Below the pieces are notes generated by a model. It had not been told where the DNA came from. It saw nothing but the letters and a program-made list of their open reading frames with translations, and made no database searches. Source: a virus. From it: a DNA stretch of 64,000 nt. The DNA is taken from positions 12,978 to 76,977 of the IMG/VR virus record IMGVR_UViG_3300037193_002017; one strand, written 5' to 3'. Below, in pieces: positions 1-64,000 of this stretch; the stretch's first letter is position 1, and every line of letters begins with the position of its first letter. Position numbers and translations under genes: made by a program.

Positions 1-1
1 C

Positions 2-112
2 ACCTCCTCCACGCTCGGTACCGCCGGTGACCTCACCTGGTGGTCCCAGGACGGGCCCACGGCGGCCGGGACCCCGTGGATCGGCATCAACGGCGAGTAC
101 TGGATCGACTAA
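2..112 (+). CDS. C-terminal fragment of a probable minor tail protein (...PWIGINGEYWID*)
   Basis: Open frame from the window edge to TAA at 110-112, overlapping the AAGGAGG RBS of the tailspike gene. Confidence 0.55.
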   Translation, partial: TSSTLGTAGDLTWWSQDGPTAAGTPWIGINGEYWID

Positions 113-128
113 GGAGGCCTTGGCACCT

Positions 129-2567
129 GTGGCGCTTTACACCTTCGGCGGCAGCCCGGCCGACGTCCTCACCGACACCGCCGGCAACGTCGTCCCCGAC
201 TTCCAGGTCCTCGTCTACCGGGCCGGAACCAACGAACTCGTGACCGCCCTGTATGAGATGGACGGCACCACCCCCATCAGCGAGCTGCGCAGCAACCCCA
301 CCGGCTCCAACACCCCCGGCGCGATCCGCTCCTTCAAGGCCGACAACGTCACCGCGATCGAGTACGCCTACAACGGGCCCGGCGGCAGCCCGGTCCGCTG
401 GTACCAGGCCGCCCGCGAACTCGCCCAGGAAGCCGCGAGCGCGGCGGCCGACGCCCTGTCCAAGACCAGCGGCGGCACCGTCCAGGGCGCCACCACCTTC
501 GAGGCCGGCCTGACCGTCGAGGGCGGACTGAACGTCACCGGCGGCGCCACCCTCGACGGCCTCGACGTCGAGGGCGACCTCACCGTCGACGGAGTCTTCA
601 CGCCGCAGAGCCTGCAGCTGTCCGGCATGCGCATCTACAACCCGCGCGTGTACGGGGCACTCGGCAACGGCACCGGCAACGACGCCCCCGCCATCAACGA
701 AGCCCTCGCCGCGGCGTACGCGGCAGGCGGCGGCTGGGTCATCGTCCCCTCCGGCACCTACATGATCGGCGAGATCCTCCGCATCTACGGCAATACGAGG
801 CTGACGCTGCTGCCAGGGGCTGAGTTCCGGCGGAACTACGCCGGGACGATGATCCTGAACGGCGACGCCGAGCAGAACCTCGCGGGCTACGCCGGCCACG
901 GCAACATCCTCATCGAGGGCGGACTGTGGAACATGAGGGGGACCACGTCCGGGCTGACGGGGAGCGCGATGTGTATCAGCATCGGGCACGCCCAGAACGT
1001 CACCATCCGCGACCTCGAAGTCCGTGATACCCCGGGCTATCACGGCATCGAACTCAACTCCACGAAGAACGGACTTGTCGACAATTGCAAGTTCCGCGGC
1101 TACATCGACCCCGGCGGCAGAACGTTTTCCGAGGCTGTCCAAGTCGACCTCGCCAAAGCCGCCAGCGTCTTCGGGGGGTTCGGCCCGTATGACAACACCG
1201 CGTGCGAGGACATCACGGTCCGCGGCTGTTACATCGGCGCCTCCGGCACGGCCGGCACCGTCGCGTGGCCGCGCGGCGTCGGATCCCACGCCGCCACCAT
1301 CGACCGCTGGCACAAGCGGATCCGCGTCCTGGGCAACACCGTCGAAGGCGGCGCGCAGTACGCGGTGGGCGCCTACGCGTGGCAGGACTGCCTGATCCAG
1401 GGCAACACCATCGCCGGTCAGGGGGCCGGGGTGCGGCTGTGGACCAACGACACCACGGACGCCAACGCCACCACCAACGCCTCCGGGGTGCAGACCAGTG
1501 CGAGCCAGGAGACCCGAGGCGGCGCGGTCGTGGGCAACACCTTCCGCAGCCTCACGGGGTACGACGACGCGATCCTCGTCCGCGGTGAAGCCACCGGGAA
1601 GCTAACCGGAGTGACGGTCGCGGACAACGTCGTCGACACCGTGTCGTCCTCGGGTGCGGGTGTGCGGCTGGAGTACGCCGAGCAGGTCACCGTGACGGGC
1701 AACCTCATCCGCGCGGTGGGCGGGACCGGGATCAGCATGGTCAACGCGGTTGGCGGCGCGGTGACCGGGAACCGGATCTACCAGCCTGGCGGCTCCGGTA
1801 TCGCGGCGGCGCCCGCGACGGGCATGCAGATCACGGGCAACTCGATCCGTGAGCCGTCCAGCCACGGCGTCCACCTGCAGGGCGGATCCGACGTCCAGGT
1901 CGTGTCCAACTACATCAAGGGCGCCTCCCGCACGGCGGGCAGTTTCGGCATCCGTATCACCACCTCCGCCGACGGAATCCTCCTCACGGGCAACAAGATC
2001 CGCACGCTCGGCTCGGGTGCGGACGCCGCCTACGGTGTGTCGATCACCAACACCTGCACCAACATCCGCCGCTACGGAAACGACCTCACCGGGTCGGGGA
2101 CGACGGGGCCTCTCGATGACCAGTCGACCACCCCGGACATCAACCCCCAGGACAGCGGGCTCCTCACCTACACCCCCACCGTCACCAACGGCGGATCCGC
2201 CACCTTCACCACCCAGACCGCCGACTACTACAAGCTCGGCAAGCTGGTCTGGGTGAACATCGGCCTGGTCGTCAACGCCGCCGGGTCCGGCACCAGCAGC
2301 GTCGCCGTCAGCCTGCCCTCCACCCCATCCCGCACCATCCAGCAGACGCTGGACCTGACCTGCGAGAGCGTCAGGGTGGCCAGCCAGTCCACCAAGGGAT
2401 CCGCCGTCATCCTCATCACCGGATCCGGAGCCACGATCGACCGGCTCCGCAACCAGGTAGCCGCCTCCGGCGATGCCACCACCGACAACAGGATCCTGAA
2501 CGTCCAAGGCGCCCATCTACTGGCCGGCGCCATCATCACCATCACCGGCTGGTACCGCGAAGCCTGA
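129..2567 (+). CDS. Tailspike/tail fibre with right-handed parallel beta-helix (pectate-lyase-like depolymerase)
   Basis: YGALGNGTGNDAPAINEAL...PSGTY motif, many xxGNxI beta-helix rungs, fibre-like C-terminal domain; RBS AAGGAGG at 111-117 favours GTG 129. Confidence 0.85.
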   Translation: MALYTFGGSPADVLTDTAGNVVPDFQVLVYRAGTNELVTALYEMDGTTPISELRSNPTGSNTPGAIRSFKADNVTAIEYAYNGPGGSPVRWYQAARELAQEAASAAADALSKTSGGTVQGATTFEAGLTVEGGLNVTGGATLDGLDVEGDLTVDGVFTPQSLQLSGMRIYNPRVYGALGNGTGNDAPAINEALAAAYAAGGGWVIVPSGTYMIGEILRIYGNTRLTLLPGAEFRRNYAGTMILNGDAEQNLAGYAGHGNILIEGGLWNMRGTTSGLTGSAMCISIGHAQNVTIRDLEVRDTPGYHGIELNSTKNGLVDNCKFRGYIDPGGRTFSEAVQVDLAKAASVFGGFGPYDNTACEDITVRGCYIGASGTAGTVAWPRGVGSHAATIDRWHKRIRVLGNTVEGGAQYAVGAYAWQDCLIQGNTIAGQGAGVRLWTNDTTDANATTNASGVQTSASQETRGGAVVGNTFRSLTGYDDAILVRGEATGKLTGVTVADNVVDTVSSSGAGVRLEYAEQVTVTGNLIRAVGGTGISMVNAVGGAVTGNRIYQPGGSGIAAAPATGMQITGNSIREPSSHGVHLQGGSDVQVVSNYIKGASRTAGSFGIRITTSADGILLTGNKIRTLGSGADAAYGVSITNTCTNIRRYGNDLTGSGTTGPLDDQSTTPDINPQDSGLLTYTPTVTNGGSATFTTQTADYYKLGKLVWVNIGLVVNAAGSGTSSVAVSLPSTPSRTIQQTLDLTCESVRVASQSTKGSAVILITGSGATIDRLRNQVAASGDATTDNRILNVQGAHLLAGAIITITGWYREA

Positions 2568-2647
2568 CCAGCCCCTCTGACCCACCCCCCAACTCCCCGC
2601 CCCGCGCCACCGATGGCCGGGGCCTTCGTCACGTCTGGAGCCCCTTC

Positions 2648-3085
2648 ATGTCCCCACCGTCCACCACAGAGCTGGCCAAGGTCGCGTACGAGGCGTACGG
2701 CAACTCGACCGGCCACAAGAACTACCAGGGCCTGCCCATGCCCGACTGGGACGAGCTGACCGCCTCAATCCGGCTGGCCTGGATCGAAGCGGCCGGGGCC
2801 GTCGCCCTCGCCAACCTCGCCGAGTTGTCCGGCATCACGCGGCCGTCCACGGACCCCAGCGTCGGCGACATCGTCCTGGTCCCCATGGACCCCGCCACCA
2901 ACAACGGCGCCACCACGGCCCCGGCCGTCATCACCCGCGTGTGGTCGCCGAGCACGGTCAACGTCCGCGTCCTGGCCGACAAGGACACTGCCCCCGAGTG
3001 GCGCACCTCGCTCGTCTACGCCGAGAGCTTCGAAGGCATCAACGGCCCGTTCGCCGCCTGGACCTGGCCGGGCGGTGACGACTGA
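2648..3085 (+). CDS. Phage hypothetical protein (homologue of 58095..58613)
   Basis: Shared N-terminal AYxAYG...MPxWxEL...AW domain; stop overlaps the endolysin ATG. Confidence 0.8.
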   Translation: MSPPSTTELAKVAYEAYGNSTGHKNYQGLPMPDWDELTASIRLAWIEAAGAVALANLAELSGITRPSTDPSVGDIVLVPMDPATNNGATTAPAVITRVWSPSTVNVRVLADKDTAPEWRTSLVYAESFEGINGPFAAWTWPGGDD

Positions 3086-3852
3086 TGGCGCCGCCCCTGA
3101 GCGCGGCCAAGTTCCTGGCCGTGCTGAGAGCCGAAGGTGTGAACGTCGTCGAGGTCGGCGACTGGCGGGACCATAACCGCAATCACAAGGGCCCGTGGGG
3201 CCCGGTCCACGGTGTGATGATGCACCACACCGTGACCTCCGGCAGCGAGCGCACTGTCCGCATCTGTCGCGACGGCTACGAGGGCCTTCCCGGCCCGCTG
3301 TGCCACGGCGTCATCACCAAGGACGGTCGGGTCCACCTCGTCGGGTACGGGCGTGCCAACCACGCTGGCTCCGGCGACCCGGACGTCCTCAGGGCGGTCA
3401 TCGCGGAGAAGGCCCTGCCGAAGGCGAACGAGAACAAGACCGACGGCAACCGCCACTTCTACGGGTTCGAGTGCGAGAACCTCGGCGACGGCGATGACCC
3501 GTGGCCCGATGTGCAGGTCGAGGCGATCGTCCGCGTCGGGGCCGCGCTCTGCCGGGCGCACGGCTGGACCGTGCGCAGCGTGATACGGCACCTCGAGTGG
3601 CAGTTCGGGAAGGTCGATCCGCGTGGTCTGGACTGGGCGGACGTCGAGGCGCGGATCAGTGAGCGGCTGAAGCACAAGGCGGGCTGGTCGCCGGGGCGCT
3701 CGTACACCGTGGTGAAGGGCGACACGCTGTGGGGGATCGCCAGGCGCCAGCTGGGTGACGGTGCTCGCTCGAAGGAGATCGTGGCGCTGAACCCGGAGGT
3801 CGATCCGGACCGGTTGAAGGTGGGCCAGGTCCTGAAGCTGCCCGCGAAGTGA
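3085..3852 (+). CDS. Endolysin: N-acetylmuramoyl-L-alanine amidase (Amidase_2) with C-terminal LysM
   Basis: HHT, ANHAG, GFECEN, HLEW..KVDP motifs; YTVVKGDTLWGIA LysM. Confidence 0.92.
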   Translation: MAPPLSAAKFLAVLRAEGVNVVEVGDWRDHNRNHKGPWGPVHGVMMHHTVTSGSERTVRICRDGYEGLPGPLCHGVITKDGRVHLVGYGRANHAGSGDPDVLRAVIAEKALPKANENKTDGNRHFYGFECENLGDGDDPWPDVQVEAIVRVGAALCRAHGWTVRSVIRHLEWQFGKVDPRGLDWADVEARISERLKHKAGWSPGRSYTVVKGDTLWGIARRQLGDGARSKEIVALNPEVDPDRLKVGQVLKLPAK

Positions 3853-3950
3853 GGCGGCTGTTGGAGCGGTTGGTGTGTCCGGGCTGCTGCTGCCTGCGGG
3901 TGGGGCCCGGGCACTTGCTCCGCGTCCTGGCCGGCATCTGCCGCCTGTAG
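3849..3950 (+). CDS. Conserved 33-aa Cys/His-rich microprotein (MRRLLERLVCPGCCCLRVGPGHLLRVLAGICRL)
   Basis: GTGA overlap with the endolysin stop; homologue at 59637..59738 of the same length with 4 synonymous substitutions. Confidence 0.65.
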   Translation: MRRLLERLVCPGCCCLRVGPGHLLRVLAGICRL

Positions 3951-4004
3951 GGCGGCCGAGGCCTTAGTTCTCGGTGTGATTTTTTCACGCGTTTCATTGC
4001 ACCC

Positions 4005-4029
4005 CAGGTCAGGGGCGGTCTCTGGCCTG
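4005..4029 (+). promoter_or_regulatory. Conserved hairpin just upstream of the holin RBS
   Basis: caggtcaggg-gcggt-ctctggcctg (2 G-U pairs); perfect copy at 59794..59816. Confidence 0.5.
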
Positions 4030-4048
4030 CCCGAGGAAAGGGGCTCGC

Positions 4049-4363
4049 ATGCCCTCTCTGTTCATCTCCCTCATGCGCATGGTCGTCCCGCTCGTCGCGG
4101 GGTGGCTGATAAGCCTGGCCGTGTGGGCGGGCGTCGAGGTCGACTCCCAGGCCATCACCGGCCTGGTCACCCTGGCCCTGGCGCTCGTCTACTACGCCCT
4201 GTTCCGTCTGCTCGAGCTGGCGGGGATGAAGGCGCGCGGGACCGTCCTGCAGAAGCTGGCCGGCCTCCTGCTCGGTTGGGCGAGGCCGCCGGCGTATCCG
4301 GCGCAGGACACGCTGCCTCCGGTCACCCGCCCCTACAGCGGCGGGTCGTACGGCGGTCAGTAA
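4049..4363 (+). CDS. Putative holin (2 TM)
   Basis: Small two-TM protein after the endolysin, with LLG...P.Y motif typical of actinophage holins. Confidence 0.75.
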   Translation: MPSLFISLMRMVVPLVAGWLISLAVWAGVEVDSQAITGLVTLALALVYYALFRLLELAGMKARGTVLQKLAGLLLGWARPPAYPAQDTLPPVTRPYSGGSYGGQ

Positions 4364-4410
4364 CACCGGCCGCTGCGGCGGCTGTTGCACCACAGCAACT
4401 GGAGGGGCGC

Positions 4411-4701
4411 GTGGACGCTGCCACTGTCGGAGCAGTACTCGCGCTCGTCGGTGTCCTGTCGGGGTCGGTGGTCGCCTACCTCGGCAAGCGGGGTGAGAAC
4501 GCGAACGCGCGGATGGTCGCCGAGATGGACCAGGTCCAGGAGGAGCGCGACAAGATGCTCGCCCAGCGTGATGCCCTGCAGACACACGTCAGTGAGAAGG
4601 AACGGCGGATCGAGGAGTTGCTGGAGCAGCGGCTCGCCGACCGGGAGACGATCGCGCGGCTGCGCGTGAGGATCGTTGAGATGGGGGGCGATCCGTCGTG
4701 A
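4411..4701 (+). CDS. Lysis-cassette membrane protein (1 TM + coiled coil)
   Basis: GGAGG RBS and GTG 4411; near-identical to 60198..60488. Confidence 0.75.
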
Positions 4702-5390
4702 CGCGTGCGGAGTTGGCGCTGGCCGGGCGGTGGCGGTGGATCGCCGTGTTCTGCTGGCTGATCGCCCTCACGGGGGCGGCGGTCGTCGGCTGGTCCTATT
4801 TTCAGCAGGCTGTTGCTGAGGCCGACCGGCGGGGCGAGGCCGTCAGCACCCTCGCCTCCGATGTTCGGGTGTTGCGGGAGCAGGTGAAAGCGGCGGGCGA
4901 GGTGCCGGCGGCGCCGGATCCGAGTCAGGCCGTCAAGGACCTCGAGGACCGGGCCCGGGTCCCCGTCCCCATTCCGGGCCCTGCAGGGCCTGCTGGGCCT
5001 GCCGGGGAGAAGGGCGAGCCCGGAGAGCCGGGATCGCCGGGGGCATCGGGCGAGCCGGGCCGCGATGGAAAGGACGGGGCAGACGGAGAGGCCGGCGCGC
5101 CTGGTGAACCCGGAGCAGAGGGCCCGGCCGGACCTGCAGGACCTGCCGGGCCGCCTGGTCCGCAAGGCGAGCCCGGCCCGGCTGGCCCGCAGGGCGAGCG
5201 TGGCGAGCAGGGGGAGCAGGGTCCGGCCGGGCCGTCGTGTCCGGAGGGGTACAGCCTGCAGGCGCCCTCGTGGGACCCGGACTCTCTGGTGTGCCGACGG
5301 GACGGGTCACCGCCCCCAGAGGACGAAGGCGGCGGTGCGGTGGGGCTGCGGGCCGCTGGGCTGGATCCGACCCGACGACAGTACGTGTGA
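4698..5390 (+). CDS. Membrane-anchored collagen-like (Gly-X-Y) protein
   Basis: N-terminal TM, coiled coil, long G-X-Y run, C-terminal CPxGY...C pair. Confidence 0.85.
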
Positions 5391-5397
5391 GATGGCT

Positions 5398-5433
5398 GCG
5401 GCCCTCGCCCTCCTTCGGGAGGGCGAGGGCCGC
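5398..5433. terminator. Bidirectional terminator-like hairpin with UUCG loop
   Basis: Perfect 16-bp stem between convergent genes; near-identical copy at 63063..63099. Confidence 0.75.
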
Positions 5434-5443
5434 TTCTCGTATG

Positions 5444-5920
5444 TCAGCTCGGTGGGACGGGGAAAAGGCCTTCGCCGCCGTACTCATACGGCTCTTCCAT
5501 CCAGACTCCCCGGTACAGCTCGGCAGAGGTGAAGTCTCGAAAGTTCCGGGTAAGGAAGACGTCTGCTTCCGCATACACCGCAGTGGCCAGGTGCAGGGCG
5601 TCCATACCCCTGATCCGTGTCCGCTCGACGCTGATCTCCCGGGCGAGCAGACCAACGCGGCGGGTGACGTCGACCAGCGTCACGTACGGCTCCTGCAGCA
5701 GGTCACGAATCCGCTTCTCACCGGTGGTGGTGTCCCGCTGGCCGTTGGTCGTACCGCGGGCCTCGGCGAACATCGCGGTGGACGCGATGATTGTGACCTG
5801 CTTCCGCCTGGCGGCGTGCAGCCACGTCTCCACGGCGGCGCAGCTGAACTTGCCCTCGGCCCAATCTATGTAGCAGCAACAGTCCAGGTATACGCGCCGC
5901 GGGTTGTCAGGCCTCGCCAC
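5444..5920 (-). CDS. PIN-domain (VapC-like) ribonuclease toxin
   Basis: VYLDCC, S..MFAE, DALHLATA, FLTRN.RDF PIN motifs. Confidence 0.85.
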   Translation of the reverse strand: MARPDNPRRVYLDCCCYIDWAEGKFSCAAVETWLHAARRKQVTIIASTAMFAEARGTTNGQRDTTTGEKRIRDLLQEPYVTLVDVTRRVGLLAREISVERTRIRGMDALHLATAVYAEADVFLTRNFRDFTSAELYRGVWMEEPYEYGGEGLFPVPPS

Positions 5921-6761
5921 GGATCACCGCCAGGTGCTGCAGAGCTCCGAGGCCGCCGGTCATATCGGGCCAGAACCCGCCGTGCAGGTCGTCCTCGGAG
6001 AGAGACGGCTCGGTGGGAAGCAGTTCGATGTCTTCCACCTTGATCTTCACTACCTGTCCCTGAGCGTTCTCCGTGATCAGACCTGTCACTTCCACCCGGT
6101 CATGCCCCCATGCCTGCCGCAGTTGCTCGCGATGTTCCTTGCCACAGATCAGTGGGATGCGCTCATGACCGACCTCTGACCAGAGCACCGCCTTCAGGTG
6201 GCCTCCTGTGTCAGACAGGCCGCCGAGGTGGCCGCGACGGGAGCCGTGGGTGGTGTAGCGGGCTTTGACCGCGTTGCTGAGGTTCCGGCGGGCGCGCTCG
6301 GTGACTTCGGCCTCCGCGACGATCGTGTCGTTGACGCGTAGCGCCAGGTGCATCCCGACTTCCCTCGAGGCGCCAAGGGTACGGGCCACCAGAATGCCGA
6401 ACTGGGCGGCATGCATGGTCCAGTCGGATGGGATCTCGGGGCGGTCCTCGGCCGCGGCGAATCCCTCTACGGTCTGGTGAAGCACCCTGTCAACCTGCTC
6501 GTAGCTGGAGGCCTCCGGCACCTGCAGTGGTGCCAGGGCCGCTCGAGTACTCCCCAGGCCGAGCTGGGTGAAGGTCCACCGTGTGTAGGCGGGACTACGT
6601 CGGCGGTTGGACGGCGAGGAGGGCAGTGGTGCTGAGCGGCCCGTCTCGGTGACCTCCAGCTCCTTGAGCAGGAGCAGGAGGGCCTCCATCGCTTTCAGAG
6701 TGGCGCCCGCGTCCATGCCAGCGTGGGGACCACGAAGCGTTATGTCGAGTTCAGAACCCAC
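5907..6761 (-). CDS. Large PIN partner protein (putative antitoxin or sensor; OB-fold-like C-terminus)
   Basis: Overlaps the PIN start; GGGGAGG RBS before GTG 6761; C-terminal VEVTGLI...IKVEDIELL beta pattern. Confidence 0.65.
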   Translation of the reverse strand: MGSELDITLRGPHAGMDAGATLKAMEALLLLLKELEVTETGRSAPLPSSPSNRRRSPAYTRWTFTQLGLGSTRAALAPLQVPEASSYEQVDRVLHQTVEGFAAAEDRPEIPSDWTMHAAQFGILVARTLGASREVGMHLALRVNDTIVAEAEVTERARRNLSNAVKARYTTHGSRRGHLGGLSDTGGHLKAVLWSEVGHERIPLICGKEHREQLRQAWGHDRVEVTGLITENAQGQVVKIKVEDIELLPTEPSLSEDDLHGGFWPDMTGGLGALQHLAVIRGEA

Positions 6762-6991
6762 GCGGTGACCTCCCCTCGCTGTATGTCGTTCGTGGCTCGT
6801 CACTATGCCGTCGTTCACGGCCATCCTCCCCCAGCCTGCGCCGCCATTCACCCCGAGGAGTGGCACCGTACCGGCGGTGGACAGGTGCCAGCCAGACCCC
6901 CACGTGTGTCTCGCGCCGACCTGCTGGCGGCGTTCCCGGTCGGGCATCGTGTGATGTCGACGCATCGGCCGGGTGGCTAGCCACCCGGGGG

Positions 6992-7186
6992 TCAGGCGGC
7001 CTCAGCGTAGGAGGGGCGGGGGCGTCGTTCGGCTGCGTCGGCGATGGCCCATGCGGTGACGAGCTGCTCGTACTCGAGGCGTTCGTGGGGTCGGAGGTAG
7101 CCGCCGGCAGCGTGGAAGAGGGTGCGTATCCGCTGGTTGAGGTCGGCCGCAGACCGCACGGAACCACGGCCAAGGTCGGGGGACAT
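6992..7186 (-). CDS. Small conserved hypothetical protein (homologue of 63115..63306), probably leaderless
   Basis: RSAADLNxRIR...YEQLVTAWA conserved in both copies; -10-like TATGCT 7 nt before ATG. Confidence 0.75.
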   Translation of the reverse strand: MSPDLGRGSVRSAADLNQRIRTLFHAAGGYLRPHERLEYEQLVTAWAIADAAERRPRPSYAEAA

Positions 7187-7261
7187 GCCGGGAAGCATAC
7201 GGGCAGCCACTGACAAAGCGATGAGAATTATCCGCCGCAGGGCCTTGGGTACGCTGCCCGC

Positions 7262-7924
7262 ATGATTCGCTCTGTGGTCTTCGACGTCGGTGAGTGCCTT
7301 GTAGACGAGACACGGGAGTACGGCACCTGGGCCGACTGGCTGGACGTACCCCGACACACCTTCGCCGCGATGTTCGGCGCGGTCATCGCGCAGGGCCGCG
7401 ACTACCGCGAGACCTTCCAGGAGTTCCGCCCCGGGTTCGACCTGTACGAGGAGCGGGAGAAGCGGGCCCAGGCCGGGAAGCCGGAGACCTTCGGTGAGGA
7501 GGACCTCTATGCCGATGTCCGGCCCGCGTTCCGCCAGCTGCGCGCGGACGGGCTGTGGCTCGGGATCGCGGGCAACCAGACCGTACGGGCCGGGGGGATC
7601 CTGCGCGAGCTGTTCACGGCGGACGTGGACCTGATCGGCACCTCGGACGACTGGGGCGCCAGCAAGCCGGACCCTGAGTTCTTCCGCCGCGTCGCCGAGG
7701 TGACCCCCTTCGCCAACGACGAGATCCTCTACGTCGGTGACCGCGTCGACAACGACCTGCGCCCAGGAGCCGAGGCCGGCATGCACACCGCGCTCGTTCA
7801 CCGAGGCCCGTGGGCGACGATCCAGTGGAACACCGAGGAAGCGCGGAAGTTGCCCACCTTCCGGGTGGAGAGCCTCCTCGAGCTGCCCGGCCTGATCGCC
7901 GAGTTCAACGAGCAAGCGCGCTGA
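7262..7924 (+). CDS. HAD-superfamily hydrolase
   Basis: FDVGE motif I, SKPDP motif III, YVGDRVDND motif IV. Confidence 0.9.
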   Translation: MIRSVVFDVGECLVDETREYGTWADWLDVPRHTFAAMFGAVIAQGRDYRETFQEFRPGFDLYEEREKRAQAGKPETFGEEDLYADVRPAFRQLRADGLWLGIAGNQTVRAGGILRELFTADVDLIGTSDDWGASKPDPEFFRRVAEVTPFANDEILYVGDRVDNDLRPGAEAGMHTALVHRGPWATIQWNTEEARKLPTFRVESLLELPGLIAEFNEQAR

Positions 7925-9134
7925 CCGTCGTCGTCCACCCATACAACCGGTCGTCGAGGTCACGCACGCACGCCTCGTGCTGGTGCGGGGCGAGTGAACG
8001 CCGCACCTCGCGTACCCGGTCCATGCCCATCGCGTACCAGGTGCGCTCGAGCTGATCGAGCGCACGCCGCGCGTACCCGCATGCGGCTTCGGGGTCTCCT
8101 GCCGCGGCCTCGACGGCGGCCAGGTCCCCGAGGATGACGGTGGTCTGCTTCTCTTCGCTCGGGTCCAGGTCCTCGAGGACGCCGAGCAGCGTGGTGCGGG
8201 CCTGCGGCAAGTGGCCGGCCTTCAGCTGGGTGTTGCCCTTGAAGGCGGCCAGGCGTACGGGGCTGAACCAGTCGAGCCACTCCGGGACCTCGTGGCTGCC
8301 GCCTGCGGCGAGGACGGTCTCGGCGTGGCCGATCAGGTGGAGCGCGGTGCGGGTGTTGCCGCACCGCGTCTCGCACTCCGCTTCAACGGCGTCCAGCCAG
8401 GCCAGCATCTCTGCCGGGGCGGGTCCTCGGCGAGCGTAGGTACGGGCCGCGACCATACGCTCCACGGCAGCGTCGCGGTGGCCCTCCCATGCCGGGATGA
8501 ACGCGGTGTGTGCCAGGACCGCCGCGCCGAGCAGGGGGTCATCGGCCTCGCCACCGGCCTGGAGCGCCCGGAGCAAGGTCTGTTGGGCGCGGTCGGCGTC
8601 GCGGAGGTCGAAGAACTCGATGCGTCCGGCGAGTAGCCAGGTCTCTGCGAGGGCGGCGGCGACCGCGCGGCGGGTCTGTCCCGCCGTCTCTGAGAGCAGG
8701 GCGCAGCCGAGGGAGGCATGCGCGAGTGCGGCTGGGTGCAGGGTGGCCGGGGCCACGGACCAGTACAGCCGCCGGTGTGAGCGGGTGACGGCCGCGAAGT
8801 CCTCGGCGACAGAGGCGGGCTGCATGGCGATCGCCTGAGTGGGGACTGCGACGAGCCCGACCGCGGCTGCTGTGGCCGCGAGCACCGTACGGCGTCCGTT
8901 GCCCGTCTGTACTCCCGGGGGTGGGTTGAATCCGAGGGATTCCAGGTCCTGGCCGAGGAGGCGTATGAGAGCCTGGGCCACCTCGGATTGCGGCCAGGGC
9001 GGGGTGTCGGACTCCCATCGCCGTACCTGCCTCACGCCGACTCCGAGTGCATCGGCCAGGGCCTGCTGGGAGTGGTAACCGGCTGCGATCCTCGCGGCCT
9101 TCAGCCGGGTGTTACCTGGGGTGCTGGCCACCAT
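7905..9134 (-). CDS. XRE HTH + TPR-like helical-repeat transcriptional regulator
   Basis: N-terminal HTH (SQQALADALGVGVRQVRRWES); Ala/Leu-rich helical repeats in the C-terminal region. Confidence 0.85.
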   Translation of the reverse strand: MVASTPGNTRLKAARIAAGYHSQQALADALGVGVRQVRRWESDTPPWPQSEVAQALIRLLGQDLESLGFNPPPGVQTGNGRRTVLAATAAAVGLVAVPTQAIAMQPASVAEDFAAVTRSHRRLYWSVAPATLHPAALAHASLGCALLSETAGQTRRAVAAALAETWLLAGRIEFFDLRDADRAQQTLLRALQAGGEADDPLLGAAVLAHTAFIPAWEGHRDAAVERMVAARTYARRGPAPAEMLAWLDAVEAECETRCGNTRTALHLIGHAETVLAAGGSHEVPEWLDWFSPVRLAAFKGNTQLKAGHLPQARTTLLGVLEDLDPSEEKQTTVILGDLAAVEAAAGDPEAACGYARRALDQLERTWYAMGMDRVREVRRSLAPHQHEACVRDLDDRLYGWTTTVSALAR

Positions 9135-9318
9135 TCACCTCCATATCGGGCACGCAGCAAGTGTCCTCGGAGGTCCTCAGTCTGGCTACTCGTCACCCGG
9201 TAGGCCTACAGAAAGTCCGCTTCTCGGCCGCAAGAAGGCCTCTTGAAGTCCTCGGAAGGCGTCGATACGAGGGCCACCCTTGTAGACACCTGATTCCCTC
9301 TGGTGCCGAGGAGCCCGG

Positions 9319-9708
9319 ATGTCCGCGACTGCCTTATCGACCACGTTGGCCTGCACGCTGCAGACCGCAGGCGAGGACTGGGACGCGATCCGTACGCCGA
9401 AGAGCCTTGGTCTCGCCGCGATGGCGATCCTGGGTTCGCGGTGCGGGGCCGTGGTCGAGGACTCCTCCGGCGCCGTCGTCTACTTCTTCACTCCGTGTGG
9501 CACGGCATCCAGGTGGTCTGTTGACCACGCTCAGGCGGTTGAGGAAGGGGACACCGTGCCGGTTCCGCCGGCGCGTCGGACTCAGGGCCCGGGCCCGCAC
9601 TGGCGGATGTGCCCGGGCGAAGGCCGCATGCTCACCGACCCGGATGCCCTGAAGGCGGCGCTCGAGGACGCCTTCGGACCGCGGGTCGGGGATGAACAGG
9701 CGGACTGA
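9319..9708 (+). CDS. Hypothetical protein (truncated primase-polymerase-like fold)
   Basis: WDAIR...GAVVED...YFF...VPVPP...GPHW...LTDP pattern common next to Streptomyces XRE regulators. Confidence 0.65.
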   Translation: MSATALSTTLACTLQTAGEDWDAIRTPKSLGLAAMAILGSRCGAVVEDSSGAVVYFFTPCGTASRWSVDHAQAVEEGDTVPVPPARRTQGPGPHWRMCPGEGRMLTDPDALKAALEDAFGPRVGDEQAD

Positions 9709-9869
9709 CTTCTGTGCCCCGGCGACCGCCGGCCGCGGTCCCGGGGCAATGGCCGACCTGATCGGAGCAGATCGACAATGCATCTTGTATCACAGGCCCT
9801 CGCATGGGCCAGAGGTTCGCACTCTCACGCCTTCCCCTGCCGTGCTGTGGCTCACGGGGAGGACGCCCG

Positions 9870-10064
9870 GTGACCACCATGGACCGCGCCCCCATCGGGC
9901 TGAGCCTGCCCCTTGAGGACCCCGAGCCCGTATCCGACTGCAAGGAATGCGCTGCTCTGGGGCACCAGCGCTCCGAGGCCCGGGCACAGGGCGACATGTC
10001 ACGGGTCTCGGACTGCAACGTCCGTATGCGCGCGCATCACCCGCGGCAGAAGCGGAGGAGGTGA
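9870..10064 (+). CDS. Small CxxC/CN..HH protein
   Basis: GGAGG RBS; CKEC...SDCNV...HH. Confidence 0.6.
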   Translation: MTTMDRAPIGLSLPLEDPEPVSDCKECAALGHQRSEARAQGDMSRVSDCNVRMRAHHPRQKRRR

Positions 10065-10066
10065 CC

Positions 10067-10249
10067 ATGGAGACTCGCCAGCCCGCTCGCGTCGGTGGCT
10101 GGTGCTCATGGCACGAGGCCTACGACCGTACCGCCCGCCCCGTACGAGAGCTCGAGGACCAGGGTTCCGGTCACGGCACCGGCGACCTGTCCGCGTGCGC
10201 TTCCTGCCGCGAGGCATACGAACTGACACCGATAGGCAGCCGCACATGA
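10067..10249 (+). CDS. Small Zn-finger-like protein
   Basis: GGAGG RBS; CSWH...CASCR. Confidence 0.6.
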   Translation: METRQPARVGGWCSWHEAYDRTARPVRELEDQGSGHGTGDLSACASCREAYELTPIGSRT

Positions 10250-10623
10250 GCACTACGGCCCGAGGCATTCCAGACGCCGAGGCGGGCGCCCTGCCCATCG
10301 ACCTTGCCGTCATGCGGGAAGCGGCGGCCCGGATGCCTGCGGAGGGTGGCGGGGCACCGCTGTCCGACGAGGATCTGGAGACACTGAGGCTCCAGCTGCG
10401 GGGGCACCTGTCCCTTCTTGTACTCGCCGTTGAGGAAGCGGCCGACGGCCTCCCGGAAGGGGGCGAGGCACGCAGGTTGGCCCGCGCATTCGTCTTCGCG
10501 GCACGGGCACATCTCCGCCTCGGACGCGGCGACACACGGCTTGTGCGCCTGTCGGTGGTGCGCAAGTTAGCCGACTCGGTGCGCACGCTGTGCGGCCATA
10601 TGGAGAGGACGACCGCTTCCTGA
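10246..10623 (+). CDS. DUF6415-like protein (contains a TTA codon)
   Basis: LRGHLSLL...LADSVRTLCGH motif; ATGA overlap; in-frame TTA at 10567. Confidence 0.65.
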   Translation: MSTTARGIPDAEAGALPIDLAVMREAAARMPAEGGGAPLSDEDLETLRLQLRGHLSLLVLAVEEAADGLPEGGEARRLARAFVFAARAHLRLGRGDTRLVRLSVVRKLADSVRTLCGHMERTTAS

Positions 10624-10776
10624 GCCCCCTGCTGCCGGGCCACGGAACCTTCCCCCGGCGGCAGGCGTCGCCCCAGTGCCGCAACGAGGGCGACAGGCGG
10701 TGACCCGTGCGCCGGCACCCCCGAACGGCCGCGGGTCACCGCACCAGTTGGCCTTCGATGCCGGCGAGAGCGGCTA

Positions 10777-11055
10777 TCACCCCGTTGCCGAGGATCCCCC
10801 CGCGCTGGTCACAGGGCCCCGCACGAGATCGGACAGCGGCACGCCGACGACACGGGCGATGGCGTTGAGGGTGTCCAGGGTGGGATTTGCTACGCCGGAT
10901 TCAACCTCTTGGTAGTAGCTGCGGGCCAGCGGCACCGCGAGGTAGACGTCCTCCTGAGTCAGGTTGTGGTGCAGACGCGTGTCGCGGATGCATCTGCCGA
11001 CCCGCTGGCGTTCGAGGAGGATCCACTCGCGGTCGTCGGGCAGGTCGCTGGGCAC
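10777..11055 (-). CDS. Small XRE-family HTH regulator
   Basis: LTQEDV...RSYYQEVESG.ANPTLDTL..IA. Confidence 0.8.
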   Translation of the reverse strand: MPSDLPDDREWILLERQRVGRCIRDTRLHHNLTQEDVYLAVPLARSYYQEVESGVANPTLDTLNAIARVVGVPLSDLVRGPVTSAGGSSATG

Positions 11056-11488
11056 TCGACACACGCTCTGAGCTGCGTGATCATATGTCAGCCCGGTGAC
11101 ACCGGGCTTTTTCTGATCTTTCTCAGTGTGGATAGAGGCTTCTGGGGCAGGAGGATCCCGTGGCGTGAGCAGCGTGCAGCCCCGAGCCCTGCGGCACTCT
11201 GACCGAGACCGCAGGGCTACACAGCCTGCCAGAAATCGAACTTTTGTTCACACGAACGGGTGACTGACGAGGGCATGGAAAGCGCGTTAGACATACCGAG
11301 GCCCACCCCCCACCCCGACGTGCCAGGCCGTCCCACGTGGTGCCCCCCTCTGCGGCGGCCTGGCACTGAGGGTGGCCCCCGCTCTCGCGTCGGCGCTGGG
11401 CGCGGGGATCGTTGCCTTCTGGTCCTGACCTGCGCAGACGTCATGATCATTTGGGCGTGATTTAGGCGCAGGCCTCGTGTAGCGAGGG

Positions 11489-11525
11489 TGTAGTCAGACT
11501 GTCTGGGGATGTAGCCAGATTGCAC
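11489..11525. promoter_or_regulatory. Tandem protein-binding site in the att arm, duplicated at the cro promoter
   Basis: tgtagtcaga-N11-tgtagccagattgcac; compare 14242..14278. Confidence 0.6.
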
Positions 11526-11529
11526 ACAA

Positions 11530-11573
11530 TGAAGGCCCAGGAGCGGAGACTTGCTCCGCGACCTGGGCCTTCA
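11530..11573 (-). terminator. Hairpin downstream of the tRNA 3' end and integrase
   Basis: tgaaggcccagg...cctgggccttca 12-bp stem. Confidence 0.7.
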
Positions 11574-11584
11574 ATCGTCTGACC

Positions 11585-11638
11585 TGGTGCCCCCGGCAGG
11601 ATTCGAACCTGCGACACCCGCTTTAGGAGAGCGGTGCT
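11585..11638 (-). tRNA. 3' fragment of tRNA-Arg(CCT) serving as phage att core (not an intact tRNA)
   Basis: Reverse complement gives anticodon arm ccgct-ctCCTaa-agcgg, T-arm GGTTCGAATCC and CCA end; the D-arm and 5' strand are missing; adjacent to the integrase 3' end. Confidence 0.9.
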
Positions 11639-11659
11639 GAAACACCCGGTCAGCTTCCC

Positions 11660-13036
11660 TTACATGGCTTCTGACCTGTCACGATACCCTCGCCTCCTGT
11701 TCCGCCAATCCTCCAGGAAGATCGTTTGGGCGGAATTTGGGAGATCAACTTCGGCAGGCCGCTTCACCAGGCTGACACGGCCCCACAGCGTCTCCCAGCC
11801 CAGGTTCCCCATCGCCCTCCAGAAGATCTCCTCCATGCCGTCGAGGCGCTCCTGCCGCATGTCCGGCGTCGGGTGCTGATACACGCCCTTGATGCCGGGC
11901 CGTTTGTGGCCGGCCTGCTCGAAGGCGAGCGCGGCCCGCACGCCGATCTGGTCCTGGAGCGAGTCGTGGAGGTGACGCAGGCCGCGCATCGTCAGCCCCG
12001 GCGCGAGCGGCTTCCACTCCTCGCGGTAGGAAGCACCCTGCCGCTTTTTGCGCTCGGGCCGGCCGTCGGCCGCGGGACGCAGGTACTGCTTGCCCCAGTT
12101 GTTGCGGCGCCACCACTTCCCGTTGGGCGTGCACAGCACCCAGTCGTACGGCCAGTCGGCGAGGTGGTACTGCCACAGCCGTGCCAGGAACGGCGGCAGG
12201 TCCAGGTCGCGGACGCGGTACTTGTTCTTCACGGGCTCGAGCCGCATGACGGTGCCGAGCTTCTTGCCGTCGACGTCACGGTCCTCGTACTCCGCGACCT
12301 CCTGGACGACACGCAGGACCGGGCACTCCCACATGCTGTTCCCCCACGCCTGCCTGCGGGTGAGCAGGCAGTGCTCTCGCTGCAGCCCGATTCCCTCACC
12401 CCAGTTGACCCCCGTGAACATCGTGGTGAGCACGTGCAGACCCTTGGCCGGCCCCAAGCGGTCAGCGACCTGCAGAACCGCTTCGGGGGAGTGGAGCTGC
12501 TTCTTGTCGTTGCCGCTCACGGGGACGACGGCGGGAGTGTGGTCCACCGGCTTGGTGCGCTTGCGCCCGAAGACCGGGTTGAGCGGCAGCCAGCGCGCGT
12601 CGACGGCGCCCGTGAGGATGGTGGACAGCAGCGACACACAGTGCCCCTTGGTGACGTCGTCGCACGGCAGGCCCATCTGCCAGGAGTCGACGTCGAACCA
12701 GGTGATCGAAATCAGCGGCGCGTGCTCCCACTTCGGCAGGATGTACTTGTCGAGGTTGTCCCAGCGGGTGTCCATCGTGCGGCCCCGCTTGGGGCGCTCG
12801 GCCATGTACTTCCTGGCGAACTTCCCGAACGGTGAGCGGTACAGGTCCGGATCGATCCAGGTGCCTTCCTTGATCTTCCGTTCCTGCTCTTCACCCCACT
12901 CCTCCGCCTTGTTCTTGGTCGGGAATCCCGGCTCGCTGCCGACGCTGCCGTCGGGTTTCTTGTATCGCGCCCTCCACGTGAACTGCTTCGTCTGCTTGCC
13001 ATCACGGACTTTGTAGACCTTTTGTGCGTAGGCCAT
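11660..13036 (-). CDS. int: Tyrosine integrase
   Basis: N-terminal arm-binding domain (WRARYKKPDG..GFPTK), SAM-like core, GLRH/AGH/VYQH boxes; next to the tRNA att core. Confidence 0.88.
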   Translation of the reverse strand: MAYAQKVYKVRDGKQTKQFTWRARYKKPDGSVGSEPGFPTKNKAEEWGEEQERKIKEGTWIDPDLYRSPFGKFARKYMAERPKRGRTMDTRWDNLDKYILPKWEHAPLISITWFDVDSWQMGLPCDDVTKGHCVSLLSTILTGAVDARWLPLNPVFGRKRTKPVDHTPAVVPVSGNDKKQLHSPEAVLQVADRLGPAKGLHVLTTMFTGVNWGEGIGLQREHCLLTRRQAWGNSMWECPVLRVVQEVAEYEDRDVDGKKLGTVMRLEPVKNKYRVRDLDLPPFLARLWQYHLADWPYDWVLCTPNGKWWRRNNWGKQYLRPAADGRPERKKRQGASYREEWKPLAPGLTMRGLRHLHDSLQDQIGVRAALAFEQAGHKRPGIKGVYQHPTPDMRQERLDGMEEIFWRAMGNLGWETLWGRVSLVKRPAEVDLPNSAQTIFLEDWRNRRRGYRDRSEAM

Positions 13037-13070
13037 GTCTCTCCCCCGCCGCGCGCGCCGAAGGCCGACC

Positions 13071-13535
13071 TCAGACGGCGTGGAGGTGGCGAGGTTGGCG
13101 CACGGGGCGGCGCTCCCAGTCCGGTGATCTCTCGGACTGATGACGGGTGATTGACTTGGCGCCGCGCTCGCTGATCAGACCATGGCGCACGGTGTACGCA
13201 ATGCACGTCGGGCGGTCGTCGACCACGATGAAGACGCCGTCCGGCAGGTCTGTGCGCAGATCCATGGTGACCGGGATCTGCGGCCCGCGAGGTGTCTCCG
13301 GTGCGCGGGGCATCCACCTACGGGCCTGTTCTGTCAGGGCCTCAGCAAAAAGTGAGGCCCCTTCTTCTGTGATGTCGTCGTTGTGGAAGTGCAGGACACA
13401 TCCGGTGTCGTGATCTTCGATGTATGGCAGGAAGTACTGCCCAGGCCGACGCTCCACTCCGATGGTGAGTTGCACGAGTTCCCCGATCCGCCGAGTGGTG
13501 CCCCCCTCTCGGTGACGGTCCGTGCATGCAACCAT
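13071..13535 (-). CDS. Hypothetical protein in the cI-int operon (two tandem ~60-aa repeats)
   Basis: Repeated ..ED/DD..C......I(T/S)E.GA.....W..R unit; start uncertain. Confidence 0.6.
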   Translation of the reverse strand: MVACTDRHREGGTTRRIGELVQLTIGVERRPGQYFLPYIEDHDTGCVLHFHNDDITEEGASLFAEALTEQARRWMPRAPETPRGPQIPVTMDLRTDLPDGVFIVVDDRPTCIAYTVRHGLISERGAKSITRHQSERSPDWERRPVRQPRHLHAV

Positions 13536-13573
13536 ACTTATTGGAGTTACGCGAGTGTCCTGCGGTAACTCCG

Positions 13574-14086
13574 CTATGGGTCTGCAACCGCGTCGGGTTC
13601 GGCGGCTAGGCCCTGCAGATGCCGACGAGCGCGCCGATAGCGCGCCGCGATCCGCTCGACCTCCTCCGGGGTGGCGCCCTTCCGGCCTTGCAGGACGACG
13701 ATGATGTGCCCGTCCTCGTCATCGGGTCCCAGGTTGATGACCTGCGAGCCGAGTGTCTCGCCCGTCCTGAGCTCGTACTCGACTTCCGGCGACAGGCCCA
13801 GATCGGACGAAGAGGCCTCACTCGATGGACTCTTGCCTGACGCACTTTCGTCGAGCACCGGTCCGCCGGCCATGACGCGATCCTCGGCGCCCTCCGGCCA
13901 GCCGAGGAGTCTTGCGTACTTCCGCACGGTGGCGTTGATCCGGGTGAACTTGCCGTGCTCGATGTTCTGGATCGTGGTCCGGCTCACGCCGAGCGCCTCG
14001 GCGGCATCGCCCTGCTTGAGCCTCGGGCGTCGGCTTTCACGTGCTCTCTGAAGCTCAGAGCCAAGCCGCTTGGAGTCGTCGTCCAT
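13574..14086 (-). CDS. Immunity repressor (cI-like XRE HTH)
   Basis: KQGDAAEALGVSRTTIQNIEHG HTH; divergent from cro and upstream of int. Confidence 0.85.
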   Translation of the reverse strand: MDDDSKRLGSELQRARESRRPRLKQGDAAEALGVSRTTIQNIEHGKFTRINATVRKYARLLGWPEGAEDRVMAGGPVLDESASGKSPSSEASSSDLGLSPEVEYELRTGETLGSQVINLGPDDEDGHIIVVLQGRKGATPEEVERIAARYRRARRHLQGLAAEPDAVADP

Positions 14087-14241
14087 GGGTCCCCATCATG
14101 CCTCATTTGGTTGCACGCGCGTAGCCCAGATTCGGCGCTTTGACCTGGGCATTAATGAGCATTTTGAGCCGGTTGGGTTGCACCACGGCAGTCCCACGGG
14201 TCACAGAATCTGAGCTTGAAGCCAAGATTTTCAGGGTTGGA

Positions 14242-14291
14242 TGTAGTCAGAGTGCTTGCTTACGTAGCTAGATTGCACCTAGATTCTTGGC
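14242..14291 (+). promoter_or_regulatory. Early lytic promoter (probably leaderless) with overlapping operator repeats
   Basis: TTGCTT(14256)-N18-TAGATT(14280)-N6-GTG(14292); YGTAGYYAGA repeats overlap it. Confidence 0.65.
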
Positions 14292-14495
14292 GTGAAGCCC
14301 AACGGACCTGTCATCAGAGCCATACGCAAGGCCAGGAAAGTGAGCCTTCGTTGGCTCCAGGACGAGACCGGCCTGGATCGGGGCTACCTCTCTCGCATGG
14401 AGCGGGGCCTCATCCAGGAGTCCGGTGACCAGCAGGTCGAACGGGTTGCCACCGCGCTGAACGTCCCCCCTGACGTGATCACCCAAGAGGAGTAA
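14292..14495 (+). CDS. Cro-like XRE regulator
   Basis: 67-aa HTH (SLRWLQDETGLDRGYLSRMERG), first gene of the early operon. Confidence 0.85.
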   Translation: MKPNGPVIRAIRKARKVSLRWLQDETGLDRGYLSRMERGLIQESGDQQVERVATALNVPPDVITQEE

Positions 14496-14497
14496 CC

Positions 14498-14773
14498 GTG
14501 ACCGGGAAGGCCACGACCCTGACCCCCACCGGGCCCGCCCAGCACACGCCAGACCGCGCTGAGTACGAGGCCGAATTCCGCCGCTGGACCTTGGACGAGG
14601 TCATCGCGAAGCAGCTCCTGCCGTACCGGAGTCGGCGCGTGCTTCGCGACAAGTGCTACCGGCGCGAGGTCTACCACCACCTCGACGGCGGCCGGATCAC
14701 CTTCACCGCCGACGACATCCGCAAAGAGAACGCCAGGACGGCAGTCACGCCCTTCGAGAAGCCCGCCGCCTGA
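14498..14773 (+). CDS. Excisionase-like winged-helix protein
   Basis: WTLDEV...LRDKCYRREV.H...GGRITFT..DI pattern; position after cro. Confidence 0.65.
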   Translation: MTGKATTLTPTGPAQHTPDRAEYEAEFRRWTLDEVIAKQLLPYRSRRVLRDKCYRREVYHHLDGGRITFTADDIRKENARTAVTPFEKPAA

Positions 14774-14857
14774 CACGTGCGAAACGGGGCCGTGGACCCT
14801 GCCCGGTCCCGCGACCCCGCCGAAGAAATCGCCTCACCACTACGCAATGAGGTTCAC

Positions 14858-15490
14858 ATGGAACAGGCTACTGAGCCGACCACCACGGCCGCATCACCCG
14901 AGGTAAGAGACGCTGCCCCCCAAGGCCCCACTCTCACCGAGGCCCACGCCCTTGTCGGCCGCATCATTGCTGAACTCACCACTCACCCCCGCGACATAGA
15001 CATGAAGCGGGAGATCAGCGGCGAGTACTCCGTCCACATCTTCTGGAGCGACGACGTCTCCGGCGTCCGTGCCCTCGCCGCCTGGGCTAACTGCACCTGG
15101 GACCTCGTCCCCAGCGAGTTCAACGCCGGCACCTACGCCGAGACCCGCCCCGTCATCGATGGCGTCGAGGTCTGGGCCTGGACCCTCCTCAACGGCGACG
15201 AGGCAGCCAAGGCCGAGCACCTGCTCGCCGCCGACCGCGCAGCCCCTCCCGCCGACGCCAGCGCCCAGCCCGTACCGGCGCCGGTGCCGCTCGCGGAGTC
15301 CGCCGTCGCCCATGACCGGCCCGGCCTGTCCGGCGGGGACCCGCTGGCGTACGGGCCGACGGGTATCCGCTGCGGCTGCGGGAAGAACGCCCACTCCAAC
15401 CTCGTCCCCTGCCAGCCCGACGCGGAGCCGAGCGCCCCAGACACCGTCTCCTTCGCCCCCGCCGTCCCACACGCGGGTGGTGACCGGTGA
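14858..15490 (+). CDS. Phage early hypothetical protein
   Basis: GAGG RBS, high GC at third codon positions, coupled to the next gene. Confidence 0.7.
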   Translation: MEQATEPTTTAASPEVRDAAPQGPTLTEAHALVGRIIAELTTHPRDIDMKREISGEYSVHIFWSDDVSGVRALAAWANCTWDLVPSEFNAGTYAETRPVIDGVEVWAWTLLNGDEAAKAEHLLAADRAAPPADASAQPVPAPVPLAESAVAHDRPGLSGGDPLAYGPTGIRCGCGKNAHSNLVPCQPDAEPSAPDTVSFAPAVPHAGGDR

Positions 15491-16083
15491 GCCGCGGCCT
15501 GCAGCAACTGCTGCACTCCCGCCTCGAGACCGTCGCCACACTCCGGGACCTGCCGCTCACCGCGCAGCAGATCGAGGTTCTGGCCCTCGACCTGACCCCC
15601 TGTGTCAAGGCCATGCTCGCCGAGAGCGACGCCCAGATCGAGGAACTCGCCCCTGTCGCCTACGCGTTGGCCGGGCCCGCCGAACCCACCGACCGGTGCG
15701 TCACCGAGTACGCGGGCTGCACCTCGGCGATCCACCCCGAAGTGGACGTCGACTGCCCGGCCGCGCTCCTCGCCCACGAACTGGCCCAGACCCAGCCGGA
15801 CGTGACCGCCACCGACGTCCCCACCCCCGCCCATCTGACGCTGACCGTACGGCCGCAGTCCGTCCGGGCCTGGACGTGGTGGCTGCACAAGATGTCCGTC
15901 CACACCGGCACCACCCTCCGGCACGGCCCCCTCGTCACCGGCACCGGCCACTACGGCGAGATCACCGTCCACCTGCGCGGCGAGAACGTCGGCCAGCTCC
16001 TGGACGACCAAGCCGCAGCCCAGTCCGCAAACAGACTGCGCAGCTTCATCGCCCCGCCAGCCGCGCGCAGGCACCCATGGTGA
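15487..16083 (+). CDS. Phage early hypothetical protein
   Basis: GTGA overlaps at both ends. Confidence 0.7.
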   Translation: MSRGLQQLLHSRLETVATLRDLPLTAQQIEVLALDLTPCVKAMLAESDAQIEELAPVAYALAGPAEPTDRCVTEYAGCTSAIHPEVDVDCPAALLAHELAQTQPDVTATDVPTPAHLTLTVRPQSVRAWTWWLHKMSVHTGTTLRHGPLVTGTGHYGEITVHLRGENVGQLLDDQAAAQSANRLRSFIAPPAARRHPW

Positions 16084-16397
16084 GCGCCACCACCGGCGAC
16101 CCGCTCGTCTTATGGCTGGTCATCACCGGATCCGCGCTCACCACCGGCCTGATCCTGTGGCTGCTGAAGGTGCTGATCGACACCAGCACGGACACCACCC
16201 CCGCCGACGACCACGACCAGGGCCGGGAACCGCGCCTGACGTGGCTCCTCGCCTGGCCCTCCACCGGCGCCCCGCTCAGCTCCAAGCCCACACCGCCGGC
16301 CTCTCACATCCACACCCCGGCCTGTACCGGCGAAACCCTCCAGATCACCTCCGTCCAGCCGTCCCGCGCACGCCACGCCAAGAGGACCAACTCGTGA
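16080..16397 (+). CDS. Small membrane protein (TTA codon at 16110)
   Basis: GTGA overlaps; N-terminal TM segment. Confidence 0.6.
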   Translation: MSATTGDPLVLWLVITGSALTTGLILWLLKVLIDTSTDTTPADDHDQGREPRLTWLLAWPSTGAPLSSKPTPPASHIHTPACTGETLQITSVQPSRARHAKRTNS

Positions 16398-17041
16398 TCG
16401 AGAACACCTACTTCGGGTGGGACCAGCTCGCCCACACCACCACCTGCGCGTCCCCGTCCTGGGACGTCGACGTCCGCAACACCATCACCACCCGCCCCCT
16501 CGCCGACTCCGCCGTCACCCACGGCTGCCCGGACCAGCACTGCACCCACTCCGGCGCCCTCGACCGGGTCACCATCCGCGTCATCTGCCGTGGCTGCGAC
16601 ACCGCCCACGTCATCAGCGGCGAGGCCCTCACCCGCACCGTCACCACCACCGGCGCGCTCGGCTACGGCCAGCCCCCGCGCGAGACGGCCGGCCTCTACC
16701 TGTGGCCCGGCCGCCCCGTCCTGCACGGCTGGGGCCCCGGGCCCTCCGGCCTGGACGACCAGCCCCACGAGTACCTCGTCACCACCACCCGAGTGGACCG
16801 GCTCACCCCCGGCGACTGCGTGGGCGCGGTCGGCCGCCACCGCACCGCTGGCGGCAAGCCCCGCTGGTGGGCCGGAGCCATCCCCACCCTGCCGCCCCTG
16901 CGCAGTCTGCCCGCGCCCGGGGAATACCGGCTCGCCTGGGGCCGCCGCACCAGCGACCACACCACCGTCGAAGAGGCCGCCGCCTGGATCGCCGACGCCC
17001 TCAACCCCGCCCAGCCCCAGCCTCTGGTGGTCGCCGTATGA
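16394..17041 (+). CDS. Phage hypothetical protein (Cys/His-rich)
   Basis: Coupled start and stop; codon bias. Confidence 0.7.
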   Translation: MIENTYFGWDQLAHTTTCASPSWDVDVRNTITTRPLADSAVTHGCPDQHCTHSGALDRVTIRVICRGCDTAHVISGEALTRTVTTTGALGYGQPPRETAGLYLWPGRPVLHGWGPGPSGLDDQPHEYLVTTTRVDRLTPGDCVGAVGRHRTAGGKPRWWAGAIPTLPPLRSLPAPGEYRLAWGRRTSDHTTVEEAAAWIADALNPAQPQPLVVAV

Positions 17042-17862
17042 ACCTCATCGAACTTGCCCTGACCACCTACACCGAGTACCTCGGCGCCGCCGAGGACGAG
17101 GCCGACGCGCGGGCCGAGGAGCTGCGTGACAGCTTCCTCGCCGCCGCCCGCGCGACCGCCGGCACCCGCCTCGGTTCCGCCGCCGACGAGCTGGAGTGGA
17201 CCTACACCCCGCACGGCGCCCTCCCCGAGGACACCGAGCAGGCCACCGCCCTGCTCGCCCCGGGACGGCTGGAGTACCTGCGCTACCGGTACGACCATGA
17301 CGCCGAGGACACATCGTTCGAGCTGGTCCAGCCGTGCGGCGCGTGCGGGCACGACCGCGTCAACGAGGTCCCGGGCCTGACCAGGCTGGGCGAACTCCTC
17401 CACCAGGACGAGCAGCCCCACCAGGACGAGAAGCAGGACGCGGAGCCGGGCCCGCTCGCCGCGATCGAGACGCTCGAGGCCCTTACCGCCCGCATCGCCG
17501 GGCTGGCCCGCCGCCTCATCACCAAGCACCCGGGCCTCACCGTCGCCGACGTCCACGCCTTCGGCCACGACGACGCCACCAGCACCGGCAAGATCCGCAT
17601 CAAGGCCGCCACGTTCGATGCGCTCGATCAGATCGCGCACGCCCTCGGCGTAGACGTGACCAACAAGACCGTGGACGTCGGCGACGGGACCCTTGGCGGC
17701 AGCGGCCTGTACGGGCGCGTCTTCCGCCACGCCCACGCCAACGCCGAGACCGACGGCATCGAGATCGAACTACGTGCCTCCACCCAGCTCAGCGTCGACG
17801 AGGCCGCCGCCTGGCGCGCCCAGCAGGACCAGGGTGCCGAGGACGGTGAAGGCACGTGCTGA
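17038..17862 (+). CDS. Phage hypothetical protein (CxxC)
   Basis: ATGA overlap; codon bias. Confidence 0.7.
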   Translation: MNLIELALTTYTEYLGAAEDEADARAEELRDSFLAAARATAGTRLGSAADELEWTYTPHGALPEDTEQATALLAPGRLEYLRYRYDHDAEDTSFELVQPCGACGHDRVNEVPGLTRLGELLHQDEQPHQDEKQDAEPGPLAAIETLEALTARIAGLARRLITKHPGLTVADVHAFGHDDATSTGKIRIKAATFDALDQIAHALGVDVTNKTVDVGDGTLGGSGLYGRVFRHAHANAETDGIEIELRASTQLSVDEAAAWRAQQDQGAEDGEGTC

Positions 17863-19545
17863 CCCGTTCCGTCATTGCGTTGCGGCCCGGTGACCAGGTC
17901 CGCCAGCCATCCGGGGCGTGGCTGACCGTGGCTGCCCGGCCCCGGCCCAACCCCCGTGGCCCCCGCCTCACCTGGCACTACGTCGGCGGCAGCACCGGCA
18001 CCGCCGACTGGCTGGCCCGCGTGCCCTGCCGCCCCGCCCCCGACCAGACCGCCGAGGGCGGTGAGGACCAGTGACCGACACCGCCCAGGTCGTCACCGGC
18101 CTGCTCGCCCTGCCGCTGCTCGCGTCCGTACTCGTCATCGCCCGCACCACCGCCCGCCGCTGCTACTCGCCCGCCGGGTACGCCACCTTCCGTCAGCCCG
18201 CCCCCGGCGAGCAGCTACTCGCCTGCGAGGGACAGTGCCCGGGGCTGACGCCCCACGAAAAGGACGGCGACAGCACCGCCACCTGCACCATCTGCGGCGC
18301 ACCCCGCCCGGAGTCCGCCGAGGCAGGTGAGGGCTGATGGCGACTCGTGCCCAACGGCCCCGCCTGCCCGAGACCAACGACGCGCAGCGCAAGGCCCGCC
18401 AGGCCTGGAACGGCGGACTCGTCGGCGCCCCGCGCGTCGGCGACCACATCCCGCTCGTCCACACATGCACCGTCCCTGGCTGCAGCCGGTGCGCGGCGAT
18501 CGCCCGCGCCCGCGCCGACCTCAGGTCAGGGGGCACCCCATGAGCGAGCGCGCCGACGTCATCGCCGCGGCCCTGCGCCAGCCGACCCTGCGCCGCCCGT
18601 ACGTCGGGCATGAACTGCGCGGCGCCATCCTGCAGTTGCAGACGCCCAGGTCGGGCGTCGCGTGGACGGCGACCGTGCCGCAGCTGGCCCAGGCCATCGA
18701 CACCGCACTGAGGAAGACCGAGGAGAAGGACACCCCGGGCGGCGCCCAGCCGTCGCCCGGGGCGGCGTTCACTGCTCGCGCTCAGATCCTCGCCGCCCTC
18801 CAAGCCGCCGGCCACACCCCCGACCAGGCCGCGCAACTGCTCGCCCAGGCCGACCACGAACCCCGCGACCCCGACCCGAACCCCGACCACCCCGAGACCC
18901 TCGGCGGCGGTCACGCCCTGATCGTCGAGCACGGCGACTTCGTCCTCAAGGCCTCCTGCCAGTGCGGCAAGCAGCTTGGCTCAACCATCTCCGACGCCTC
19001 CCCGGACCTGTTCATGCCGGGCTGGGAGCGCCACACCAACACGGAGGTCACCTGACATGGCTCTCCCCACGCGTCACGCCGCCCGGGCGCAGATCGTCGC
19101 CCGTCTCCTCAACAGCCCCGGCACCTGGCTGCCCGCCGGCACCTTCCCCGACCGTATGGCCGCCGACCATCTCGCCCGCCACATCAACGGCGCCGAGGGC
19201 GTGTTCGGCAAGTACGGCACAAAGGGCGACTACAGCACCCGCACCCGCTCCGTCGAGGACGGCTTCCTCGTCGAGGCCCGCTACCTCGAGGCCGCGCCGC
19301 CCAAGCCGCGCGTGGACGCCCCGGGGTCGCCCGACACCCAGCGCGTGCTGCAGCAGATCGCGCACGGCGAGATCTGGTGCGGCCCCGAGGCAGCCCGGGC
19401 GATCGCGGCCCGCCACGAGGAGGCGTACGGCGCCGCCTGGCGGAGGAAGCCTGCCCAGCCCACCGACGACACCGCGTGGGCCGACGCCTGCGCCGCCCTC
19501 AGCCCGACCACCTCCAGCAGCGCGCCTCTGAACGGAGCAGCATGA
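17856..19545 (+). CDS. Run of five coupled small early genes (17856..18074, 18071..18337, 18337..18543, 18540..19055, 19057..19545)
   Basis: Consecutive start/stop overlaps and RBSs; several have CxxC motifs. Confidence 0.65.
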
Positions 19546-20882
19546 CCACGCCCAGCATCGAGCCTCCGGCCGTTCCCGATCTGGCGCGGATCCTCGGCGG
19601 GCCGGTCGTCACGATGCTCGCCCACGCCGATGAGGTCTTCCTCGGCGACGTCGTCGACACCATCGACGGCCCCGTCCACGTACGGGAGATCGTCCAGCGC
19701 CGCGACCGCTGGACTCTGGCCGGCGACCCGCCCGGCCACATCGTCCGCTCCATCGCCCGGAATCCGTGGCCGGTGCCGGCGGAACCGCTGTTCCGCCGCA
19801 CCCTGCCCGCGTACCAGACGATCCGGATCCGCCGCTCGGTCCGGCACTTCGGCCGGTTGAAGGGCCACGCCCAGGACGTCCGCTCCCACAACCCGGTCAA
19901 GCGCGGCTGCTACACCCACATCGACGGCTACACCGCCGCCTGCTCCTGCGGCTGGAAGGCCATCGACATCTACGCCTCCAAGGGCCGGGCCTCCGATGGC
20001 TGGCAGGGGCACAAGGCCGGCCAGTTCACAGAGGCCGCCTACGCCGACAACTCCGCCCTGCTGTGGCTGGACTCGGTCGAGGCCGTCCACCTGACCCTGC
20101 CCCCGCTGCCGTGGGCCTTCAAGAAGATCGTCAGCGGTCCGCGCCACGGCGACGGCATCGCCGAGGCCTCCCTGGACAGCCTCACCGTGGACCGGGCCCG
20201 CCAGGTGATGGCTGCCTGGCGGGCGGTGATCGACGTCGAGGACGAGGAAACCATCGACAACCACCGGCCCGGCCCGATCCACGGCCCCGGCGGTGAGCGC
20301 CCCGGCAACACCTACCTGCGCCTGTCCGGCAACGGCGGGGCCAACGCCCGGGTCATCCTCACCGCCGTCATCGACGACCTCCCGGCCGACGTTGAGGAGC
20401 GGCGTGGCAGCCCGGAACCCCGGCTGGCCGTGAAAGCCACGTCCGCGCGCTACGCCGAGGAACTGCGCCGGACTCCGGGGAAGGCGTCGGCCGACGGACA
20501 CGCAGGTTGGGAGTGCGGTGCGGGCGCCTCGCTGATCGTCCGGGCAGAAACTCCCGGGGCCGGGAAGCTCGGGACGCATCACGGCGTGATCTACGCCTGC
20601 GCCGAGCACCAGGTGGCGGCCGAGGAGCGCATCGAGGGCGCCGGGTACGGGCCGCGGGTCGACCCGGCCCCCGCCGGGCACCGGTGGGACCCGTGGCCGT
20701 GCGGTCACGTCACCGCGTACAACTCGGCGGCCCTGACCGCCCTCAGGGACGACGTCCCTGACGACGATCGCGACCCCGCGTCCCTGCACCCCGAGCCTGA
20801 CGAGCCCGACTGGGACAGCCCGCACTGGGACGGCAACGACGGTCAGCACGGCGACGAGCCTGACGAGGACGTCGTGGGATGA
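19542..20882 (+). CDS. Multi-domain phage hypothetical protein
   Basis: ATGA overlaps; CSCGW...H motif; acidic tail. Confidence 0.7.
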   Translation: MTTPSIEPPAVPDLARILGGPVVTMLAHADEVFLGDVVDTIDGPVHVREIVQRRDRWTLAGDPPGHIVRSIARNPWPVPAEPLFRRTLPAYQTIRIRRSVRHFGRLKGHAQDVRSHNPVKRGCYTHIDGYTAACSCGWKAIDIYASKGRASDGWQGHKAGQFTEAAYADNSALLWLDSVEAVHLTLPPLPWAFKKIVSGPRHGDGIAEASLDSLTVDRARQVMAAWRAVIDVEDEETIDNHRPGPIHGPGGERPGNTYLRLSGNGGANARVILTAVIDDLPADVEERRGSPEPRLAVKATSARYAEELRRTPGKASADGHAGWECGAGASLIVRAETPGAGKLGTHHGVIYACAEHQVAAEERIEGAGYGPRVDPAPAGHRWDPWPCGHVTAYNSAALTALRDDVPDDDRDPASLHPEPDEPDWDSPHWDGNDGQHGDEPDEDVVG

Positions 20883-21187
20883 GCGGGGACCGTCCGCGCC
20901 CGGAGTGCCGGCACTGGATCGGCGTCGAGCGCCGTCACTGCCGGGCCGTGGACGGCGTCCGCTTCTACCTCACCGGCTGGTGCTGCCCCGACCACACTCC
21001 ACGCGCCCTGCAGGGCCTGGACGAGATCGAGCCCGGGACCGGCATCCCTCCCGGGGATCTTCCTCTCTCGCCCATCTCCGCCTCCCGCGTCCACGACACC
21101 CGCGCGGTCGCTTCCGGCAAGCGCCGCTCCACCCCCGCCGCCTACCAGGCCGCGAAAGCCGATCTCCGAAGGGAACTCAACCTGTGA
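20879..21187 (+). CDS. Phage hypothetical protein (CRHW...CPDHTP...SGKRRS)
   Basis: Coupled; motif common in Streptomyces phage replication regions. Confidence 0.7.
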   Translation: MSGDRPRPECRHWIGVERRHCRAVDGVRFYLTGWCCPDHTPRALQGLDEIEPGTGIPPGDLPLSPISASRVHDTRAVASGKRRSTPAAYQAAKADLRRELNL

Positions 21188-21765
21188 CACCGACCAGCGC
21201 ATGCCGCCCCTCGCCCGCCGACATGCACCCCCGCCGCACTACGCCCGCCCCGGCAGCCTCGGCCAAACCCACCACCCCCACCCCGGCACCGCCCGTACCG
21301 TCCCGGCCGCAGAACACCGCCCCGGCGCCGGCCGAGGCACCCCGCCCGTACGTGCCGCGCCGCCTGACGCTCGCCGAGGCCGTCGCTCCCGGCAAGTTGC
21401 GCAACAAAGAGCACCTGCGCAGCCTGTTCCCCCGCGCCGTCCGGATCAGCCGCATGCACCCCGAAGCACGGTTGGTCGCCCTGACCCTCCTCGGCCACGC
21501 CCACTTCAAGACCGGCCTGGTCAGCCCCGCGCGCCGCCCCAACATGACGCAGCTCGCCGAGGAGACCGGCCTCACCACCGGCCAGGTCGAGGTGCAGATC
21601 CACGTCCTGACCCAGCGCGGCTGGCTCTACACCCGCCCCCTCACCCAGGGCCGCCACGCCGGTGAGGAGGGCCTGTTCGTGGCCGTGCCCGCCCTGCTCC
21701 TCGAGCACCTGCGCGCTGCCCGCTCCGCACACGCCGAGCAGACCGCCGACGGCGGCACCGAGTGA
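21184..21765 (+). CDS. Winged-HTH DNA-binding protein
   Basis: RLVALTL...PNMTQLAEETGLT...LTQRGWL. Confidence 0.7.
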   Translation: MTPTSACRPSPADMHPRRTTPAPAASAKPTTPTPAPPVPSRPQNTAPAPAEAPRPYVPRRLTLAEAVAPGKLRNKEHLRSLFPRAVRISRMHPEARLVALTLLGHAHFKTGLVSPARRPNMTQLAEETGLTTGQVEVQIHVLTQRGWLYTRPLTQGRHAGEEGLFVAVPALLLEHLRAARSAHAEQTADGGTE

Positions 21766-21891
21766 GCCGCCCCCGCAGGCCCTGCCGCCGGGCGGCCCGG
21801 GCCCTGGCCCTCCTCTGTGCCGCGCTGACCACGGCCGCCCTCGTCCTCACCGCCTGCACCCACCCCTGACCCGCGCTCCAAGGAAGGCTCT

Positions 21892-23763
21892 GTGTCCGCT
21901 GCGCACGCTGCCGCTGCTGAGCCCCGCCACACCCGTGGCGGGGCCAGCAGCGCTGCCGTGCGCACCCGCGCGCGCCGCCCTCAGCGACGCACGGTGCAGA
22001 CGGTGGAGATCCCCGAGCGCGTCTACCGCGGCTCCCACTACTCGGACGCGTTCGTCAAGGCGTGGGCAAAAATAGCCGCCCTCGACGTCGACACCAACGA
22101 AGAACACTGCAACGCCCACGTCACCGAACTCGCCCGCTTCTCCGGCCTGTCGGTGCGCACCTTCCAGCGCGCCCTCACCGAGGGCCGCACCCCAGGCCCG
22201 GACGGCGGCCCGCCAGAGTTCTCCACCCGCCGCATGACCCGGAAGACGGGTGTCGGCCGCACAGCGATCCGAGAAGTCCGCCCCGTCGTCGAAGGCGAGC
22301 GGTACGTCACCGTGTCCGTCGCGATGTGCGATGCCCTCGAGCCGCGCCGCCTGCGCGCCGCCCTCCTCCTCGCGCACACCGCCAAGTACACCCCCGGCTA
22401 CGAGCCGACCGCCGCCGAACTGGCGGGCGAGCTGTTCCACCACCACGACACCAGCGCCGGGCAGTCGCTCTCGGAGCGCACCGCGCGCCGCATCATGCGC
22501 GACCTCGAGCAGACGGGCTGGGCCAGCATCGGCCACCGTGCCGGCTACCAGGGCCGCCACACCCTCACCGTCCACCGCCATCCGATCCGCCCCGCCGAGC
22601 AGCTCGCCCTGGACCTCGACGTCCCGGCCGCCGACACATCTGCTGGCCCGGTCGACTCGGCCGGGCCGGGTGCGGACAACCATGGCGGATCCGGTCCGGC
22701 CGCCCCTGGCGGATCCCTCGCGATCAAGGAAGACAGCGGGGTTGTTACTGACGAGGTTGTTGCGCCCCAGGAGGTGGGTGGTTCCCGCCGTAGGCGAGTG
22801 ACCGGTAGTAAGCCCGCGATCGACGCGCGTGACCTCGCTGACGGCACGTTCGGGCCCGGCGCTGCTCGCGCTCCGCGCGGGAACCACCCCGCCCCCACCC
22901 TCACCACCGCCGGGAAGCCCGCGTACGCCGGGCCGGAACTGCGCTGGACCAAGCGCATCCACGACAGCCTCGCCCCCGTACGCCACCACCTCGACGGCAT
23001 CAGCCGGTTCATGCTGCGCAAGGTCGCCCGCGAGATCGGCCGCCAGCTCGACCAGGCCGCCCACACCCTGATGACCCCGCAGCGGATGGCCGCCCGCATC
23101 GCCACCCGCTACCGCGACGCCGGACCCATCCGCGACATGGGCGCCTGGCTCCTCGCCGTCGCCATCACCCCCAAGGGCTGCGGCCAGCCGCTGTGCGAAG
23201 ACTCGAGCATCTGGCCCACCGGCGAACCCTGCGAGACCTGCACCGTCAACCGGCAGACCACCAGCGAGCACTGGCGGCGCGCCCGCGCCTGGGGCGACCA
23301 GCTCGCCGAGCTCCGCGCCCGCCGGGCATCTGAGACCGCCCCCGTGCGGGCGACGTACCGGCAGCGCTCCGCGGCCCCCGACGAGGAGGTCCTGGCGGTG
23401 GCCGCCGCGCACGGCCCGGCGACCGCGCTGCACGTCTACGGCGTGTACCGGGCCGGACCCGTGCTCCGCGCCCAGTACGGGCACCTGCCCGCCGCTGCCG
23501 GCGCCGCCCCGCACCAGCCCGCTGCGCCCGCTCCCCTTCGCATGCCCGAGGAGACGCCCATGCCCGACCACCGCGGCTACATGCCCGCCGAGTTCCGCCG
23601 CGCGGCCGGCCGGGCCCCCGCCGAGGGCGCGCTCGCCATCGCCTGCCCGCAGCCCGGCTGCCTCGCCGAGGAAGGGCAGCCGTGCACGACCCAGCGCGGC
23701 CGACGCCGCGCACCACACGAAGCCCGCACGACCGCCGCCGAGACGCGCGGAGAGGAGAGCTGA
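21892..23763 (+). CDS. Putative replication initiator (tandem wHTH, C-terminal Zn finger)
   Basis: ELARFSGLSVRTFQRAL and SERTARRIMRDLEQTGW HTHs; CxxPxC and CPQPGC.A..GQPC...H motifs. Confidence 0.6.
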   Translation: MSAAHAAAAEPRHTRGGASSAAVRTRARRPQRRTVQTVEIPERVYRGSHYSDAFVKAWAKIAALDVDTNEEHCNAHVTELARFSGLSVRTFQRALTEGRTPGPDGGPPEFSTRRMTRKTGVGRTAIREVRPVVEGERYVTVSVAMCDALEPRRLRAALLLAHTAKYTPGYEPTAAELAGELFHHHDTSAGQSLSERTARRIMRDLEQTGWASIGHRAGYQGRHTLTVHRHPIRPAEQLALDLDVPAADTSAGPVDSAGPGADNHGGSGPAAPGGSLAIKEDSGVVTDEVVAPQEVGGSRRRRVTGSKPAIDARDLADGTFGPGAARAPRGNHPAPTLTTAGKPAYAGPELRWTKRIHDSLAPVRHHLDGISRFMLRKVAREIGRQLDQAAHTLMTPQRMAARIATRYRDAGPIRDMGAWLLAVAITPKGCGQPLCEDSSIWPTGEPCETCTVNRQTTSEHWRRARAWGDQLAELRARRASETAPVRATYRQRSAAPDEEVLAVAAAHGPATALHVYGVYRAGPVLRAQYGHLPAAAGAAPHQPAAPAPLRMPEETPMPDHRGYMPAEFRRAAGRAPAEGALAIACPQPGCLAEEGQPCTTQRGRRRAPHEARTTAAETRGEES

Positions 23764-23766
23764 CCC

Positions 23767-25239
23767 ATGCCCAGTGACCACGGCATCGTCCTGTGCGACG
23801 ACTGCCTCGAGCGGATCCGGTGGGCGATCACCGTCAACGGCCGCCGCCAGGCCGTCAACGCCGACCCCGATGAGAAGGGGAACCTGGCCGTCTACAAAGA
23901 CGGCACCGGCACCCTGCGCGCCCGCGTTCTCACCGCCGAGCGGGACCGCCTCGAGGGCACCGAGTGGCAGGCCATGCCCCACGCCGCCACCTGCACCAAC
24001 CCCCGCCCCCGGCCCCGCACCCCCAGCAGGCCCGGCCGCCGCGCCGCCGTACGCCCCGGCAACTGGCCGAACAGGTGGACGCGATGAGGACCGCCGGGCA
24101 GCCCGGGGGTGAGGCATGAGCGTCCCCGAGTTCCGCGAGCACCTCGCGGAGGACGTCCCGACCGGCTCGTTCGGCGGCTCCCGGCCGCCCCTGCCCGCGC
24201 ACATCACACCGTGCACGCCCGACGAGCAGGCCCGGCACTACGCCGACCTCGCCGACGCCCTCTGCAGCTTCCGCGTCGGCGACGCCCTCCGCCGCCACCA
24301 GCCTGCCAGCAAGGAGGCGCAAGCCTGATGAGCCCCCAACTCCTGCTCTTCGCCTGCCCGTTCGGAGGCTGCGACGACGACGGCTACTGCGCCTGTCTGG
24401 AGGAGGACGTCGAGGCCTTCGACGACCTGGACGACGAAGGCCTCGACGTCCTCCTCGACCGCCACGGCCGCGTACGCCGCATCGAGACCGTCCCGATCTC
24501 CATCGACGACTACCAGCCCACGCCCGCCACCGACGACGGAAGGCACAGCGCATGAACCTGCCCGCCCGCACCAACACCCCCGACCGCATCACCACCAACC
24601 CCGACGGCTCGAAGACCACCACCATCAAGCTCAAGCGCGCCTGCAACGGCTGCGGACAACGCCTCCGCGACATCACCGACGCCGAGATGACCGCCGCGAT
24701 CAACGGACGCCCGCTCCCCGACGTCCGCCGCGAATGCCCCACCTGCGGACCCACCGCACCACCCCCCGCCTGCCTCCCCATGACGCTCCTCTCCGGCGAG
24801 CTGCGCTGCATCGAAGGCGACTGCGACCACGACACCCCCACCGGATCGGACGAGTGCGACGCCATCGGCACAGAGACCGTCTGCGCCATCCACTCCACGT
24901 TCACCCCCGGCTTCGAGGACACCTACGAAGTGGTCACCCACGCCGAGCCCTGGCCCTGCCAGCACGACGCCTCTGCGGCCTGATCCGCCGCCCATCCGGT
25001 CCGGAAACCCACGCGCACAGAAAGGCCCCCACATGACCGCCACGCCCTGCCCCGGACCCTGCCCCAACGGCATCCGCGGCTCCGGCAAGTACCTCTGTCT
25101 CGGCTGCTGGAGCGATCTGCCAATGGCCGCCCGCCGCGCGCTGAACGGCCGCGACAGCAAGGCCATGGACCGCCTTCAGGAGCTGTACCGGCAGCTGTCC
25201 GCGGGCGTGCCGCTCGCCGAGGTTCAGGTGAGCCCGTGA
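23767..25239 (+). CDS. Run of small early genes (23767..24087, 24116..24328, 24328..24555, 24552..24983, 25033..25239)
   Basis: RBSs, overlaps and Cys-rich motifs. Confidence 0.65.
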
Positions 25240-25333
25240 ACGGCGACGTCTGGACCAACACGCCGTGCCCCAAGTTCCTCCCCGAGGACGACGAGTCCGC
25301 CGCCAGGGCAGGGCGGGACGGGGCGCAGCCGTC

Positions 25334-25573
25334 GTGAGGGATCTCGTCGAGTGCCAGTACTGCCACAAGCCGATCCGCTCGGCCACGTCGATGGGGCGGC
25401 GGATCGGGGGCCGCTGCTGGCGCAAGCTCGCCCCCGCCCAGCGCGACGCGATCCGCGCCGTTCTCGCCCGTACGGCCACGCCGTCCGCGGCGACCGTCCG
25501 CGCCGCCCTCAACCAGGCCGCCCCCGCCGGGGACGGCCAGCTCCCTCTCGAAGAACAGGACACCCAGCAGTGA
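25334..25573 (+). CDS. DUF6011-like Zn-finger protein
   Basis: CQYCHKPI...S..RRIGGRCW. Confidence 0.7.
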   Translation: MRDLVECQYCHKPIRSATSMGRRIGGRCWRKLAPAQRDAIRAVLARTATPSAATVRAALNQAAPAGDGQLPLEEQDTQQ

Positions 25574-26205
25574 GCGATAACACCGAGCGCGAGCGTGAGG
25601 CAGAGACGCGGATGGTCGTGGTCGACGGCCGCGAAGCCATGGCATACGTAATCCTCCGCCCCACCGGCACGACCGGCACCATCGCCCTGGAAGCGGCAGC
25701 CGAGGACGGTGTCGACAAGAAGCACGTCGCCCACGTGCTCCGGCACGTTGCGGACCAGTGGGCGCCCCGCCCTGGCCTGGCCGGTGTCCTCGACGAGATC
25801 GCCGCCGAACGCACCCGCCAGCACACGGCGTTCGGCGAAGCGGAATGGGCGCGCCCCGACGGCACGGGCCAGTACCCCGAGACCATCGACGCGGACGTGG
25901 CCCTGCAGGCGTGCGAACAGGCCACGGAGATGGGCTACCTGGACTGGCTCCACGTCCTGCGCGCCGCCGCCGGGCACGTCTTCGCCGAGTCCCGGCTCGC
26001 CGAGCTGCGCGTCGCGCTGGTGAAGCTGGCCTCGTTCACGGCCGGCTGGATCCAGGCGATCGACCACCGCACGGGCAACCAGCCTGGCGGCCTCGCCGAG
26101 CTCCTGGCCGTCGTCGCCGAGCAGCTGCCCGCCGACGACCCCGACGCTGCGGCCGAAGGCCTCGCCCGCATGCCCCGCCCCGATGCCACGGGGAGGACCG
26201 AGTGA
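25570..26205 (+). CDS. MazG-like (all-alpha NTP-PPase fold) protein with degenerate acidic motif
   Basis: EIAAERTRQ..FGE...PDGTG...W.HVL....FAES...LRVALV..A..WIQAID.R. Confidence 0.6.
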   Translation: MSDNTEREREAETRMVVVDGREAMAYVILRPTGTTGTIALEAAAEDGVDKKHVAHVLRHVADQWAPRPGLAGVLDEIAAERTRQHTAFGEAEWARPDGTGQYPETIDADVALQACEQATEMGYLDWLHVLRAAAGHVFAESRLAELRVALVKLASFTAGWIQAIDHRTGNQPGGLAELLAVVAEQLPADDPDAAAEGLARMPRPDATGRTE

Positions 26206-29061
26206 TCGGTTACGCGGTCAGCGGCGCCGACGTCCTCGGCGCAGCCTGCCCTCTCACCTTCCTGATCGCCGTACTGGCCATCTCGTACCTGACCTGGCGC
26301 GCCCGTCGGAGGAACCGATGAGCACTCCCACCCTGCCCTGCCCTGGATGCCCTGGTCGCCGCAAGCACGGCCACTACCTGTGCAACAGCTGCTGGCGCGC
26401 CCTGCCGTCCACCACCCGCGGCCGGCTTGCCCTCCGCGACGCCCGCGCATCCCTCCGCCTCCGCGAGCTCCACAAGGCACTCGCCGCCAACACCCCGATC
26501 GCGATCATCCGGGTCAGCCGATGAACACGCGCCTCTACGCCCACGCCAGCATGGCCGCCGCCGTGCTCCTCACCATCGGCGCCTGCTACACCGCCACCCT
26601 CGACGCCTGGTGGCCCGCCCTCGGGGGCCTCTTCCCCGCGGGCGTCCTCGCGTGGAACGCCCACCGCTGCTACACCCAGGCCCGCCGCGAGCAGGCCGTG
26701 CAGCAGCGACTGACGCGACTCACCCGCGACAAGACCGAGCCGTTCGTGCCGCGGCCTCCGTGCTGCTCGTTCTGGCGGCACACCAGCGGCCAGATGCACG
26801 GCCCCGACTGCACACGGCCGGCCACCGCGCGCACCGCCCTCACGCCCGCTGAAGAAGCCGCCTTCGCGCAGATCGCCGCGGAGTTCCATCGGACGGGAGG
26901 CCAGGCCAACCCGTGACCTCTCACCCCATCCCGGGCAACGCCGGTCACTGGTGGCTGGCGTGCGGCAAGTGGCGCCGCCTGCACGCCATCCCCGGCACGG
27001 CCATCGACCGCACCGATGAGGACGTCATGGACCGGCTCTGCTACCCGCCGGGCATCCCGGCCCGCGCCGCATGCGGGCTCCGGCGCGGCTGGCAGATGCC
27101 CGGGCTGTTCTCCCGCCTCGGCCGCCGCCGCTGCACCCCGTGCTGCCACGCCCTCAACATCCCCACCGGCTACGGCACCCCCGCCAACGAAGCATCGATC
27201 AAGGAAGGAACCACCCACCCATGATTCAGCAGCCCCAGCCCCGCTGGAACGGTGAGCCCTGCCAGGCCCGCCGCGTCACCGCCGTCGTCGCCGACAGCAT
27301 CTTCTTCCCCCTGTACTGGGCCCGCGAGTTCGTCGGTACGCGTCGTAAGGCCGTCGAGGTCACGTACGGGGGCCGCACCTTCTACCTCGACGACGAGGAC
27401 GGCTCCGGGTGGGCCAAGGTCACCGCAGGCGGCTCACCCGCCCACAGCCACCGTGGCCTCAACGTCGACCCCGACAGCATCCGGCTCCGCGTCGACCCCG
27501 ATCGGCCGTGCCTGCACGAGGACTTCGACGCCTTCGTCGGCGTCGGCCGCATCACCGCGAGCGAAACCGATCCCACCGTGATCGGCTACTCGGCCGAGAT
27601 CAGGGTGAACTGCCGGGCCTGCGGCGAGCCCTTCCGGTGGACCGGCGTCCCGGCCGGCCTCTCACCCCGCCAGCCGATGTGCAGCGTCGACGAGACCGAA
27701 CTGCGCGCCCCGCTCCGCCCGGCCTCGGCCGACCCGGACTTCGGTCTCGGCCTGCCCGGCTTCTCCGTCAACCACCGCAAGGACGGCTGACCGTGCTGCA
27801 GCACACCGGCCCGACTGTCGTCGACACCCGTATCTGGGACGGCAGCCGCGACCCCGAGCTCACCGCGTGGCTCGGCCCCAACGCCCACCACTACGAGGGC
27901 GAACAGCTCGTCATCGACAGCATCGACGGACCCGTGCGGCCCCGGCCCGGCTACCACCTGATCCTCTGGACCGACCGGGAGGTCACCGTTGCCGCGCCGC
28001 GAGTCGCCGAGCGGGTGTACGGGCCCGACGGTCTCTGCGGCCAACTGGCCCGCGCCCAGGCCGCCATCGAGGCGGTCCACGTTCTCGCCGTCCGCTGGGC
28101 GAAGGCCGGACCGCCGCTCGGCACGTCCATCGCGCGCTGGGTGGACGCCCGCCTCATCGAACTGAACACCGCCCTCGATAAAGCCAGGGAGTACTGACAT
28201 GGGTCTGGAGTTCACACAACCCACGCGGGTCTGGATCGGCCGCGAAGGCGGCTGGGAGCCGGTGGACGGCGTCGCCCACGTCCAGCTACAGGAGGAGGCC
28301 CTGCCCGTCGAGGACGCCAGCGTCGAGCTGGAGTTCAGCGTCAAGACACCGTCCAACGGGGTGCCGACCTGCCCGTCCGGCCGCCACCCCCAGCACACGC
28401 CCGACACCTGCGAGGAACACGAGGAACTCACGCAGGCCTTCCATGGCTTCATCGAGCTCCTTTTCGCAGCCGCCTTCGCCCAAGCCGAGCAGGCCGCCCG
28501 CCGCTACCAGCAGGCCCTGGCAGAGGCCTTCGCCGGCATCGACACCTGGGAGCCGCGCGGACTGTCGGCATGGCTCACCGAGCCAGAGCAGCCCACTCCG
28601 ATCGAGCGCGCCCTGCAGATCCTCGCCCCGCACCTCGCCCACGAGCCGCTTTACCAGCCCAACCACCGCTGGCTCAGGGCCGCTCCCGCCCCGCAGCCCA
28701 CCGACGAGCAGCCGGACGACACCGGCGAGGCCGCGCCGAGCACCGACCGGCCCGCCTGGCAGTCCCCGTACGGGCCGCCACCGAGGAGGCGCTGACGATG
28801 CAGCTGCACCTGATACGCACTGACCCCGTCCAGGAGATCGCGGCCGAGCCCGCCACCCTCGAACTCCTCATCACCGCCCTGGACGAAGCGACGCAACCGC
28901 GCCTGTCCTCACCCGAGTTGATCACCGCGTGCCGCAGCGGACTCGGCTGGCCGCTCGTCCCGGACGAGTCCATCTGCCCCGGGGCCGTCCACCTCCGTCC
29001 TGTACCCCGCCCGTCCGAGTGGCACAGCGGCACCGCACCCGCCGACTCGCCACAGCAGTAG
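26202..29061 (+). CDS. Run of coupled small genes (26202..26321, 26318..26524, 26521..26916, 26913..27224, 27221..27790, 27793..28197, 28199..28795, 28798..29061)
   Basis: Consecutive overlaps or short gaps; codon bias; some TM or Cys-rich. Confidence 0.65.
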
Positions 29062-29134
29062 ACGCCCCTCCCTACCCATCGGGTGGGGAGGACGACCCCG
29101 CCCCTGCCCCACCAGTACGAAGGGGAGCACACGC

Positions 29135-29818
29135 ATGATCTGCACCCTGTGCACGCACAACGAGCTCGAGTTCGGCAGCCTCTGCCCCTCCTGCACCCGC
29201 GCCACCCACGAACGCCTCACCCGCCTTCCCCGACTCTGGGCCTCCCTGGGGTCCTGGCTCACCCCCGGCGCCACCGGCAGCGCCCAGTACGGCGGTCGCG
29301 TCCGCCTCGCTGAGGCCCCCATGCCTCTCGACAGCGAGGTCCTGGACCTGATCGCCGAGGGCGGCATCGTCGGCGTCCTCGAGGACTGGCGCACCGCCGT
29401 CTACGAGACTCGCGGCTGGAGCCTGCCGCCCCGCGCGGCCAGCCTCGGTAACCGCGTCACCATCGCGGCCGGCGACCTCGACCACCATCTCGACTGGATC
29501 TCACGCTGGTACGCCGGCGAGGCCTTCGGCTGGGACATCCGCCGTCTCTTCCAGCGCGCCTCCCGCGTCGTACAGCCCGGCCACGACCTCGACCAGCCGA
29601 GGCCGACCTTCCTCGGCCACTGCATCGCCGTGGACTCCTCCGGGGTGGTGTGCGGGGCGAAGATCTACGCGGACATGCGCACGTCGGTGCAGTGTGAGTG
29701 GTGCCTGTGCCCGTACCCGCCCTCCACCTGGCTGACCCTGCGGCGTTTCCAGCCGGGCAACGAGCACCTGCACGACGAGGACCAGGACGAGCCCGACATG
29801 GAGCCGGTGGCCGCCTGA
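29135..29818 (+). CDS. Zn-binding phage protein, putative late-gene regulator N-terminal portion
   Basis: CTLC..LCPSC N-terminus, EAPMPLD, LGHC...CGAKI...CEWC; last gene of the early run. Confidence 0.6.
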   Translation: MICTLCTHNELEFGSLCPSCTRATHERLTRLPRLWASLGSWLTPGATGSAQYGGRVRLAEAPMPLDSEVLDLIAEGGIVGVLEDWRTAVYETRGWSLPPRAASLGNRVTIAAGDLDHHLDWISRWYAGEAFGWDIRRLFQRASRVVQPGHDLDQPRPTFLGHCIAVDSSGVVCGAKIYADMRTSVQCEWCLCPYPPSTWLTLRRFQPGNEHLHDEDQDEPDMEPVAA

Positions 29819-29908
29819 CATGCCGCCACGCCACGGCGTAGCGTGTGCCTGGACACGCGAGAGCCCCGCCGCCCCACTTCTCCTGGGGCGGCGGGGCTCG
29901 TCTGCGTT

Positions 29909-30169
29909 CTACGCCTCGTCGCCCTTCTCCAGGTCGGCGCGCTTGCCCTGGCGAATCCCTTCCTGGCGCGCTTTCCAGTACTGGTCGAACCAGGCCACGT
30001 CGTACTCCGGGCGCGAACTCCCGGGTCTGAACACAGGAGCCGGCCAGCCCTCGGCGGGGTTGGTCGCAAGCCGGTGGATGTATGTCCGGCTCACACCCGC
30101 TCGCTCTGCGAGTTTCGGGATGGTCATTGTCTCCCTCTCCGGCTCCTGCCGCTCGGGGGCATCGGGCAT
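29909..30169 (-). CDS. Small HTH (AlpA/Xis-like) regulator, Kor-like repressor candidate
   Basis: TIPKLAERAGVSRTYIHRL...WPAP; divergent from the membrane operon across a palindrome. Confidence 0.75.
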   Translation of the reverse strand: MPDAPERQEPERETMTIPKLAERAGVSRTYIHRLATNPAEGWPAPVFRPGSSRPEYDVAWFDQYWKARQEGIRQGKRADLEKGDEA

Positions 30170-30183
30170 GCGGACATCCTCCC

Positions 30184-30214
30184 CGAGAAGTGTGGACAAT
30201 GTCCACACTTCTCG
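30184..30214. promoter_or_regulatory. Perfect 15-1-15 palindromic operator between divergent promoters
   Basis: cgagaagtgtggaca-a-tgtccacacttctcg; -10-like TACGGT at 30216. Confidence 0.8.
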
Positions 30215-30318
30215 CTACGGTCGTTCTCGGCACAACGGAAAACCCCTCGACCCATGCGGAGTTGCAGCTCCGGGCCGAGGGGTGGACCCGTCCTGAAGCG
30301 AACGAAGGGAACAGGTCC

Positions 30319-30857
30319 GTGGCAGACACTACCCAGCCCGATCAGATCGACGTAGCCCTCAAGGTGCTGCTCGCCGAGCCCACCTACGCCGCACAGACCC
30401 TCACCAAGCTGGCCGGCCTCCTCCAACTGGACCCCGGCCAGCCGATGACCGGCCGCGACCTCGAGCGCGCCATCGACATCGCCGCCGAGGCCGTCCTCAC
30501 CCGACTGCCCGACGTCGTCGCCCGCGACAGCATGCAGCGCATGTACCGGGCCCTCCCGGACCGGTCGGCCACGGTCACCCGCGGCGAGTACGCCCTCCTC
30601 CTGCGCCAGGCTGCCAAGGACCTCGACGCCGTACGAGGTGACCGCCGATGAGCCGGAAACCCACCACGGCCGAGCGCGTCGCCGCGCTCCACCGCCAGTG
30701 CGCCGCCGACTACCGCGCCGCCCACGCGAACCACGACAGCGTCGACCACCTGGACCTCGTGCACGGCCTGGAGGTCGGCTACGACCCGCACGCCCAGGAC
30801 CTGAACACGCTGGCCACCGAGTCCGCCGCCGCACGCCTCGACCACGACGCCGACTGA
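30319..30857 (+). CDS. Two small coupled genes (30319..30651, 30648..30857) heading the membrane operon
   Basis: GAAGGGA RBS; ATGA overlap. Confidence 0.65.
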
Positions 30858-30929
30858 ACCCCGCCAGACCGCCGCGCCCCGGCACATCCCCCGGCCGGGG
30901 CGCGGCCTCCCCACGCACTGGAGTCCTTC

Positions 30930-32537
30930 GTGATCCTGGACCAGCCCTACGCGAGAGCGGCGGCCGAGTACTGGCCCACCGCCCTCGCCGCCGGCCTCCT
31001 CCTCACCACCCTCGCAGGCCTGTGCTGGCTGGTCGTGCGGCGTACCAGCGGCGCCGTCCTCACCGCCGGGATCGGCGCGCTCGTCTGCACCGCCTACACC
31101 GCCGACACCTCCTGGCGGTTCGCCGAGCACCGCCTGGACATGGCCGACCACACCGAGCGCCTGGTGATGTTCGCCGCCGGTGAGGTCGCCCTCCTCGCCT
31201 GCGCGGTCATGGCCCGAGCCAACAAACGCGCCACCGCCACCGAGGACACCGCCGGCACCCCCGGCGTACCCGGCGTACTCGTGTGGACCATCACCGGCGT
31301 CCAGGTCATCCCCGCCTACTCCGAGTCCGGCATCATCGGCGGCACCGTCCGCGCCGTCTTCGGCCCCGTCATGGCCGCCCTGCTCTGGCACCTCGCCATG
31401 GGCCTGGAGATCCGCGTCGCCAAACCGCAGGCCCTCTCCACCGGACTGCCCGCGCAGATCGGCCACGAGCTGCGCGAACGCCTGCTGTCCTACCTCGGAC
31501 TGGCGACCCGGAACCGTACCGCGGAACAGATCAGCCGCGACCGCGCGACCGCCCGCGCCGTACGCCTCGCCTCCCGCCGCCACCGCGGCTGGTGGGCCCG
31601 CGCCGCCCTCAAGGCCGCGGTGGCCCGCTCCGGGGCGGCCGTCGACGGCGAGCGCCGCCACCAGCTCCTGCAGCTGCTCGCCGCACGCCGTACCGCGGCC
31701 GAGCTGAGCACCGTACCCGTCGTCTCGCCGTGGGTAGCCCAGCCCCTACCCGAGCCCTACCCGCCTACCCCGCTCGGCGTCACCGGCGCCGAACTGCGCG
31801 CCATGGACCCGATGGACGCCATCCTCCGGATACACGCCGCACGGCCCGACGCGACGCCCGCAGAGACCGCCGCGCTGTGCACGGAGTACGGCGTACCCGT
31901 CTCCGAGACCCTCGTACGGGTAGCCCTCCGCGCGGGCAACCCCGACCCCACCCCGCCCCCCGCCCCGGCCGTACCCGAGCGGCCCCAGCTCCACGCCGCA
32001 CCCGCACCCGTGCCCGGCCCGCAGGACGCGCCCGTACCGGCCCTACCCGAGGCGGCCGAGCACGAGTACACCAGCCCCGGCCTGCACCTCGACCTCATCA
32101 CCGCCCCCCGGGTACACCCCCAGGTAGCCTGCGCCGTCCCCGCCGCCCACGCCCGTACCCGGCCCGGCCGCACCGAGGTACACGCCCGCCTACCCGAACA
32201 GCCCGAAGCCATCCAGCACACCACCGAGGGAGAACGCGCTACCCGGCCCGCGCAGCCCTCTACCCGGCCCGGGGTAGCCGCTCTACCCGAGCCCGTACCC
32301 GTACCCGGGGTAGACCCCAGGCCCGGCCCGGACGCCCTACCCCACCCCACGGGTACGGCGGGTAGGGACGGTGGCGGGGAGCAGGATCCGCTGCTCGACC
32401 GGGCCCGCGAGGTAGACGCCGCTCACCGCCGTACCCACCGCCGCCCGGCCAGCGTCCAGACCCTCAAGAAGGAGCTGCGGGTAGGGCAGAAGAAGGCCCA
32501 GCAGCTCCGTGACCTCCTCGCAGGCGAGCCCGCATGA
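30930..32537 (+). CDS. Spd-like polytopic membrane protein with Pro-rich linker and C-terminal wHTH
   Basis: About 5 N-terminal TMs; C-terminal PASVQTLKKELRVGQKKAQQLRD (FtsK-gamma-like); architecture recalls Streptomyces plasmid spread proteins. Confidence 0.65.
   Translation: MILDQPYARAAAEYWPTALAAGLLLTTLAGLCWLVVRRTSGAVLTAGIGALVCTAYTADTSWRFAEHRLDMADHTERLVMFAAGEVALLACAVMARANKRATATEDTAGTPGVPGVLVWTITGVQVIPAYSESGIIGGTVRAVFGPVMAALLWHLAMGLEIRVAKPQALSTGLPAQIGHELRERLLSYLGLATRNRTAEQISRDRATARAVRLASRRHRGWWARAALKAAVARSGAAVDGERRHQLLQLLAARRTAAELSTVPVVSPWVAQPLPEPYPPTPLGVTGAELRAMDPMDAILRIHAARPDATPAETAALCTEYGVPVSETLVRVALRAGNPDPTPPPAPAVPERPQLHAAPAPVPGPQDAPVPALPEAAEHEYTSPGLHLDLITAPRVHPQVACAVPAAHARTRPGRTEVHARLPEQPEAIQHTTEGERATRPAQPSTRPGVAALPEPVPVPGVDPRPGPDALPHPTGTAGRDGGGEQDPLLDRAREVDAAHRRTHRRPASVQTLKKELRVGQKKAQQLRDLLAGEPA
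31713..32484. repeat. Intragenic cluster of about 24 STACCC/GGGTAS hexamers
   Basis: Counted by eye; both orientations and several frames; about 5 more at 32950-33040. Confidence 0.75.
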
Positions 32538-32905
32538 ACCACGCTGCAGAGCCCCTGGACCTGGCCGCCGCCAGCACCCCCGCCAGCGCGTTACCGCACC
32601 GAAGGAACCCCGTGATACTCGCCGCCCTCGTGGCGCTCGGCCTGGCCCCCGGCCTGATCACCGCCGTACACGTGCACCGCACCCACGGCCCCGTCAGAGC
32701 CGCCCTCGCCGCCGCCGGCGTCACTCTCGCCCTGGCCGCCGCGCTGCTCGGCGTCCTCCTCGTCTTCCCGCCGCTCGCCATCGCCTGCGCGGCCGGATGC
32801 GTCCTGGCCGCGCTCCGCGCCTACGACCAGGCGCGCCTCACTGCGGCGAGCAGCTGGCTGAGCTTGGCCGGCCTGTTCGCGTGGTGTGCGAGGTGGCGGT
32901 CATGA
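32534..32905 (+). CDS. Multi-TM membrane protein (TTA codon at 32591)
   Basis: ATGA overlap; highly hydrophobic. Confidence 0.7.
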   Translation: MNHAAEPLDLAAASTPASALPHRRNPVILAALVALGLAPGLITAVHVHRTHGPVRAALAAAGVTLALAAALLGVLLVFPPLAIACAAGCVLAALRAYDQARLTAASSWLSLAGLFAWCARWRS

Positions 32906-33447
32906 GCAAGGACACCCCCATCGTCCCCACCCGCGTCATCCCCGCCGGCGTACCCCTGCCCGCCCGGCCCCCCGAGCCCGGCGAGGTACCCCCCTGGCGC
33001 ACCCCGCCTACCCCACCACCGGCTACCCCGCCCGTACCCCCTCCGCCTGCGCCGCCTGCGGAGCCTCAGGCCGTCGTCGTACGCCACGTCCACGAAGTGG
33101 TCCTGGTCGTCCCCGACCCCGAGCCGGAACCCCGGCTGTGGGAACGCCTCTGGGAACGGCTGTTCACGTGGCGGATGATCGCCGCGATCCTCGCCGCCCT
33201 CCTTCCGTGGGCGGCCGGGCAGAGCCCCGTCGGCCTGTGGTCCCACACCGTCCACCAGGCCCGCGCCGAGGCGGGGATCGTCGCTGCGTACGTCATCGCC
33301 GCCGTCGCCGTCGCCGCGACGTGGGCCCTGGACCGGCGTACCGGCCGTCTCGTGCCCCGCTTCCTCCTTGTCACCAGCTCACTCGGGGCGTTCGGCGTCC
33401 TGCACTGGTTCGACCCCATCACCCTGCTCACCGGAGTCCACCTGTGA
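32902..33447 (+). CDS. Membrane protein with Pro-rich N-terminus
   Basis: ATGA overlap; 3 TM segments. Confidence 0.7.
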   Translation: MSKDTPIVPTRVIPAGVPLPARPPEPGEVPPWRTPPTPPPATPPVPPPPAPPAEPQAVVVRHVHEVVLVVPDPEPEPRLWERLWERLFTWRMIAAILAALLPWAAGQSPVGLWSHTVHQARAEAGIVAAYVIAAVAVAATWALDRRTGRLVPRFLLVTSSLGAFGVLHWFDPITLLTGVHL

Positions 33448-33956
33448 CCGCCACCAACACCCTCACCATCGGCGGCCTCCTCGCCGCCCTGATCATCCTG
33501 ACCTGCAACCTCTACCCCTGGTGGACCGGCAACAGGGAGATGAAGCAGCTCTCTTCGTTCGGCAAGGGGTTCGGGGCCGCCGCCTGTGCCGCGGCGTGCC
33601 CGGGCGGCATCCTCGGCTGGGCTCACCACCGATCCGGAACCATCGCCAACGACACCGGCGAGAAGACCAGCACCGCCGTCACCGGCACATCCTCCGCCGC
33701 TGGCCTGACCACCGGGCAGCTCGTCGGCCTCGGCGCCACGGGCGCGGTCGTCGTGGTCATCGCGGTCACCCTCGTCGTCCTGTCGTACAAGGCGGCGGGG
33801 AAGAAAGACAAGAAGCGGATCATCGGCGGCGCCTTCGTCGGCTCCACGTTCTGCCTCACCGCAGGCGTCGCCGGGGCCCTGTCCTGGCTTCCTGCCGCCC
33901 TCAACGCGGCTGGCGGCGGCATCCTCGCCTTCTTCCAGGGCGCGGGCATCCTGTGA
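33444..33956 (+). CDS. Gly/Ala-rich multi-TM protein
   Basis: GTGA overlaps; hydrophobic hairpins. Confidence 0.7.
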   Translation: MTATNTLTIGGLLAALIILTCNLYPWWTGNREMKQLSSFGKGFGAAACAAACPGGILGWAHHRSGTIANDTGEKTSTAVTGTSSAAGLTTGQLVGLGATGAVVVVIAVTLVVLSYKAAGKKDKKRIIGGAFVGSTFCLTAGVAGALSWLPAALNAAGGGILAFFQGAGIL

Positions 33957-34543
33957 GCCGCCTCGCCTGTATCGCCGACCGTCTCGCCACCGGCTCCCGC
34001 CTCCACACCCGCCGCCTCGTGAACGGGGCCGTGGCCTGGTGCGCGCGCGGCCGACGCGACGACCTCAAGGGCTGGAAAGCGGCCCTCGGCATCATCGCCC
34101 GCCTCGCCCTCCTCGCCGTCGGCGCGTACGTACTGGCCCGCCTCGTACGGGCCCTGCCGTCCCTCATGTGGCTGCTCACCGGATGGTGGACGCTCGCCTC
34201 CTGGCGGGCCGGGAAACCCGCCGACACCCCCCAGGAGAAGGCCCCCGAGGGGCGATCGGTGGAGGCCGACCGGGAGGCCGTCCGCACCCTCCTGCTCACG
34301 GTCATGGGGGAGGCGGACAAGGTGCACCTCCGGGCCGTCCTCGCCCACCTCCACCAACAGGGCCAGTGGGAGGGCCGCACGGTCACCGATATGCGCCACC
34401 GACTGGCCGCCCTGGACATCCCCTTCGACCGCTCCGTGAAGGTGGCCGGAATCCCCACCTGGGGGGTCCGCCGAAACGACCTGCAGACCCCTTCCCCAGC
34501 CACCGCCGAGGAAGCGTCTCCCACCGCGTCTACCGCCGCCTGA
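33953..34543 (+). CDS. Membrane-anchored wHTH protein resembling TraB without its ATPase domain
   Basis: 2 TMs then DKVHLRAVLAHL...W....DMRHRLAALDIP....VKV.G..TWGVRRNDL; no Walker A motif. Confidence 0.6.
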   Translation: MSRLACIADRLATGSRLHTRRLVNGAVAWCARGRRDDLKGWKAALGIIARLALLAVGAYVLARLVRALPSLMWLLTGWWTLASWRAGKPADTPQEKAPEGRSVEADREAVRTLLLTVMGEADKVHLRAVLAHLHQQGQWEGRTVTDMRHRLAALDIPFDRSVKVAGIPTWGVRRNDLQTPSPATAEEASPTASTAA

Positions 34544-34602
34544 CCTGCACGTCTACCGGCCGTCTACCGCCATCTACCGATGCATCTACCGGCCGTCTAC
34601 CG
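34527..34602 (+). repeat. Six direct repeats CRTCTACCG (clt/TRS-like array)
   Basis: Copies start at 34527, 34550, 34561, 34571, 34583 and 34594. Confidence 0.85.
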
Positions 34603-34620
34603 GCCAGAGAGGGGGCCGTC

Positions 34621-35065
34621 GTGCCCAAGTACACGTACCAGTCCGCGCCCGGGCTGAGGGTCCGCACCACGAACTACCGCGGCAGCGCCCAGGAGTTCGC
34701 GGACGCGCTCGCCGAAGACTGCCGCGCAGATCACGGCGTTGAGCCGGACGTGCGTGTGTGGAACGGCGAAGGGCCGGTAACCGAGCCGCCCGCCGCAACC
34801 GCACCGTGACGCGTCTCCCATAAGCCCCGGGGCGGCCGCCCCTCCGCCAAGAAGTACGGCCGCCCCGGTCACCCATCCCGAACGAGACAGGAGCACCATC
34901 ATGGGCCTGTTCACCCGCAAAACCGAGACCGACCTCCTCGCCGACACTGTGGCCAGCCTCCCGCCCCAACCGGCCAACTGGACACCCGAGCAGTACGCCC
35001 AGTTCACCCAGCAGTCGAACCGCGCCATGCGCGAGCAGAACGGTGTAGACCCGGACGCCGACTGA
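34621..35065 (+). CDS. Two small genes (34621..34809, 34901..35065)
   Basis: GAGGGGG and AGGAG RBSs; followed by a hairpin at ~35085-35128. Confidence 0.55.
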
Positions 35066-35173
35066 CACCCCCTGCCACACTGAAGCCGTAGGCCCCGCCG
35101 CGCCCCCCCGTCGCGCCGGGGCCTACGCCATGTCCGCGTGCGGCCCGCGACGACCCGGACCATCCTGAGGGGT

Positions 35174-35389
35174 ATGTCCCCGCTGCCGCTGGTCGTCGTC
35201 TACCCGCCCGACGAGGACGGCGGCCGCCGCGTACGCGCCGGAGGCGAAATCCTCGGCCTCGCATACGACCTGAACGACCTGGTGGAGTTCCTCCGACGAG
35301 CAGGCCTGGACGACTGGGACGCTCTCGACGCACGCACCAGCGGCCTGATCGAATGGCGCGGCGGCGGCCCCGACACCTGGCCCCCGTGA
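35174..35389 (+). CDS. Small conserved Streptomyces hypothetical protein
   Basis: GGRRVR.GGEILGLAY...LVEFLRRAGL...IEWRGGGP. Confidence 0.7.
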   Translation: MSPLPLVVVYPPDEDGGRRVRAGGEILGLAYDLNDLVEFLRRAGLDDWDALDARTSGLIEWRGGGPDTWPP

Positions 35390-35419
35390 CGACCCGCCCC
35401 GCCTCGTGCCGCGGAACCG

Positions 35420-35890
35420 TCAGATGATCGGCGACCCTGGCTGCAGTTCCTCCAGCTGACCGAACTCGTCCCGACTCCAGCGGACCCCGTTGTCGTCCGT
35501 GAAGTGGAGCGCCGGCCTGCTCCGGTCCACCGTGTCCTCCGTCCACCGCGGCGACTCGAAGTCCACGCTGCGTCCGCCACCGATCAGATGCACGGGGACC
35601 GTACGCCGCCCTCCGTCAGGCAGGCCGCGTGCCTCGACCTCGGCGGCCGCCGCAGCGTTATACACGCCCCCGAAGCGCACCATCACGTCATGAATCGGAG
35701 CGCCGCTGCCGTTCACGACCGTCACATCCCACCGGTCATACCCGGTGTCATCGCCGTACCCGTTCGTCCCAGTACTGCCTGCGGTCCGGAACGTCATCTC
35801 CACCTGGCGCGCCTGAGCGACCCGCCGTTCAGCGGCAAGAGCACGCAACTCCTCGCGCTCCAGCCGCGTGGCGAGGTCGCCTACGTCCAC
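35420..35890 (-). CDS. Hypothetical accessory protein
   Basis: AGGAG RBS; VVNGSGAPI.DV...FTDDNGVRW.R motif. Confidence 0.6.
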   Translation of the reverse strand: MDVGDLATRLEREELRALAAERRVAQARQVEMTFRTAGSTGTNGYGDDTGYDRWDVTVVNGSGAPIHDVMVRFGGVYNAAAAAEVEARGLPDGGRRTVPVHLIGGGRSVDFESPRWTEDTVDRSRPALHFTDDNGVRWSRDEFGQLEELQPGSPII

Positions 35891-35974
35891 TGCGCTCCTG
35901 TCCTTGATCGCTACTCGCTGCGCACCACCACGGGCACGGCATTTTGCTTCGCCGCGACGGGCGCACTCTCCCGC

Positions 35975-36451
35975 CTATGCGGCCTTCAACTCATCGGTGG
36001 TCATCGTGAACTGCAGCGACGTGCCACCGCCCATGATCGTGTACGTGTCCTTGGGGCACGGCGAGCCATCAATCCCGGCGTTGGGGTCGCCCAGGCACTC
36101 ATGCTCGGTATACGCGTCGACGGCCTTGTTGATCTTCTCAATCTCCTTCATGGAGCGCGGGTACGCCTCCTCGGCCCCGGCGTCCTGGATGGCGGACTCG
36201 AGATCGGAGACGACCAACGCGATGTCTGTGAGGTGTTCAGCGCAGGCCTGATCGCCGACCTCAGCACAGACGCCGGACCGACCCTCGGTAGCTTCCTCCA
36301 GCTTCGGAATCCACTCGCTGGACAACCCGGAGACCGAGGCGCTGGGTGATGTGCTCGTGTCCGTGCCGCCGCCACCTTCGCTGGACGTACAGCCCGTTAC
36401 CCCGAGCACGAGTGCGGCTACGAGCGTGACGGCCGCGCGTGTGTGATGCAT
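35975..36451 (-). CDS. Lipoprotein (superinfection-exclusion candidate)
   Basis: Signal peptide with lipobox VTGC, Ser/Thr linker, two Cys pairs. Confidence 0.7.
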   Translation of the reverse strand: MHHTRAAVTLVAALVLGVTGCTSSEGGGGTDTSTSPSASVSGLSSEWIPKLEEATEGRSGVCAEVGDQACAEHLTDIALVVSDLESAIQDAGAEEAYPRSMKEIEKINKAVDAYTEHECLGDPNAGIDGSPCPKDTYTIMGGGTSLQFTMTTDELKAA

Positions 36452-36608
36452 GAGTTGCCCCCCTTGCTGGTGCGGCGAGGGTAGGACACTAGGTGCCCGC
36501 AGTGAGCAGGAAACCGCCCGATTGCCCAGCCCGTTCTGGGCCCAAGGCGCCTGCGCCTCCGTCCGCCCGGCCTGCCGTCCTGCATCCCACAGGTGGCATC
36601 CTGAGCGC

Positions 36609-36809
36609 ATGAGCGACCCCATGATCGTGGACATCTACGCCGCCGCTCTCAGTGTCGCGCAGAAGCCTGGCACCATCCGTCAGTGGATCCACCGGGGCGA
36701 GATCACACACCGCGGCTACGACAAGCGCCGCCGCGTCCTCGTCGACCTTGACGAGTTGCAACGGGTCGTGCACGACAAGGCGCTGCGGGCCCGCCAGGAA
36801 GCGGCTTGA
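36609..36809 (+). CDS. Small HTH protein upstream of the late operon
   Basis: AAALSVAQKPGTIRQWIHRG.I....R.LVDLDEL. Confidence 0.75.
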   Translation: MSDPMIVDIYAAALSVAQKPGTIRQWIHRGEITHRGYDKRRRVLVDLDELQRVVHDKALRARQEAA

Positions 36810-36950
36810 CCACTGCTCTGACCTCCTGTAACACTCGACCCACGTTCAGCATGTCCAAACATGCTTCACAAAACGCCCCCAACGGGCACCACAGACCGCA
36901 TGGCGAAGGCCCCGAGAGCATCTGACTCCGGGGCCTTCGCCATGCCCAGG
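36806..36950 (+). promoter_or_regulatory. Putative late promoter followed by a long leader hairpin
   Basis: TTGACC-N17-TAACAC; gcatggcgaaggcccc...ggggccttcgccatgc stem. Confidence 0.5.
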
Positions 36951-37047
36951 CGCCCGCCGCACGGCAGGCCGCTCACGCCATGGCCCCCAGCCACGGCCCG
37001 CTGCAGCCGTACGACGGGCGCCCCAGCCCACGCGGGAGGTGACCCCG

Positions 37048-37341
37048 ATGGCCGGCAACCCCCGCAACGGCAGGCCGTACAGACGCCTCTGCGCCCAGCA
37101 ACGCGCACTCCTCCTGCCCTGCTGGTGGTGCAAGAAGGACATCGACTACAGCCTCACCGGTCGTGCCGGCCAGACCAGCCCCTGGGCGTTCACCCTCGAC
37201 CACGCCGTCCCACTGTCCAAGGGCGGCAACCTCCTCGACCCCACCAACGCTCGTAGCGCGCACCGCCGATGCAACAGCGCCCGCGGCAACCGCACCACCA
37301 CACAGCCCCGGACACGCGAGCAAGCCACACGAAGGTGGTGA
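37048..37341 (+). CDS. HNH endonuclease (packaging-associated)
   Basis: CWWC...LDH..PLSKGG...N...AHRRCN..RG. Confidence 0.88.
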   Translation: MAGNPRNGRPYRRLCAQQRALLLPCWWCKKDIDYSLTGRAGQTSPWAFTLDHAVPLSKGGNLLDPTNARSAHRRCNSARGNRTTTQPRTREQATRRW

Positions 37342-37343
37342 CC

Positions 37344-39102
37344 ATGGCGTACGAAGACGACCTCGCCGACCTGCAGAGCCGCATCCTCACCGCCTTGCGC
37401 ACCCAGCCACCCCGCGTCCTGCGCTGGTACCGCCCTGAAGCGACAGGCATCGAGCGCCGCGTCCGCGAGGCCCTCGACAACCCCCGCTACGCCGCAGCAC
37501 GCCTGCCCGGCCGCCTCGCCTGCCGCCTCCTCCACCGTCACAACTGGACCTGCATCGGCACGAACCGACACCCGGACAGGTGGTAGCCATGCGCAACCTG
37601 GACCACAACGGGCGCCACGTACTGCGATGGCTGGAGCGTCGCCTCCAGCGAGAGATGAAGCGCTCACTGGAGGAGCTGACACACGCCCTGCAGGAGGGGA
37701 AGTACCCATGCTCGACCCGCAGCCCCGAGAGCCCGCAGCCGACTCGCGAAGGTGGTGGCCGGCCTACCGCTACCCCAGCGACTGCCCCAACGCCCCCGCC
37801 TACTGGCTCCTCTTCGCCCTGAGTGAGCCCCGCGAGTTCGCCTACGTCGCGCCTCGACGTATCGCCTGCCGCCTCCTGCGACGACACAACGTCACCTGCC
37901 GAGGCCGCGCCGACCACCCACGCACCGTCACCGTCCAGCTGGACAACAGCACTGGCACCTTCACCCCGCGGAGGCGATGACATGGCAGTCGGCAGCTTCA
38001 CCCTGAGCGCCCGCTGCCCCGCCTGCGGCCAGCCCATCGAACTCAACGCCACGCTCCGGCCAGAACTGAAGCGCAACGTGCTCGGCATCGACACCGCGCC
38101 CATCCACACCCACATCCGCGAGGCTCATCCCGGGCAGGCGCAGGCCGTCACCGAGGGTCAGTGAAACGATGACAGGCATGACCGATGATCTAGTGCAGTG
38201 GCTCACGGCCCAGCTCGACGAGGACGAGCGGGTGGCACGCGGCTGTAGCGGTGAGGCGTGGTGGGAGCACCCGAAGAACTGGGTGAGCGCTCCGCCGTTG
38301 AACCGCGTTGCCGTCGTTGTGCATGACGGTGATCGCGGCCACATCGTGCGTCATGATCCGGCGCGGGTGCTGCGCGAGATCGAGGCCAAGCGCGAGCTCC
38401 TCACCGAGCACACCGACACCAACGACGGCTCATGCCGGACCTGCGTCGACGGCCACTGGGGCTACCCCACGCACGGCGGCAGCACGCCTCAGCGCTACCC
38501 CTGCCGCACGCTCCGCCTGGCCGCACTGCCCTACGCCGATCGGCCTGGCTACCAGGAGCAATGGCGCCCGTAGACGTCAGGGTGACGCAGTGTGGACAGC
38601 TTCACCGACACCTACATGGACTGGGACCTGGTGGCCTGCACGCCCATGTGCCGACGCCCGTGGCGCCGGCGGCGGTGGCGAGCGCCCCGCATCTGGACGT
38701 GCCCCGGCTGTCACACCCGCTGGACCCTCGAAGGCCGGCGCTGGACGCAGGCCATGAGCCCCGCCCAACTCGCCCGCCTCGAACGTGAGCTCGGGATGTA
38801 GCGCTGGCCTGCTCGATGATGAGCCCATGACGACATACAACGGACCTGCCACCGTCACAGCCGACGGCACGCAGTACGAGGTAACCGCCCAGCTCACCGT
38901 GACGCCCGTCGGCCACCTGAAGGAGTGGTACGGCTCCCTGCAGGCCCAGGACGACGCGGCCGCCTGGAACATCCTGAACGCCAGCACGGCCATCCTTCGC
39001 GTTGCCGAGGGCCGCGAGAGTGCCTTCACGGCCACCGGCTCCAGCGCAGGATCCAACGAGCTCGACATCCAGGGCGGCGGCCCTGCGCCCTTCGGGGACT
39101 GA
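37344..39102 (+). CDS. Small genes between HNH and terminase (37344..37586, 37708..37980, 37982..38164, 38169..38573 DUF6221-like, 38592..38801, 38827..39102)
   Basis: RBSs; HDPARVLREIEAKR...LALPYADRPGY motif in 38169..38573. Confidence 0.6.
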
Positions 39103-39135
39103 CCCACTACGCGGCTGGCGAGGCGGTGATGCTCC

Positions 39136-39576
39136 GTGCTGTACGTCATCACCGGCCCGCCAGCCGCCGGCAAGTCCAGCTGGATCGAGGCCCGCGCCAC
39201 AGCCCGTGACATCGTCATCGACCTCGACCGCATCACCCGCGCCCTCACCGGCCCCGGCGCGCCCCAGTGGAACCAGGACGAGATCGCCATCAAGATCGCG
39301 CACCGCGCTCGCTACGCCGCCATCGACGAGGCGGTCAAGCACCTGGACCAGGTCGACGTGTACCTGATCCACACCATGCCCAGCACCCGGTGGCGCGCCC
39401 GCTACCAGCGCCTCGGTGCTGAGATCGTCACCGTTGACCCAGGCGAAGCGGTCGTACGAGAGCGCGTTGCCGCGATGCGATCAGACGAAATGAACCGCGT
39501 CGTCACGCGCTGGTACCGCCAGCATCGCCGGGGCGAGTCACGCCCCGTCACCACCCAGACAACCCGGCAGTGGTGA
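39136..39576 (+). CDS. Small P-loop (AAA/kinase-like) protein
   Basis: Walker A GPPAAGKS; VIDLD. Confidence 0.85.
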   Translation: MLYVITGPPAAGKSSWIEARATARDIVIDLDRITRALTGPGAPQWNQDEIAIKIAHRARYAAIDEAVKHLDQVDVYLIHTMPSTRWRARYQRLGAEIVTVDPGEAVVRERVAAMRSDEMNRVVTRWYRQHRRGESRPVTTQTTRQW

Positions 39577-39697
39577 CCCTCCGCTACTCACCGATGGTGA
39601 CCGTCGGCGGTGCACGGAGGGTGACTCCGAGTGCCGTCGAGGGCCTGTTCGCGGGCCCGTTCGGCTTGCCGGGGAAGAGGTGGATCAAAACTTCGGC

Positions 39698-39743
39698 GGG
39701 AGACCGGGCGACCCAAAACGCCCTTGTCGCCCGTCTCTCTCCC
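39698..39743. other. Putative cos site (cosN)
   Basis: cgggcgac-ccaaaacgccctt-gtcgcccg dyad in the gap before terS, flanked by GTGAC/GTCAC repeats. Confidence 0.6.
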
Positions 39744-39879
39744 CGCGGCGATCGCTAATCACCGCGAACCGAGTTCGGCCCTCCTAACGGGTCATGATCA
39801 CCACCCGGCGGCCCGTCACACTCCGTGACGGTCGACGGTCGTCACTGCGTGTGACGCTCCGTCAGATCGGAGGCGGATC

Positions 39880-40182
39880 ATGAGCGATCAACCGAAACGT
39901 GTCCGAGCCGGAGCCGTCGCCAAGGCAACCGCCGCCGAGCTCGATGACCTGGGGCTTGACCCGAAGACGAACGCCGCTGCGGCCTCCGCCCTCCGCCTCG
40001 CGAAGGTCATGGACTCGACTGCCGACCCCAAGGAGCTCGCCGCCGCCGGGCGCGAGCTCCGCCAGACCATGAATACAGCGCGTGGCCTCGCTCCCCCGAA
40101 GGCGCTCGGCGACCGGATCGACCAGCTGGCCGACCGGCGCGAGAAGCGGCTCTCCCCTCGGGCCGCTAAGGGCACCGCGTGA
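39880..40182 (+). CDS. terS: Terminase small subunit
   Basis: Position; LA..MD...ELRQT...IDQLADRR.KR pattern. Confidence 0.8.
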   Translation: MSDQPKRVRAGAVAKATAAELDDLGLDPKTNAAAASALRLAKVMDSTADPKELAAAGRELRQTMNTARGLAPPKALGDRIDQLADRREKRLSPRAAKGTA

Positions 40183-41741
40183 TCGGCTGCCAGACACCGC
40201 GGATCCTGTCCGTGCCGTGGTACCGACGCGTGGACACGGGGCGGTGGGACGGCACCGAGGACCAGGTCGCGCTGGACTTCCGCTCGCCCGCGGGCACGGA
40301 GTGCATCGAGCTCGCGGAGGAGGCGGGCCTCGACCTCGACATCTGGCAGCAGCTCGCCCTGCACCACAGCCTCGACGAGGATGCCGAGGGCCGGTGGACG
40401 TCGCTCGAGGTCGTCCTCAACATCGCGCGCCAGAACGGCAAGGGCGGATACCTCGAGGCCAGACAGATCGGCGGCGTGATCCTCTTCGGGGACGAGCTCG
40501 TCATCCACACCGCGCACCAGTTCAACACCGCGCAGGAGAGCTTCCTTCGGCTCGACCGGATCTTCGAAGGGTCCGCGTCACTGAGTCGCCGCATCAAGCG
40601 CGTACGCCGCTCGCATGGCGAGGAGGGCTTCGAGTTCTTCAACGGCGCCAGGATCCGTTTCCTGGCGCGGGGCGGGGACAGCGGCCGCGGGTTCTCCGGT
40701 GACCTGGTCATCATGGACGAGGCCATGAAGCTGCGGGCCGCGCCCGTGGGCGCCCTCATGCCGGTGCTGTCCGCCCGCCGCAACCCTCAGCTCGTGTTCA
40801 CCGGGTCGGCCGGTCTGGGGGCTGAGAGCGAGCAGCTGGCGCTGCTGCGGGCCCGTGCGATGGCGGAGGAGGGCGGGCCGGACCCGTCTTTGACGTACCT
40901 GGAGTACTCGATCGCGCCGCACGTGAAGGAGTGCCCGCGCGATGAGGACGGCCGGGTCGTGTGCACGGCTCATGACGACCGGGACGACGAGCGGTCGTTC
41001 GCCCGGGCCAACCCGGCGCTGGGCATCCGGATCCGCACGTCGTACGTACAGCGGGAGATGCGGGGCATGCGTGAGGACCTGTTCGACCGTGAGCGCCTCG
41101 GTGTGGGGGACTACCCGGAGGTCAGCGACGAGACGTGGCAGGTCATCGCGAAGGAGGCCTGGGAGGCGCTCACGGACGCCAGCTCGCGTCCGACGGACCC
41201 GGTGGCGTTCGCCATCGACACCAACCCGGAGCGGACGTGGACGGCCATCTCGGTGGCCGCCGAGTCGTCGGGCGGTGGCCGGCACATCGAGGTCGTTGCC
41301 CACCAGCCCGGCACGGACTGGGTCGTGGACTGGGTTGCTGAGCGTGACGAGAAGTGGAAGCCATGCGCGTGGGTCATCGACGAGGGCGGTCCGGCCGGGT
41401 CGCTTGTGCCAGCGCTGCGGAAGAAGCTGGCCGGGAAGCACCCGGTGGGCAGCGACCTGGGGCGCGATCGCTTCCTGGTGTCGCCAAAGGTGCGGGAGAT
41501 CGTGCAGGCCTGCGGCGCCTTCTACGACCGGGTGAAGGACGGCTCACTCGCCCACATCGGCCAGTCACCGCTGGCGACCGCTCTCGCCGGCGCGAAGAAG
41601 CGCGACCTGGGTGATGCGTGGGCGTGGGCACGGCGCAGTGAGGGTGTGGACGTGAGCCCGCTGGTGGCCGGGACGTATGCGTTGTGGGGCTGGGAGAAGT
41701 TCCACGACGAGGAGCCGGAAGGGGCGCCGAACCTGTGGTGA
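40179..41741 (+). CDS. terL: Terminase large subunit
   Basis: ARQNGKG Walker A, GRGFSGDLVIMDEA Walker B, ANPALG, nuclease domain. Confidence 0.95.
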   Translation: MIGCQTPRILSVPWYRRVDTGRWDGTEDQVALDFRSPAGTECIELAEEAGLDLDIWQQLALHHSLDEDAEGRWTSLEVVLNIARQNGKGGYLEARQIGGVILFGDELVIHTAHQFNTAQESFLRLDRIFEGSASLSRRIKRVRRSHGEEGFEFFNGARIRFLARGGDSGRGFSGDLVIMDEAMKLRAAPVGALMPVLSARRNPQLVFTGSAGLGAESEQLALLRARAMAEEGGPDPSLTYLEYSIAPHVKECPRDEDGRVVCTAHDDRDDERSFARANPALGIRIRTSYVQREMRGMREDLFDRERLGVGDYPEVSDETWQVIAKEAWEALTDASSRPTDPVAFAIDTNPERTWTAISVAAESSGGGRHIEVVAHQPGTDWVVDWVAERDEKWKPCAWVIDEGGPAGSLVPALRKKLAGKHPVGSDLGRDRFLVSPKVREIVQACGAFYDRVKDGSLAHIGQSPLATALAGAKKRDLGDAWAWARRSEGVDVSPLVAGTYALWGWEKFHDEEPEGAPNLW

Positions 41742-41986
41742 ACGACGACCAGGCGGAAGACGCGAACAGCCGTGACCGAGCGGGCCGTTGGCTGGTGATC
41801 CTCGAGACGGTGTTTGTCCTGGTCATCGTGGCGGGCGTCGCGCTCGTGCATGTGCCGGGCGCGCTGATGCTGGCCGGGGTGCTGGGGGTGCTGGCGTGCG
41901 AGCGCGCGCTGGCCCGGCGCCAGGCCGAGGAACGTGTCCCTGGGGAGGGGCGCGGTGGGGAAGCGGCGGGAGGTGAGCGGCAGTGA
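41738..41986 (+). CDS. Small 2-TM protein between terL and portal
   Basis: GTGA overlaps; hydrophobic. Confidence 0.7.
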   Translation: MNDDQAEDANSRDRAGRWLVILETVFVLVIVAGVALVHVPGALMLAGVLGVLACERALARRQAEERVPGEGRGGEAAGGERQ

Positions 41987-43302
41987 CAGCTGGGTTGTTC
42001 GGCCTGTTCGACGGGCGGTCGAGGAGGGGGCTGGAGAGCCCGGCGCAGCCGCTCACCTCCGCCGCGCTGGCGGAGTACCTCGGTGGCGTGCAGTCGGACG
42101 CCGGGGTGCCGGTATCGGAGACGACCGCACTGCGGGCGTCACCAGTGTGGCGGGCTGTGGCGCTGATTGCCGGGGTGTCGGCGGCGCTGCCGCTGCCGAC
42201 ATACAAGGAGGGCACGCGAGAGAAGCAGGCCGCTGACCTGCTGAAATACCCGCATCCCGATCTCACGCCGGTGGAACTGTGGCGGTTCGCGTACCTGTAC
42301 CGGGTGCTGTGGGGCAACACGTACATCCAGAAGGTGCGCGACGGGGCCGGCCAGATCCGGGAGCTGTGGCCGGTGTCCGCCGATCGGGTCCGCGTGGATC
42401 GGATCAAGCCGGACGAGGCGAACCCCACCGGCAAGCTGTTTGACGTCGTGGACGACTGGGGCGTGCACCACGTGTGGACGCCCCATCAGATGCTGCACAT
42501 CCCTGGCCTGGGGTACGACGGCCTCACCGGCTGCTCACCCGTACGGCTGGCCACACAGGGCATCGGCCTGGCGCAGGCCGCCGAGAAGTCGGCGGCCCGT
42601 CTGTTCGGGTCGGGCAACATGATCGGCGGCGTGCTGCAGACCGAGCAGCGCCTCGACCCGGACCAGGCCGCCCGGCTGAAGGAACGCTGGAAGGCCAAGA
42701 TGTCCGGCGTCCACAACAGCCACGAGATCGCCGTGCTCGATTCGGGCGCCAGCTTCAAACCAGTGCAAATGCCGAACACCGACGCCCAGTTCCTCGAGAG
42801 CAGGCAGTTCCAGGTCACGGAGATCGCCCGCATGTTCGGCGTGCCGCCGTTCCTGCTGATGTCCACCGAGAAGAGCACCAGCTGGGGGACGGGGCTGGAG
42901 CAACAGGCGCAGGGCTGGGTCACGTTCGACCTCAACCCGACATGGCTGACGCCGACCGAGCAGCGCGTGACCAAAGAGCTGCTGCCACGGTCGCTGTACG
43001 CGAACTACCAGATGGGCGGCCTGCTGCGCGGCGACTCGGCGGCGAGAGCCACGTTCTACCGGGCAATGCGCGACATCGGCGCCTACAGCGCGAACGACAT
43101 CCGGGCGCTCGAGGAGATGCCGCCGCTGACGGAGAACGGCGACGTCTACCTGCAGCCCATGTACATGGCACCGCTCGGGTCCAACCCCCTCGACCCTGGC
43201 GGGGAGGCGCCGGCGGGCTCGAACCGGGCGCGGGCGGCCGCGCTGATGGCGGAGGCACAGCGTCTGTTGCAGACGCCTGACGATGCTGAGGAAGGCACCT
43301 GA
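41983..43302 (+). CDS. HK97-family portal protein
   Basis: LWGNTY, GCSPV, DAQFLESR...IARMFGVPP, NDIRALE. Confidence 0.95.
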   Translation: MTAGLFGLFDGRSRRGLESPAQPLTSAALAEYLGGVQSDAGVPVSETTALRASPVWRAVALIAGVSAALPLPTYKEGTREKQAADLLKYPHPDLTPVELWRFAYLYRVLWGNTYIQKVRDGAGQIRELWPVSADRVRVDRIKPDEANPTGKLFDVVDDWGVHHVWTPHQMLHIPGLGYDGLTGCSPVRLATQGIGLAQAAEKSAARLFGSGNMIGGVLQTEQRLDPDQAARLKERWKAKMSGVHNSHEIAVLDSGASFKPVQMPNTDAQFLESRQFQVTEIARMFGVPPFLLMSTEKSTSWGTGLEQQAQGWVTFDLNPTWLTPTEQRVTKELLPRSLYANYQMGGLLRGDSAARATFYRAMRDIGAYSANDIRALEEMPPLTENGDVYLQPMYMAPLGSNPLDPGGEAPAGSNRARAAALMAEAQRLLQTPDDAEEGT

Positions 43303-44537
43303 TGAGGACTCTGACGAGGACGACGACCGAGGAACACCGCCGTCTGCCGTTGTCCACGGCAGAGGTCGCCATCCGGGCGGCCGACGGCGACGACGGAGGC
43401 GAGCGGTTCAAGGGCTACGCCGCGGTGTTCAACTCCCGTACCGCGATCGGGAATCCGTTGAGGTGGGGGTTCTACGAGGAGATCGCGCCCGGGGCGTTCA
43501 CGAAGACGCTGTCAGAGGGCGATGCGCGGATGCTCATCGACCACGACTCGTACTTCGTCGTATCGAGGGTGTCGGCCGGCAGCCTGGACCTGGCCGAGGA
43601 CGGGCGCGGCCTGGCCGTCGACTCCGCCCTCGACGCTGGCCTGTCGTACGTCAACGACCTGAAGGCCAACGTCCGGAACAAGAACATCACCGGCATGTCG
43701 TTCGGGTTCTACGTCGTCAAGGACGACTGGACCTTGGAGAAGGTGGAGACCTCCGACGGACAGACCGCCGAGGTCGAGATCCGCCGGATCCTCGAGGTTC
43801 GCCTCATCGAGGTGTCCGCGGTGACGTTCCCCGCGTACGAGGACACCGAGGCCGAACTCGCCAGCGTCCGCTCCGCGCTCCTGCGGCGCGGCGACCAGCA
43901 GGCCATCGAGCAGCGCGCGAAGTACCGACCGGAGCTGCGGGACCTCCTGCAGCTCGTCGGCGAGGAGACGCCCGCCGAGGACACCCCGGCGGCCCGTACG
44001 GCCCCGGCCGTCGAGGAGCGGGCCGCGCTGGCGGTCCACTCCACCAGTACGTCGGATGCGGCGTGGGACGGTCCGGCGAACTCGAAGGATCTCCCCCAGG
44101 AGGAGTCGGCGCTGAGGATGGCGCACGCCTGGGTGGACCCCGAGGGCGACGCCGACACCAAGAGCAGCTACCGGTTCATCCACCACTTCGTGGGCGTGGA
44201 CGGCGACGTCGGCGCCGCCTCAACCGTCGCGTGCACCACGGCGATCGGCGTCCTCAACGGCGCCCGCGGCGGCACCACCATCCCCGACGAGGACCGCGAG
44301 GCGGTCTACAAGCACCTGGCCCGGCACCTGAAGGACGCCGGGCTGAAGGCGCCAGAGCTGAAGGCAGTTGGCAGCGAGCCGGGTGAGTCCACTCGCGAGA
44401 CCAGCACACCGGAGACCGACCCCGCGGACACGGACGACACCGAGCCGGCAGAGACCACTCGGAGCGACCTCGACGCGCGCGTACTCCGGATGAAGGGCCT
44501 GGCCGCCCGCTTCGGGCTGGCCGCGCCCAGCTCGTAA
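43302..44537 (+). CDS. HK97 prohead protease with extra C-terminal domain
   Basis: GYAAVFN, EEIAPGAF, DH, GMSFGF, EVSAVTFPAY; ~180-aa extension. Confidence 0.93.
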   Translation: MRTLTRTTTEEHRRLPLSTAEVAIRAADGDDGGERFKGYAAVFNSRTAIGNPLRWGFYEEIAPGAFTKTLSEGDARMLIDHDSYFVVSRVSAGSLDLAEDGRGLAVDSALDAGLSYVNDLKANVRNKNITGMSFGFYVVKDDWTLEKVETSDGQTAEVEIRRILEVRLIEVSAVTFPAYEDTEAELASVRSALLRRGDQQAIEQRAKYRPELRDLLQLVGEETPAEDTPAARTAPAVEERAALAVHSTSTSDAAWDGPANSKDLPQEESALRMAHAWVDPEGDADTKSSYRFIHHFVGVDGDVGAASTVACTTAIGVLNGARGGTTIPDEDREAVYKHLARHLKDAGLKAPELKAVGSEPGESTRETSTPETDPADTDDTEPAETTRSDLDARVLRMKGLAARFGLAAPSS

Positions 44538-44605
44538 CCCGTACTCACCCCGAAGGCCCGTGACCAGCTGGTGCGGGCCTTCGCCATGTCTGAAAGAGGA
44601 AGCAC

Positions 44606-45850
44606 ATGAGCGAGCAGCTCAGGCGGCTCATCGACGAGCAGAACACCCTGTGGCAGCGGATGCAGGACATCCAGACTGCCGCCGAGGGCGAGAAGCGCGA
44701 CCTTACCGCCGAGGAGCGGCAGAACTGGGACCAGGCGGAGGAACGGCTCACCGTCGTCTCCGGGGACATCGAGCGCCTCAACCGCATGGCCCAGATGTCG
44801 AAGATCGACCGCAGCCAGATCGCCGTCACCACCGGCGAGCCGGAGGGCCGCCGCGGCGGCGACCCCGGGGAGCAGGCGAAGCGGTACGCCGAGACCTTCG
44901 GGGCGTACCTGCGCGGCGGCATGGACCGGCTCACGCCGGACCAGCGGAACCTGATGATGGACCACGAGGTCGACCTGCGCGCGATGAGCGCGGGCATCGA
45001 CACCGCCGGCGGGTTCACCGTGCCGGACGAGTTCCGCAACATCATGACCGAGACGATGAAGGCATACGGCGGCCTCCTCGCCCTGGCCGACGTCATCACG
45101 ACCTCGACGGGCGCCGACCTGAAGTGGCCGACCAACGACGACACCGGCAACGAGGGCGAGATCCTCGGCGAGAACGACGAGGCCGGCGAACAGGACCTCA
45201 GCGTCGGCGGCCGGACGCTGAAGGCGTACACCTTCTCCTCCAAGCAGGTGAAGCTGTCCATGCAGCTCCTGCAGGACTCGGCGTTCAACCTCGAGACGTG
45301 GGTGCCCAGGAAGCTCGGCGAGCGCATCGGCCGCCGCGCAGCCCGCGCGTTCACCACCGGCACCGGCGTCGACCAGCCCGAGGGCCTGGCCACCAGCGCG
45401 GCCGTCGGCAAGCAGGGCGCCTCCGGCCAGACCACGTCGGTCATCTACGACGACCTGGTCGACCTCGAGCACTCCGTCGACAGCGCGTACCGGCCCAACG
45501 GCAGGTACCTCATGCACGACTCGACCCTGAAGGTGATCCGCAAGCTGAAGGACACCCAGGGCCGCCCGCTGTGGGTTCCGGTCCCGGCCCCCGGCTTCCC
45601 TTCGACGATCAACGGCTTCGAGTACTCGCTCGACAACTCGATGCCCACCCCGGCCGCGTCCGCAAAGACGATCGCGTTCGGCGACTTCAAGGCCGGCTAC
45701 GTCATCCGCCAGGTGCAGAGCGTGCAGACGCTGCGCCTGAACGAGCGGTACGCCGAGAAGCTGCAGGTCGGTTTCCTGGGGTTCGCCCGCCTCGACGGCA
45801 TGATCCAGGACTCGTCCGCGATCCGCATGTACCAGCACGCCGCCAGCTGA
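44606..45850 (+). CDS. Major capsid protein (HK97 fold with delta domain)
   Basis: GGFTVP, S.QLLQDS, GTG..QPEGL, LKDTQGRPLW, FGDFK. Confidence 0.95.
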   Translation: MSEQLRRLIDEQNTLWQRMQDIQTAAEGEKRDLTAEERQNWDQAEERLTVVSGDIERLNRMAQMSKIDRSQIAVTTGEPEGRRGGDPGEQAKRYAETFGAYLRGGMDRLTPDQRNLMMDHEVDLRAMSAGIDTAGGFTVPDEFRNIMTETMKAYGGLLALADVITTSTGADLKWPTNDDTGNEGEILGENDEAGEQDLSVGGRTLKAYTFSSKQVKLSMQLLQDSAFNLETWVPRKLGERIGRRAARAFTTGTGVDQPEGLATSAAVGKQGASGQTTSVIYDDLVDLEHSVDSAYRPNGRYLMHDSTLKVIRKLKDTQGRPLWVPVPAPGFPSTINGFEYSLDNSMPTPAASAKTIAFGDFKAGYVIRQVQSVQTLRLNERYAEKLQVGFLGFARLDGMIQDSSAIRMYQHAAS

Positions 45851-45922
45851 CCGACACCCGCTCGTACGGGCCCAGGAACTCGGGTTCCTGGGCCCGTCGG
45901 CATCCACAGGAAGGAGCGCGTC

Positions 45923-46327
45923 GTGAAGGACGCGTACAGCAGCCTGCTCGTCAAGAACACCCTGACGCCGGCGGCGCGGACGGCGTCGGCGAACGGCACG
46001 ACGGTGGACCGGGCCGAGGACTCCTCGATGTTCCAGGACGCCCTGGTCGTCATCCCCGTCGGCACGGTGACCGACGGAACCCACACCTTCGAGGTGCAGC
46101 ACTCCGACGACAATTCGTCCTGGTCGGCCGTTGCCGACGCCGACCTGCAGGGCACCGAGCCCGCCGTCACCTCCAGCACGGACGAGACCGTGTACGAGCT
46201 CGGCTACAAGGGCGACAAGCGCTACCTGCGTGTCGCGGTGACCGTGGCCAGTGCCACGACCGGCGGCGTGTACGGCGCCCACATCGTCCTTGCCAACCCG
46301 CGTGTGGCCCCGGTGGTGCGGAACTGA
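45923..46327 (+). CDS. Virion structural protein (capsid decoration-like)
   Basis: Beta-rich; directly after the capsid gene; AAGGAG RBS. Confidence 0.7.
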   Translation: MKDAYSSLLVKNTLTPAARTASANGTTVDRAEDSSMFQDALVVIPVGTVTDGTHTFEVQHSDDNSSWSAVADADLQGTEPAVTSSTDETVYELGYKGDKRYLRVAVTVASATTGGVYGAHIVLANPRVAPVVRN

Positions 46328-46986
46328 TGCCGCGCATCTGCGTAAGGGAGGCGATCGCCGGGGCCGACTTCTCGTGGGTGCCCGGCGACGTCGTCGATCT
46401 CCCCGAAGAGGAAGCGGCCAGGTGGGCTGATGGCCATCGGGCCGTCCTCCTGGAGGATGGTGAATTCCGGGAGCCGGGCACCGACGGGCCGTCGATCGTG
46501 CACCAGCAGCCGCTGGTGGTCGGCGAGGACGGCCAGGAGCTCGAGGTCCTCGCCGCAACGCTCAAGGACCTCGACCCGCCAGCCGGGCAGGAGGACGGGC
46601 CTCGCTGGGTGCGGTGGTCGGTGACTGTGCGCCTGTCCGTCCCGCCGTCCGAGCCCGGATCGGACGGCGGCGGTCAGGACGACGGCGAGGAGGCAGGGAA
46701 GCAGGACGGCGACGCCCCCGGCCCGCCTGCACTGTTCGACCCTCGCGAGCACAGCAACCGTGAAGTGCTCGCCTACCTCGACACCGTCGGCTACGAGGAG
46801 GCGCTGCGCGTGCTGGACCTGGAAGCGAACGAGGGCGATCCGCCCCGGGCGGGGATCATCAAGAACCGCGACAAGGTCCTCGAGGCCGCGCGCGCCCGCG
46901 ACGGCGGGCAGGCCGGGGCGGAGAAGGCGGCCAAGACCTCGCGGGGTGGCGGCCGCGGCGAGCAGCCCGAGACCCGCGAGTGGTGA
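46327..46986 (+). CDS. Head-region hypothetical protein
   Basis: TGATG overlap; FDP..H...EVLAYL...RVL..E motif. Confidence 0.7.
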   Translation: MPRICVREAIAGADFSWVPGDVVDLPEEEAARWADGHRAVLLEDGEFREPGTDGPSIVHQQPLVVGEDGQELEVLAATLKDLDPPAGQEDGPRWVRWSVTVRLSVPPSEPGSDGGGQDDGEEAGKQDGDAPGPPALFDPREHSNREVLAYLDTVGYEEALRVLDLEANEGDPPRAGIIKNRDKVLEAARARDGGQAGAEKAAKTSRGGGRGEQPETREW

Positions 46987-46997
46987 GGGGGTGAGCG

Positions 46998-47810
46998 GTG
47001 CCGTACGACCTCGGCGCGACCGCGCGCCTGACTGCTGAATGCCGGGACCCCGGCGGCACCCTCACCACCGCCAGCACGGCCGTTGTGACGGTGACCCTGC
47101 CGGATGCGACGACCGCGACCCCGACGGTGACGAACACCGGGATCGGGCTGTACCGGGCGGACTACACCACGGCCCAGGCCGGACGGCATACCGTGCGCTG
47201 GCTGTTCACCAGCCCGGCTCACGCCTACACCGATTCGTTCGACGTGTGGGAGGCGGCGCCGCCCGCGGTGCTGTCCTTGAAGGACGCGAAGGACCTGCTC
47301 AAGAAGACGACCCCGGACGACGACGCACGGGTGCGATTCTGGCTCAACGCCACCACGCGCGCCGTTGAGTACTTCGTCGGCCCGGTCATCGTCCGCCAGG
47401 TCGTCGAGGACCACCACGTGGGCGTGGTCACCGCGCTCGCCCTGCACCGGACGCCGGCCGTGTCGTTGGTGTCCGTCGCGGCGCTGCTGTCGGGCGGAAC
47501 GTCGTACGACGTCGACGACCTCAACTTGGACGGTGCGAAGGGGATCGTGACCCGGAAGGACGGCGGCCAGATGGTCGGGCCGCTCCGAGCCACCTACCGG
47601 GCCGGGCGGACGGTCATCGCGCCGAACACCACCGCCGCCGCGCAGGTGATCCTGCAGCACCTGTGGCGGACACAGACCGGTGAGGGCCGCCCGCAGCGCG
47701 GCACCTCCGACTACGACGTCACCGAACCCATTCCGGGCCTGGGATATGCGATCCCGAACCGGGCGGTGCAGCTGATGAATCCGGACGACCAAGGACCGGG
47801 GATGGCGTGA
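46998..47810 (+). CDS. Head-tail adaptor (gp6-like) with N-terminal Ig-like domain
   Basis: LSLKDAKDLL, TYRAGR, QHLWRTQ. Confidence 0.75.
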   Translation: MPYDLGATARLTAECRDPGGTLTTASTAVVTVTLPDATTATPTVTNTGIGLYRADYTTAQAGRHTVRWLFTSPAHAYTDSFDVWEAAPPAVLSLKDAKDLLKKTTPDDDARVRFWLNATTRAVEYFVGPVIVRQVVEDHHVGVVTALALHRTPAVSLVSVAALLSGGTSYDVDDLNLDGAKGIVTRKDGGQMVGPLRATYRAGRTVIAPNTTAAAQVILQHLWRTQTGEGRPQRGTSDYDVTEPIPGLGYAIPNRAVQLMNPDDQGPGMA

Positions 47811-48277
47811 TGGCGACCTCCGCAGTACCGGGCGCCATCAGCGCCCTCCTGACCATCCTGCAGGCGTCCGCCGAGCTCGACGACGTGATGGTCATCGACG
47901 GGCCGCCGACCGACGACGTGGCCACCGAGGACATCCTCGTCGTGGGCTGGTCGCCGCAAGGCGAGGCCGCCGCCGAGCTGGTGCAGAACTTCAACGCGGC
48001 CGGCGCCCGCACCAGGGACGAGGACTTCACCCTCACCTGCTACATCGATTGCTGGTCCGGGGACTTCAACTTCGCCACCGTACGGGGCCGGGTGTTCGAG
48101 GTCCTCGGCGTCGTCGAGCAGGAGCTACGCGCCACCAGCTCCGACCCCACGGCACCGAACCTGAATGGCGCGGTGATGTGGGCGCACTTGACCCGGGGCG
48201 TGCTGCAGCAGTCCACCAACGACCAGGGAATCAGGGCATCGCTGACATTCACCTTGTCCTGCCACGCCCGCCTGTAG
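47807..48277 (+). CDS. Tail terminator/neck protein
   Basis: Position and pattern (V.DGPP, DP..PNLNGAV). Confidence 0.65.
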   Translation: MMATSAVPGAISALLTILQASAELDDVMVIDGPPTDDVATEDILVVGWSPQGEAAAELVQNFNAAGARTRDEDFTLTCYIDCWSGDFNFATVRGRVFEVLGVVEQELRATSSDPTAPNLNGAVMWAHLTRGVLQQSTNDQGIRASLTFTLSCHARL

Positions 48278-48341
48278 CCCCCTAACTCGAGGAGCCCGCA
48301 TGGTGCGGGCTGTTCGCCATGCCCAAGCGAAGGAGGACCCT

Positions 48342-48626
48342 GTGGCGAAGGTCCGCTACATCGGCGACGAGCCGGTGACCGTACCCGAACTGTTCGGCCA
48401 CGACCGCTTCGTCCAGCCGGACGAGGTCGTCACCGTCCCGGACGAGCGGTTCGCCGCCTACGTGTGCCAGCCGCGCACCTGGCAGGCCGTCGAGGAACCG
48501 GCCGACTGGAACACCACCACGCCCCAGGACAGCGACCAGCCGGGCGTGACGACCGCGCCCCCGGCGGCGAAGGCCCCGCCGAAAAAGACCGCAGCGACCA
48601 AGACGCCGTCGCAGAAGGAGGACTGA
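48342..48626 (+). CDS. Small tail-region protein
   Basis: AAGGAGG RBS. Confidence 0.65.
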   Translation: MAKVRYIGDEPVTVPELFGHDRFVQPDEVVTVPDERFAAYVCQPRTWQAVEEPADWNTTTPQDSDQPGVTTAPPAAKAPPKKTAATKTPSQKED

Positions 48627-48629
48627 TCC

Positions 48630-49616
48630 ATGGCGATCGGATCGGGTCTCGGCGCCCAACTCGGCATCGCCGCCGAGGTCACGTACGGCACGTACGTCGC
48701 GCCGACGAAGTTCATCGAGTTCACCAAGGAAGGCCTCCAGCTCAAGAAGACGACCGCGCAGTCGGCGGGCATCGCGGCCGGCCGACTTCTCCCGCTGTCG
48801 GCGCGCCGTGTCGTCACCCGGCAGGAGGTGCAGGGCTCGATCGACCTGGAGGTCACCAATAAGGCCATGGGCCTGCTGCATCAGGCGCTGATGGGGACCA
48901 CGGTCACGCCCGTGCAGCAGGGTGCGACAGCGGCGTACCTGCAGACCCACACCCTCGCCAGCGTCGCGGGCAAGAGCCTGTCGATCCAGAAGGGTGTCCC
49001 GCTGACCACGGGCACGGTGACCGACAAGTCCTTCGTGGGCTGCAAGGTCACGAGCGCCGAGTTCAGCTGCGCGGTCGGCGAGATGCTGATGGGCACGTTC
49101 GAGTTCGACGGCAAGAACTGCGACGAGGCCCAGTCCCTGGCCGCCGCCTCCTACCCGTCGATGAGCCCCTACCACTTCGGCCAGATGGCCGTGAAGATCG
49201 GGAGCTTCGGCTCGGAAGCGGCAATCGACGGCATCCGCAAGGTCAGCTGCAAGATCGAACGGCCGCAAGACGTCGAGCGGTTCTACGCGGGCCAGGCCGG
49301 ACTGAAGAAGGAACCGATCGAGAACGACCAGGTGAAGATCACCGGGTCCTTCGAGTCGGACTACGTAGCGACCACCCTCGACGATCTCCATACCAGTGAC
49401 GCTGCGACCAGCTTGGTGTGGGAGTTCGTCGGCCCGGTGATCGAGACCCCGCACGCCGAGACGTGGCGGCTGACCCTACCCGCGATCCGTATCGACGAGG
49501 GGCCGCCCGTCGTCGACGGCTTCGGAGTCGTCAAGCCCACGTTCAACTTCACCGGTCTCTACGACGGCACCAACCAGCCGAAGATCGAGATCATCTCGAC
49601 GGACACCGCGCTGTGA
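48630..49616 (+). CDS. Major tail tube protein
   Basis: AEVTYGTYVAP N-terminus; position. Confidence 0.85.
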   Translation: MAIGSGLGAQLGIAAEVTYGTYVAPTKFIEFTKEGLQLKKTTAQSAGIAAGRLLPLSARRVVTRQEVQGSIDLEVTNKAMGLLHQALMGTTVTPVQQGATAAYLQTHTLASVAGKSLSIQKGVPLTTGTVTDKSFVGCKVTSAEFSCAVGEMLMGTFEFDGKNCDEAQSLAAASYPSMSPYHFGQMAVKIGSFGSEAAIDGIRKVSCKIERPQDVERFYAGQAGLKKEPIENDQVKITGSFESDYVATTLDDLHTSDAATSLVWEFVGPVIETPHAETWRLTLPAIRIDEGPPVVDGFGVVKPTFNFTGLYDGTNQPKIEIISTDTAL

Positions 49617-49628
49617 GGTGAGGCCCTC

Positions 49629-50141
49629 ATGGTGCAGGACATCCGGATCATCGGGACCGGCCAGCTGCTCGAACTCTCCCGCAAGCTGAGAGCGGCTGGC
49701 CACGAGAACATCCGGTCCAGCTTCGCCCGCCGGATCCGGCGGGCGGCCGAGCCCCTGCAGGCCGACCTGCAGGAGACCATCCGCACCCTGCCCATCCAGT
49801 CCCAGCCTCGCAAGGCAGGCAGCCGCGGCGGCCCCTCACCCACCGATCGCCCGCTACGCCGTTCGATCGCCCAGGCCGTGCGGATCTCCGTCCGGGTCAC
49901 TGGCAATCCGGGCGCGCGGGTCTGGCTCGACAAGAGCCGCCTGCCCCCGGACATCACGATGGGCGTGGTCAACCGCCTCAACGAAGGCAGGCTCAGGCAC
50001 CCCGTGTTCGGCAACAAGCGCCGGTGGGTGCAGCAGACGACCACGCCGCTGTGGTGGGACAAGACCGTGCGGGCCCACCAGCCGCGCATCACGCGCGAGG
50101 TGGAGCGCGTCGTCGACGACGTGCGCCGCCGACTCGAATAG
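49629..50141 (+). CDS. HK97 gp10-like tail completion protein
   Basis: LRRSIAQ...RHPVFGN...WVQQ. Confidence 0.7.
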   Translation: MVQDIRIIGTGQLLELSRKLRAAGHENIRSSFARRIRRAAEPLQADLQETIRTLPIQSQPRKAGSRGGPSPTDRPLRRSIAQAVRISVRVTGNPGARVWLDKSRLPPDITMGVVNRLNEGRLRHPVFGNKRRWVQQTTTPLWWDKTVRAHQPRITREVERVVDDVRRRLE

Positions 50142-50151
50142 GAGCACCACC

Positions 50152-50718
50152 TTGATCATCATCTACACCCCGGAGTTCGGTGGCGAACCCGAGCACTACG
50201 ACGCGCGCGATCTGCTCGTGTCCGAGGCGTCGATCGTGTCGCGCACCATCGACATGAAGTGGGGCGAGATCCAGCAGGGCCTGGAGCAGGAGGACCTGGA
50301 TGCGATGCGCGGCATCGTGTGGGTCCTCAAGAAGCGGCAGCAGCCGACCCTCCGCTTCGGGGACTTCGACCCGAAGGTCGACTCGATGGTCACCCGGATG
50401 TCCCGGCGCGAGGTCACCGACTACGTCGAGAACGCCTTCAGCCTGGTCGGCACGGACCCTGATCTCACCCGGGAGAAGGTGGCGCAGGTTCTCAGCGAAC
50501 TCCCGGACACCGCGGCCGCTGATCCCGAGCACGCGCGGGCCCTGATCGAGCAGATGGCGAAGGACCCAAAAGACCAGCCGGACACGGAAGTTCCCGAGGA
50601 GCCGGTACCGGACGGCGAGTTGTCGAGCCCGAGCCCGACATCGAACTCGCCCGAGACCAGTACCTCCCCCTCTTCGCCCATCTCCTCCACATCCCCCCTG
50701 CAGGAGTCGACGGCCTGA
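50152..50718 (+). CDS. Tail assembly chaperone (gpG-like)
   Basis: Position before the tape measure gene; DPK slippery site. Confidence 0.8.
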   Translation: MIIIYTPEFGGEPEHYDARDLLVSEASIVSRTIDMKWGEIQQGLEQEDLDAMRGIVWVLKKRQQPTLRFGDFDPKVDSMVTRMSRREVTDYVENAFSLVGTDPDLTREKVAQVLSELPDTAAADPEHARALIEQMAKDPKDQPDTEVPEEPVPDGELSSPSPTSNSPETSTSPSSPISSTSPLQESTA

Positions 50719-50795
50719 CCGTCGTCGACTTCTACAACCTCACCGCCTGGATCGACCTCCACCTCCAGGCCCAGCAGTCGGAAGGCGGTGAGTGA
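50565..50795 (+). other. -1 ribosomal frameshift site C-CCA-AAA and gpGT-like extension frame
   Basis: X XXY YYZ heptamer at 50565-50571; -1 frame open to TGA 50795 (…YLPLFAHLLHIPP…). Confidence 0.8.
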
Positions 50796-50798
50796 CCG

Positions 50799-53700
50799 GT
50801 GACCTCGATGAACTTCATCCTCACCGGCCGGGATGCACTCAGTCGCGTCCTGGACCGTGCCGGGGACGCCAGCGACCGCCTGGGCCGCAGGCTGCTGGCG
50901 GCGTCCATCAACGGCGACGCTGCCATGAGGCGGTTCACAACCAACGCCTCCCGCCACCTGGCCGGACTGGAGCGGGACACCACGGCCGGCGCGAAGGCCG
51001 TCGATCAGCTGAAGAAAGCCACACTGCTCCTGTCTCCGGCCGCGATCCCGGCCGCTGCGTCGCTGGCGCCGATCGCGGCTGGGGCGGGGACAGTTGCTGT
51101 CGCCCTGGGCGTGATGGGCGCGGCCATGATTTCGCAGGTCTCCCAGATCTCGGACGCCTCCGAGGCCCACAAGAAGTACAAAGACGCCGTCGACAAGTCG
51201 GGGGCCACCAGCAAGGAAGCCGTCACTGCGCAGCTGGAGTACCAGCGGCTGGTCGAGAAGATGCCGCCGGCGACCCGGCGCGCCGCGGCCGCCGTGTCGG
51301 TGCTGAAGGACGAGACCCGCGAGTGGTCGAACGACCTGGCCGCGGACACGATGGCGCCGTTCACCAAGGGCGTCGCCCTCACCAACGCGCTGCTGCCCAA
51401 GACCACAGACCTGGTCCGGGGCACGGCCTCTGAGACCGACCGGTTCGTGACGATCATCGGCGGGCAGATGGCAACGCCCGGCTTCGATCGCGTCACCGCC
51501 AGATTCACCGACTTCTCCAACCGCACGCTGCACCGGATGAACACCGAGCTCATCGAGCTGATCCGTACATCGGATTCGGGCGAGGTCGGCGCGAACGCCC
51601 GCAGGTTCATGGACTGGGCGCGGGCCCAAGGCCCGACCGTGGCGAGCGTCCTGCAGAACGTCGGCACCACCCTGGTCAACGTTCTGGAGGCAGGCAGCGA
51701 CGTCGGTGTCGGCCTGCTGCAAACCATCGACGTCTTCACCCGGCTGGTGTCCGCGGTGCCGCCGTCCGCGATCGCCGTCTTCCTGCAGCTGGCGATCGCG
51801 ATGAAGCTGACGAAATTGGCCGCCCTCGGCATGGTCGCCGCGCGTACCGCGCTCGCCAGCTTCGGCGTGCAGCTCGTCGCGATGAACACGGCAGCGGCTG
51901 CGGCGCCTGGCCGTCTGGCCGCTGTGACCGCCGGGATCGGTGCACTCTCGCGCGGGGCGAAGGTCGCGCTCGCCGGTACCGGCATCGGCCTTCTGATCAT
52001 CGGGCTGTCCGAACTGGCATCCGTGGGGCGCAGTGCGCCGCCGGACGTCGACCGGCTCACCACGTCGCTGAAGAACCTGGCACAAACGGGCCAGGTCACT
52101 GGCGAGTTGAAGAACACCTTCCAGGACCTCGACGGGCTGGTCGACAAGGTCAAGAAACTCCAGGCCGAGTCCCAGCGGGTCAAGGAAGCCCAGGAGGGCG
52201 CGTTCGGGTTCCGGATCCCCGGCCTCGACGATGCCGCCGACTGGATCGCTACCAAGATCGACGACATGACCAAGGGCGGCGACTCCCTCAACGCCCTCAA
52301 GGACGACTTCACCAGCCTTGACCAGGCGATGGCACAGATGGTGTCCAACGGGTACGGCAAGCAGGCCGGCCAAAACTTCGACACCATGAAGACCGCGATG
52401 CGTAACGCGGGCATCTCCACCAAGGAGATCAACGCCCTGTTCCCGAAGTACCGGGACGCCGTCGCCGCGGTGAAGGTCGAACAGCAGCTTGCCGCGCAGG
52501 GCATGGGTCTGTTCGGCCAGCAGGCCATCGCCACCAAGACCAAGCTGGACGAGCAGAAGGCGAGCGCGGACGGACTGCGGCAGAGCCTCGTCGCGCTCAA
52601 CAACGTGCAGCAGCAAGGCCTCGGAGGGATGATCGGCTTCGAGGCGAGCATTGACTCCGCGGCCCAGGCGGCCAAGGAGAACGCCGACGCCCTCGACATG
52701 GTTAACGGCCGCCTCGACCTGAACAGCCCGAAGGCACAGGCCGCAGCCACCGCCCTGAACGACCTGGCGTCGAGGACGGACGAGGCTGCGGCCTCAGCGA
52801 GGGAGTCGGGCGCGAGCTGGGAGACCGTCAGCGGCATCTACTCCCGAGGCCGGGGCGAGTTCATCAAGTCCGCCCAGGCGATGGGGCTGACCCGGGCCGA
52901 GGCGGGTCAGCTCGCCGACCAGATCCTGAAGATCCCGGACAAGAAGACCCGGGTGACGATGGACAAGGAGGACGCCCAGAAGGGCCTGGAGGCCTTCAAC
53001 GCCGCCGTGCGGCGGTCGCCAGGCAGTAAGAGCGTCACACTGAAGACTCTGTCCAAGGGCGCGGAGTCGATCCTGGAGTCCTTCGGTCTGAAAGTCCGGC
53101 GCTTGCCCAACGGCAAGGTCACCGTCACGGCCGCGACGGGCACCGCCCTGAGCGATATCCGGAACGTGTCGGGCGCTCTGACCAGCCTCAACGGGAAGAC
53201 AGCCACCACCTACATCAACACGATCCACAACGAGGCGTACAGATCATTCCGCCAGGGTGAGCGGGACTTCACCAATAAGCGTGCGCGGGGCGGCCCGATC
53301 AATGGGCCCGGTACGTCCACCTCGGACAGCATCCCGACGATGCTGTCCGACGGCGAGTACGTCATCAACGCCGCGAGCACAGCGAAATATCGGGGCCTGA
53401 TCGAGGCAATCAACGCCGACCGGCTCGGCACCGGTTCGGGGATGGGCGGCGCTGGTTCGGCGGTGGCGGCCGGTCTCGCTGGAGGCATGCTCGCCGGACT
53501 GCCGACGGTGACGAGGGGCGCTCGGCAGCTGGCCTCCGCGGTCATCGCCGGGATGCGCGAGGAACTGCAGATCTCCTCGCCGTCGAAGCGGGCCAAGGCG
53601 CTCATGGCCGACCTCGGCAAGGGCCTGATCGTGGGGCTCACCGGTTCCCGCGACAAGATCAAGGCGACGGCGAAGGACCTGGCCAAGGACATCTGGGCAG

Positions 53701-54605
53701 CGTTCGACGGGAAGAAGGACAACCGCCTGGTCGCGATGGTCGAGAAACAGACCAAGCGGCTCCTCGCCCTCGCCAGCCAGCGGGACAAGATCGCCGCGAA
53801 GATCAAGGAGGCGAAGGAGTACGCGTCCGGTCTCACCTCCACCGCCCGCCAGCAAGCCGGGCTCTCCAGCCTCGGCATGGAGGAGGGCGAGGTCACCGCC
53901 GGGGGGATCAAGGGGGGCTTGCGCTCAAAGCTGGAGCAGATGCGCCGCTTCACCAGCTACGTCAAGACGCTGGCGAGCCGCGGCCTCAGCAAGAGCCTGC
54001 TCAAGCAGATCCTCGACCTGGGCCCGGAAGAGGGATACGCCTACGCCTCTGCCCTCGCCGGGGCGGACAAGGCGACCTTCAACGAGATCAACTCGCTGCA
54101 GAAGCGGATCAATGCCGACAGCAAGTCGTTGGGGCGCATCGGTGCCGACAGGCTGTACGACTCCGGCAAGAACGCCGGCAAAGGGTTCCTCGCCGGGCTT
54201 GCGTCGCAGGAGGGCTCGATCAAGAAGCTCATGGCGCGGATCGCCAAGAGCATGCAGAAGGCCTTGCGTGAGGCGCTCGGCATCAGCTCGCCCGCCAAGA
54301 AGTTGGTCCCCGACGGGATCAACACCGCGCGCGGTGTCGCCGTCGGTGTTCTCGCAGGCCTGCCGTTCATCGACCGAGCCATAGGCGCGATGGCTGGCCG
54401 AATGGTGGGGCGTGTCGCCTCTCCGGGACTTGCCGCCGTGGCTGGACGTCCGGCCCTCACCGGGCCTGCTGGCGCGCGGACGGTCCATGTGCAGATCGAC
54501 GTACACGGGGCGACAGATCCGGTCGCGGCTGCACGTGAGATCCGGCGCCAGCTGCTGGAGCTGAAGCGCGTGCACGGAGTGAACATCAACCTGGGAGTGG
54601 GGTGA
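50799..54605 (+). CDS. Tape measure protein
   Basis: 1268 aa, Ala-rich helical; GPGTSTSDSI..LSDGEYV and I.SPSK motifs. Confidence 0.93.
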   Translation: MTSMNFILTGRDALSRVLDRAGDASDRLGRRLLAASINGDAAMRRFTTNASRHLAGLERDTTAGAKAVDQLKKATLLLSPAAIPAAASLAPIAAGAGTVAVALGVMGAAMISQVSQISDASEAHKKYKDAVDKSGATSKEAVTAQLEYQRLVEKMPPATRRAAAAVSVLKDETREWSNDLAADTMAPFTKGVALTNALLPKTTDLVRGTASETDRFVTIIGGQMATPGFDRVTARFTDFSNRTLHRMNTELIELIRTSDSGEVGANARRFMDWARAQGPTVASVLQNVGTTLVNVLEAGSDVGVGLLQTIDVFTRLVSAVPPSAIAVFLQLAIAMKLTKLAALGMVAARTALASFGVQLVAMNTAAAAAPGRLAAVTAGIGALSRGAKVALAGTGIGLLIIGLSELASVGRSAPPDVDRLTTSLKNLAQTGQVTGELKNTFQDLDGLVDKVKKLQAESQRVKEAQEGAFGFRIPGLDDAADWIATKIDDMTKGGDSLNALKDDFTSLDQAMAQMVSNGYGKQAGQNFDTMKTAMRNAGISTKEINALFPKYRDAVAAVKVEQQLAAQGMGLFGQQAIATKTKLDEQKASADGLRQSLVALNNVQQQGLGGMIGFEASIDSAAQAAKENADALDMVNGRLDLNSPKAQAAATALNDLASRTDEAAASARESGASWETVSGIYSRGRGEFIKSAQAMGLTRAEAGQLADQILKIPDKKTRVTMDKEDAQKGLEAFNAAVRRSPGSKSVTLKTLSKGAESILESFGLKVRRLPNGKVTVTAATGTALSDIRNVSGALTSLNGKTATTYINTIHNEAYRSFRQGERDFTNKRARGGPINGPGTSTSDSIPTMLSDGEYVINAASTAKYRGLIEAINADRLGTGSGMGGAGSAVAAGLAGGMLAGLPTVTRGARQLASAVIAGMREELQISSPSKRAKALMADLGKGLIVGLTGSRDKIKATAKDLAKDIWAAFDGKKDNRLVAMVEKQTKRLLALASQRDKIAAKIKEAKEYASGLTSTARQQAGLSSLGMEEGEVTAGGIKGGLRSKLEQMRRFTSYVKTLASRGLSKSLLKQILDLGPEEGYAYASALAGADKATFNEINSLQKRINADSKSLGRIGADRLYDSGKNAGKGFLAGLASQEGSIKKLMARIAKSMQKALREALGISSPAKKLVPDGINTARGVAVGVLAGLPFIDRAIGAMAGRMVGRVASPGLAAVAGRPALTGPAGARTVHVQIDVHGATDPVAAAREIRRQLLELKRVHGVNINLGVG

Positions 54606-54608
54606 GCG

Positions 54609-57050
54609 ATGCCGCTGCTGGTGGAGATGGGGTGGGGTGGCCTGGTCCAGGACCCCACCACCATCGCGTGGACGGACATCACGACCCGTGTCGACGTGGA
54701 GGTGCAGGGCGTCACCATCACGCGCGGCGCGTCCGACGAACTGTCCGACACCCAGTCGGGCACAGCCACCTTGTTCCTGGACAACCAGGACGGGGCACTC
54801 ACCCCAGGCAACAGCAGCTCCCCGTACTCGCCGTACGTGCGGAAGCTGGCGCCGATCCGGATCAGCGTGGCGGTCATGCCCACCGTGTCCGGGTCGGCGC
54901 CGTACGCCATGAGCATGCTGGGGGACGACTTCGACGACGGCCGCGTCGACACCACCAAGTGGATCACGAATACGGGCGGGTCCGCGACGGAGACCGCCGA
55001 GGGCCGCCTGCGCATCACCGTGGCGCCGGGCGTGGACACGAACTTCACTAGCGCCCGGCAGTGGACGCTCGCGGGGAGCAAGCTGACCGCGAAGCTGTGC
55101 GCCGTGCCCGCGCTCAACGGGTCCTCGAACTGCGCGGCGTCGATGTGGGTTCTGTCCACGGTGGCCGGCCTCCGGATCGGCTGGCGCTACGACGCCGGCA
55201 CCGGCGTCCTCGCCGCCATGTCCCAGGCGGACTTCTCCGACATCACACCGACCAACCTCACCTACTCCCCGATCAACCACGCCTGGCTGCGGGTACGAGA
55301 AGCCTCCGGCACCGTGTACTGGGAGACCTCAAGCGACGGCTTCATCTGGACCGTGCGCCGCTCGGACCCTGCCCCGTCGTGGGTCACCTCGCAGACCCAC
55401 GCCGTGGACTTCCCCACCACCCGCACCGGCGGAACAGCCGGCTACATCGAGTGGGACCTGGTCGGCGCCGAGGTCCGCCCCCGCTTCTGGGGCGTCGTCA
55501 ACGGCTGGCCCGTCAGGTGGAAGGGCCTGACCTCCAAGGTGGTCATCACCTGCTCGGATCTCCTCAAGCGCCTGGGCACGGCACCCTCGCTCAGGGCGAT
55601 GCTGACCGAGGAGATTCTGCAGAGCTCCCCCCTGGTCTACTACCCCCTGACCGAGCCGTCCGACTCCACCACCTGCGGCGACCTGTCCGGCAACGGCCGT
55701 ACCGCCCTGGCCATCACCCAGGCCGGCAGCGGCGGCACCCTCACCATGGCAGGCGCCGACGGCCCGGCCGAGACCGGCGAGCAGGTGCCCGTGTTCACGC
55801 CGTCGTCCGCCACCGTGGGGAAGTGGCTGACCGCCGACCTCGGCGCCGCCGTCCAAGAGCAGCTGACGAACCAGCGGATGGTGATGGAGGCCTGGTTCAA
55901 GACCACCACCGGCGGCCGGGCCATCTGCGGCACCGTCTCACCCGACCTGCAGTACGCGCACATCCTGTCCCTGACCTCCGGCGGCACCCTGCAAATCGAG
56001 TGGACGTCGGACGGCCTCATCCAGCCCGACGTCATCTCCGCGGCCACCGGCCTGAACGACGGCGACTGGCACCACGTCGTCTACGACCAGCGCACCGACG
56101 AGGTCTGGGTCGACGGCGTCATGGTCGCGACAACGACGGCGGACTACGGCTACAACGAGCGCACCCTGCACGTCGGCGGCTACCGCAGCACCCGCCTGTG
56201 GGACGGGTCCGTGGGATACGTCGCCGTGTACACGGCCACCGCAGCCGGGGCCGAGCTCGGCGCCCACTACGACGCCGGCGCCACCGGCTTCGCAGGCGAG
56301 GACGCCGACGACCGGATCGTGCGGCTGGCCGAATACGGCGGCGTGAACAGCGTGACGGTCTGGGGCACGACGTTCGACCCGATCGCCTCCCAAGGACCGG
56401 GCGGCGCCAACGCCTTGACACGGATGCGGGAGGTCGAGGCCACCGAGTCCGCGAAACTCTTCGCCGAGCGGGACTGGTACGGGCTGGCCTTCCAGTCGCG
56501 GGACCTGCGCTACAACCCATCGCCGTCGTCCGAGGTGTTCACGATCGCCTACGCCGACCTGGAGACCGACGAGGCCGAGGCCGCGGACGACGACCAGAAG
56601 ATGGTCAACATCGTCGAGGCGAGCAGGCCGGGCGGGGCGACGCAGCGTGTAACCGCCCCCGCCTCGATCGAGGCATACGGGGAGAAACCGAGGCAGCTGT
56701 CGATCCTGAAGACGTCGGATCTCAGCGTGCTGGATGCGGCGAACTGGCTGGTGTCCCGGTATGCCGACCCGCCCGTGGAACTGCGCGAGGTACCGATCCA
56801 GGCGCACACGATGTCCAACTACCTCGACATCCTCGACGCCGACATCTCGTCGTACTTCTCTGTCACGGCCCTGCCGTCGCAGGCGCCCGCGTCGTCGATG
56901 CGGGTCACGGCCGAGGGCTACACCGAGACGATCAAGCACAACAGCCACCGGATCCAGTTCCACACCAGCGCCTCCGTCACGGACTCGGTGTGGGTGCTGG
57001 ACGACTCCACGTACTCGGTGCTCGGCACCACCACCCGACTCGCCTACTAA
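54609..57050 (+). CDS. Minor tail/baseplate protein with lectin/LamG-like domains
   Basis: WTDITTRV...ITRG...LDN.DGALTP N-terminus; YYPLTE, NDGDWHHVV LamG motifs. Confidence 0.8.
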   Translation: MPLLVEMGWGGLVQDPTTIAWTDITTRVDVEVQGVTITRGASDELSDTQSGTATLFLDNQDGALTPGNSSSPYSPYVRKLAPIRISVAVMPTVSGSAPYAMSMLGDDFDDGRVDTTKWITNTGGSATETAEGRLRITVAPGVDTNFTSARQWTLAGSKLTAKLCAVPALNGSSNCAASMWVLSTVAGLRIGWRYDAGTGVLAAMSQADFSDITPTNLTYSPINHAWLRVREASGTVYWETSSDGFIWTVRRSDPAPSWVTSQTHAVDFPTTRTGGTAGYIEWDLVGAEVRPRFWGVVNGWPVRWKGLTSKVVITCSDLLKRLGTAPSLRAMLTEEILQSSPLVYYPLTEPSDSTTCGDLSGNGRTALAITQAGSGGTLTMAGADGPAETGEQVPVFTPSSATVGKWLTADLGAAVQEQLTNQRMVMEAWFKTTTGGRAICGTVSPDLQYAHILSLTSGGTLQIEWTSDGLIQPDVISAATGLNDGDWHHVVYDQRTDEVWVDGVMVATTTADYGYNERTLHVGGYRSTRLWDGSVGYVAVYTATAAGAELGAHYDAGATGFAGEDADDRIVRLAEYGGVNSVTVWGTTFDPIASQGPGGANALTRMREVEATESAKLFAERDWYGLAFQSRDLRYNPSPSSEVFTIAYADLETDEAEAADDDQKMVNIVEASRPGGATQRVTAPASIEAYGEKPRQLSILKTSDLSVLDAANWLVSRYADPPVELREVPIQAHTMSNYLDILDADISSYFSVTALPSQAPASSMRVTAEGYTETIKHNSHRIQFHTSASVTDSVWVLDDSTYSVLGTTTRLAY

Positions 57051-57063
57051 AGGGAGCGCACCT

Positions 57064-57522
57064 ATGCCGATCGCCGTTGTGCGGGCCGAGACGTACTACA
57101 TGCCCGGCCGCCCGCTGCCCCCGGACGCGTGGGCCGATGTCCCGCCGGCCGAGCTCGTCTACCACTGGATCGAGTACCGGATGGGCCGCCGCGTGCCGCT
57201 GCCTGAGGGCACCCTCGACGGCGTGCCGCCCGTGTACGCGCGGGTCGACGGCAACCGGTGGCTGGCCGAGTGCGCGTGCGGGAGTGCAGCCGTCGTCTCC
57301 CCGACCGATCCGCGCTGGGGCTGCACCGAGTGCGGCTACGGCTGGGTGGCCATGGTCGTGCCCACCGCCGAGGAAGTGGCCGCCATCGAGGCGATGCTGG
57401 CGCAGATCCCGCGACCGCATCTGCGGATGTGGTGGAACCCTGACGATCCTCACCCGAACAATCCGAACCGGCCGCCCGCGCCGCAGATCGAGGAGCCACC
57501 AGCCGAGGAGCTGACGCCGTGA
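57064..57522 (+). CDS. Tail-region Zn/Fe-ribbon protein
   Basis: RWLAECACG...CTECG; AAGGGAG RBS. Confidence 0.7.
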   Translation: MPIAVVRAETYYMPGRPLPPDAWADVPPAELVYHWIEYRMGRRVPLPEGTLDGVPPVYARVDGNRWLAECACGSAAVVSPTDPRWGCTECGYGWVAMVVPTAEEVAAIEAMLAQIPRPHLRMWWNPDDPHPNNPNRPPAPQIEEPPAEELTP

Positions 57523-58034
57523 CGTTCACCCCGCGCACCTGGGCGGTCGGCGAGACCGTCACCGCGGCCTACATGAACACCGAGATCCGCGACCAGTTCA
57601 ACAGCATGTTCGCCGCGTACACCGCGTACACGCCGACGTGGACGGCGGTCACCACCAACCCGTCGCTGGGCAACGGCACGCTGGTCGGGCAGTACATGAA
57701 GATCGGCAGGATCTGCCTCATCACGTGGCAGCTGACCATGGGCTCGACCACGACCTACGGGTCCGGCAGCTGGAGGATGAGCCTGCCGTTCACCGCGGCC
57801 ACCGTCACCAGCGGCAGCCCCGGCGTCCTCAACTACACGTACTCCAAGACGGCATCGCCGAACTTCCTGCTCGGTTTCGGGCCCGTCCCCAACGGCGCGA
57901 CCACCGGCGACAACATGCTGTTTCCGTCCTTCACCGTGATCGGCGACTACGACGTGATCAGCGGAACCTCCCACTTCACGCCCGCCGCCGGCGAGGTCAT
58001 GCGCGGCTACGGCGTCTACCAGACCGCCACCTGA
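57519..58034 (+). CDS. Short tail fibre/receptor-binding protein
   Basis: YTPTW...GNGTLVGQY.KIG...SLP domain, similar to the C-terminus of 129..2567. Confidence 0.7.
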   Translation: MTFTPRTWAVGETVTAAYMNTEIRDQFNSMFAAYTAYTPTWTAVTTNPSLGNGTLVGQYMKIGRICLITWQLTMGSTTTYGSGSWRMSLPFTAATVTSGSPGVLNYTYSKTASPNFLLGFGPVPNGATTGDNMLFPSFTVIGDYDVISGTSHFTPAAGEVMRGYGVYQTAT

Positions 58035-58094
58035 CCACCCCGCCCCGCCCGCCCCGAGCCACCAGCCGGGGCCTTTCTCATCTCTGGAGTCTTC

Positions 58095-58613
58095 GTGACC
58101 CATCCATCCACCATGGAACTCGCCCAGGTCGCATACGCGGCGTACGGCGCCTCCACCCACTACCGCACCCACGACGGCCGGCCGATGCCCGAATGGGAAG
58201 AGCTCGGTGACCGAGTCCAGCAGGCGTGGATCGCGGCGGCCGCCGCAGTCGCCCAAGCCGTCATCGAGCAGCCCGCGGAGACGGAGGCGCGCAGCGAGCA
58301 GCCGGCGCCGCCCCGGCCGAGCATCGGGCGCATCGTCCGCTACACGCTGAGCGAGCAGGACGCGGCGCGAATCAACCGGCCTCGCCAGGAGTTCCACAGC
58401 AATGCCCGGTTCCAGGGGACCGGCTTCGTGGGACATGTCGGCAACCACGTCCGGGAGGGCGAGGTGTACCCGGCGATGATCGTGCGAGTCTTCGACCCCC
58501 GCTCGACGACGGCCAACCTGAAGGTGCTCCTGGACGGCAACGACGAGTTCTGGGCCACCTCGCGTCAGCTGGGTGATGGGCCGTCGTTCTGGGCGTGGCC
58601 GGAGCGTGTGTGA
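58095..58613 (+). CDS. Phage hypothetical protein (homologue of 2648..3085)
   Basis: Shared N-terminal domain; PSIGRIVRY...PAMIVRV C-terminal domain. Confidence 0.8.
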   Translation: MTHPSTMELAQVAYAAYGASTHYRTHDGRPMPEWEELGDRVQQAWIAAAAAVAQAVIEQPAETEARSEQPAPPRPSIGRIVRYTLSEQDAARINRPRQEFHSNARFQGTGFVGHVGNHVREGEVYPAMIVRVFDPRSTTANLKVLLDGNDEFWATSRQLGDGPSFWAWPERV

Positions 58614-59629
58614 TGGCGCGTACCGGCCCGCAGAAGATCCCCGGGGCGTCGCAGACGTACTTCTACGGAACGGGCCAGTTCTCCGGCTCGGACATGGAAG
58701 TGAACTGCGGTGTCGTCCACACCACCGAGGGCCGCACCGTCCCCAGCTACGCCGACGCCTCCGGCCGCCGAGGCGCCAACGCGCCAACCGTGACCGGGCT
58801 GCCGGACTGCGCAGCGAAGAAGATCCGCTGGCACCAGCACTACGACGTCGACGAGTCCGCCCGCGCCCTCGCCAACAAACTCGGCGGGGTGTCCACGAAC
58901 ACGGCGAACGCCTTCCAGATCGAGCTCGTCGGCACGTGCGACCCCAAGACCCGCGACGCCTGGGTCCGCGCCGGCCACAAGCAGGACGCCGACTTCATTT
59001 TCTGGCCCAAGGCCCCGGAGTGGGCGCTGGCGGAGGTGGCGTGGCTGGTGCGCTGGCTGCACGAGCAGCACAGTGTGCCGTTGACCTGTGTCAGGGACTG
59101 GCTCGCCTACGGGGTGGATGCGCGCCGCCCCGGTGTGGTGCCTGCCTCGTACGGGGCGAGCCCGGCCCGGATGACCTTCGGGGAGTGGCAGGCCTTCAAG
59201 GGCTGGTGCGGGCACCAGCACGTACCGGAGAACGACCACGGCGACCCCGGCTCGATGGACTTCGCGCGAGTGATCGCGCTGGCCAAGGGCGCCACAGCTG
59301 AGGAGGACGACATGCCCACCACCGACGAGATCGTGAAGGCGATCGCCACCAAGGACGGCCACTTCGGTGTCCCGGCCCGCTGGCGGGAGAGTAACTCCAC
59401 CAACGACAAGTGGAAGCTCGAGTCGATCCTCGCGTACATCGGTGACCGCACCCTCGACAACGGCCAGGCCGTCAAGGCCCTCGCCGAGAAGGTGGCGGCG
59501 CAGAAGCCGGTGGAGCTGACGGACGCGCAGGTCCAGGCGCTCGCCGAGAAAGTGGCCGCAGCTCCGGCGCTGGCGGAACGGATCGCTGACCGTGTCGCCG
59601 GGCTGCTGGCTGACCGGCTCGCCGAGTGA
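58613..59629 (+). CDS. Endolysin (amidase fold, different subtype from 3085..3852)
   Basis: HTTEG, QIELVG, GHQHVPENDHGDPG. Confidence 0.88.
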   Translation: MARTGPQKIPGASQTYFYGTGQFSGSDMEVNCGVVHTTEGRTVPSYADASGRRGANAPTVTGLPDCAAKKIRWHQHYDVDESARALANKLGGVSTNTANAFQIELVGTCDPKTRDAWVRAGHKQDADFIFWPKAPEWALAEVAWLVRWLHEQHSVPLTCVRDWLAYGVDARRPGVVPASYGASPARMTFGEWQAFKGWCGHQHVPENDHGDPGSMDFARVIALAKGATAEEDDMPTTDEIVKAIATKDGHFGVPARWRESNSTNDKWKLESILAYIGDRTLDNGQAVKALAEKVAAQKPVELTDAQVQALAEKVAAAPALAERIADRVAGLLADRLAE

Positions 59630-59636
59630 CGTGGCA

Positions 59637-59738
59637 GTGAGACGGCTGTTGGAGCGGTTGGTGTGCCCGGGCTGCTGCCTACTGCGGTGCTCACCCGGGC
59701 ACCTGCTCCGTGTCCTGGCCGGCATCTGCCGCCTGTAG
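59637..59738 (+). CDS. Conserved 33-aa microprotein (MRRLLERLVCPGCCLLRCSPGHLLRVLAGICRL)
   Basis: Homologue of 3849..3950; alternative in-frame GTG at 59631. Confidence 0.65.
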   Translation: MRRLLERLVCPGCCLLRCSPGHLLRVLAGICRL

Positions 59739-59835
59739 GTCGCCCAGACCCTTAGTTTTCGGCGCGATTTTATGACGCGCTTTATGACACCCCAGGTCAG
59801 AGGCGGTCTCTGACCTACACGACGAAGGGACCGTC

Positions 59836-60150
59836 ATGCCCTCTCTGTTCATCTCCCTCATGCGGACGGTCGTCCCGCTCGTCGCGGGCTGGCTCATCAG
59901 CCTCGCCGTGTGGGCAGGCGTCGACGTCGACTCCCAGGCCGTCACCGGGGCAGTCACACTCGCCCTCGCGCTGGCGTACTACGCACTGTTCCGTCTCCTT
60001 GAGCTGGCCGGAACGAAGGCCCGCGGCACCGTCCTGCAGAAGCTCGCCGGGTTCCTCCTCGGGTGGGCGCGGCCGCCGGCGTATCCGGCCGAGCCGACGC
60101 TGCCGCCCGTTACTCGCCCCTACAGCGGCGGGCCGTACGGCGGCGAGTAA
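59836..60150 (+). CDS. Putative holin
   Basis: Near-identical to 4049..4363. Confidence 0.75.
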   Translation: MPSLFISLMRTVVPLVAGWLISLAVWAGVDVDSQAVTGAVTLALALAYYALFRLLELAGTKARGTVLQKLAGFLLGWARPPAYPAEPTLPPVTRPYSGGPYGGE

Positions 60151-60197
60151 CACCGGCCGCTCCGGCGGCTGTTGCACCACAGCAAGGGGAGGGGCGC

Positions 60198-60488
60198 GTG
60201 GACGCTGCCACTGTCGGAGCAGTACTCGCGCTCGTGGGTGTGCTGTCGGGGTCGGTGGTCGCCTACCTCGGCAAGCGGGGTGAGAACGCGAACGCGCGGA
60301 TGGTCGCCGAGATGGACCAGGTCCAGGAGGAGCGCGACCGGATGATGCAGCAGCGTGATGCCCTGCAGATACAGGTCAGTGACAAGGACAAGCGGATCGA
60401 GGAGCTGCTCGAGCAGCGGCTTGCCGATCGGGAGACGATCGCGCGGCTCCGCGTGAGGATCGTTGAGATGGGGGGCGATCCGTCGTGA
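60198..60488 (+). CDS. Lysis-cassette membrane protein (1 TM + coiled coil)
   Basis: Near-identical to 4411..4701. Confidence 0.75.
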
Positions 60489-61180
60489 CCCGTGCGGAGT
60501 TGGTGCTGGCGGGGCGGTGGCGGTGGATCGCCGTGTTCTGCTGGCTGATCGCCCTGACCGGCGCGGCCGTCGTCGGCTGGTCCTACTTCCAGCAGGCGGT
60601 GACGGAGGCGGACCGGCGGGGCGAGGCCGTCAGCACCCTCGCCTCCGACGTTCGGGTCCTGCGCGAACAGGTGAAGGCATCGGGCGAGGTGCCGGCGGCG
60701 CCGGACCCGAGCCAGGCCGTCAAGGACCTCGAGGACCGGGCCCGGGTCCCCGTCCCCATCCCAGGGCCCGCGGGCCCGGCGGGAGAGAAGGGGGAGCAGG
60801 GGGAGCCCGGATCACCGGGGGCGACAGGCGCGCCGGGCCGCGACGGTACGGACGGGGCCGAGGGCGAGGCCGGTGCGCCTGGTGAGCCGGGGGCGGAGGG
60901 GCCCGCCGGCCCGGCGGGTCCTGCGGGGCCCCCTGGTCCTCAGGGCGAGCCCGGCCCGGCAGGGCCTGAGGGCCCGGCTGGCGAGCAAGGTGAGCAGGGA
61001 CCTGCGGGTGAGCCGGGCCGGGATGGGCAGACCTGCCCGGACGGATACAGCCTCCAGGCGCCGGCCTGGGACGAGGACGCGCTCGTGTGCCGCCGCGATG
61101 GCGCGGAGGACGGTGGGAGTGATCCCCAGCCGGAGTCACCGCTGGCGGTGGCTCTCGAGCCCCGACGACGGTACGCATGA
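60485..61180 (+). CDS. Membrane-anchored collagen-like protein
   Basis: Homologue of 4698..5390. Confidence 0.85.
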
Positions 61181-61188
61181 ACCACCAG

Positions 61189-61226
61189 TGGCCCCCGCAT
61201 CCTGCCCTGCGCAGGTGCGGGGGCCA
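61189..61226 (+). terminator. Late operon terminator hairpin
   Basis: tggcccccgca...tgcgggggcca followed by ttt. Confidence 0.65.
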
Positions 61227-61339
61227 TTTCGTCTGGTTCGGGCCGCTGACCTGCCCGAGCCATCTGAGGGCAGGAAAGGAACACTCGCCTCTGCCGGTCG
61301 CAAGGCCCTGAACTGCAAGAAGAATAGTTCTCGGAATAA

Positions 61340-61374
61340 TTGACAGGGGTAAATTAAGTCGGCAGGATGCTCCC
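61340..61374 (+). promoter_or_regulatory. Sigma70-type promoter for a probably leaderless accessory operon
   Basis: TTGACA-N17-CAGGAT-N6-GTG in an AT-rich patch. Confidence 0.7.
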
Positions 61375-61995
61375 GTGACTCAACCGATCACGGCCCAACA
61401 GGCCTCCCAGGTCCTATCCCCGCACCTCGAGAAGATCGGCTCGTGTATCAACCAAGGTTGGCAGCGATGGCGCCACCTGATCGACAACGACACTGAGCTC
61501 GGCCTGATCCTCAGTAACCGCTCGCGGGCCAGCATCGTCTACGACTGCATCCGCTACGAAGCGACTCAGGCCTTCCACGGGAAGGAGGACGTACACCTCA
61601 GCGAGAAGAGGGGTGTCATGCTCCTCACCTTCAGCGACAAGATCGTCCTTCGGTTCAAGAAGTTCCGCGACGTGGGCATGCGGACCAGTGGCATCCCGAC
61701 GCAGCAGAGCCGAGACTTTGCCGCACAGGTGCTGCCCGGCATGGAGGAACTGACACATCTCGTAGCCGGCTACCTGCCCGACGACACCGGCATCGGCTTG
61801 TATCTGGCCGCCATCACCTGCTCGCTGGATGATGACCAGCTGTGGGTCTTGGACCTGGACCTCGGGATCGATCAGACGGTGCCAGCCGTGCCGGTCCCTC
61901 TGCCGACTGGTCAAGACCAGCGGGATACCATCGTGCGCCGCAAGTCGGACACCCAGGACCAAGACCAGAACCCGGCGGCAACGGAGGAGAGGTAG
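61375..61995 (+). CDS. Hypothetical protein, putative toxin partner of XRE-IrrE
   Basis: LRFKK...SGIPTQQ...GY motif; in an operon with the peptidase gene. Confidence 0.7.
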   Translation: MTQPITAQQASQVLSPHLEKIGSCINQGWQRWRHLIDNDTELGLILSNRSRASIVYDCIRYEATQAFHGKEDVHLSEKRGVMLLTFSDKIVLRFKKFRDVGMRTSGIPTQQSRDFAAQVLPGMEELTHLVAGYLPDDTGIGLYLAAITCSLDDDQLWVLDLDLGIDQTVPAVPVPLPTGQDQRDTIVRRKSDTQDQDQNPAATEER

Positions 61996-62001
61996 CCCAT
62001 C

Positions 62002-63033
62002 ATGAACCCGCGCCTACTGCAGCTCGCGCGGGAGTCACGCGGACTTTCCCAGTCCAGGCTGGCCGGCCTCGCGGGTATGTCGCAAGCGGCGCTGTCCAAG
62101 GCAGAGAACGGTCTGACCGTCCTGTCCCCCGACAAGCTGGCCGCAGTCGCAGACGTGCTCGGCTATCCCCGAAGGCTCTTCGACTGGCCGGATGAACCGG
62201 TTGGCCTCGGCCCTTCAGGGTTCTACCACCGCAAGCAGTCCGGCCTCGGCAAGACCTCGCTCCTGCGCATCGAGGCAGACGTCAGCCTGCTCTTGATGCA
62301 GGTGCGACGTCTTGAGGCCAGCGTTGAGATCGAGCCTGCATTCCGGCTGCCGATCCTCGACTCGGAGGAGTACGAACCGGAGGAAGCCGCCAGCAAGGTG
62401 CGTGCCAGCTGGCTGATCCCCGACGGCCCTGTGCCAGACGTGATCCGCGCCGTGGAAAGGGCAGGAATCGTTGTCGTGCGCAGAGACCTGGAGACACCCA
62501 AGATCTCCGGTCTCAGCGTCCGTCCACCCAACGGACTCCCCGTGATCATTCTGAACACGGGGATGCCGCCAGCCCGTGAACGCTTCACCGTGCTCCACGA
62601 GCTTGGGCATCTGGTCATGCACCAGATCCCCTCGGACGACGGAGAGCGCGAAGCGGACCGCTTCGCGGCGGAGTTCCTGATGCCCGCCCGCTTGATCAGC
62701 CCGTACCTCGCAGGGCTGAACATTCAACGGGCAGTCCAGCTGAAGCAGTACTGGAAGGCGTCCATGGCGTCCATCATCCGGACCGCCCACCGCCTGGGAA
62801 AGATCGACGACCGGAGGTACAAGAGTCTGCAGGTTCAGATGTCTCAGCTCGGCTACCGCCGAGACGAGCCAGCGGAACCCCAGGCCGAGACTCCTCGGAT
62901 CCTGCCGAGCATGATCGACCTGCACCGCGACGAGCACGGCTACTCAGACGTCGAACTCGCCACGGTCGTAGGCCTGCGTGTCCCCGAGTTTCACGCCGAG
63001 TTCGGCGCAGCTCGCGGACTACGCGCTGTCTGA
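62002..63033 (+). CDS. XRE HTH + ImmA/IrrE (M78) metallopeptidase fusion
   Basis: N-terminal HTH; RFTVLHELGH HExxH; EREADRFAAEFLMP. Confidence 0.92.
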   Translation: MNPRLLQLARESRGLSQSRLAGLAGMSQAALSKAENGLTVLSPDKLAAVADVLGYPRRLFDWPDEPVGLGPSGFYHRKQSGLGKTSLLRIEADVSLLLMQVRRLEASVEIEPAFRLPILDSEEYEPEEAASKVRASWLIPDGPVPDVIRAVERAGIVVVRRDLETPKISGLSVRPPNGLPVIILNTGMPPARERFTVLHELGHLVMHQIPSDDGEREADRFAAEFLMPARLISPYLAGLNIQRAVQLKQYWKASMASIIRTAHRLGKIDDRRYKSLQVQMSQLGYRRDEPAEPQAETPRILPSMIDLHRDEHGYSDVELATVVGLRVPEFHAEFGAARGLRAV

Positions 63034-63062
63034 CCCCGCCTCCCCACCCCTCGCACTGCATC

Positions 63063-63099
63063 AGCGGCCCTCGTCCTCCTCGGGAGGGCGAGGGCCGCT
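63063..63099. terminator. Bidirectional terminator-like hairpin
   Basis: Near-identical to 5398..5433; between convergent genes. Confidence 0.75.
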
Positions 63100-63114
63100 T
63101 CGTCGTGCCCGGAG

Positions 63115-63306
63115 TCAGGCTGCCTCGGCGTAGGCAGGACGACGTTCGGCTGCGTCGGCGATCGCCCAGGCGGTGACGAGTTGCTCGTACTCGGCCCGTT
63201 CGTGGGGGCGGAGGTACCCGCCGGCGTTGAGGAAGAGGGTGCGTATCCGGTCGTTGAGGTCGGCCGCAGACCGCACGGAACCAGGGGCAGTGGGGTCAGG
63301 GGGCAT
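63115..63306 (-). CDS. Small conserved hypothetical protein (homologue of 6992..7186)
   Basis: High identity; -10-like TACGCT 6 nt before ATG. Confidence 0.75.
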   Translation of the reverse strand: MPPDPTAPGSVRSAADLNDRIRTLFLNAGGYLRPHERAEYEQLVTAWAIADAAERRPAYAEAA

Positions 63307-63505
63307 ACGGGAAGCGTACGCGGGACCGCTGACGACGTTGCCCTCTCTGCTAGTCCTCCAGGGGCGGCGGAGGGAGCCCTTTCGTCATGCCCGCTTGCGA
63401 GCAATTCCCCCGCCCTGCCCGAGAGGCGCAATCTGCTGCAATCCCAAGGCGCGACAGCGCCATCCCGCGCATCCTGGATCTCCAACCAGCACAGATGGAG
63501 GGCGC

Positions 63506-63883
63506 GCCTATGGGCGCGGCCGCCCGAGGCCGCTGTTCCTGGGCGCCGCCCCCAAGGTGCTGCTCGCTTCGTTCGGCTCGACGCAACTGAAGAAGGTCTT
63601 TGCATCGCACCACGACGAGCTCGTGCGCTGCGGCCTTCCCGCGGAGTGGCCCGAGTTCCGCCGCCACTACGCGGCCATCCGCAAGGCGGGCCACTACGTC
63701 TCCAAGGGCGAGCTGGAGCCGCAACTGGCGGCGGTGGCGGCGCCCATCCCCAAGTCCGATGGCGGTGCATGGGCCGCCATCTCACTGGTGTTCGATACCT
63801 CGCGTCTCGCGATCGTCGACCTTGAAAAGATGGTCCACCTGATCACCGAGTCCGCCATGCGCATCGGGGGTCGGCTGGGCTAG
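63506..63883 (+). pseudogene. C-terminal fragment of an IclR-family regulator (no HTH)
   Basis: G..RPLFLGAAPKVLLA...GELEP..AAVAAPI...AAISL effector-domain motifs; upstream frame is not IclR-like. Confidence 0.75.
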
Positions 63884-63920
63884 CTCCAACCCGTTCCCCA
63901 ACCCGCTCCAAGGCATTCTC

Positions 63921-64000
63921 ATGAAACTCATCAGCTATCAATACAACGGCAAGGACAGCTTCGGCGCTGTGATCGGCGACCGCGTGGTCGACCTGGCCGA
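63921..64000 (+). CDS. N-terminus of a fumarylacetoacetate-hydrolase-family protein (truncated by window)
   Basis: MKLISYQYNGKDSFGAVIGDRVVDLA. Confidence 0.6.
   Translation, partial: MKLISYQYNGKDSFGAVIGDRVVDLA

Follow-up and report, generated by a model that had tools for sequence, protein, structure and literature searches.

A plasmid-related membrane-protein module with paired repeat arrays in a temperate Streptomyces phage

Why should a tailed phage carry, next to a candidate repressor gene, an operon of membrane proteins of which two end in predicted HTH or winged-helix domains, each accompanied by an array of short direct repeats, and encode no DNA translocase? The locus raising this question lies in a 64,000-nt window (the whole stretch of DNA analyzed here) of a 76,977-bp virus record. 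The element hosting the module is a temperate Streptomyces phage: the whole record represents a complete temperate tailed phage, with an integrase, a repressor-like HTH protein, terminase, portal, major head protein and tape measure, and its CheckV completeness is 100%. A previous sequence-only reading had described a plasmid-style spread module inside a complete tailed phage, and the integrase, the structural genes and the CheckV estimate agree with the latter part of that description.

Control region and operon layout

The operon, g2-g11 on the plus strand in a GC3 frame plot, is preceded by three features:

29861..29899, no strand assigned: perfect 16-bp inverted repeat with a 7-nt loop (repeat search)
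29909..30127, minus strand: g1, 72-aa HTH protein (GC3 phase, RBS and ATG, weak HTH matches)
30184..30214, no strand assigned: perfect 31-bp palindrome (15-1-15), CGAGAAGTGTGGACA-A-TGTCCACACTTCTCG, in the g1/g2 divergent region

The inverted repeat is situated between the early operon (u227, with its stop at 29818) and the g1 stop codon, and is likely a bidirectional terminator that would insulate the module; the phage replication genes form a separate operon upstream of the module. The longest g1 ORF extends to 30208, and the start chosen on the basis of RBS and ATG gives the coordinates above. Database matches to g1 are weak and of HTH type in Pfam and PHROG (HTH_31/HTH_3), no GntR match was found in Pfam, and the protein is 42% identical to VWB gp21. 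At 72 aa, Xis/AlpA-like and with weak HTH_31/HTH_3 matches only, g1 is not a GntR-type Kor/TraR repressor. The plasmid-type Kor repressor of the sequence-only reading therefore gives way to a candidate module repressor that is like KorA/TraR by position only. The palindrome is its candidate operator. A palindrome core, GTGTGGACA[A/T]TGTCCACAC, recurs in the five loci whose g1 homologues are most similar (63-93% identity), with longer palindromes in 4/5, and was found neither in three loci with weak g1 matches nor in the four g1-less loci examined. This co-inheritance of g1 and palindrome supports the assignment of g1 as the repressor. A promoter and terminator scan of this GC-rich DNA returned nothing informative.

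The operon itself contains the following genes, all on the plus strand:

30319..30651: g2, soluble, 110 aa, phrog_28251 (alternative start 30199)
30648..30857: g3, acidic, 69 aa (ATGA overlap with g2)
30930..32537: g4, 535-aa SpdB-like protein (homologues, including plasmid homologues, and AF2 model)
32612..32905: g5, small membrane protein, phrog_34269 (start from homologues)
32902..33447: g6, membrane protein with a Pro-rich N-terminus, phrog_15316, equivalent to Kromp gp83
33444..33956: g7, 170-aa polytopic membrane protein, phrog_16379 (E 3e-62), equivalent to Kromp gp84
33953..34543: g8, 196 aa (model and homologues)
34621-34809: g9, small soluble protein of the distal operon (GC3 and ORF calls)
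34901-35065: g10, small soluble protein of the distal operon, equivalent to Kromp gp86
35138-35389: g11, small soluble protein of the distal operon, phrog_17005 (PHROG match)

All five membrane proteins, g4-g8, have hydrophobic TM segments, so that the divergent HTH gene, the palindrome and the five-membrane-protein operon are present as first described. The start/stop overlaps expected of their claimed translational coupling exist at g5/g6 (ATGA), g6/g7 (GTGA) and g7/g8 (GTGA), but probably not at g4/g5. The longest g5 ORF begins at ATG 32534, whereas g5 homologues begin at the residue equivalent to GTG 32612; therefore, the single TTA (32591) probably sits in a 74-nt g4-g5 spacer and is then not the rare codon that had been attributed to one of the genes. 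Upstream of g4, g2 is conserved, corresponding to VWB gp22 and Kromp gp75. Pfam and NCBIfam searches gave no significant match for g2-g11.

Two membrane proteins and the arrays in or beside their genes

From N- to C-terminus, g4 comprises four TM helices (four long helices in the AF2 model, matching the hydrophobic segments), an Arg-rich helical region, an HTH-like domain (residues 286-335), a disordered Pro-rich linker (338-484) and a three-helix HTH (487-531; pLDDT 95) for which the model predicts no wing. The domain at 286-335 is thus a second HTH-like domain besides the C-terminal one. Neither Foldseek with the whole g4 model nor profiles A1 and A2 run against PDB sequences gave a match. 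The last membrane protein, g8, begins with a helix, continues with a TM hairpin at residues 41-86 and ends in a winged helix (103-178), the latter predicted with H-b-H-H-b-b topology at a pLDDT of about 82 and matching generic WH folds only (Z 5-6.2). The statement that the first and last membrane proteins end in wHTH-like domains consequently stands for g8, and for g4 has to be amended to an HTH without a predicted wing. Counterparts of g8 include Kromp gp85 and a mis-called VWB ORF, and homologue length is conserved (192-207 aa); a search for longer or fused forms found none, a result that does not account for the 565-position profile of phrog_5650. The dN/dS of g8 is high (0.73-0.9), with dS compressed by GC3 bias.

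Each of these two genes has its own repeat array:

31746..32484, plus strand: [C/G]TACCCG array in the linker-coding part of g4 (motif counts)
34529..34602, plus strand: TCTACCG array of six direct repeats, spanning the stop codon of g8 and the spacer

Ten of the 15 CTACCCG copies in the window fall within 31746-32484, and the g4 tail holds 13 TACCCG copies on the plus strand and 5 on the minus strand; the array uses the rare codons GTA and CTA, and GC3 dips there. An array occupies the same gene position in most homologues (123 other loci, VWB, Kromp and some plasmids), with a motif that differs between lineages. Most copies of such an array share a strand, all three reading frames are represented, and the repeats keep to the gene: in one locus, 20/22 copies of CGTACCCG in 21 kb fall inside the g4-like gene, as do 28/29 copies of GGGGACCG in another. 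The strand bias, use of three frames and confinement to the gene suggest that the arrays act at the DNA level, and an origin as a by-product of amino-acid repeats was rejected in view of the three frames, the occurrence on both strands and the rare GTA/CTA codons. Motif similarity follows the identity of the C-terminal HTH when TM-domain identity is controlled for (partial Mantel r = 0.45, p = 0.001; comparison value, r = 0.14, p = 0.057), a covariation that is confounded by physical linkage, as the array abuts the HTH codons. The TACCCG-type array is put forward as a possible cis-acting target of one of the HTH domains of g4.

For TCTACCG, 6/9 window copies lie within 34529-34602, at spacings of 23, 11, 10, 12 and 11 bp, the ~11-bp period corresponding to helical-turn phasing. 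Most of the g8-bearing loci examined, and likewise Kromp, have TCTACC copies in this position, TCTCCC/TCTCC variants are found in VWB and one further locus (L049), and the array is absent from another (L029). It is a candidate g8 binding array. Both arrays reported in the sequence-only reading, one per HTH-ended membrane protein, are therefore borne out by motif counts.

These features are consistent with membrane-anchored proteins that bind DNA at specific sites. The same anatomy of TM anchors, HTH/WH domains and cognate-looking arrays would also fit a membrane-attached organizer of replication or segregation, through which DNA crosses no septa. In that case, g4 and g8 would use the arrays to bring replicating phage DNA to the membrane, serving either the organization of replication or the partitioning of copies among the many chromosomes that a compartment contains. 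Phage phi29 p16.7, a membrane-anchored DNA-binding protein acting in replication, and membrane-bound centromere-binding proteins would be its models. In the g8 array, the ~11-bp phasing is reminiscent of parC or iteron arrays, and a binder whose gene holds its cis sites in the linker-coding part recalls the replication system of lambda O/ori. The likeness to p16.7 and lambda O is one of analogy, as neither is homologous to the module proteins.

Relatives in phages and plasmids and the missing translocase

The same module is present in phage VWB (gp20-gp27 region), with homologues of g1, g2, the g4 C-terminus, g6, g7, g8 and g11 and with both arrays (motifs CGCACCC and TCTCCC). Kromp (gp75 and gp82-86) has homologues of g2, g6, g7, g8, g10 and g11, and its gp82 is g4-like by architecture and array only (motif CGGACAC). 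All of these genes are annotated as hypothetical, and the VWB gp25 and gp26 calls are in the wrong frames. The module is a conserved accessory unit of VWB/Kromp-like temperate Streptomyces phages.

Among plasmids, the connection runs through g4, which has >1146 homologues. Proteins matched by its TM domain are encoded on 39 actinomycete plasmids, and they include one encoded two ORFs after traB on a pWTY27-like S. canus plasmid (38% identity, E 2e-16) and pZL12.73c, encoded upstream of an FtsK-like tra gene on pZL12; the plasmid spread-module link proposed from the sequence is thus real for g4. Furthermore, its C-terminal HTH aligns with DUF2637+HTH proteins encoded beside FtsK-like genes, presumably of AICEs (hhalign E 2e-5, probability 77%). 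These share the g4 architecture of four TM helices, Pro-rich linker and C-terminal HTH, but they are shorter (about 210-240 aa), and their genes lack arrays. Membership of g4 in DUF2637 was rejected: PF10935 had no match in the record at E <= 0.001 and matched 0/28 g4 homologues, and hhalign of the g4 TM part against DUF2637 alignments gave nothing. Atlas neighbors include SpdB_N (PF27080)/HTH_SpdB_C (PF27079) clusters, at scores of only 0.84-0.87 that make them leads only. No plasmid homologues of g5-g8 were detectable; tblastn of g7 and g8 against plasmids gave none except one marginal match. Judged from these homologies, an evolutionary link joins the module to the tra/spd operons with which conjugative plasmids and AICEs of actinomycetes transfer DNA.

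The Spd systems of Streptomyces plasmids (SpdB2 of pSVH1 and SpdB of pIJ101, in kor-controlled operons) are similarly repressor-controlled sets of small, coupled and poorly conserved membrane proteins, and SpdB2/SpdB resemble g4 in having four N-terminal TM helices and a C-terminal domain that contacts DNA, as that of g4 putatively does. They differ in that the phage module sits in a tailed phage and has neither TraB nor a GntR-type repressor. SpdB2 reportedly binds DNA non-specifically, whereas g4 genes carry lineage-specific arrays. Comparison of g4 profile A1 with pIJ101 SpdB by hhalign detected no sequence similarity. SpdB2 homologues in phiC31 and VWB, and a role for them in spreading phage DNA, have already been suggested (Thoma 2015; PMC4447253), so that the idea of phage-DNA spreading is not new; pIJ101 SpdB had no match in phages at E <= 1.

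TraB offers a second comparison. This FtsK-like translocase reads 8-bp TRS repeats (clt) at the traB 3′ end through its C-terminal wHTH (PMC4447253, PMC3583192), and it shares with the module a membrane anchor, a C-terminal (w)HTH and 7-9-bp direct repeats in or at the 3′ end of its own gene. In particular, the g8 array has the format and position of the clt loci of pWTY27 and pJV1 (PMC3583192), and g8 has a TM segment, a C-terminal winged helix and an adjacent array. Nevertheless, g4 and g8 lack the ATPase domain, and hhalign found no sequence similarity between g8 and TraB-like proteins, lending no support to g8 as a motor-deleted TraB. Where TraB co-occurs with a g4-like gene, the motifs differ: the S. 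canus plasmid and one further locus (L151) carry CTGACAC at the traB 3′ end, which corresponds to the TraA-bound TGACACC clt of pWTY27 (PMC3583192), and a different array in the g4-like gene. The S. canus plasmid also has separate Rep iterons (CTTCCCA arrays). On these motif comparisons, g4-type arrays are distinct from both TraB's clt and Rep iterons, and the description of the phage repeats as clt-like holds for their format, not for the g4 array as the site of TraB.

The absence of a FtsK/TraB Walker A/B ATPase from the window, noted in the sequence-only reading, was confirmed: a search for FtsK_SpoIIIE (PF01580) across the full 76,977-bp record came back empty, and a purpose-built FtsK HMM that finds plasmid controls finds nothing in the window. 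Likewise, no FtsK/TraB domain was found near 112/123 homologous loci. The other 11 relatives (ten IMG/VR loci and L050, mostly in a prophage context) have a g4-like gene followed by a FtsK/TraB-like ORF in the slot of g6-g8, which occur in none of them; u227 lies upstream in 9, and terL or portal also lies downstream in 4. The position beside TraB in a tra/spd operon is therefore seen in homologues on the S. canus plasmid, on pZL12 and in these 11 loci, and is absent here.

A functionless, decaying AICE or plasmid remnant that has lost traB would account for the real homology to a plasmid tra/spd neighborhood and for relatives that still have a TraB-like gene. Yet all ORFs are intact, with lengths conserved across hundreds of homologues and no frameshifts seen in them; the dN/dS of the g4 N-terminal part is 0.2-0.54; arrays and operator are conserved or co-varying; and the motor-less module recurs intact, in the same gene order, in VWB, Kromp and many prophages of different species, which argues that it is not such a remnant. 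Conservation data of this kind largely refute the remnant explanation, which we regard as very improbable; intact recurrence without the ATPase had been named at the outset as the check on it.

The motor's absence would suit the replication or segregation organizer, which needs none. Against that explanation, the plasmid homologues lie in tra/spd operons rather than rep/par loci, on plasmids with separate Rep iterons; sister prophages pair g4 with a TraB-like translocase, pointing to transfer rather than replication; and the phage's own replication genes are elsewhere, in the upstream operon. An organizer of this type is considered rather unlikely.

The membrane proteins after g4 vary widely between relatives, a pattern typical of exclusion cassettes. 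The module could then be a prophage-expressed exclusion or defense device that blocks incoming phages, or plasmids and AICEs using Tra/Spd, by poisoning the spread apparatus of the incoming element or by capturing its DNA at the membrane. Its own putative repressor and operator, and the hairpin separating it from lytic operons, would be in keeping with this role. Exact short contigs over g1, g4, g7 and g8, with none over 34607-37000, occur in a plant metatranscriptome and would point weakly in the same direction; they may reflect DNA carry-over and so are not expression evidence. In a raw-read RNA run, three partial reads were found, which is meaningless, and other runs indicate only that the phage was present in the sample. 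Conversely, the phage genome itself carries the arrays, and they vary in step with the HTH it encodes, which argues for action on self DNA; conservation of the module extends to Kromp, which has been isolated and sequenced, and to the temperate VWB. Exclusion is thus judged an unlikely function.

A possible membrane tether for phage DNA in hyphae

The reading preferred here is that the module probably ties phage DNA to the hyphal membrane. The small HTH repressor g1, acting at its palindromic operator, would control the membrane-protein operon, whose products g4 (SpdB-like, four TM helices plus HTH domains) and g8 (TM hairpin plus winged helix) we infer to be membrane-anchored, sequence-specific DNA binders. 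Each would recognize the short-repeat array in or just after its own gene, thereby anchoring phage DNA at the membrane of the hypha or at its septal cross-walls, and a complex of g4 and g8 with the polytopic g5-g7 may share out this DNA among hyphal compartments with no need for lysis. The driving force is proposed to come from an FtsK-type translocase of the host or from passive flow, since the slot that holds a TraB-like motor in sister prophages holds none in this lineage. As a whole explanation, a repressor-controlled membrane tether that distributes phage DNA between compartments is given a probability of roughly 50%. Spreading of plasmids needs TraB, and no motor is encoded here; moreover, an integrated prophage needs no spreading once established. 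Both points count against this explanation. Also counted against it were the lack of a g4 match to pIJ101 SpdB or DUF2637, g5-g8 being without plasmid homologues, the linkage confound and the high g8 dN/dS.

A broader proposal is that tailed Streptomyces phages possess a self-contained apparatus of conjugative origin with which they move or partition their genome within the multicellular mycelium, without forming virions. It would consist of g4/g8, the arrays and a motor that is either TraB-like and encoded by the phage, as in the sister prophages, or of FtsK type and borrowed from the host, as in the present lineage. The proposal is offered tentatively, with the odds clearly against it. Candidate protein/site pairs are at hand, namely the g4 HTH with TACCCG-type arrays and the g8 WH with TCTACC arrays. 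Nature also supplies phages whose corresponding slot does or does not encode a TraB-like motor, and two of the phages, VWB (S. venezuelae, temperate) and Kromp, are in culture. Arrays in plasmid SpdB-like genes, distinct from clt and Rep iterons, would revise the view of non-specific SpdB2 binding; if the proposal is true, SpdB-type proteins would generally be sequence-specific, with their cis sites hidden in their own linker codons. The module links the subject of how temperate phages become established in multigenomic, compartmented hyphae with that of DNA movement by Spd proteins in Streptomyces conjugation; on the broader proposal, it would represent non-lytic cell-to-cell spread of a bacterial virus.

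Phage setting and layout of the module

The window spans positions 12978-76977 of a 76,977-bp IMG/VR provirus record with a CheckV completeness of 100%, which represents a temperate phage of the siphovirus type. Genes in the window, whose DNA is ~70% G+C, were called from GC3 frame plots.

Main features of the phage and its module (window coordinates)
11660-13036 (-): integrase
13574-14086 (-): HTH_31 repressor-like gene
14.4-29.8 kb, rightward: long early operon
29.9-35.4 kb: module
29861-29899: perfect 16-bp hairpin between the early operon and g1
29909-30127 (-): g1, 72 aa, with weak HTH and excisionase-regulator matches only
30184-30214: perfect palindrome (15-1-15) in the g1/g2 divergent region
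Rightward, in this order: g2, g3, g4, g5, g6, g7, g8, g9, g10, g11
40170-41741: terminase large subunit
41977-43302: portal
44594-45850: major head protein
50796-54605: tape measure

The integrase (11660-13036, minus strand) matches PHROG family phrog_1 (E 8e-21) and no Pfam integrase model at E <= 0.01. Directly upstream of the module lies u227 (29135-29818), encoding a Cys-rich protein of 227 aa (phrog_1467); it is the most constant left neighbor of g4 homologues, in 14/49 genomic and 36/74 viral loci.

Hydrophobic TM segments are present in all of g4 to g8. No significant match to the module proteins g2-g11 was found in Pfam and NCBIfam searches, and in PHROGs g2, g5, g6, g7, g8, and g11 fall into phage families without assigned function. 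Start and stop codons overlap at g2/g3, g5/g6, g6/g7, and g7/g8. Of the five membrane genes proposed to be translationally coupled, g5 through g8 show such overlaps, and there is probably none between g4 and g5. A rare TTA codon had also been placed inside one gene; the region's single TTA, at 32591, instead precedes the likely start of g5, since the first residue of g5 homologues is the equivalent of GTG 32612.

The palindrome core GTGTGGACA[A/T]TGTCCACAC recurs in the five loci whose g1 homologues are closest (63-93% identity), four of which have palindromes longer than the core. No copy turned up in three loci where g1 matches are weak, or in the four examined loci that have no g1; among the latter, L007 has a palindrome of a different kind. 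Because the distribution of the palindrome tracks that of g1 homologues, g1 and its operator behave as a cassette inherited as a unit. The pattern supports g1 and the palindrome as a candidate repressor/operator pair that would be Kor-like in role, as the sequence-only reading had it, though not in family: g1 was also considered as a GntR-family repressor, and this was rejected because there was no GntR match and HTH matches were weak only.

The stretch is present in four sequencing runs of one study. In a plant metatranscriptome, exact short contigs cover g1, g4, g7, and g8 and none covers 34607-37000, a pattern that does not show transcription. In one run (X1; window 29000-37000), contig depth is ~21-32 over 29000-34557 versus 12 for positions from 34528 on, and several borders of the module coincide with contig breaks. 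This sample probably contains a second, related element sharing the module.

An SpdB-like membrane protein with a repeat array in its own gene

The g4 family comprises >1146 clusters at 90% identity, confined to Streptomyces-type genomes and all annotated as hypothetical. In the alignment, the TM domain is nearly invariant, a middle HTH-like segment and a C-terminal HTH are conserved, and the Pro-rich linker is hypervariable. The AF2 model has four long helices in its N-terminal part, followed by a confidently modeled helical stretch (198-253), an HTH-like domain (286-335, pLDDT ~89), disorder (338-484), and a three-helix C-terminal domain (pLDDT 95) with no wing predicted.

The g4 TM domain was detected by tblastn on 39 actinomycete plasmids from Streptomyces, Mycobacterium, Kitasatospora, Prauserella, Pseudonocardia, and others. 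A 17-kb S. canus plasmid has the order GntR, traA, traB, a 175-aa ORF, and a g4-like ORF that shares 38% identity with g4 over 139 residues (E 2e-16). In the plasmid-phage pZL12, the g4 homologue is pZL12.73c; its operon diverges from a GntR gene, and pZL12.73c itself lies two genes upstream of the FtsK-like tra gene. The C-terminal HTH of g4 resembles that of small DUF2637+HTH proteins (hhalign E 2e-5, probability 77%), the genes for which directly adjoin 500-550-aa FtsK-like genes, presumed to be AICE Tra genes, in five Streptomyces genomes. Membership of g4 in DUF2637 itself was rejected, as the DUF2637 HMM gives no match; g4 likewise has no match to pIJ101 SpdB, and its link to the new Pfam families SpdB_N and HTH_SpdB_C is as language-model neighbors only. 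By architecture and by the genomic company of its homologues, g4 is therefore described as SpdB-like and is not called a proven family member. In one Streptomyces chromosome (L061, 2001-2500), a 199-aa DUF2637 ORF is followed by a GCGAACA x12 array; no arrays were found in the other DUF2637 genes examined.

Ten of the 15 copies of CTACCCG in the window lie within 31746-32484, in the linker-coding part of g4, and the core TACCCG occurs in the g4 tail in 13 copies on the plus strand and five on the minus strand. The copies stand in various reading frames and introduce GTA and CTA codons, rare here, which explains a local dip in GC3. A survey of 49 species-representative Streptomyces genomes and 74 IMG/VR loci showed densely packed repeats in the corresponding linker-coding part of most g4 homologues of the 49 genomes, with a lineage-specific motif: CGTACCCG (up to 20-23 copies), CGCACCC, CGCAGCCG, CGCATCC, TGAGCCCG, GGGGACCG (28 of the 29 copies of a 21-kb stretch being inside the g4-like gene), or GTACCTG. 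Among the IMG/VR loci, the top 7-mer reached >= 8 copies in 44 of 72 scorable ones. The cultured Streptomyces phages VWB and Kromp carry CGCACCC x14 in gp24 and CGGACAC x10 in gp82, respectively, and plasmid g4 homologues carry GGTTCCG x11, CGCGACA x13-24, and CGGCACA x7; a k-mer scan found none in pZL12.73c, pIJ101 spdB, or two further plasmid copies. Since copies are largely on a single strand and yet spread over all three frames, the repeat is an element at the level of the DNA, which the disordered linker tolerates.

The sequence-only reading had described the repeats as clt-like. Arrays are indeed present, but the g4 array is distinct from the clt of TraB. A k-mer scan of the S. canus plasmid (NZ_CP108819) resolved three separate arrays, at 1-1200, 6000-7200, and 7800-8600: CTTCCCA matches the pWTY27 Rep iteron DR2 (TTCCCAC); CTGACAC, at the traB 3' end, matches the pWTY27 clt repeat TGACACC, which is bound by TraA (PMC3583192); and CGCGACA (x13-24) lies inside the SpdB-like gene, with no binder assigned to it in the literature read. 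Similarly, the viral locus L151 has CGGAACC in its g4-like gene versus CTGACAC at the TraB 3' end. These separate arrays indicate that the g4 array is neither a Rep iteron nor TraB's clt.

Similarity of motif spectra correlates with identity over the last 48 residues when TM-domain identity is controlled (partial Mantel r = 0.45, p = 0.001); the reverse test, motif against TM-domain identity, gives 0.14 (p = 0.057). In three loci (L046, L051, and L053), the C-terminal domain differs and the motifs are entirely different. These results fit a model in which the C-terminal HTH would recognize the array in its own gene, and linkage alone could produce the motif/HTH correlation, because the array adjoins the HTH codons.

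The winged-helix protein g8 and its array

Some 200 homologues of g8 are 192-207 aa long, except for one partial sequence, and a search for longer or fused forms found none. The model comprises a helix, a TM hairpin (41-86), and a C-terminal winged helix (H-b-H-H-b-b); nearly all Foldseek and VIA matches to the C-terminal domain are winged helices, and they are weak (E > 0.1, Z 5-6.2). Thus, of the first and last membrane proteins, both proposed to end in winged-helix domains, g8 has one modeled, whereas g4 ends in a three-helix HTH. There is no sequence similarity between g8 and TraB-like proteins, so that the idea of a "mini-TraB" is one of architecture only.

Six copies of TCTACCG, all on the plus strand, occupy 34529-34602 at spacings of 23, 11, 10, 12, and 11 bp; nine were observed in the whole window versus ~4 expected in 64 kb. 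Copies of TCTACC occur at the equivalent site after most g8 homologues examined and in Kromp. TCTACC is mixed with TCTCCC in L012 and L015, VWB and L049 have TCTCCC/TCTCC variants, and one locus, L029, lacks the array. One TCTACCG copy encodes the conserved C-terminal S-T-A-A of g8 (window 34520-34543), and the conserved tail may for this reason reflect selection on the DNA site.

Distribution, translocase genes, and proposed role

VWB has homologues of g1 (gp21), g2 (gp22), the g4 C-terminus (gp24), g6, g7, g8, and g11 (gp20), with those of g6, g7, and g8 at locus positions 5106-5702, 5711-6214, and 6223-6810, mis-called as gp25/gp26. In its record (AY320035, locus 4967-6807), gp25 (416 aa) and gp26 (253 aa) look like wrong-frame calls. 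Kromp has homologues of g2, g6, g7, g8, g10, and g11; architecture and array make its gp82 g4-like. Of the 49 g4 loci in genomes, 21 have the early gene u623 upstream, ~15 have terminase or portal downstream, and in 10-11 the g6-g7-g8 trio follows g4. Pairwise dN/dS was 0.2-0.54 for the N-terminal part of g4, 0.3-0.7 for g7, and 0.73-0.9 for g8, values that overstate relaxation because extreme GC3 bias compresses dS.

An HMM built from 27 Streptomyces FtsK-family domains detected the control proteins (S. canus plasmid TraB, pIJ101 Tra, and an S. goshikiensis plasmid DUF87 protein) and found no match in the window, where the sequence-only reading had seen no FtsK/TraB ATPase either. It gave one match (L050) among the 49 genomic loci. 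The FtsK-domain gene closest to g4 is 125 kb away in one complete chromosome and 41 kb away in another. In ten of the 74 IMG/VR loci, a g4-like gene has an FtsK/TraB-like ORF 1-2.5 kb downstream; Pfam FtsK_SpoIIIE was above cut-off in three of six ORFs tested and just below in L158. Nine of these ten have u227 upstream, and four (L148, L151, L158, and L162) also have terminase or portal downstream, the order in L158 being u227, g4-like gene, 719-aa FtsK-like gene, terL, and portal. Such loci would represent tailed phages that encode a DNA translocase of the conjugation type. A g4-like gene directly followed by an FtsK/TraB-like ORF of 675-1014 aa was seen in L158 (9782-18902), L148, L151, L160, L161, L162, L165, L168, and L050.

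The g6-g8 genes are present in 0/11 TraB-bearing loci versus 35/112 others, and the ATPase-less module recurs in VWB and Kromp. Judged by gene order, the slot between early and packaging genes holds alternative versions of one module, some with a motor. These same-slot versions exclude the possibility, raised in the sequence-only reading, that the module as it stands in the window is a recently decayed AICE remnant, and they tie the module to DNA translocation.

The overall observation of that reading was essentially right, with arrays stronger than sequence reading alone could tell. No description of the phage module, its arrays, or TraB-bearing prophages was found in the literature searched. 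The hypothesis of phage spread is already in print as a suggestion (PMC4447253). In pSVH1, spdB3-spd79-spdB2 is essential for pock formation (Thoma et al. 2015, PMC4447253), and SpdB2 is reported to be an oligomeric four-TM pore former with non-specific dsDNA binding and contact to the C-terminus of TraB (PMC4447253). Two alternatives are live: the module may serve membrane-organized replication or partition, or it may be an exclusion device. The best-supported mechanism, which we infer in all its functional steps, is that g4 and g8 would tether phage DNA to the membrane via their cognate arrays. Taken together, the module is a relative of plasmid tra/spd systems that is carried by a phage and lacks the motor, and the purpose of tethering would probably be the distribution of phage DNA within the mycelium.
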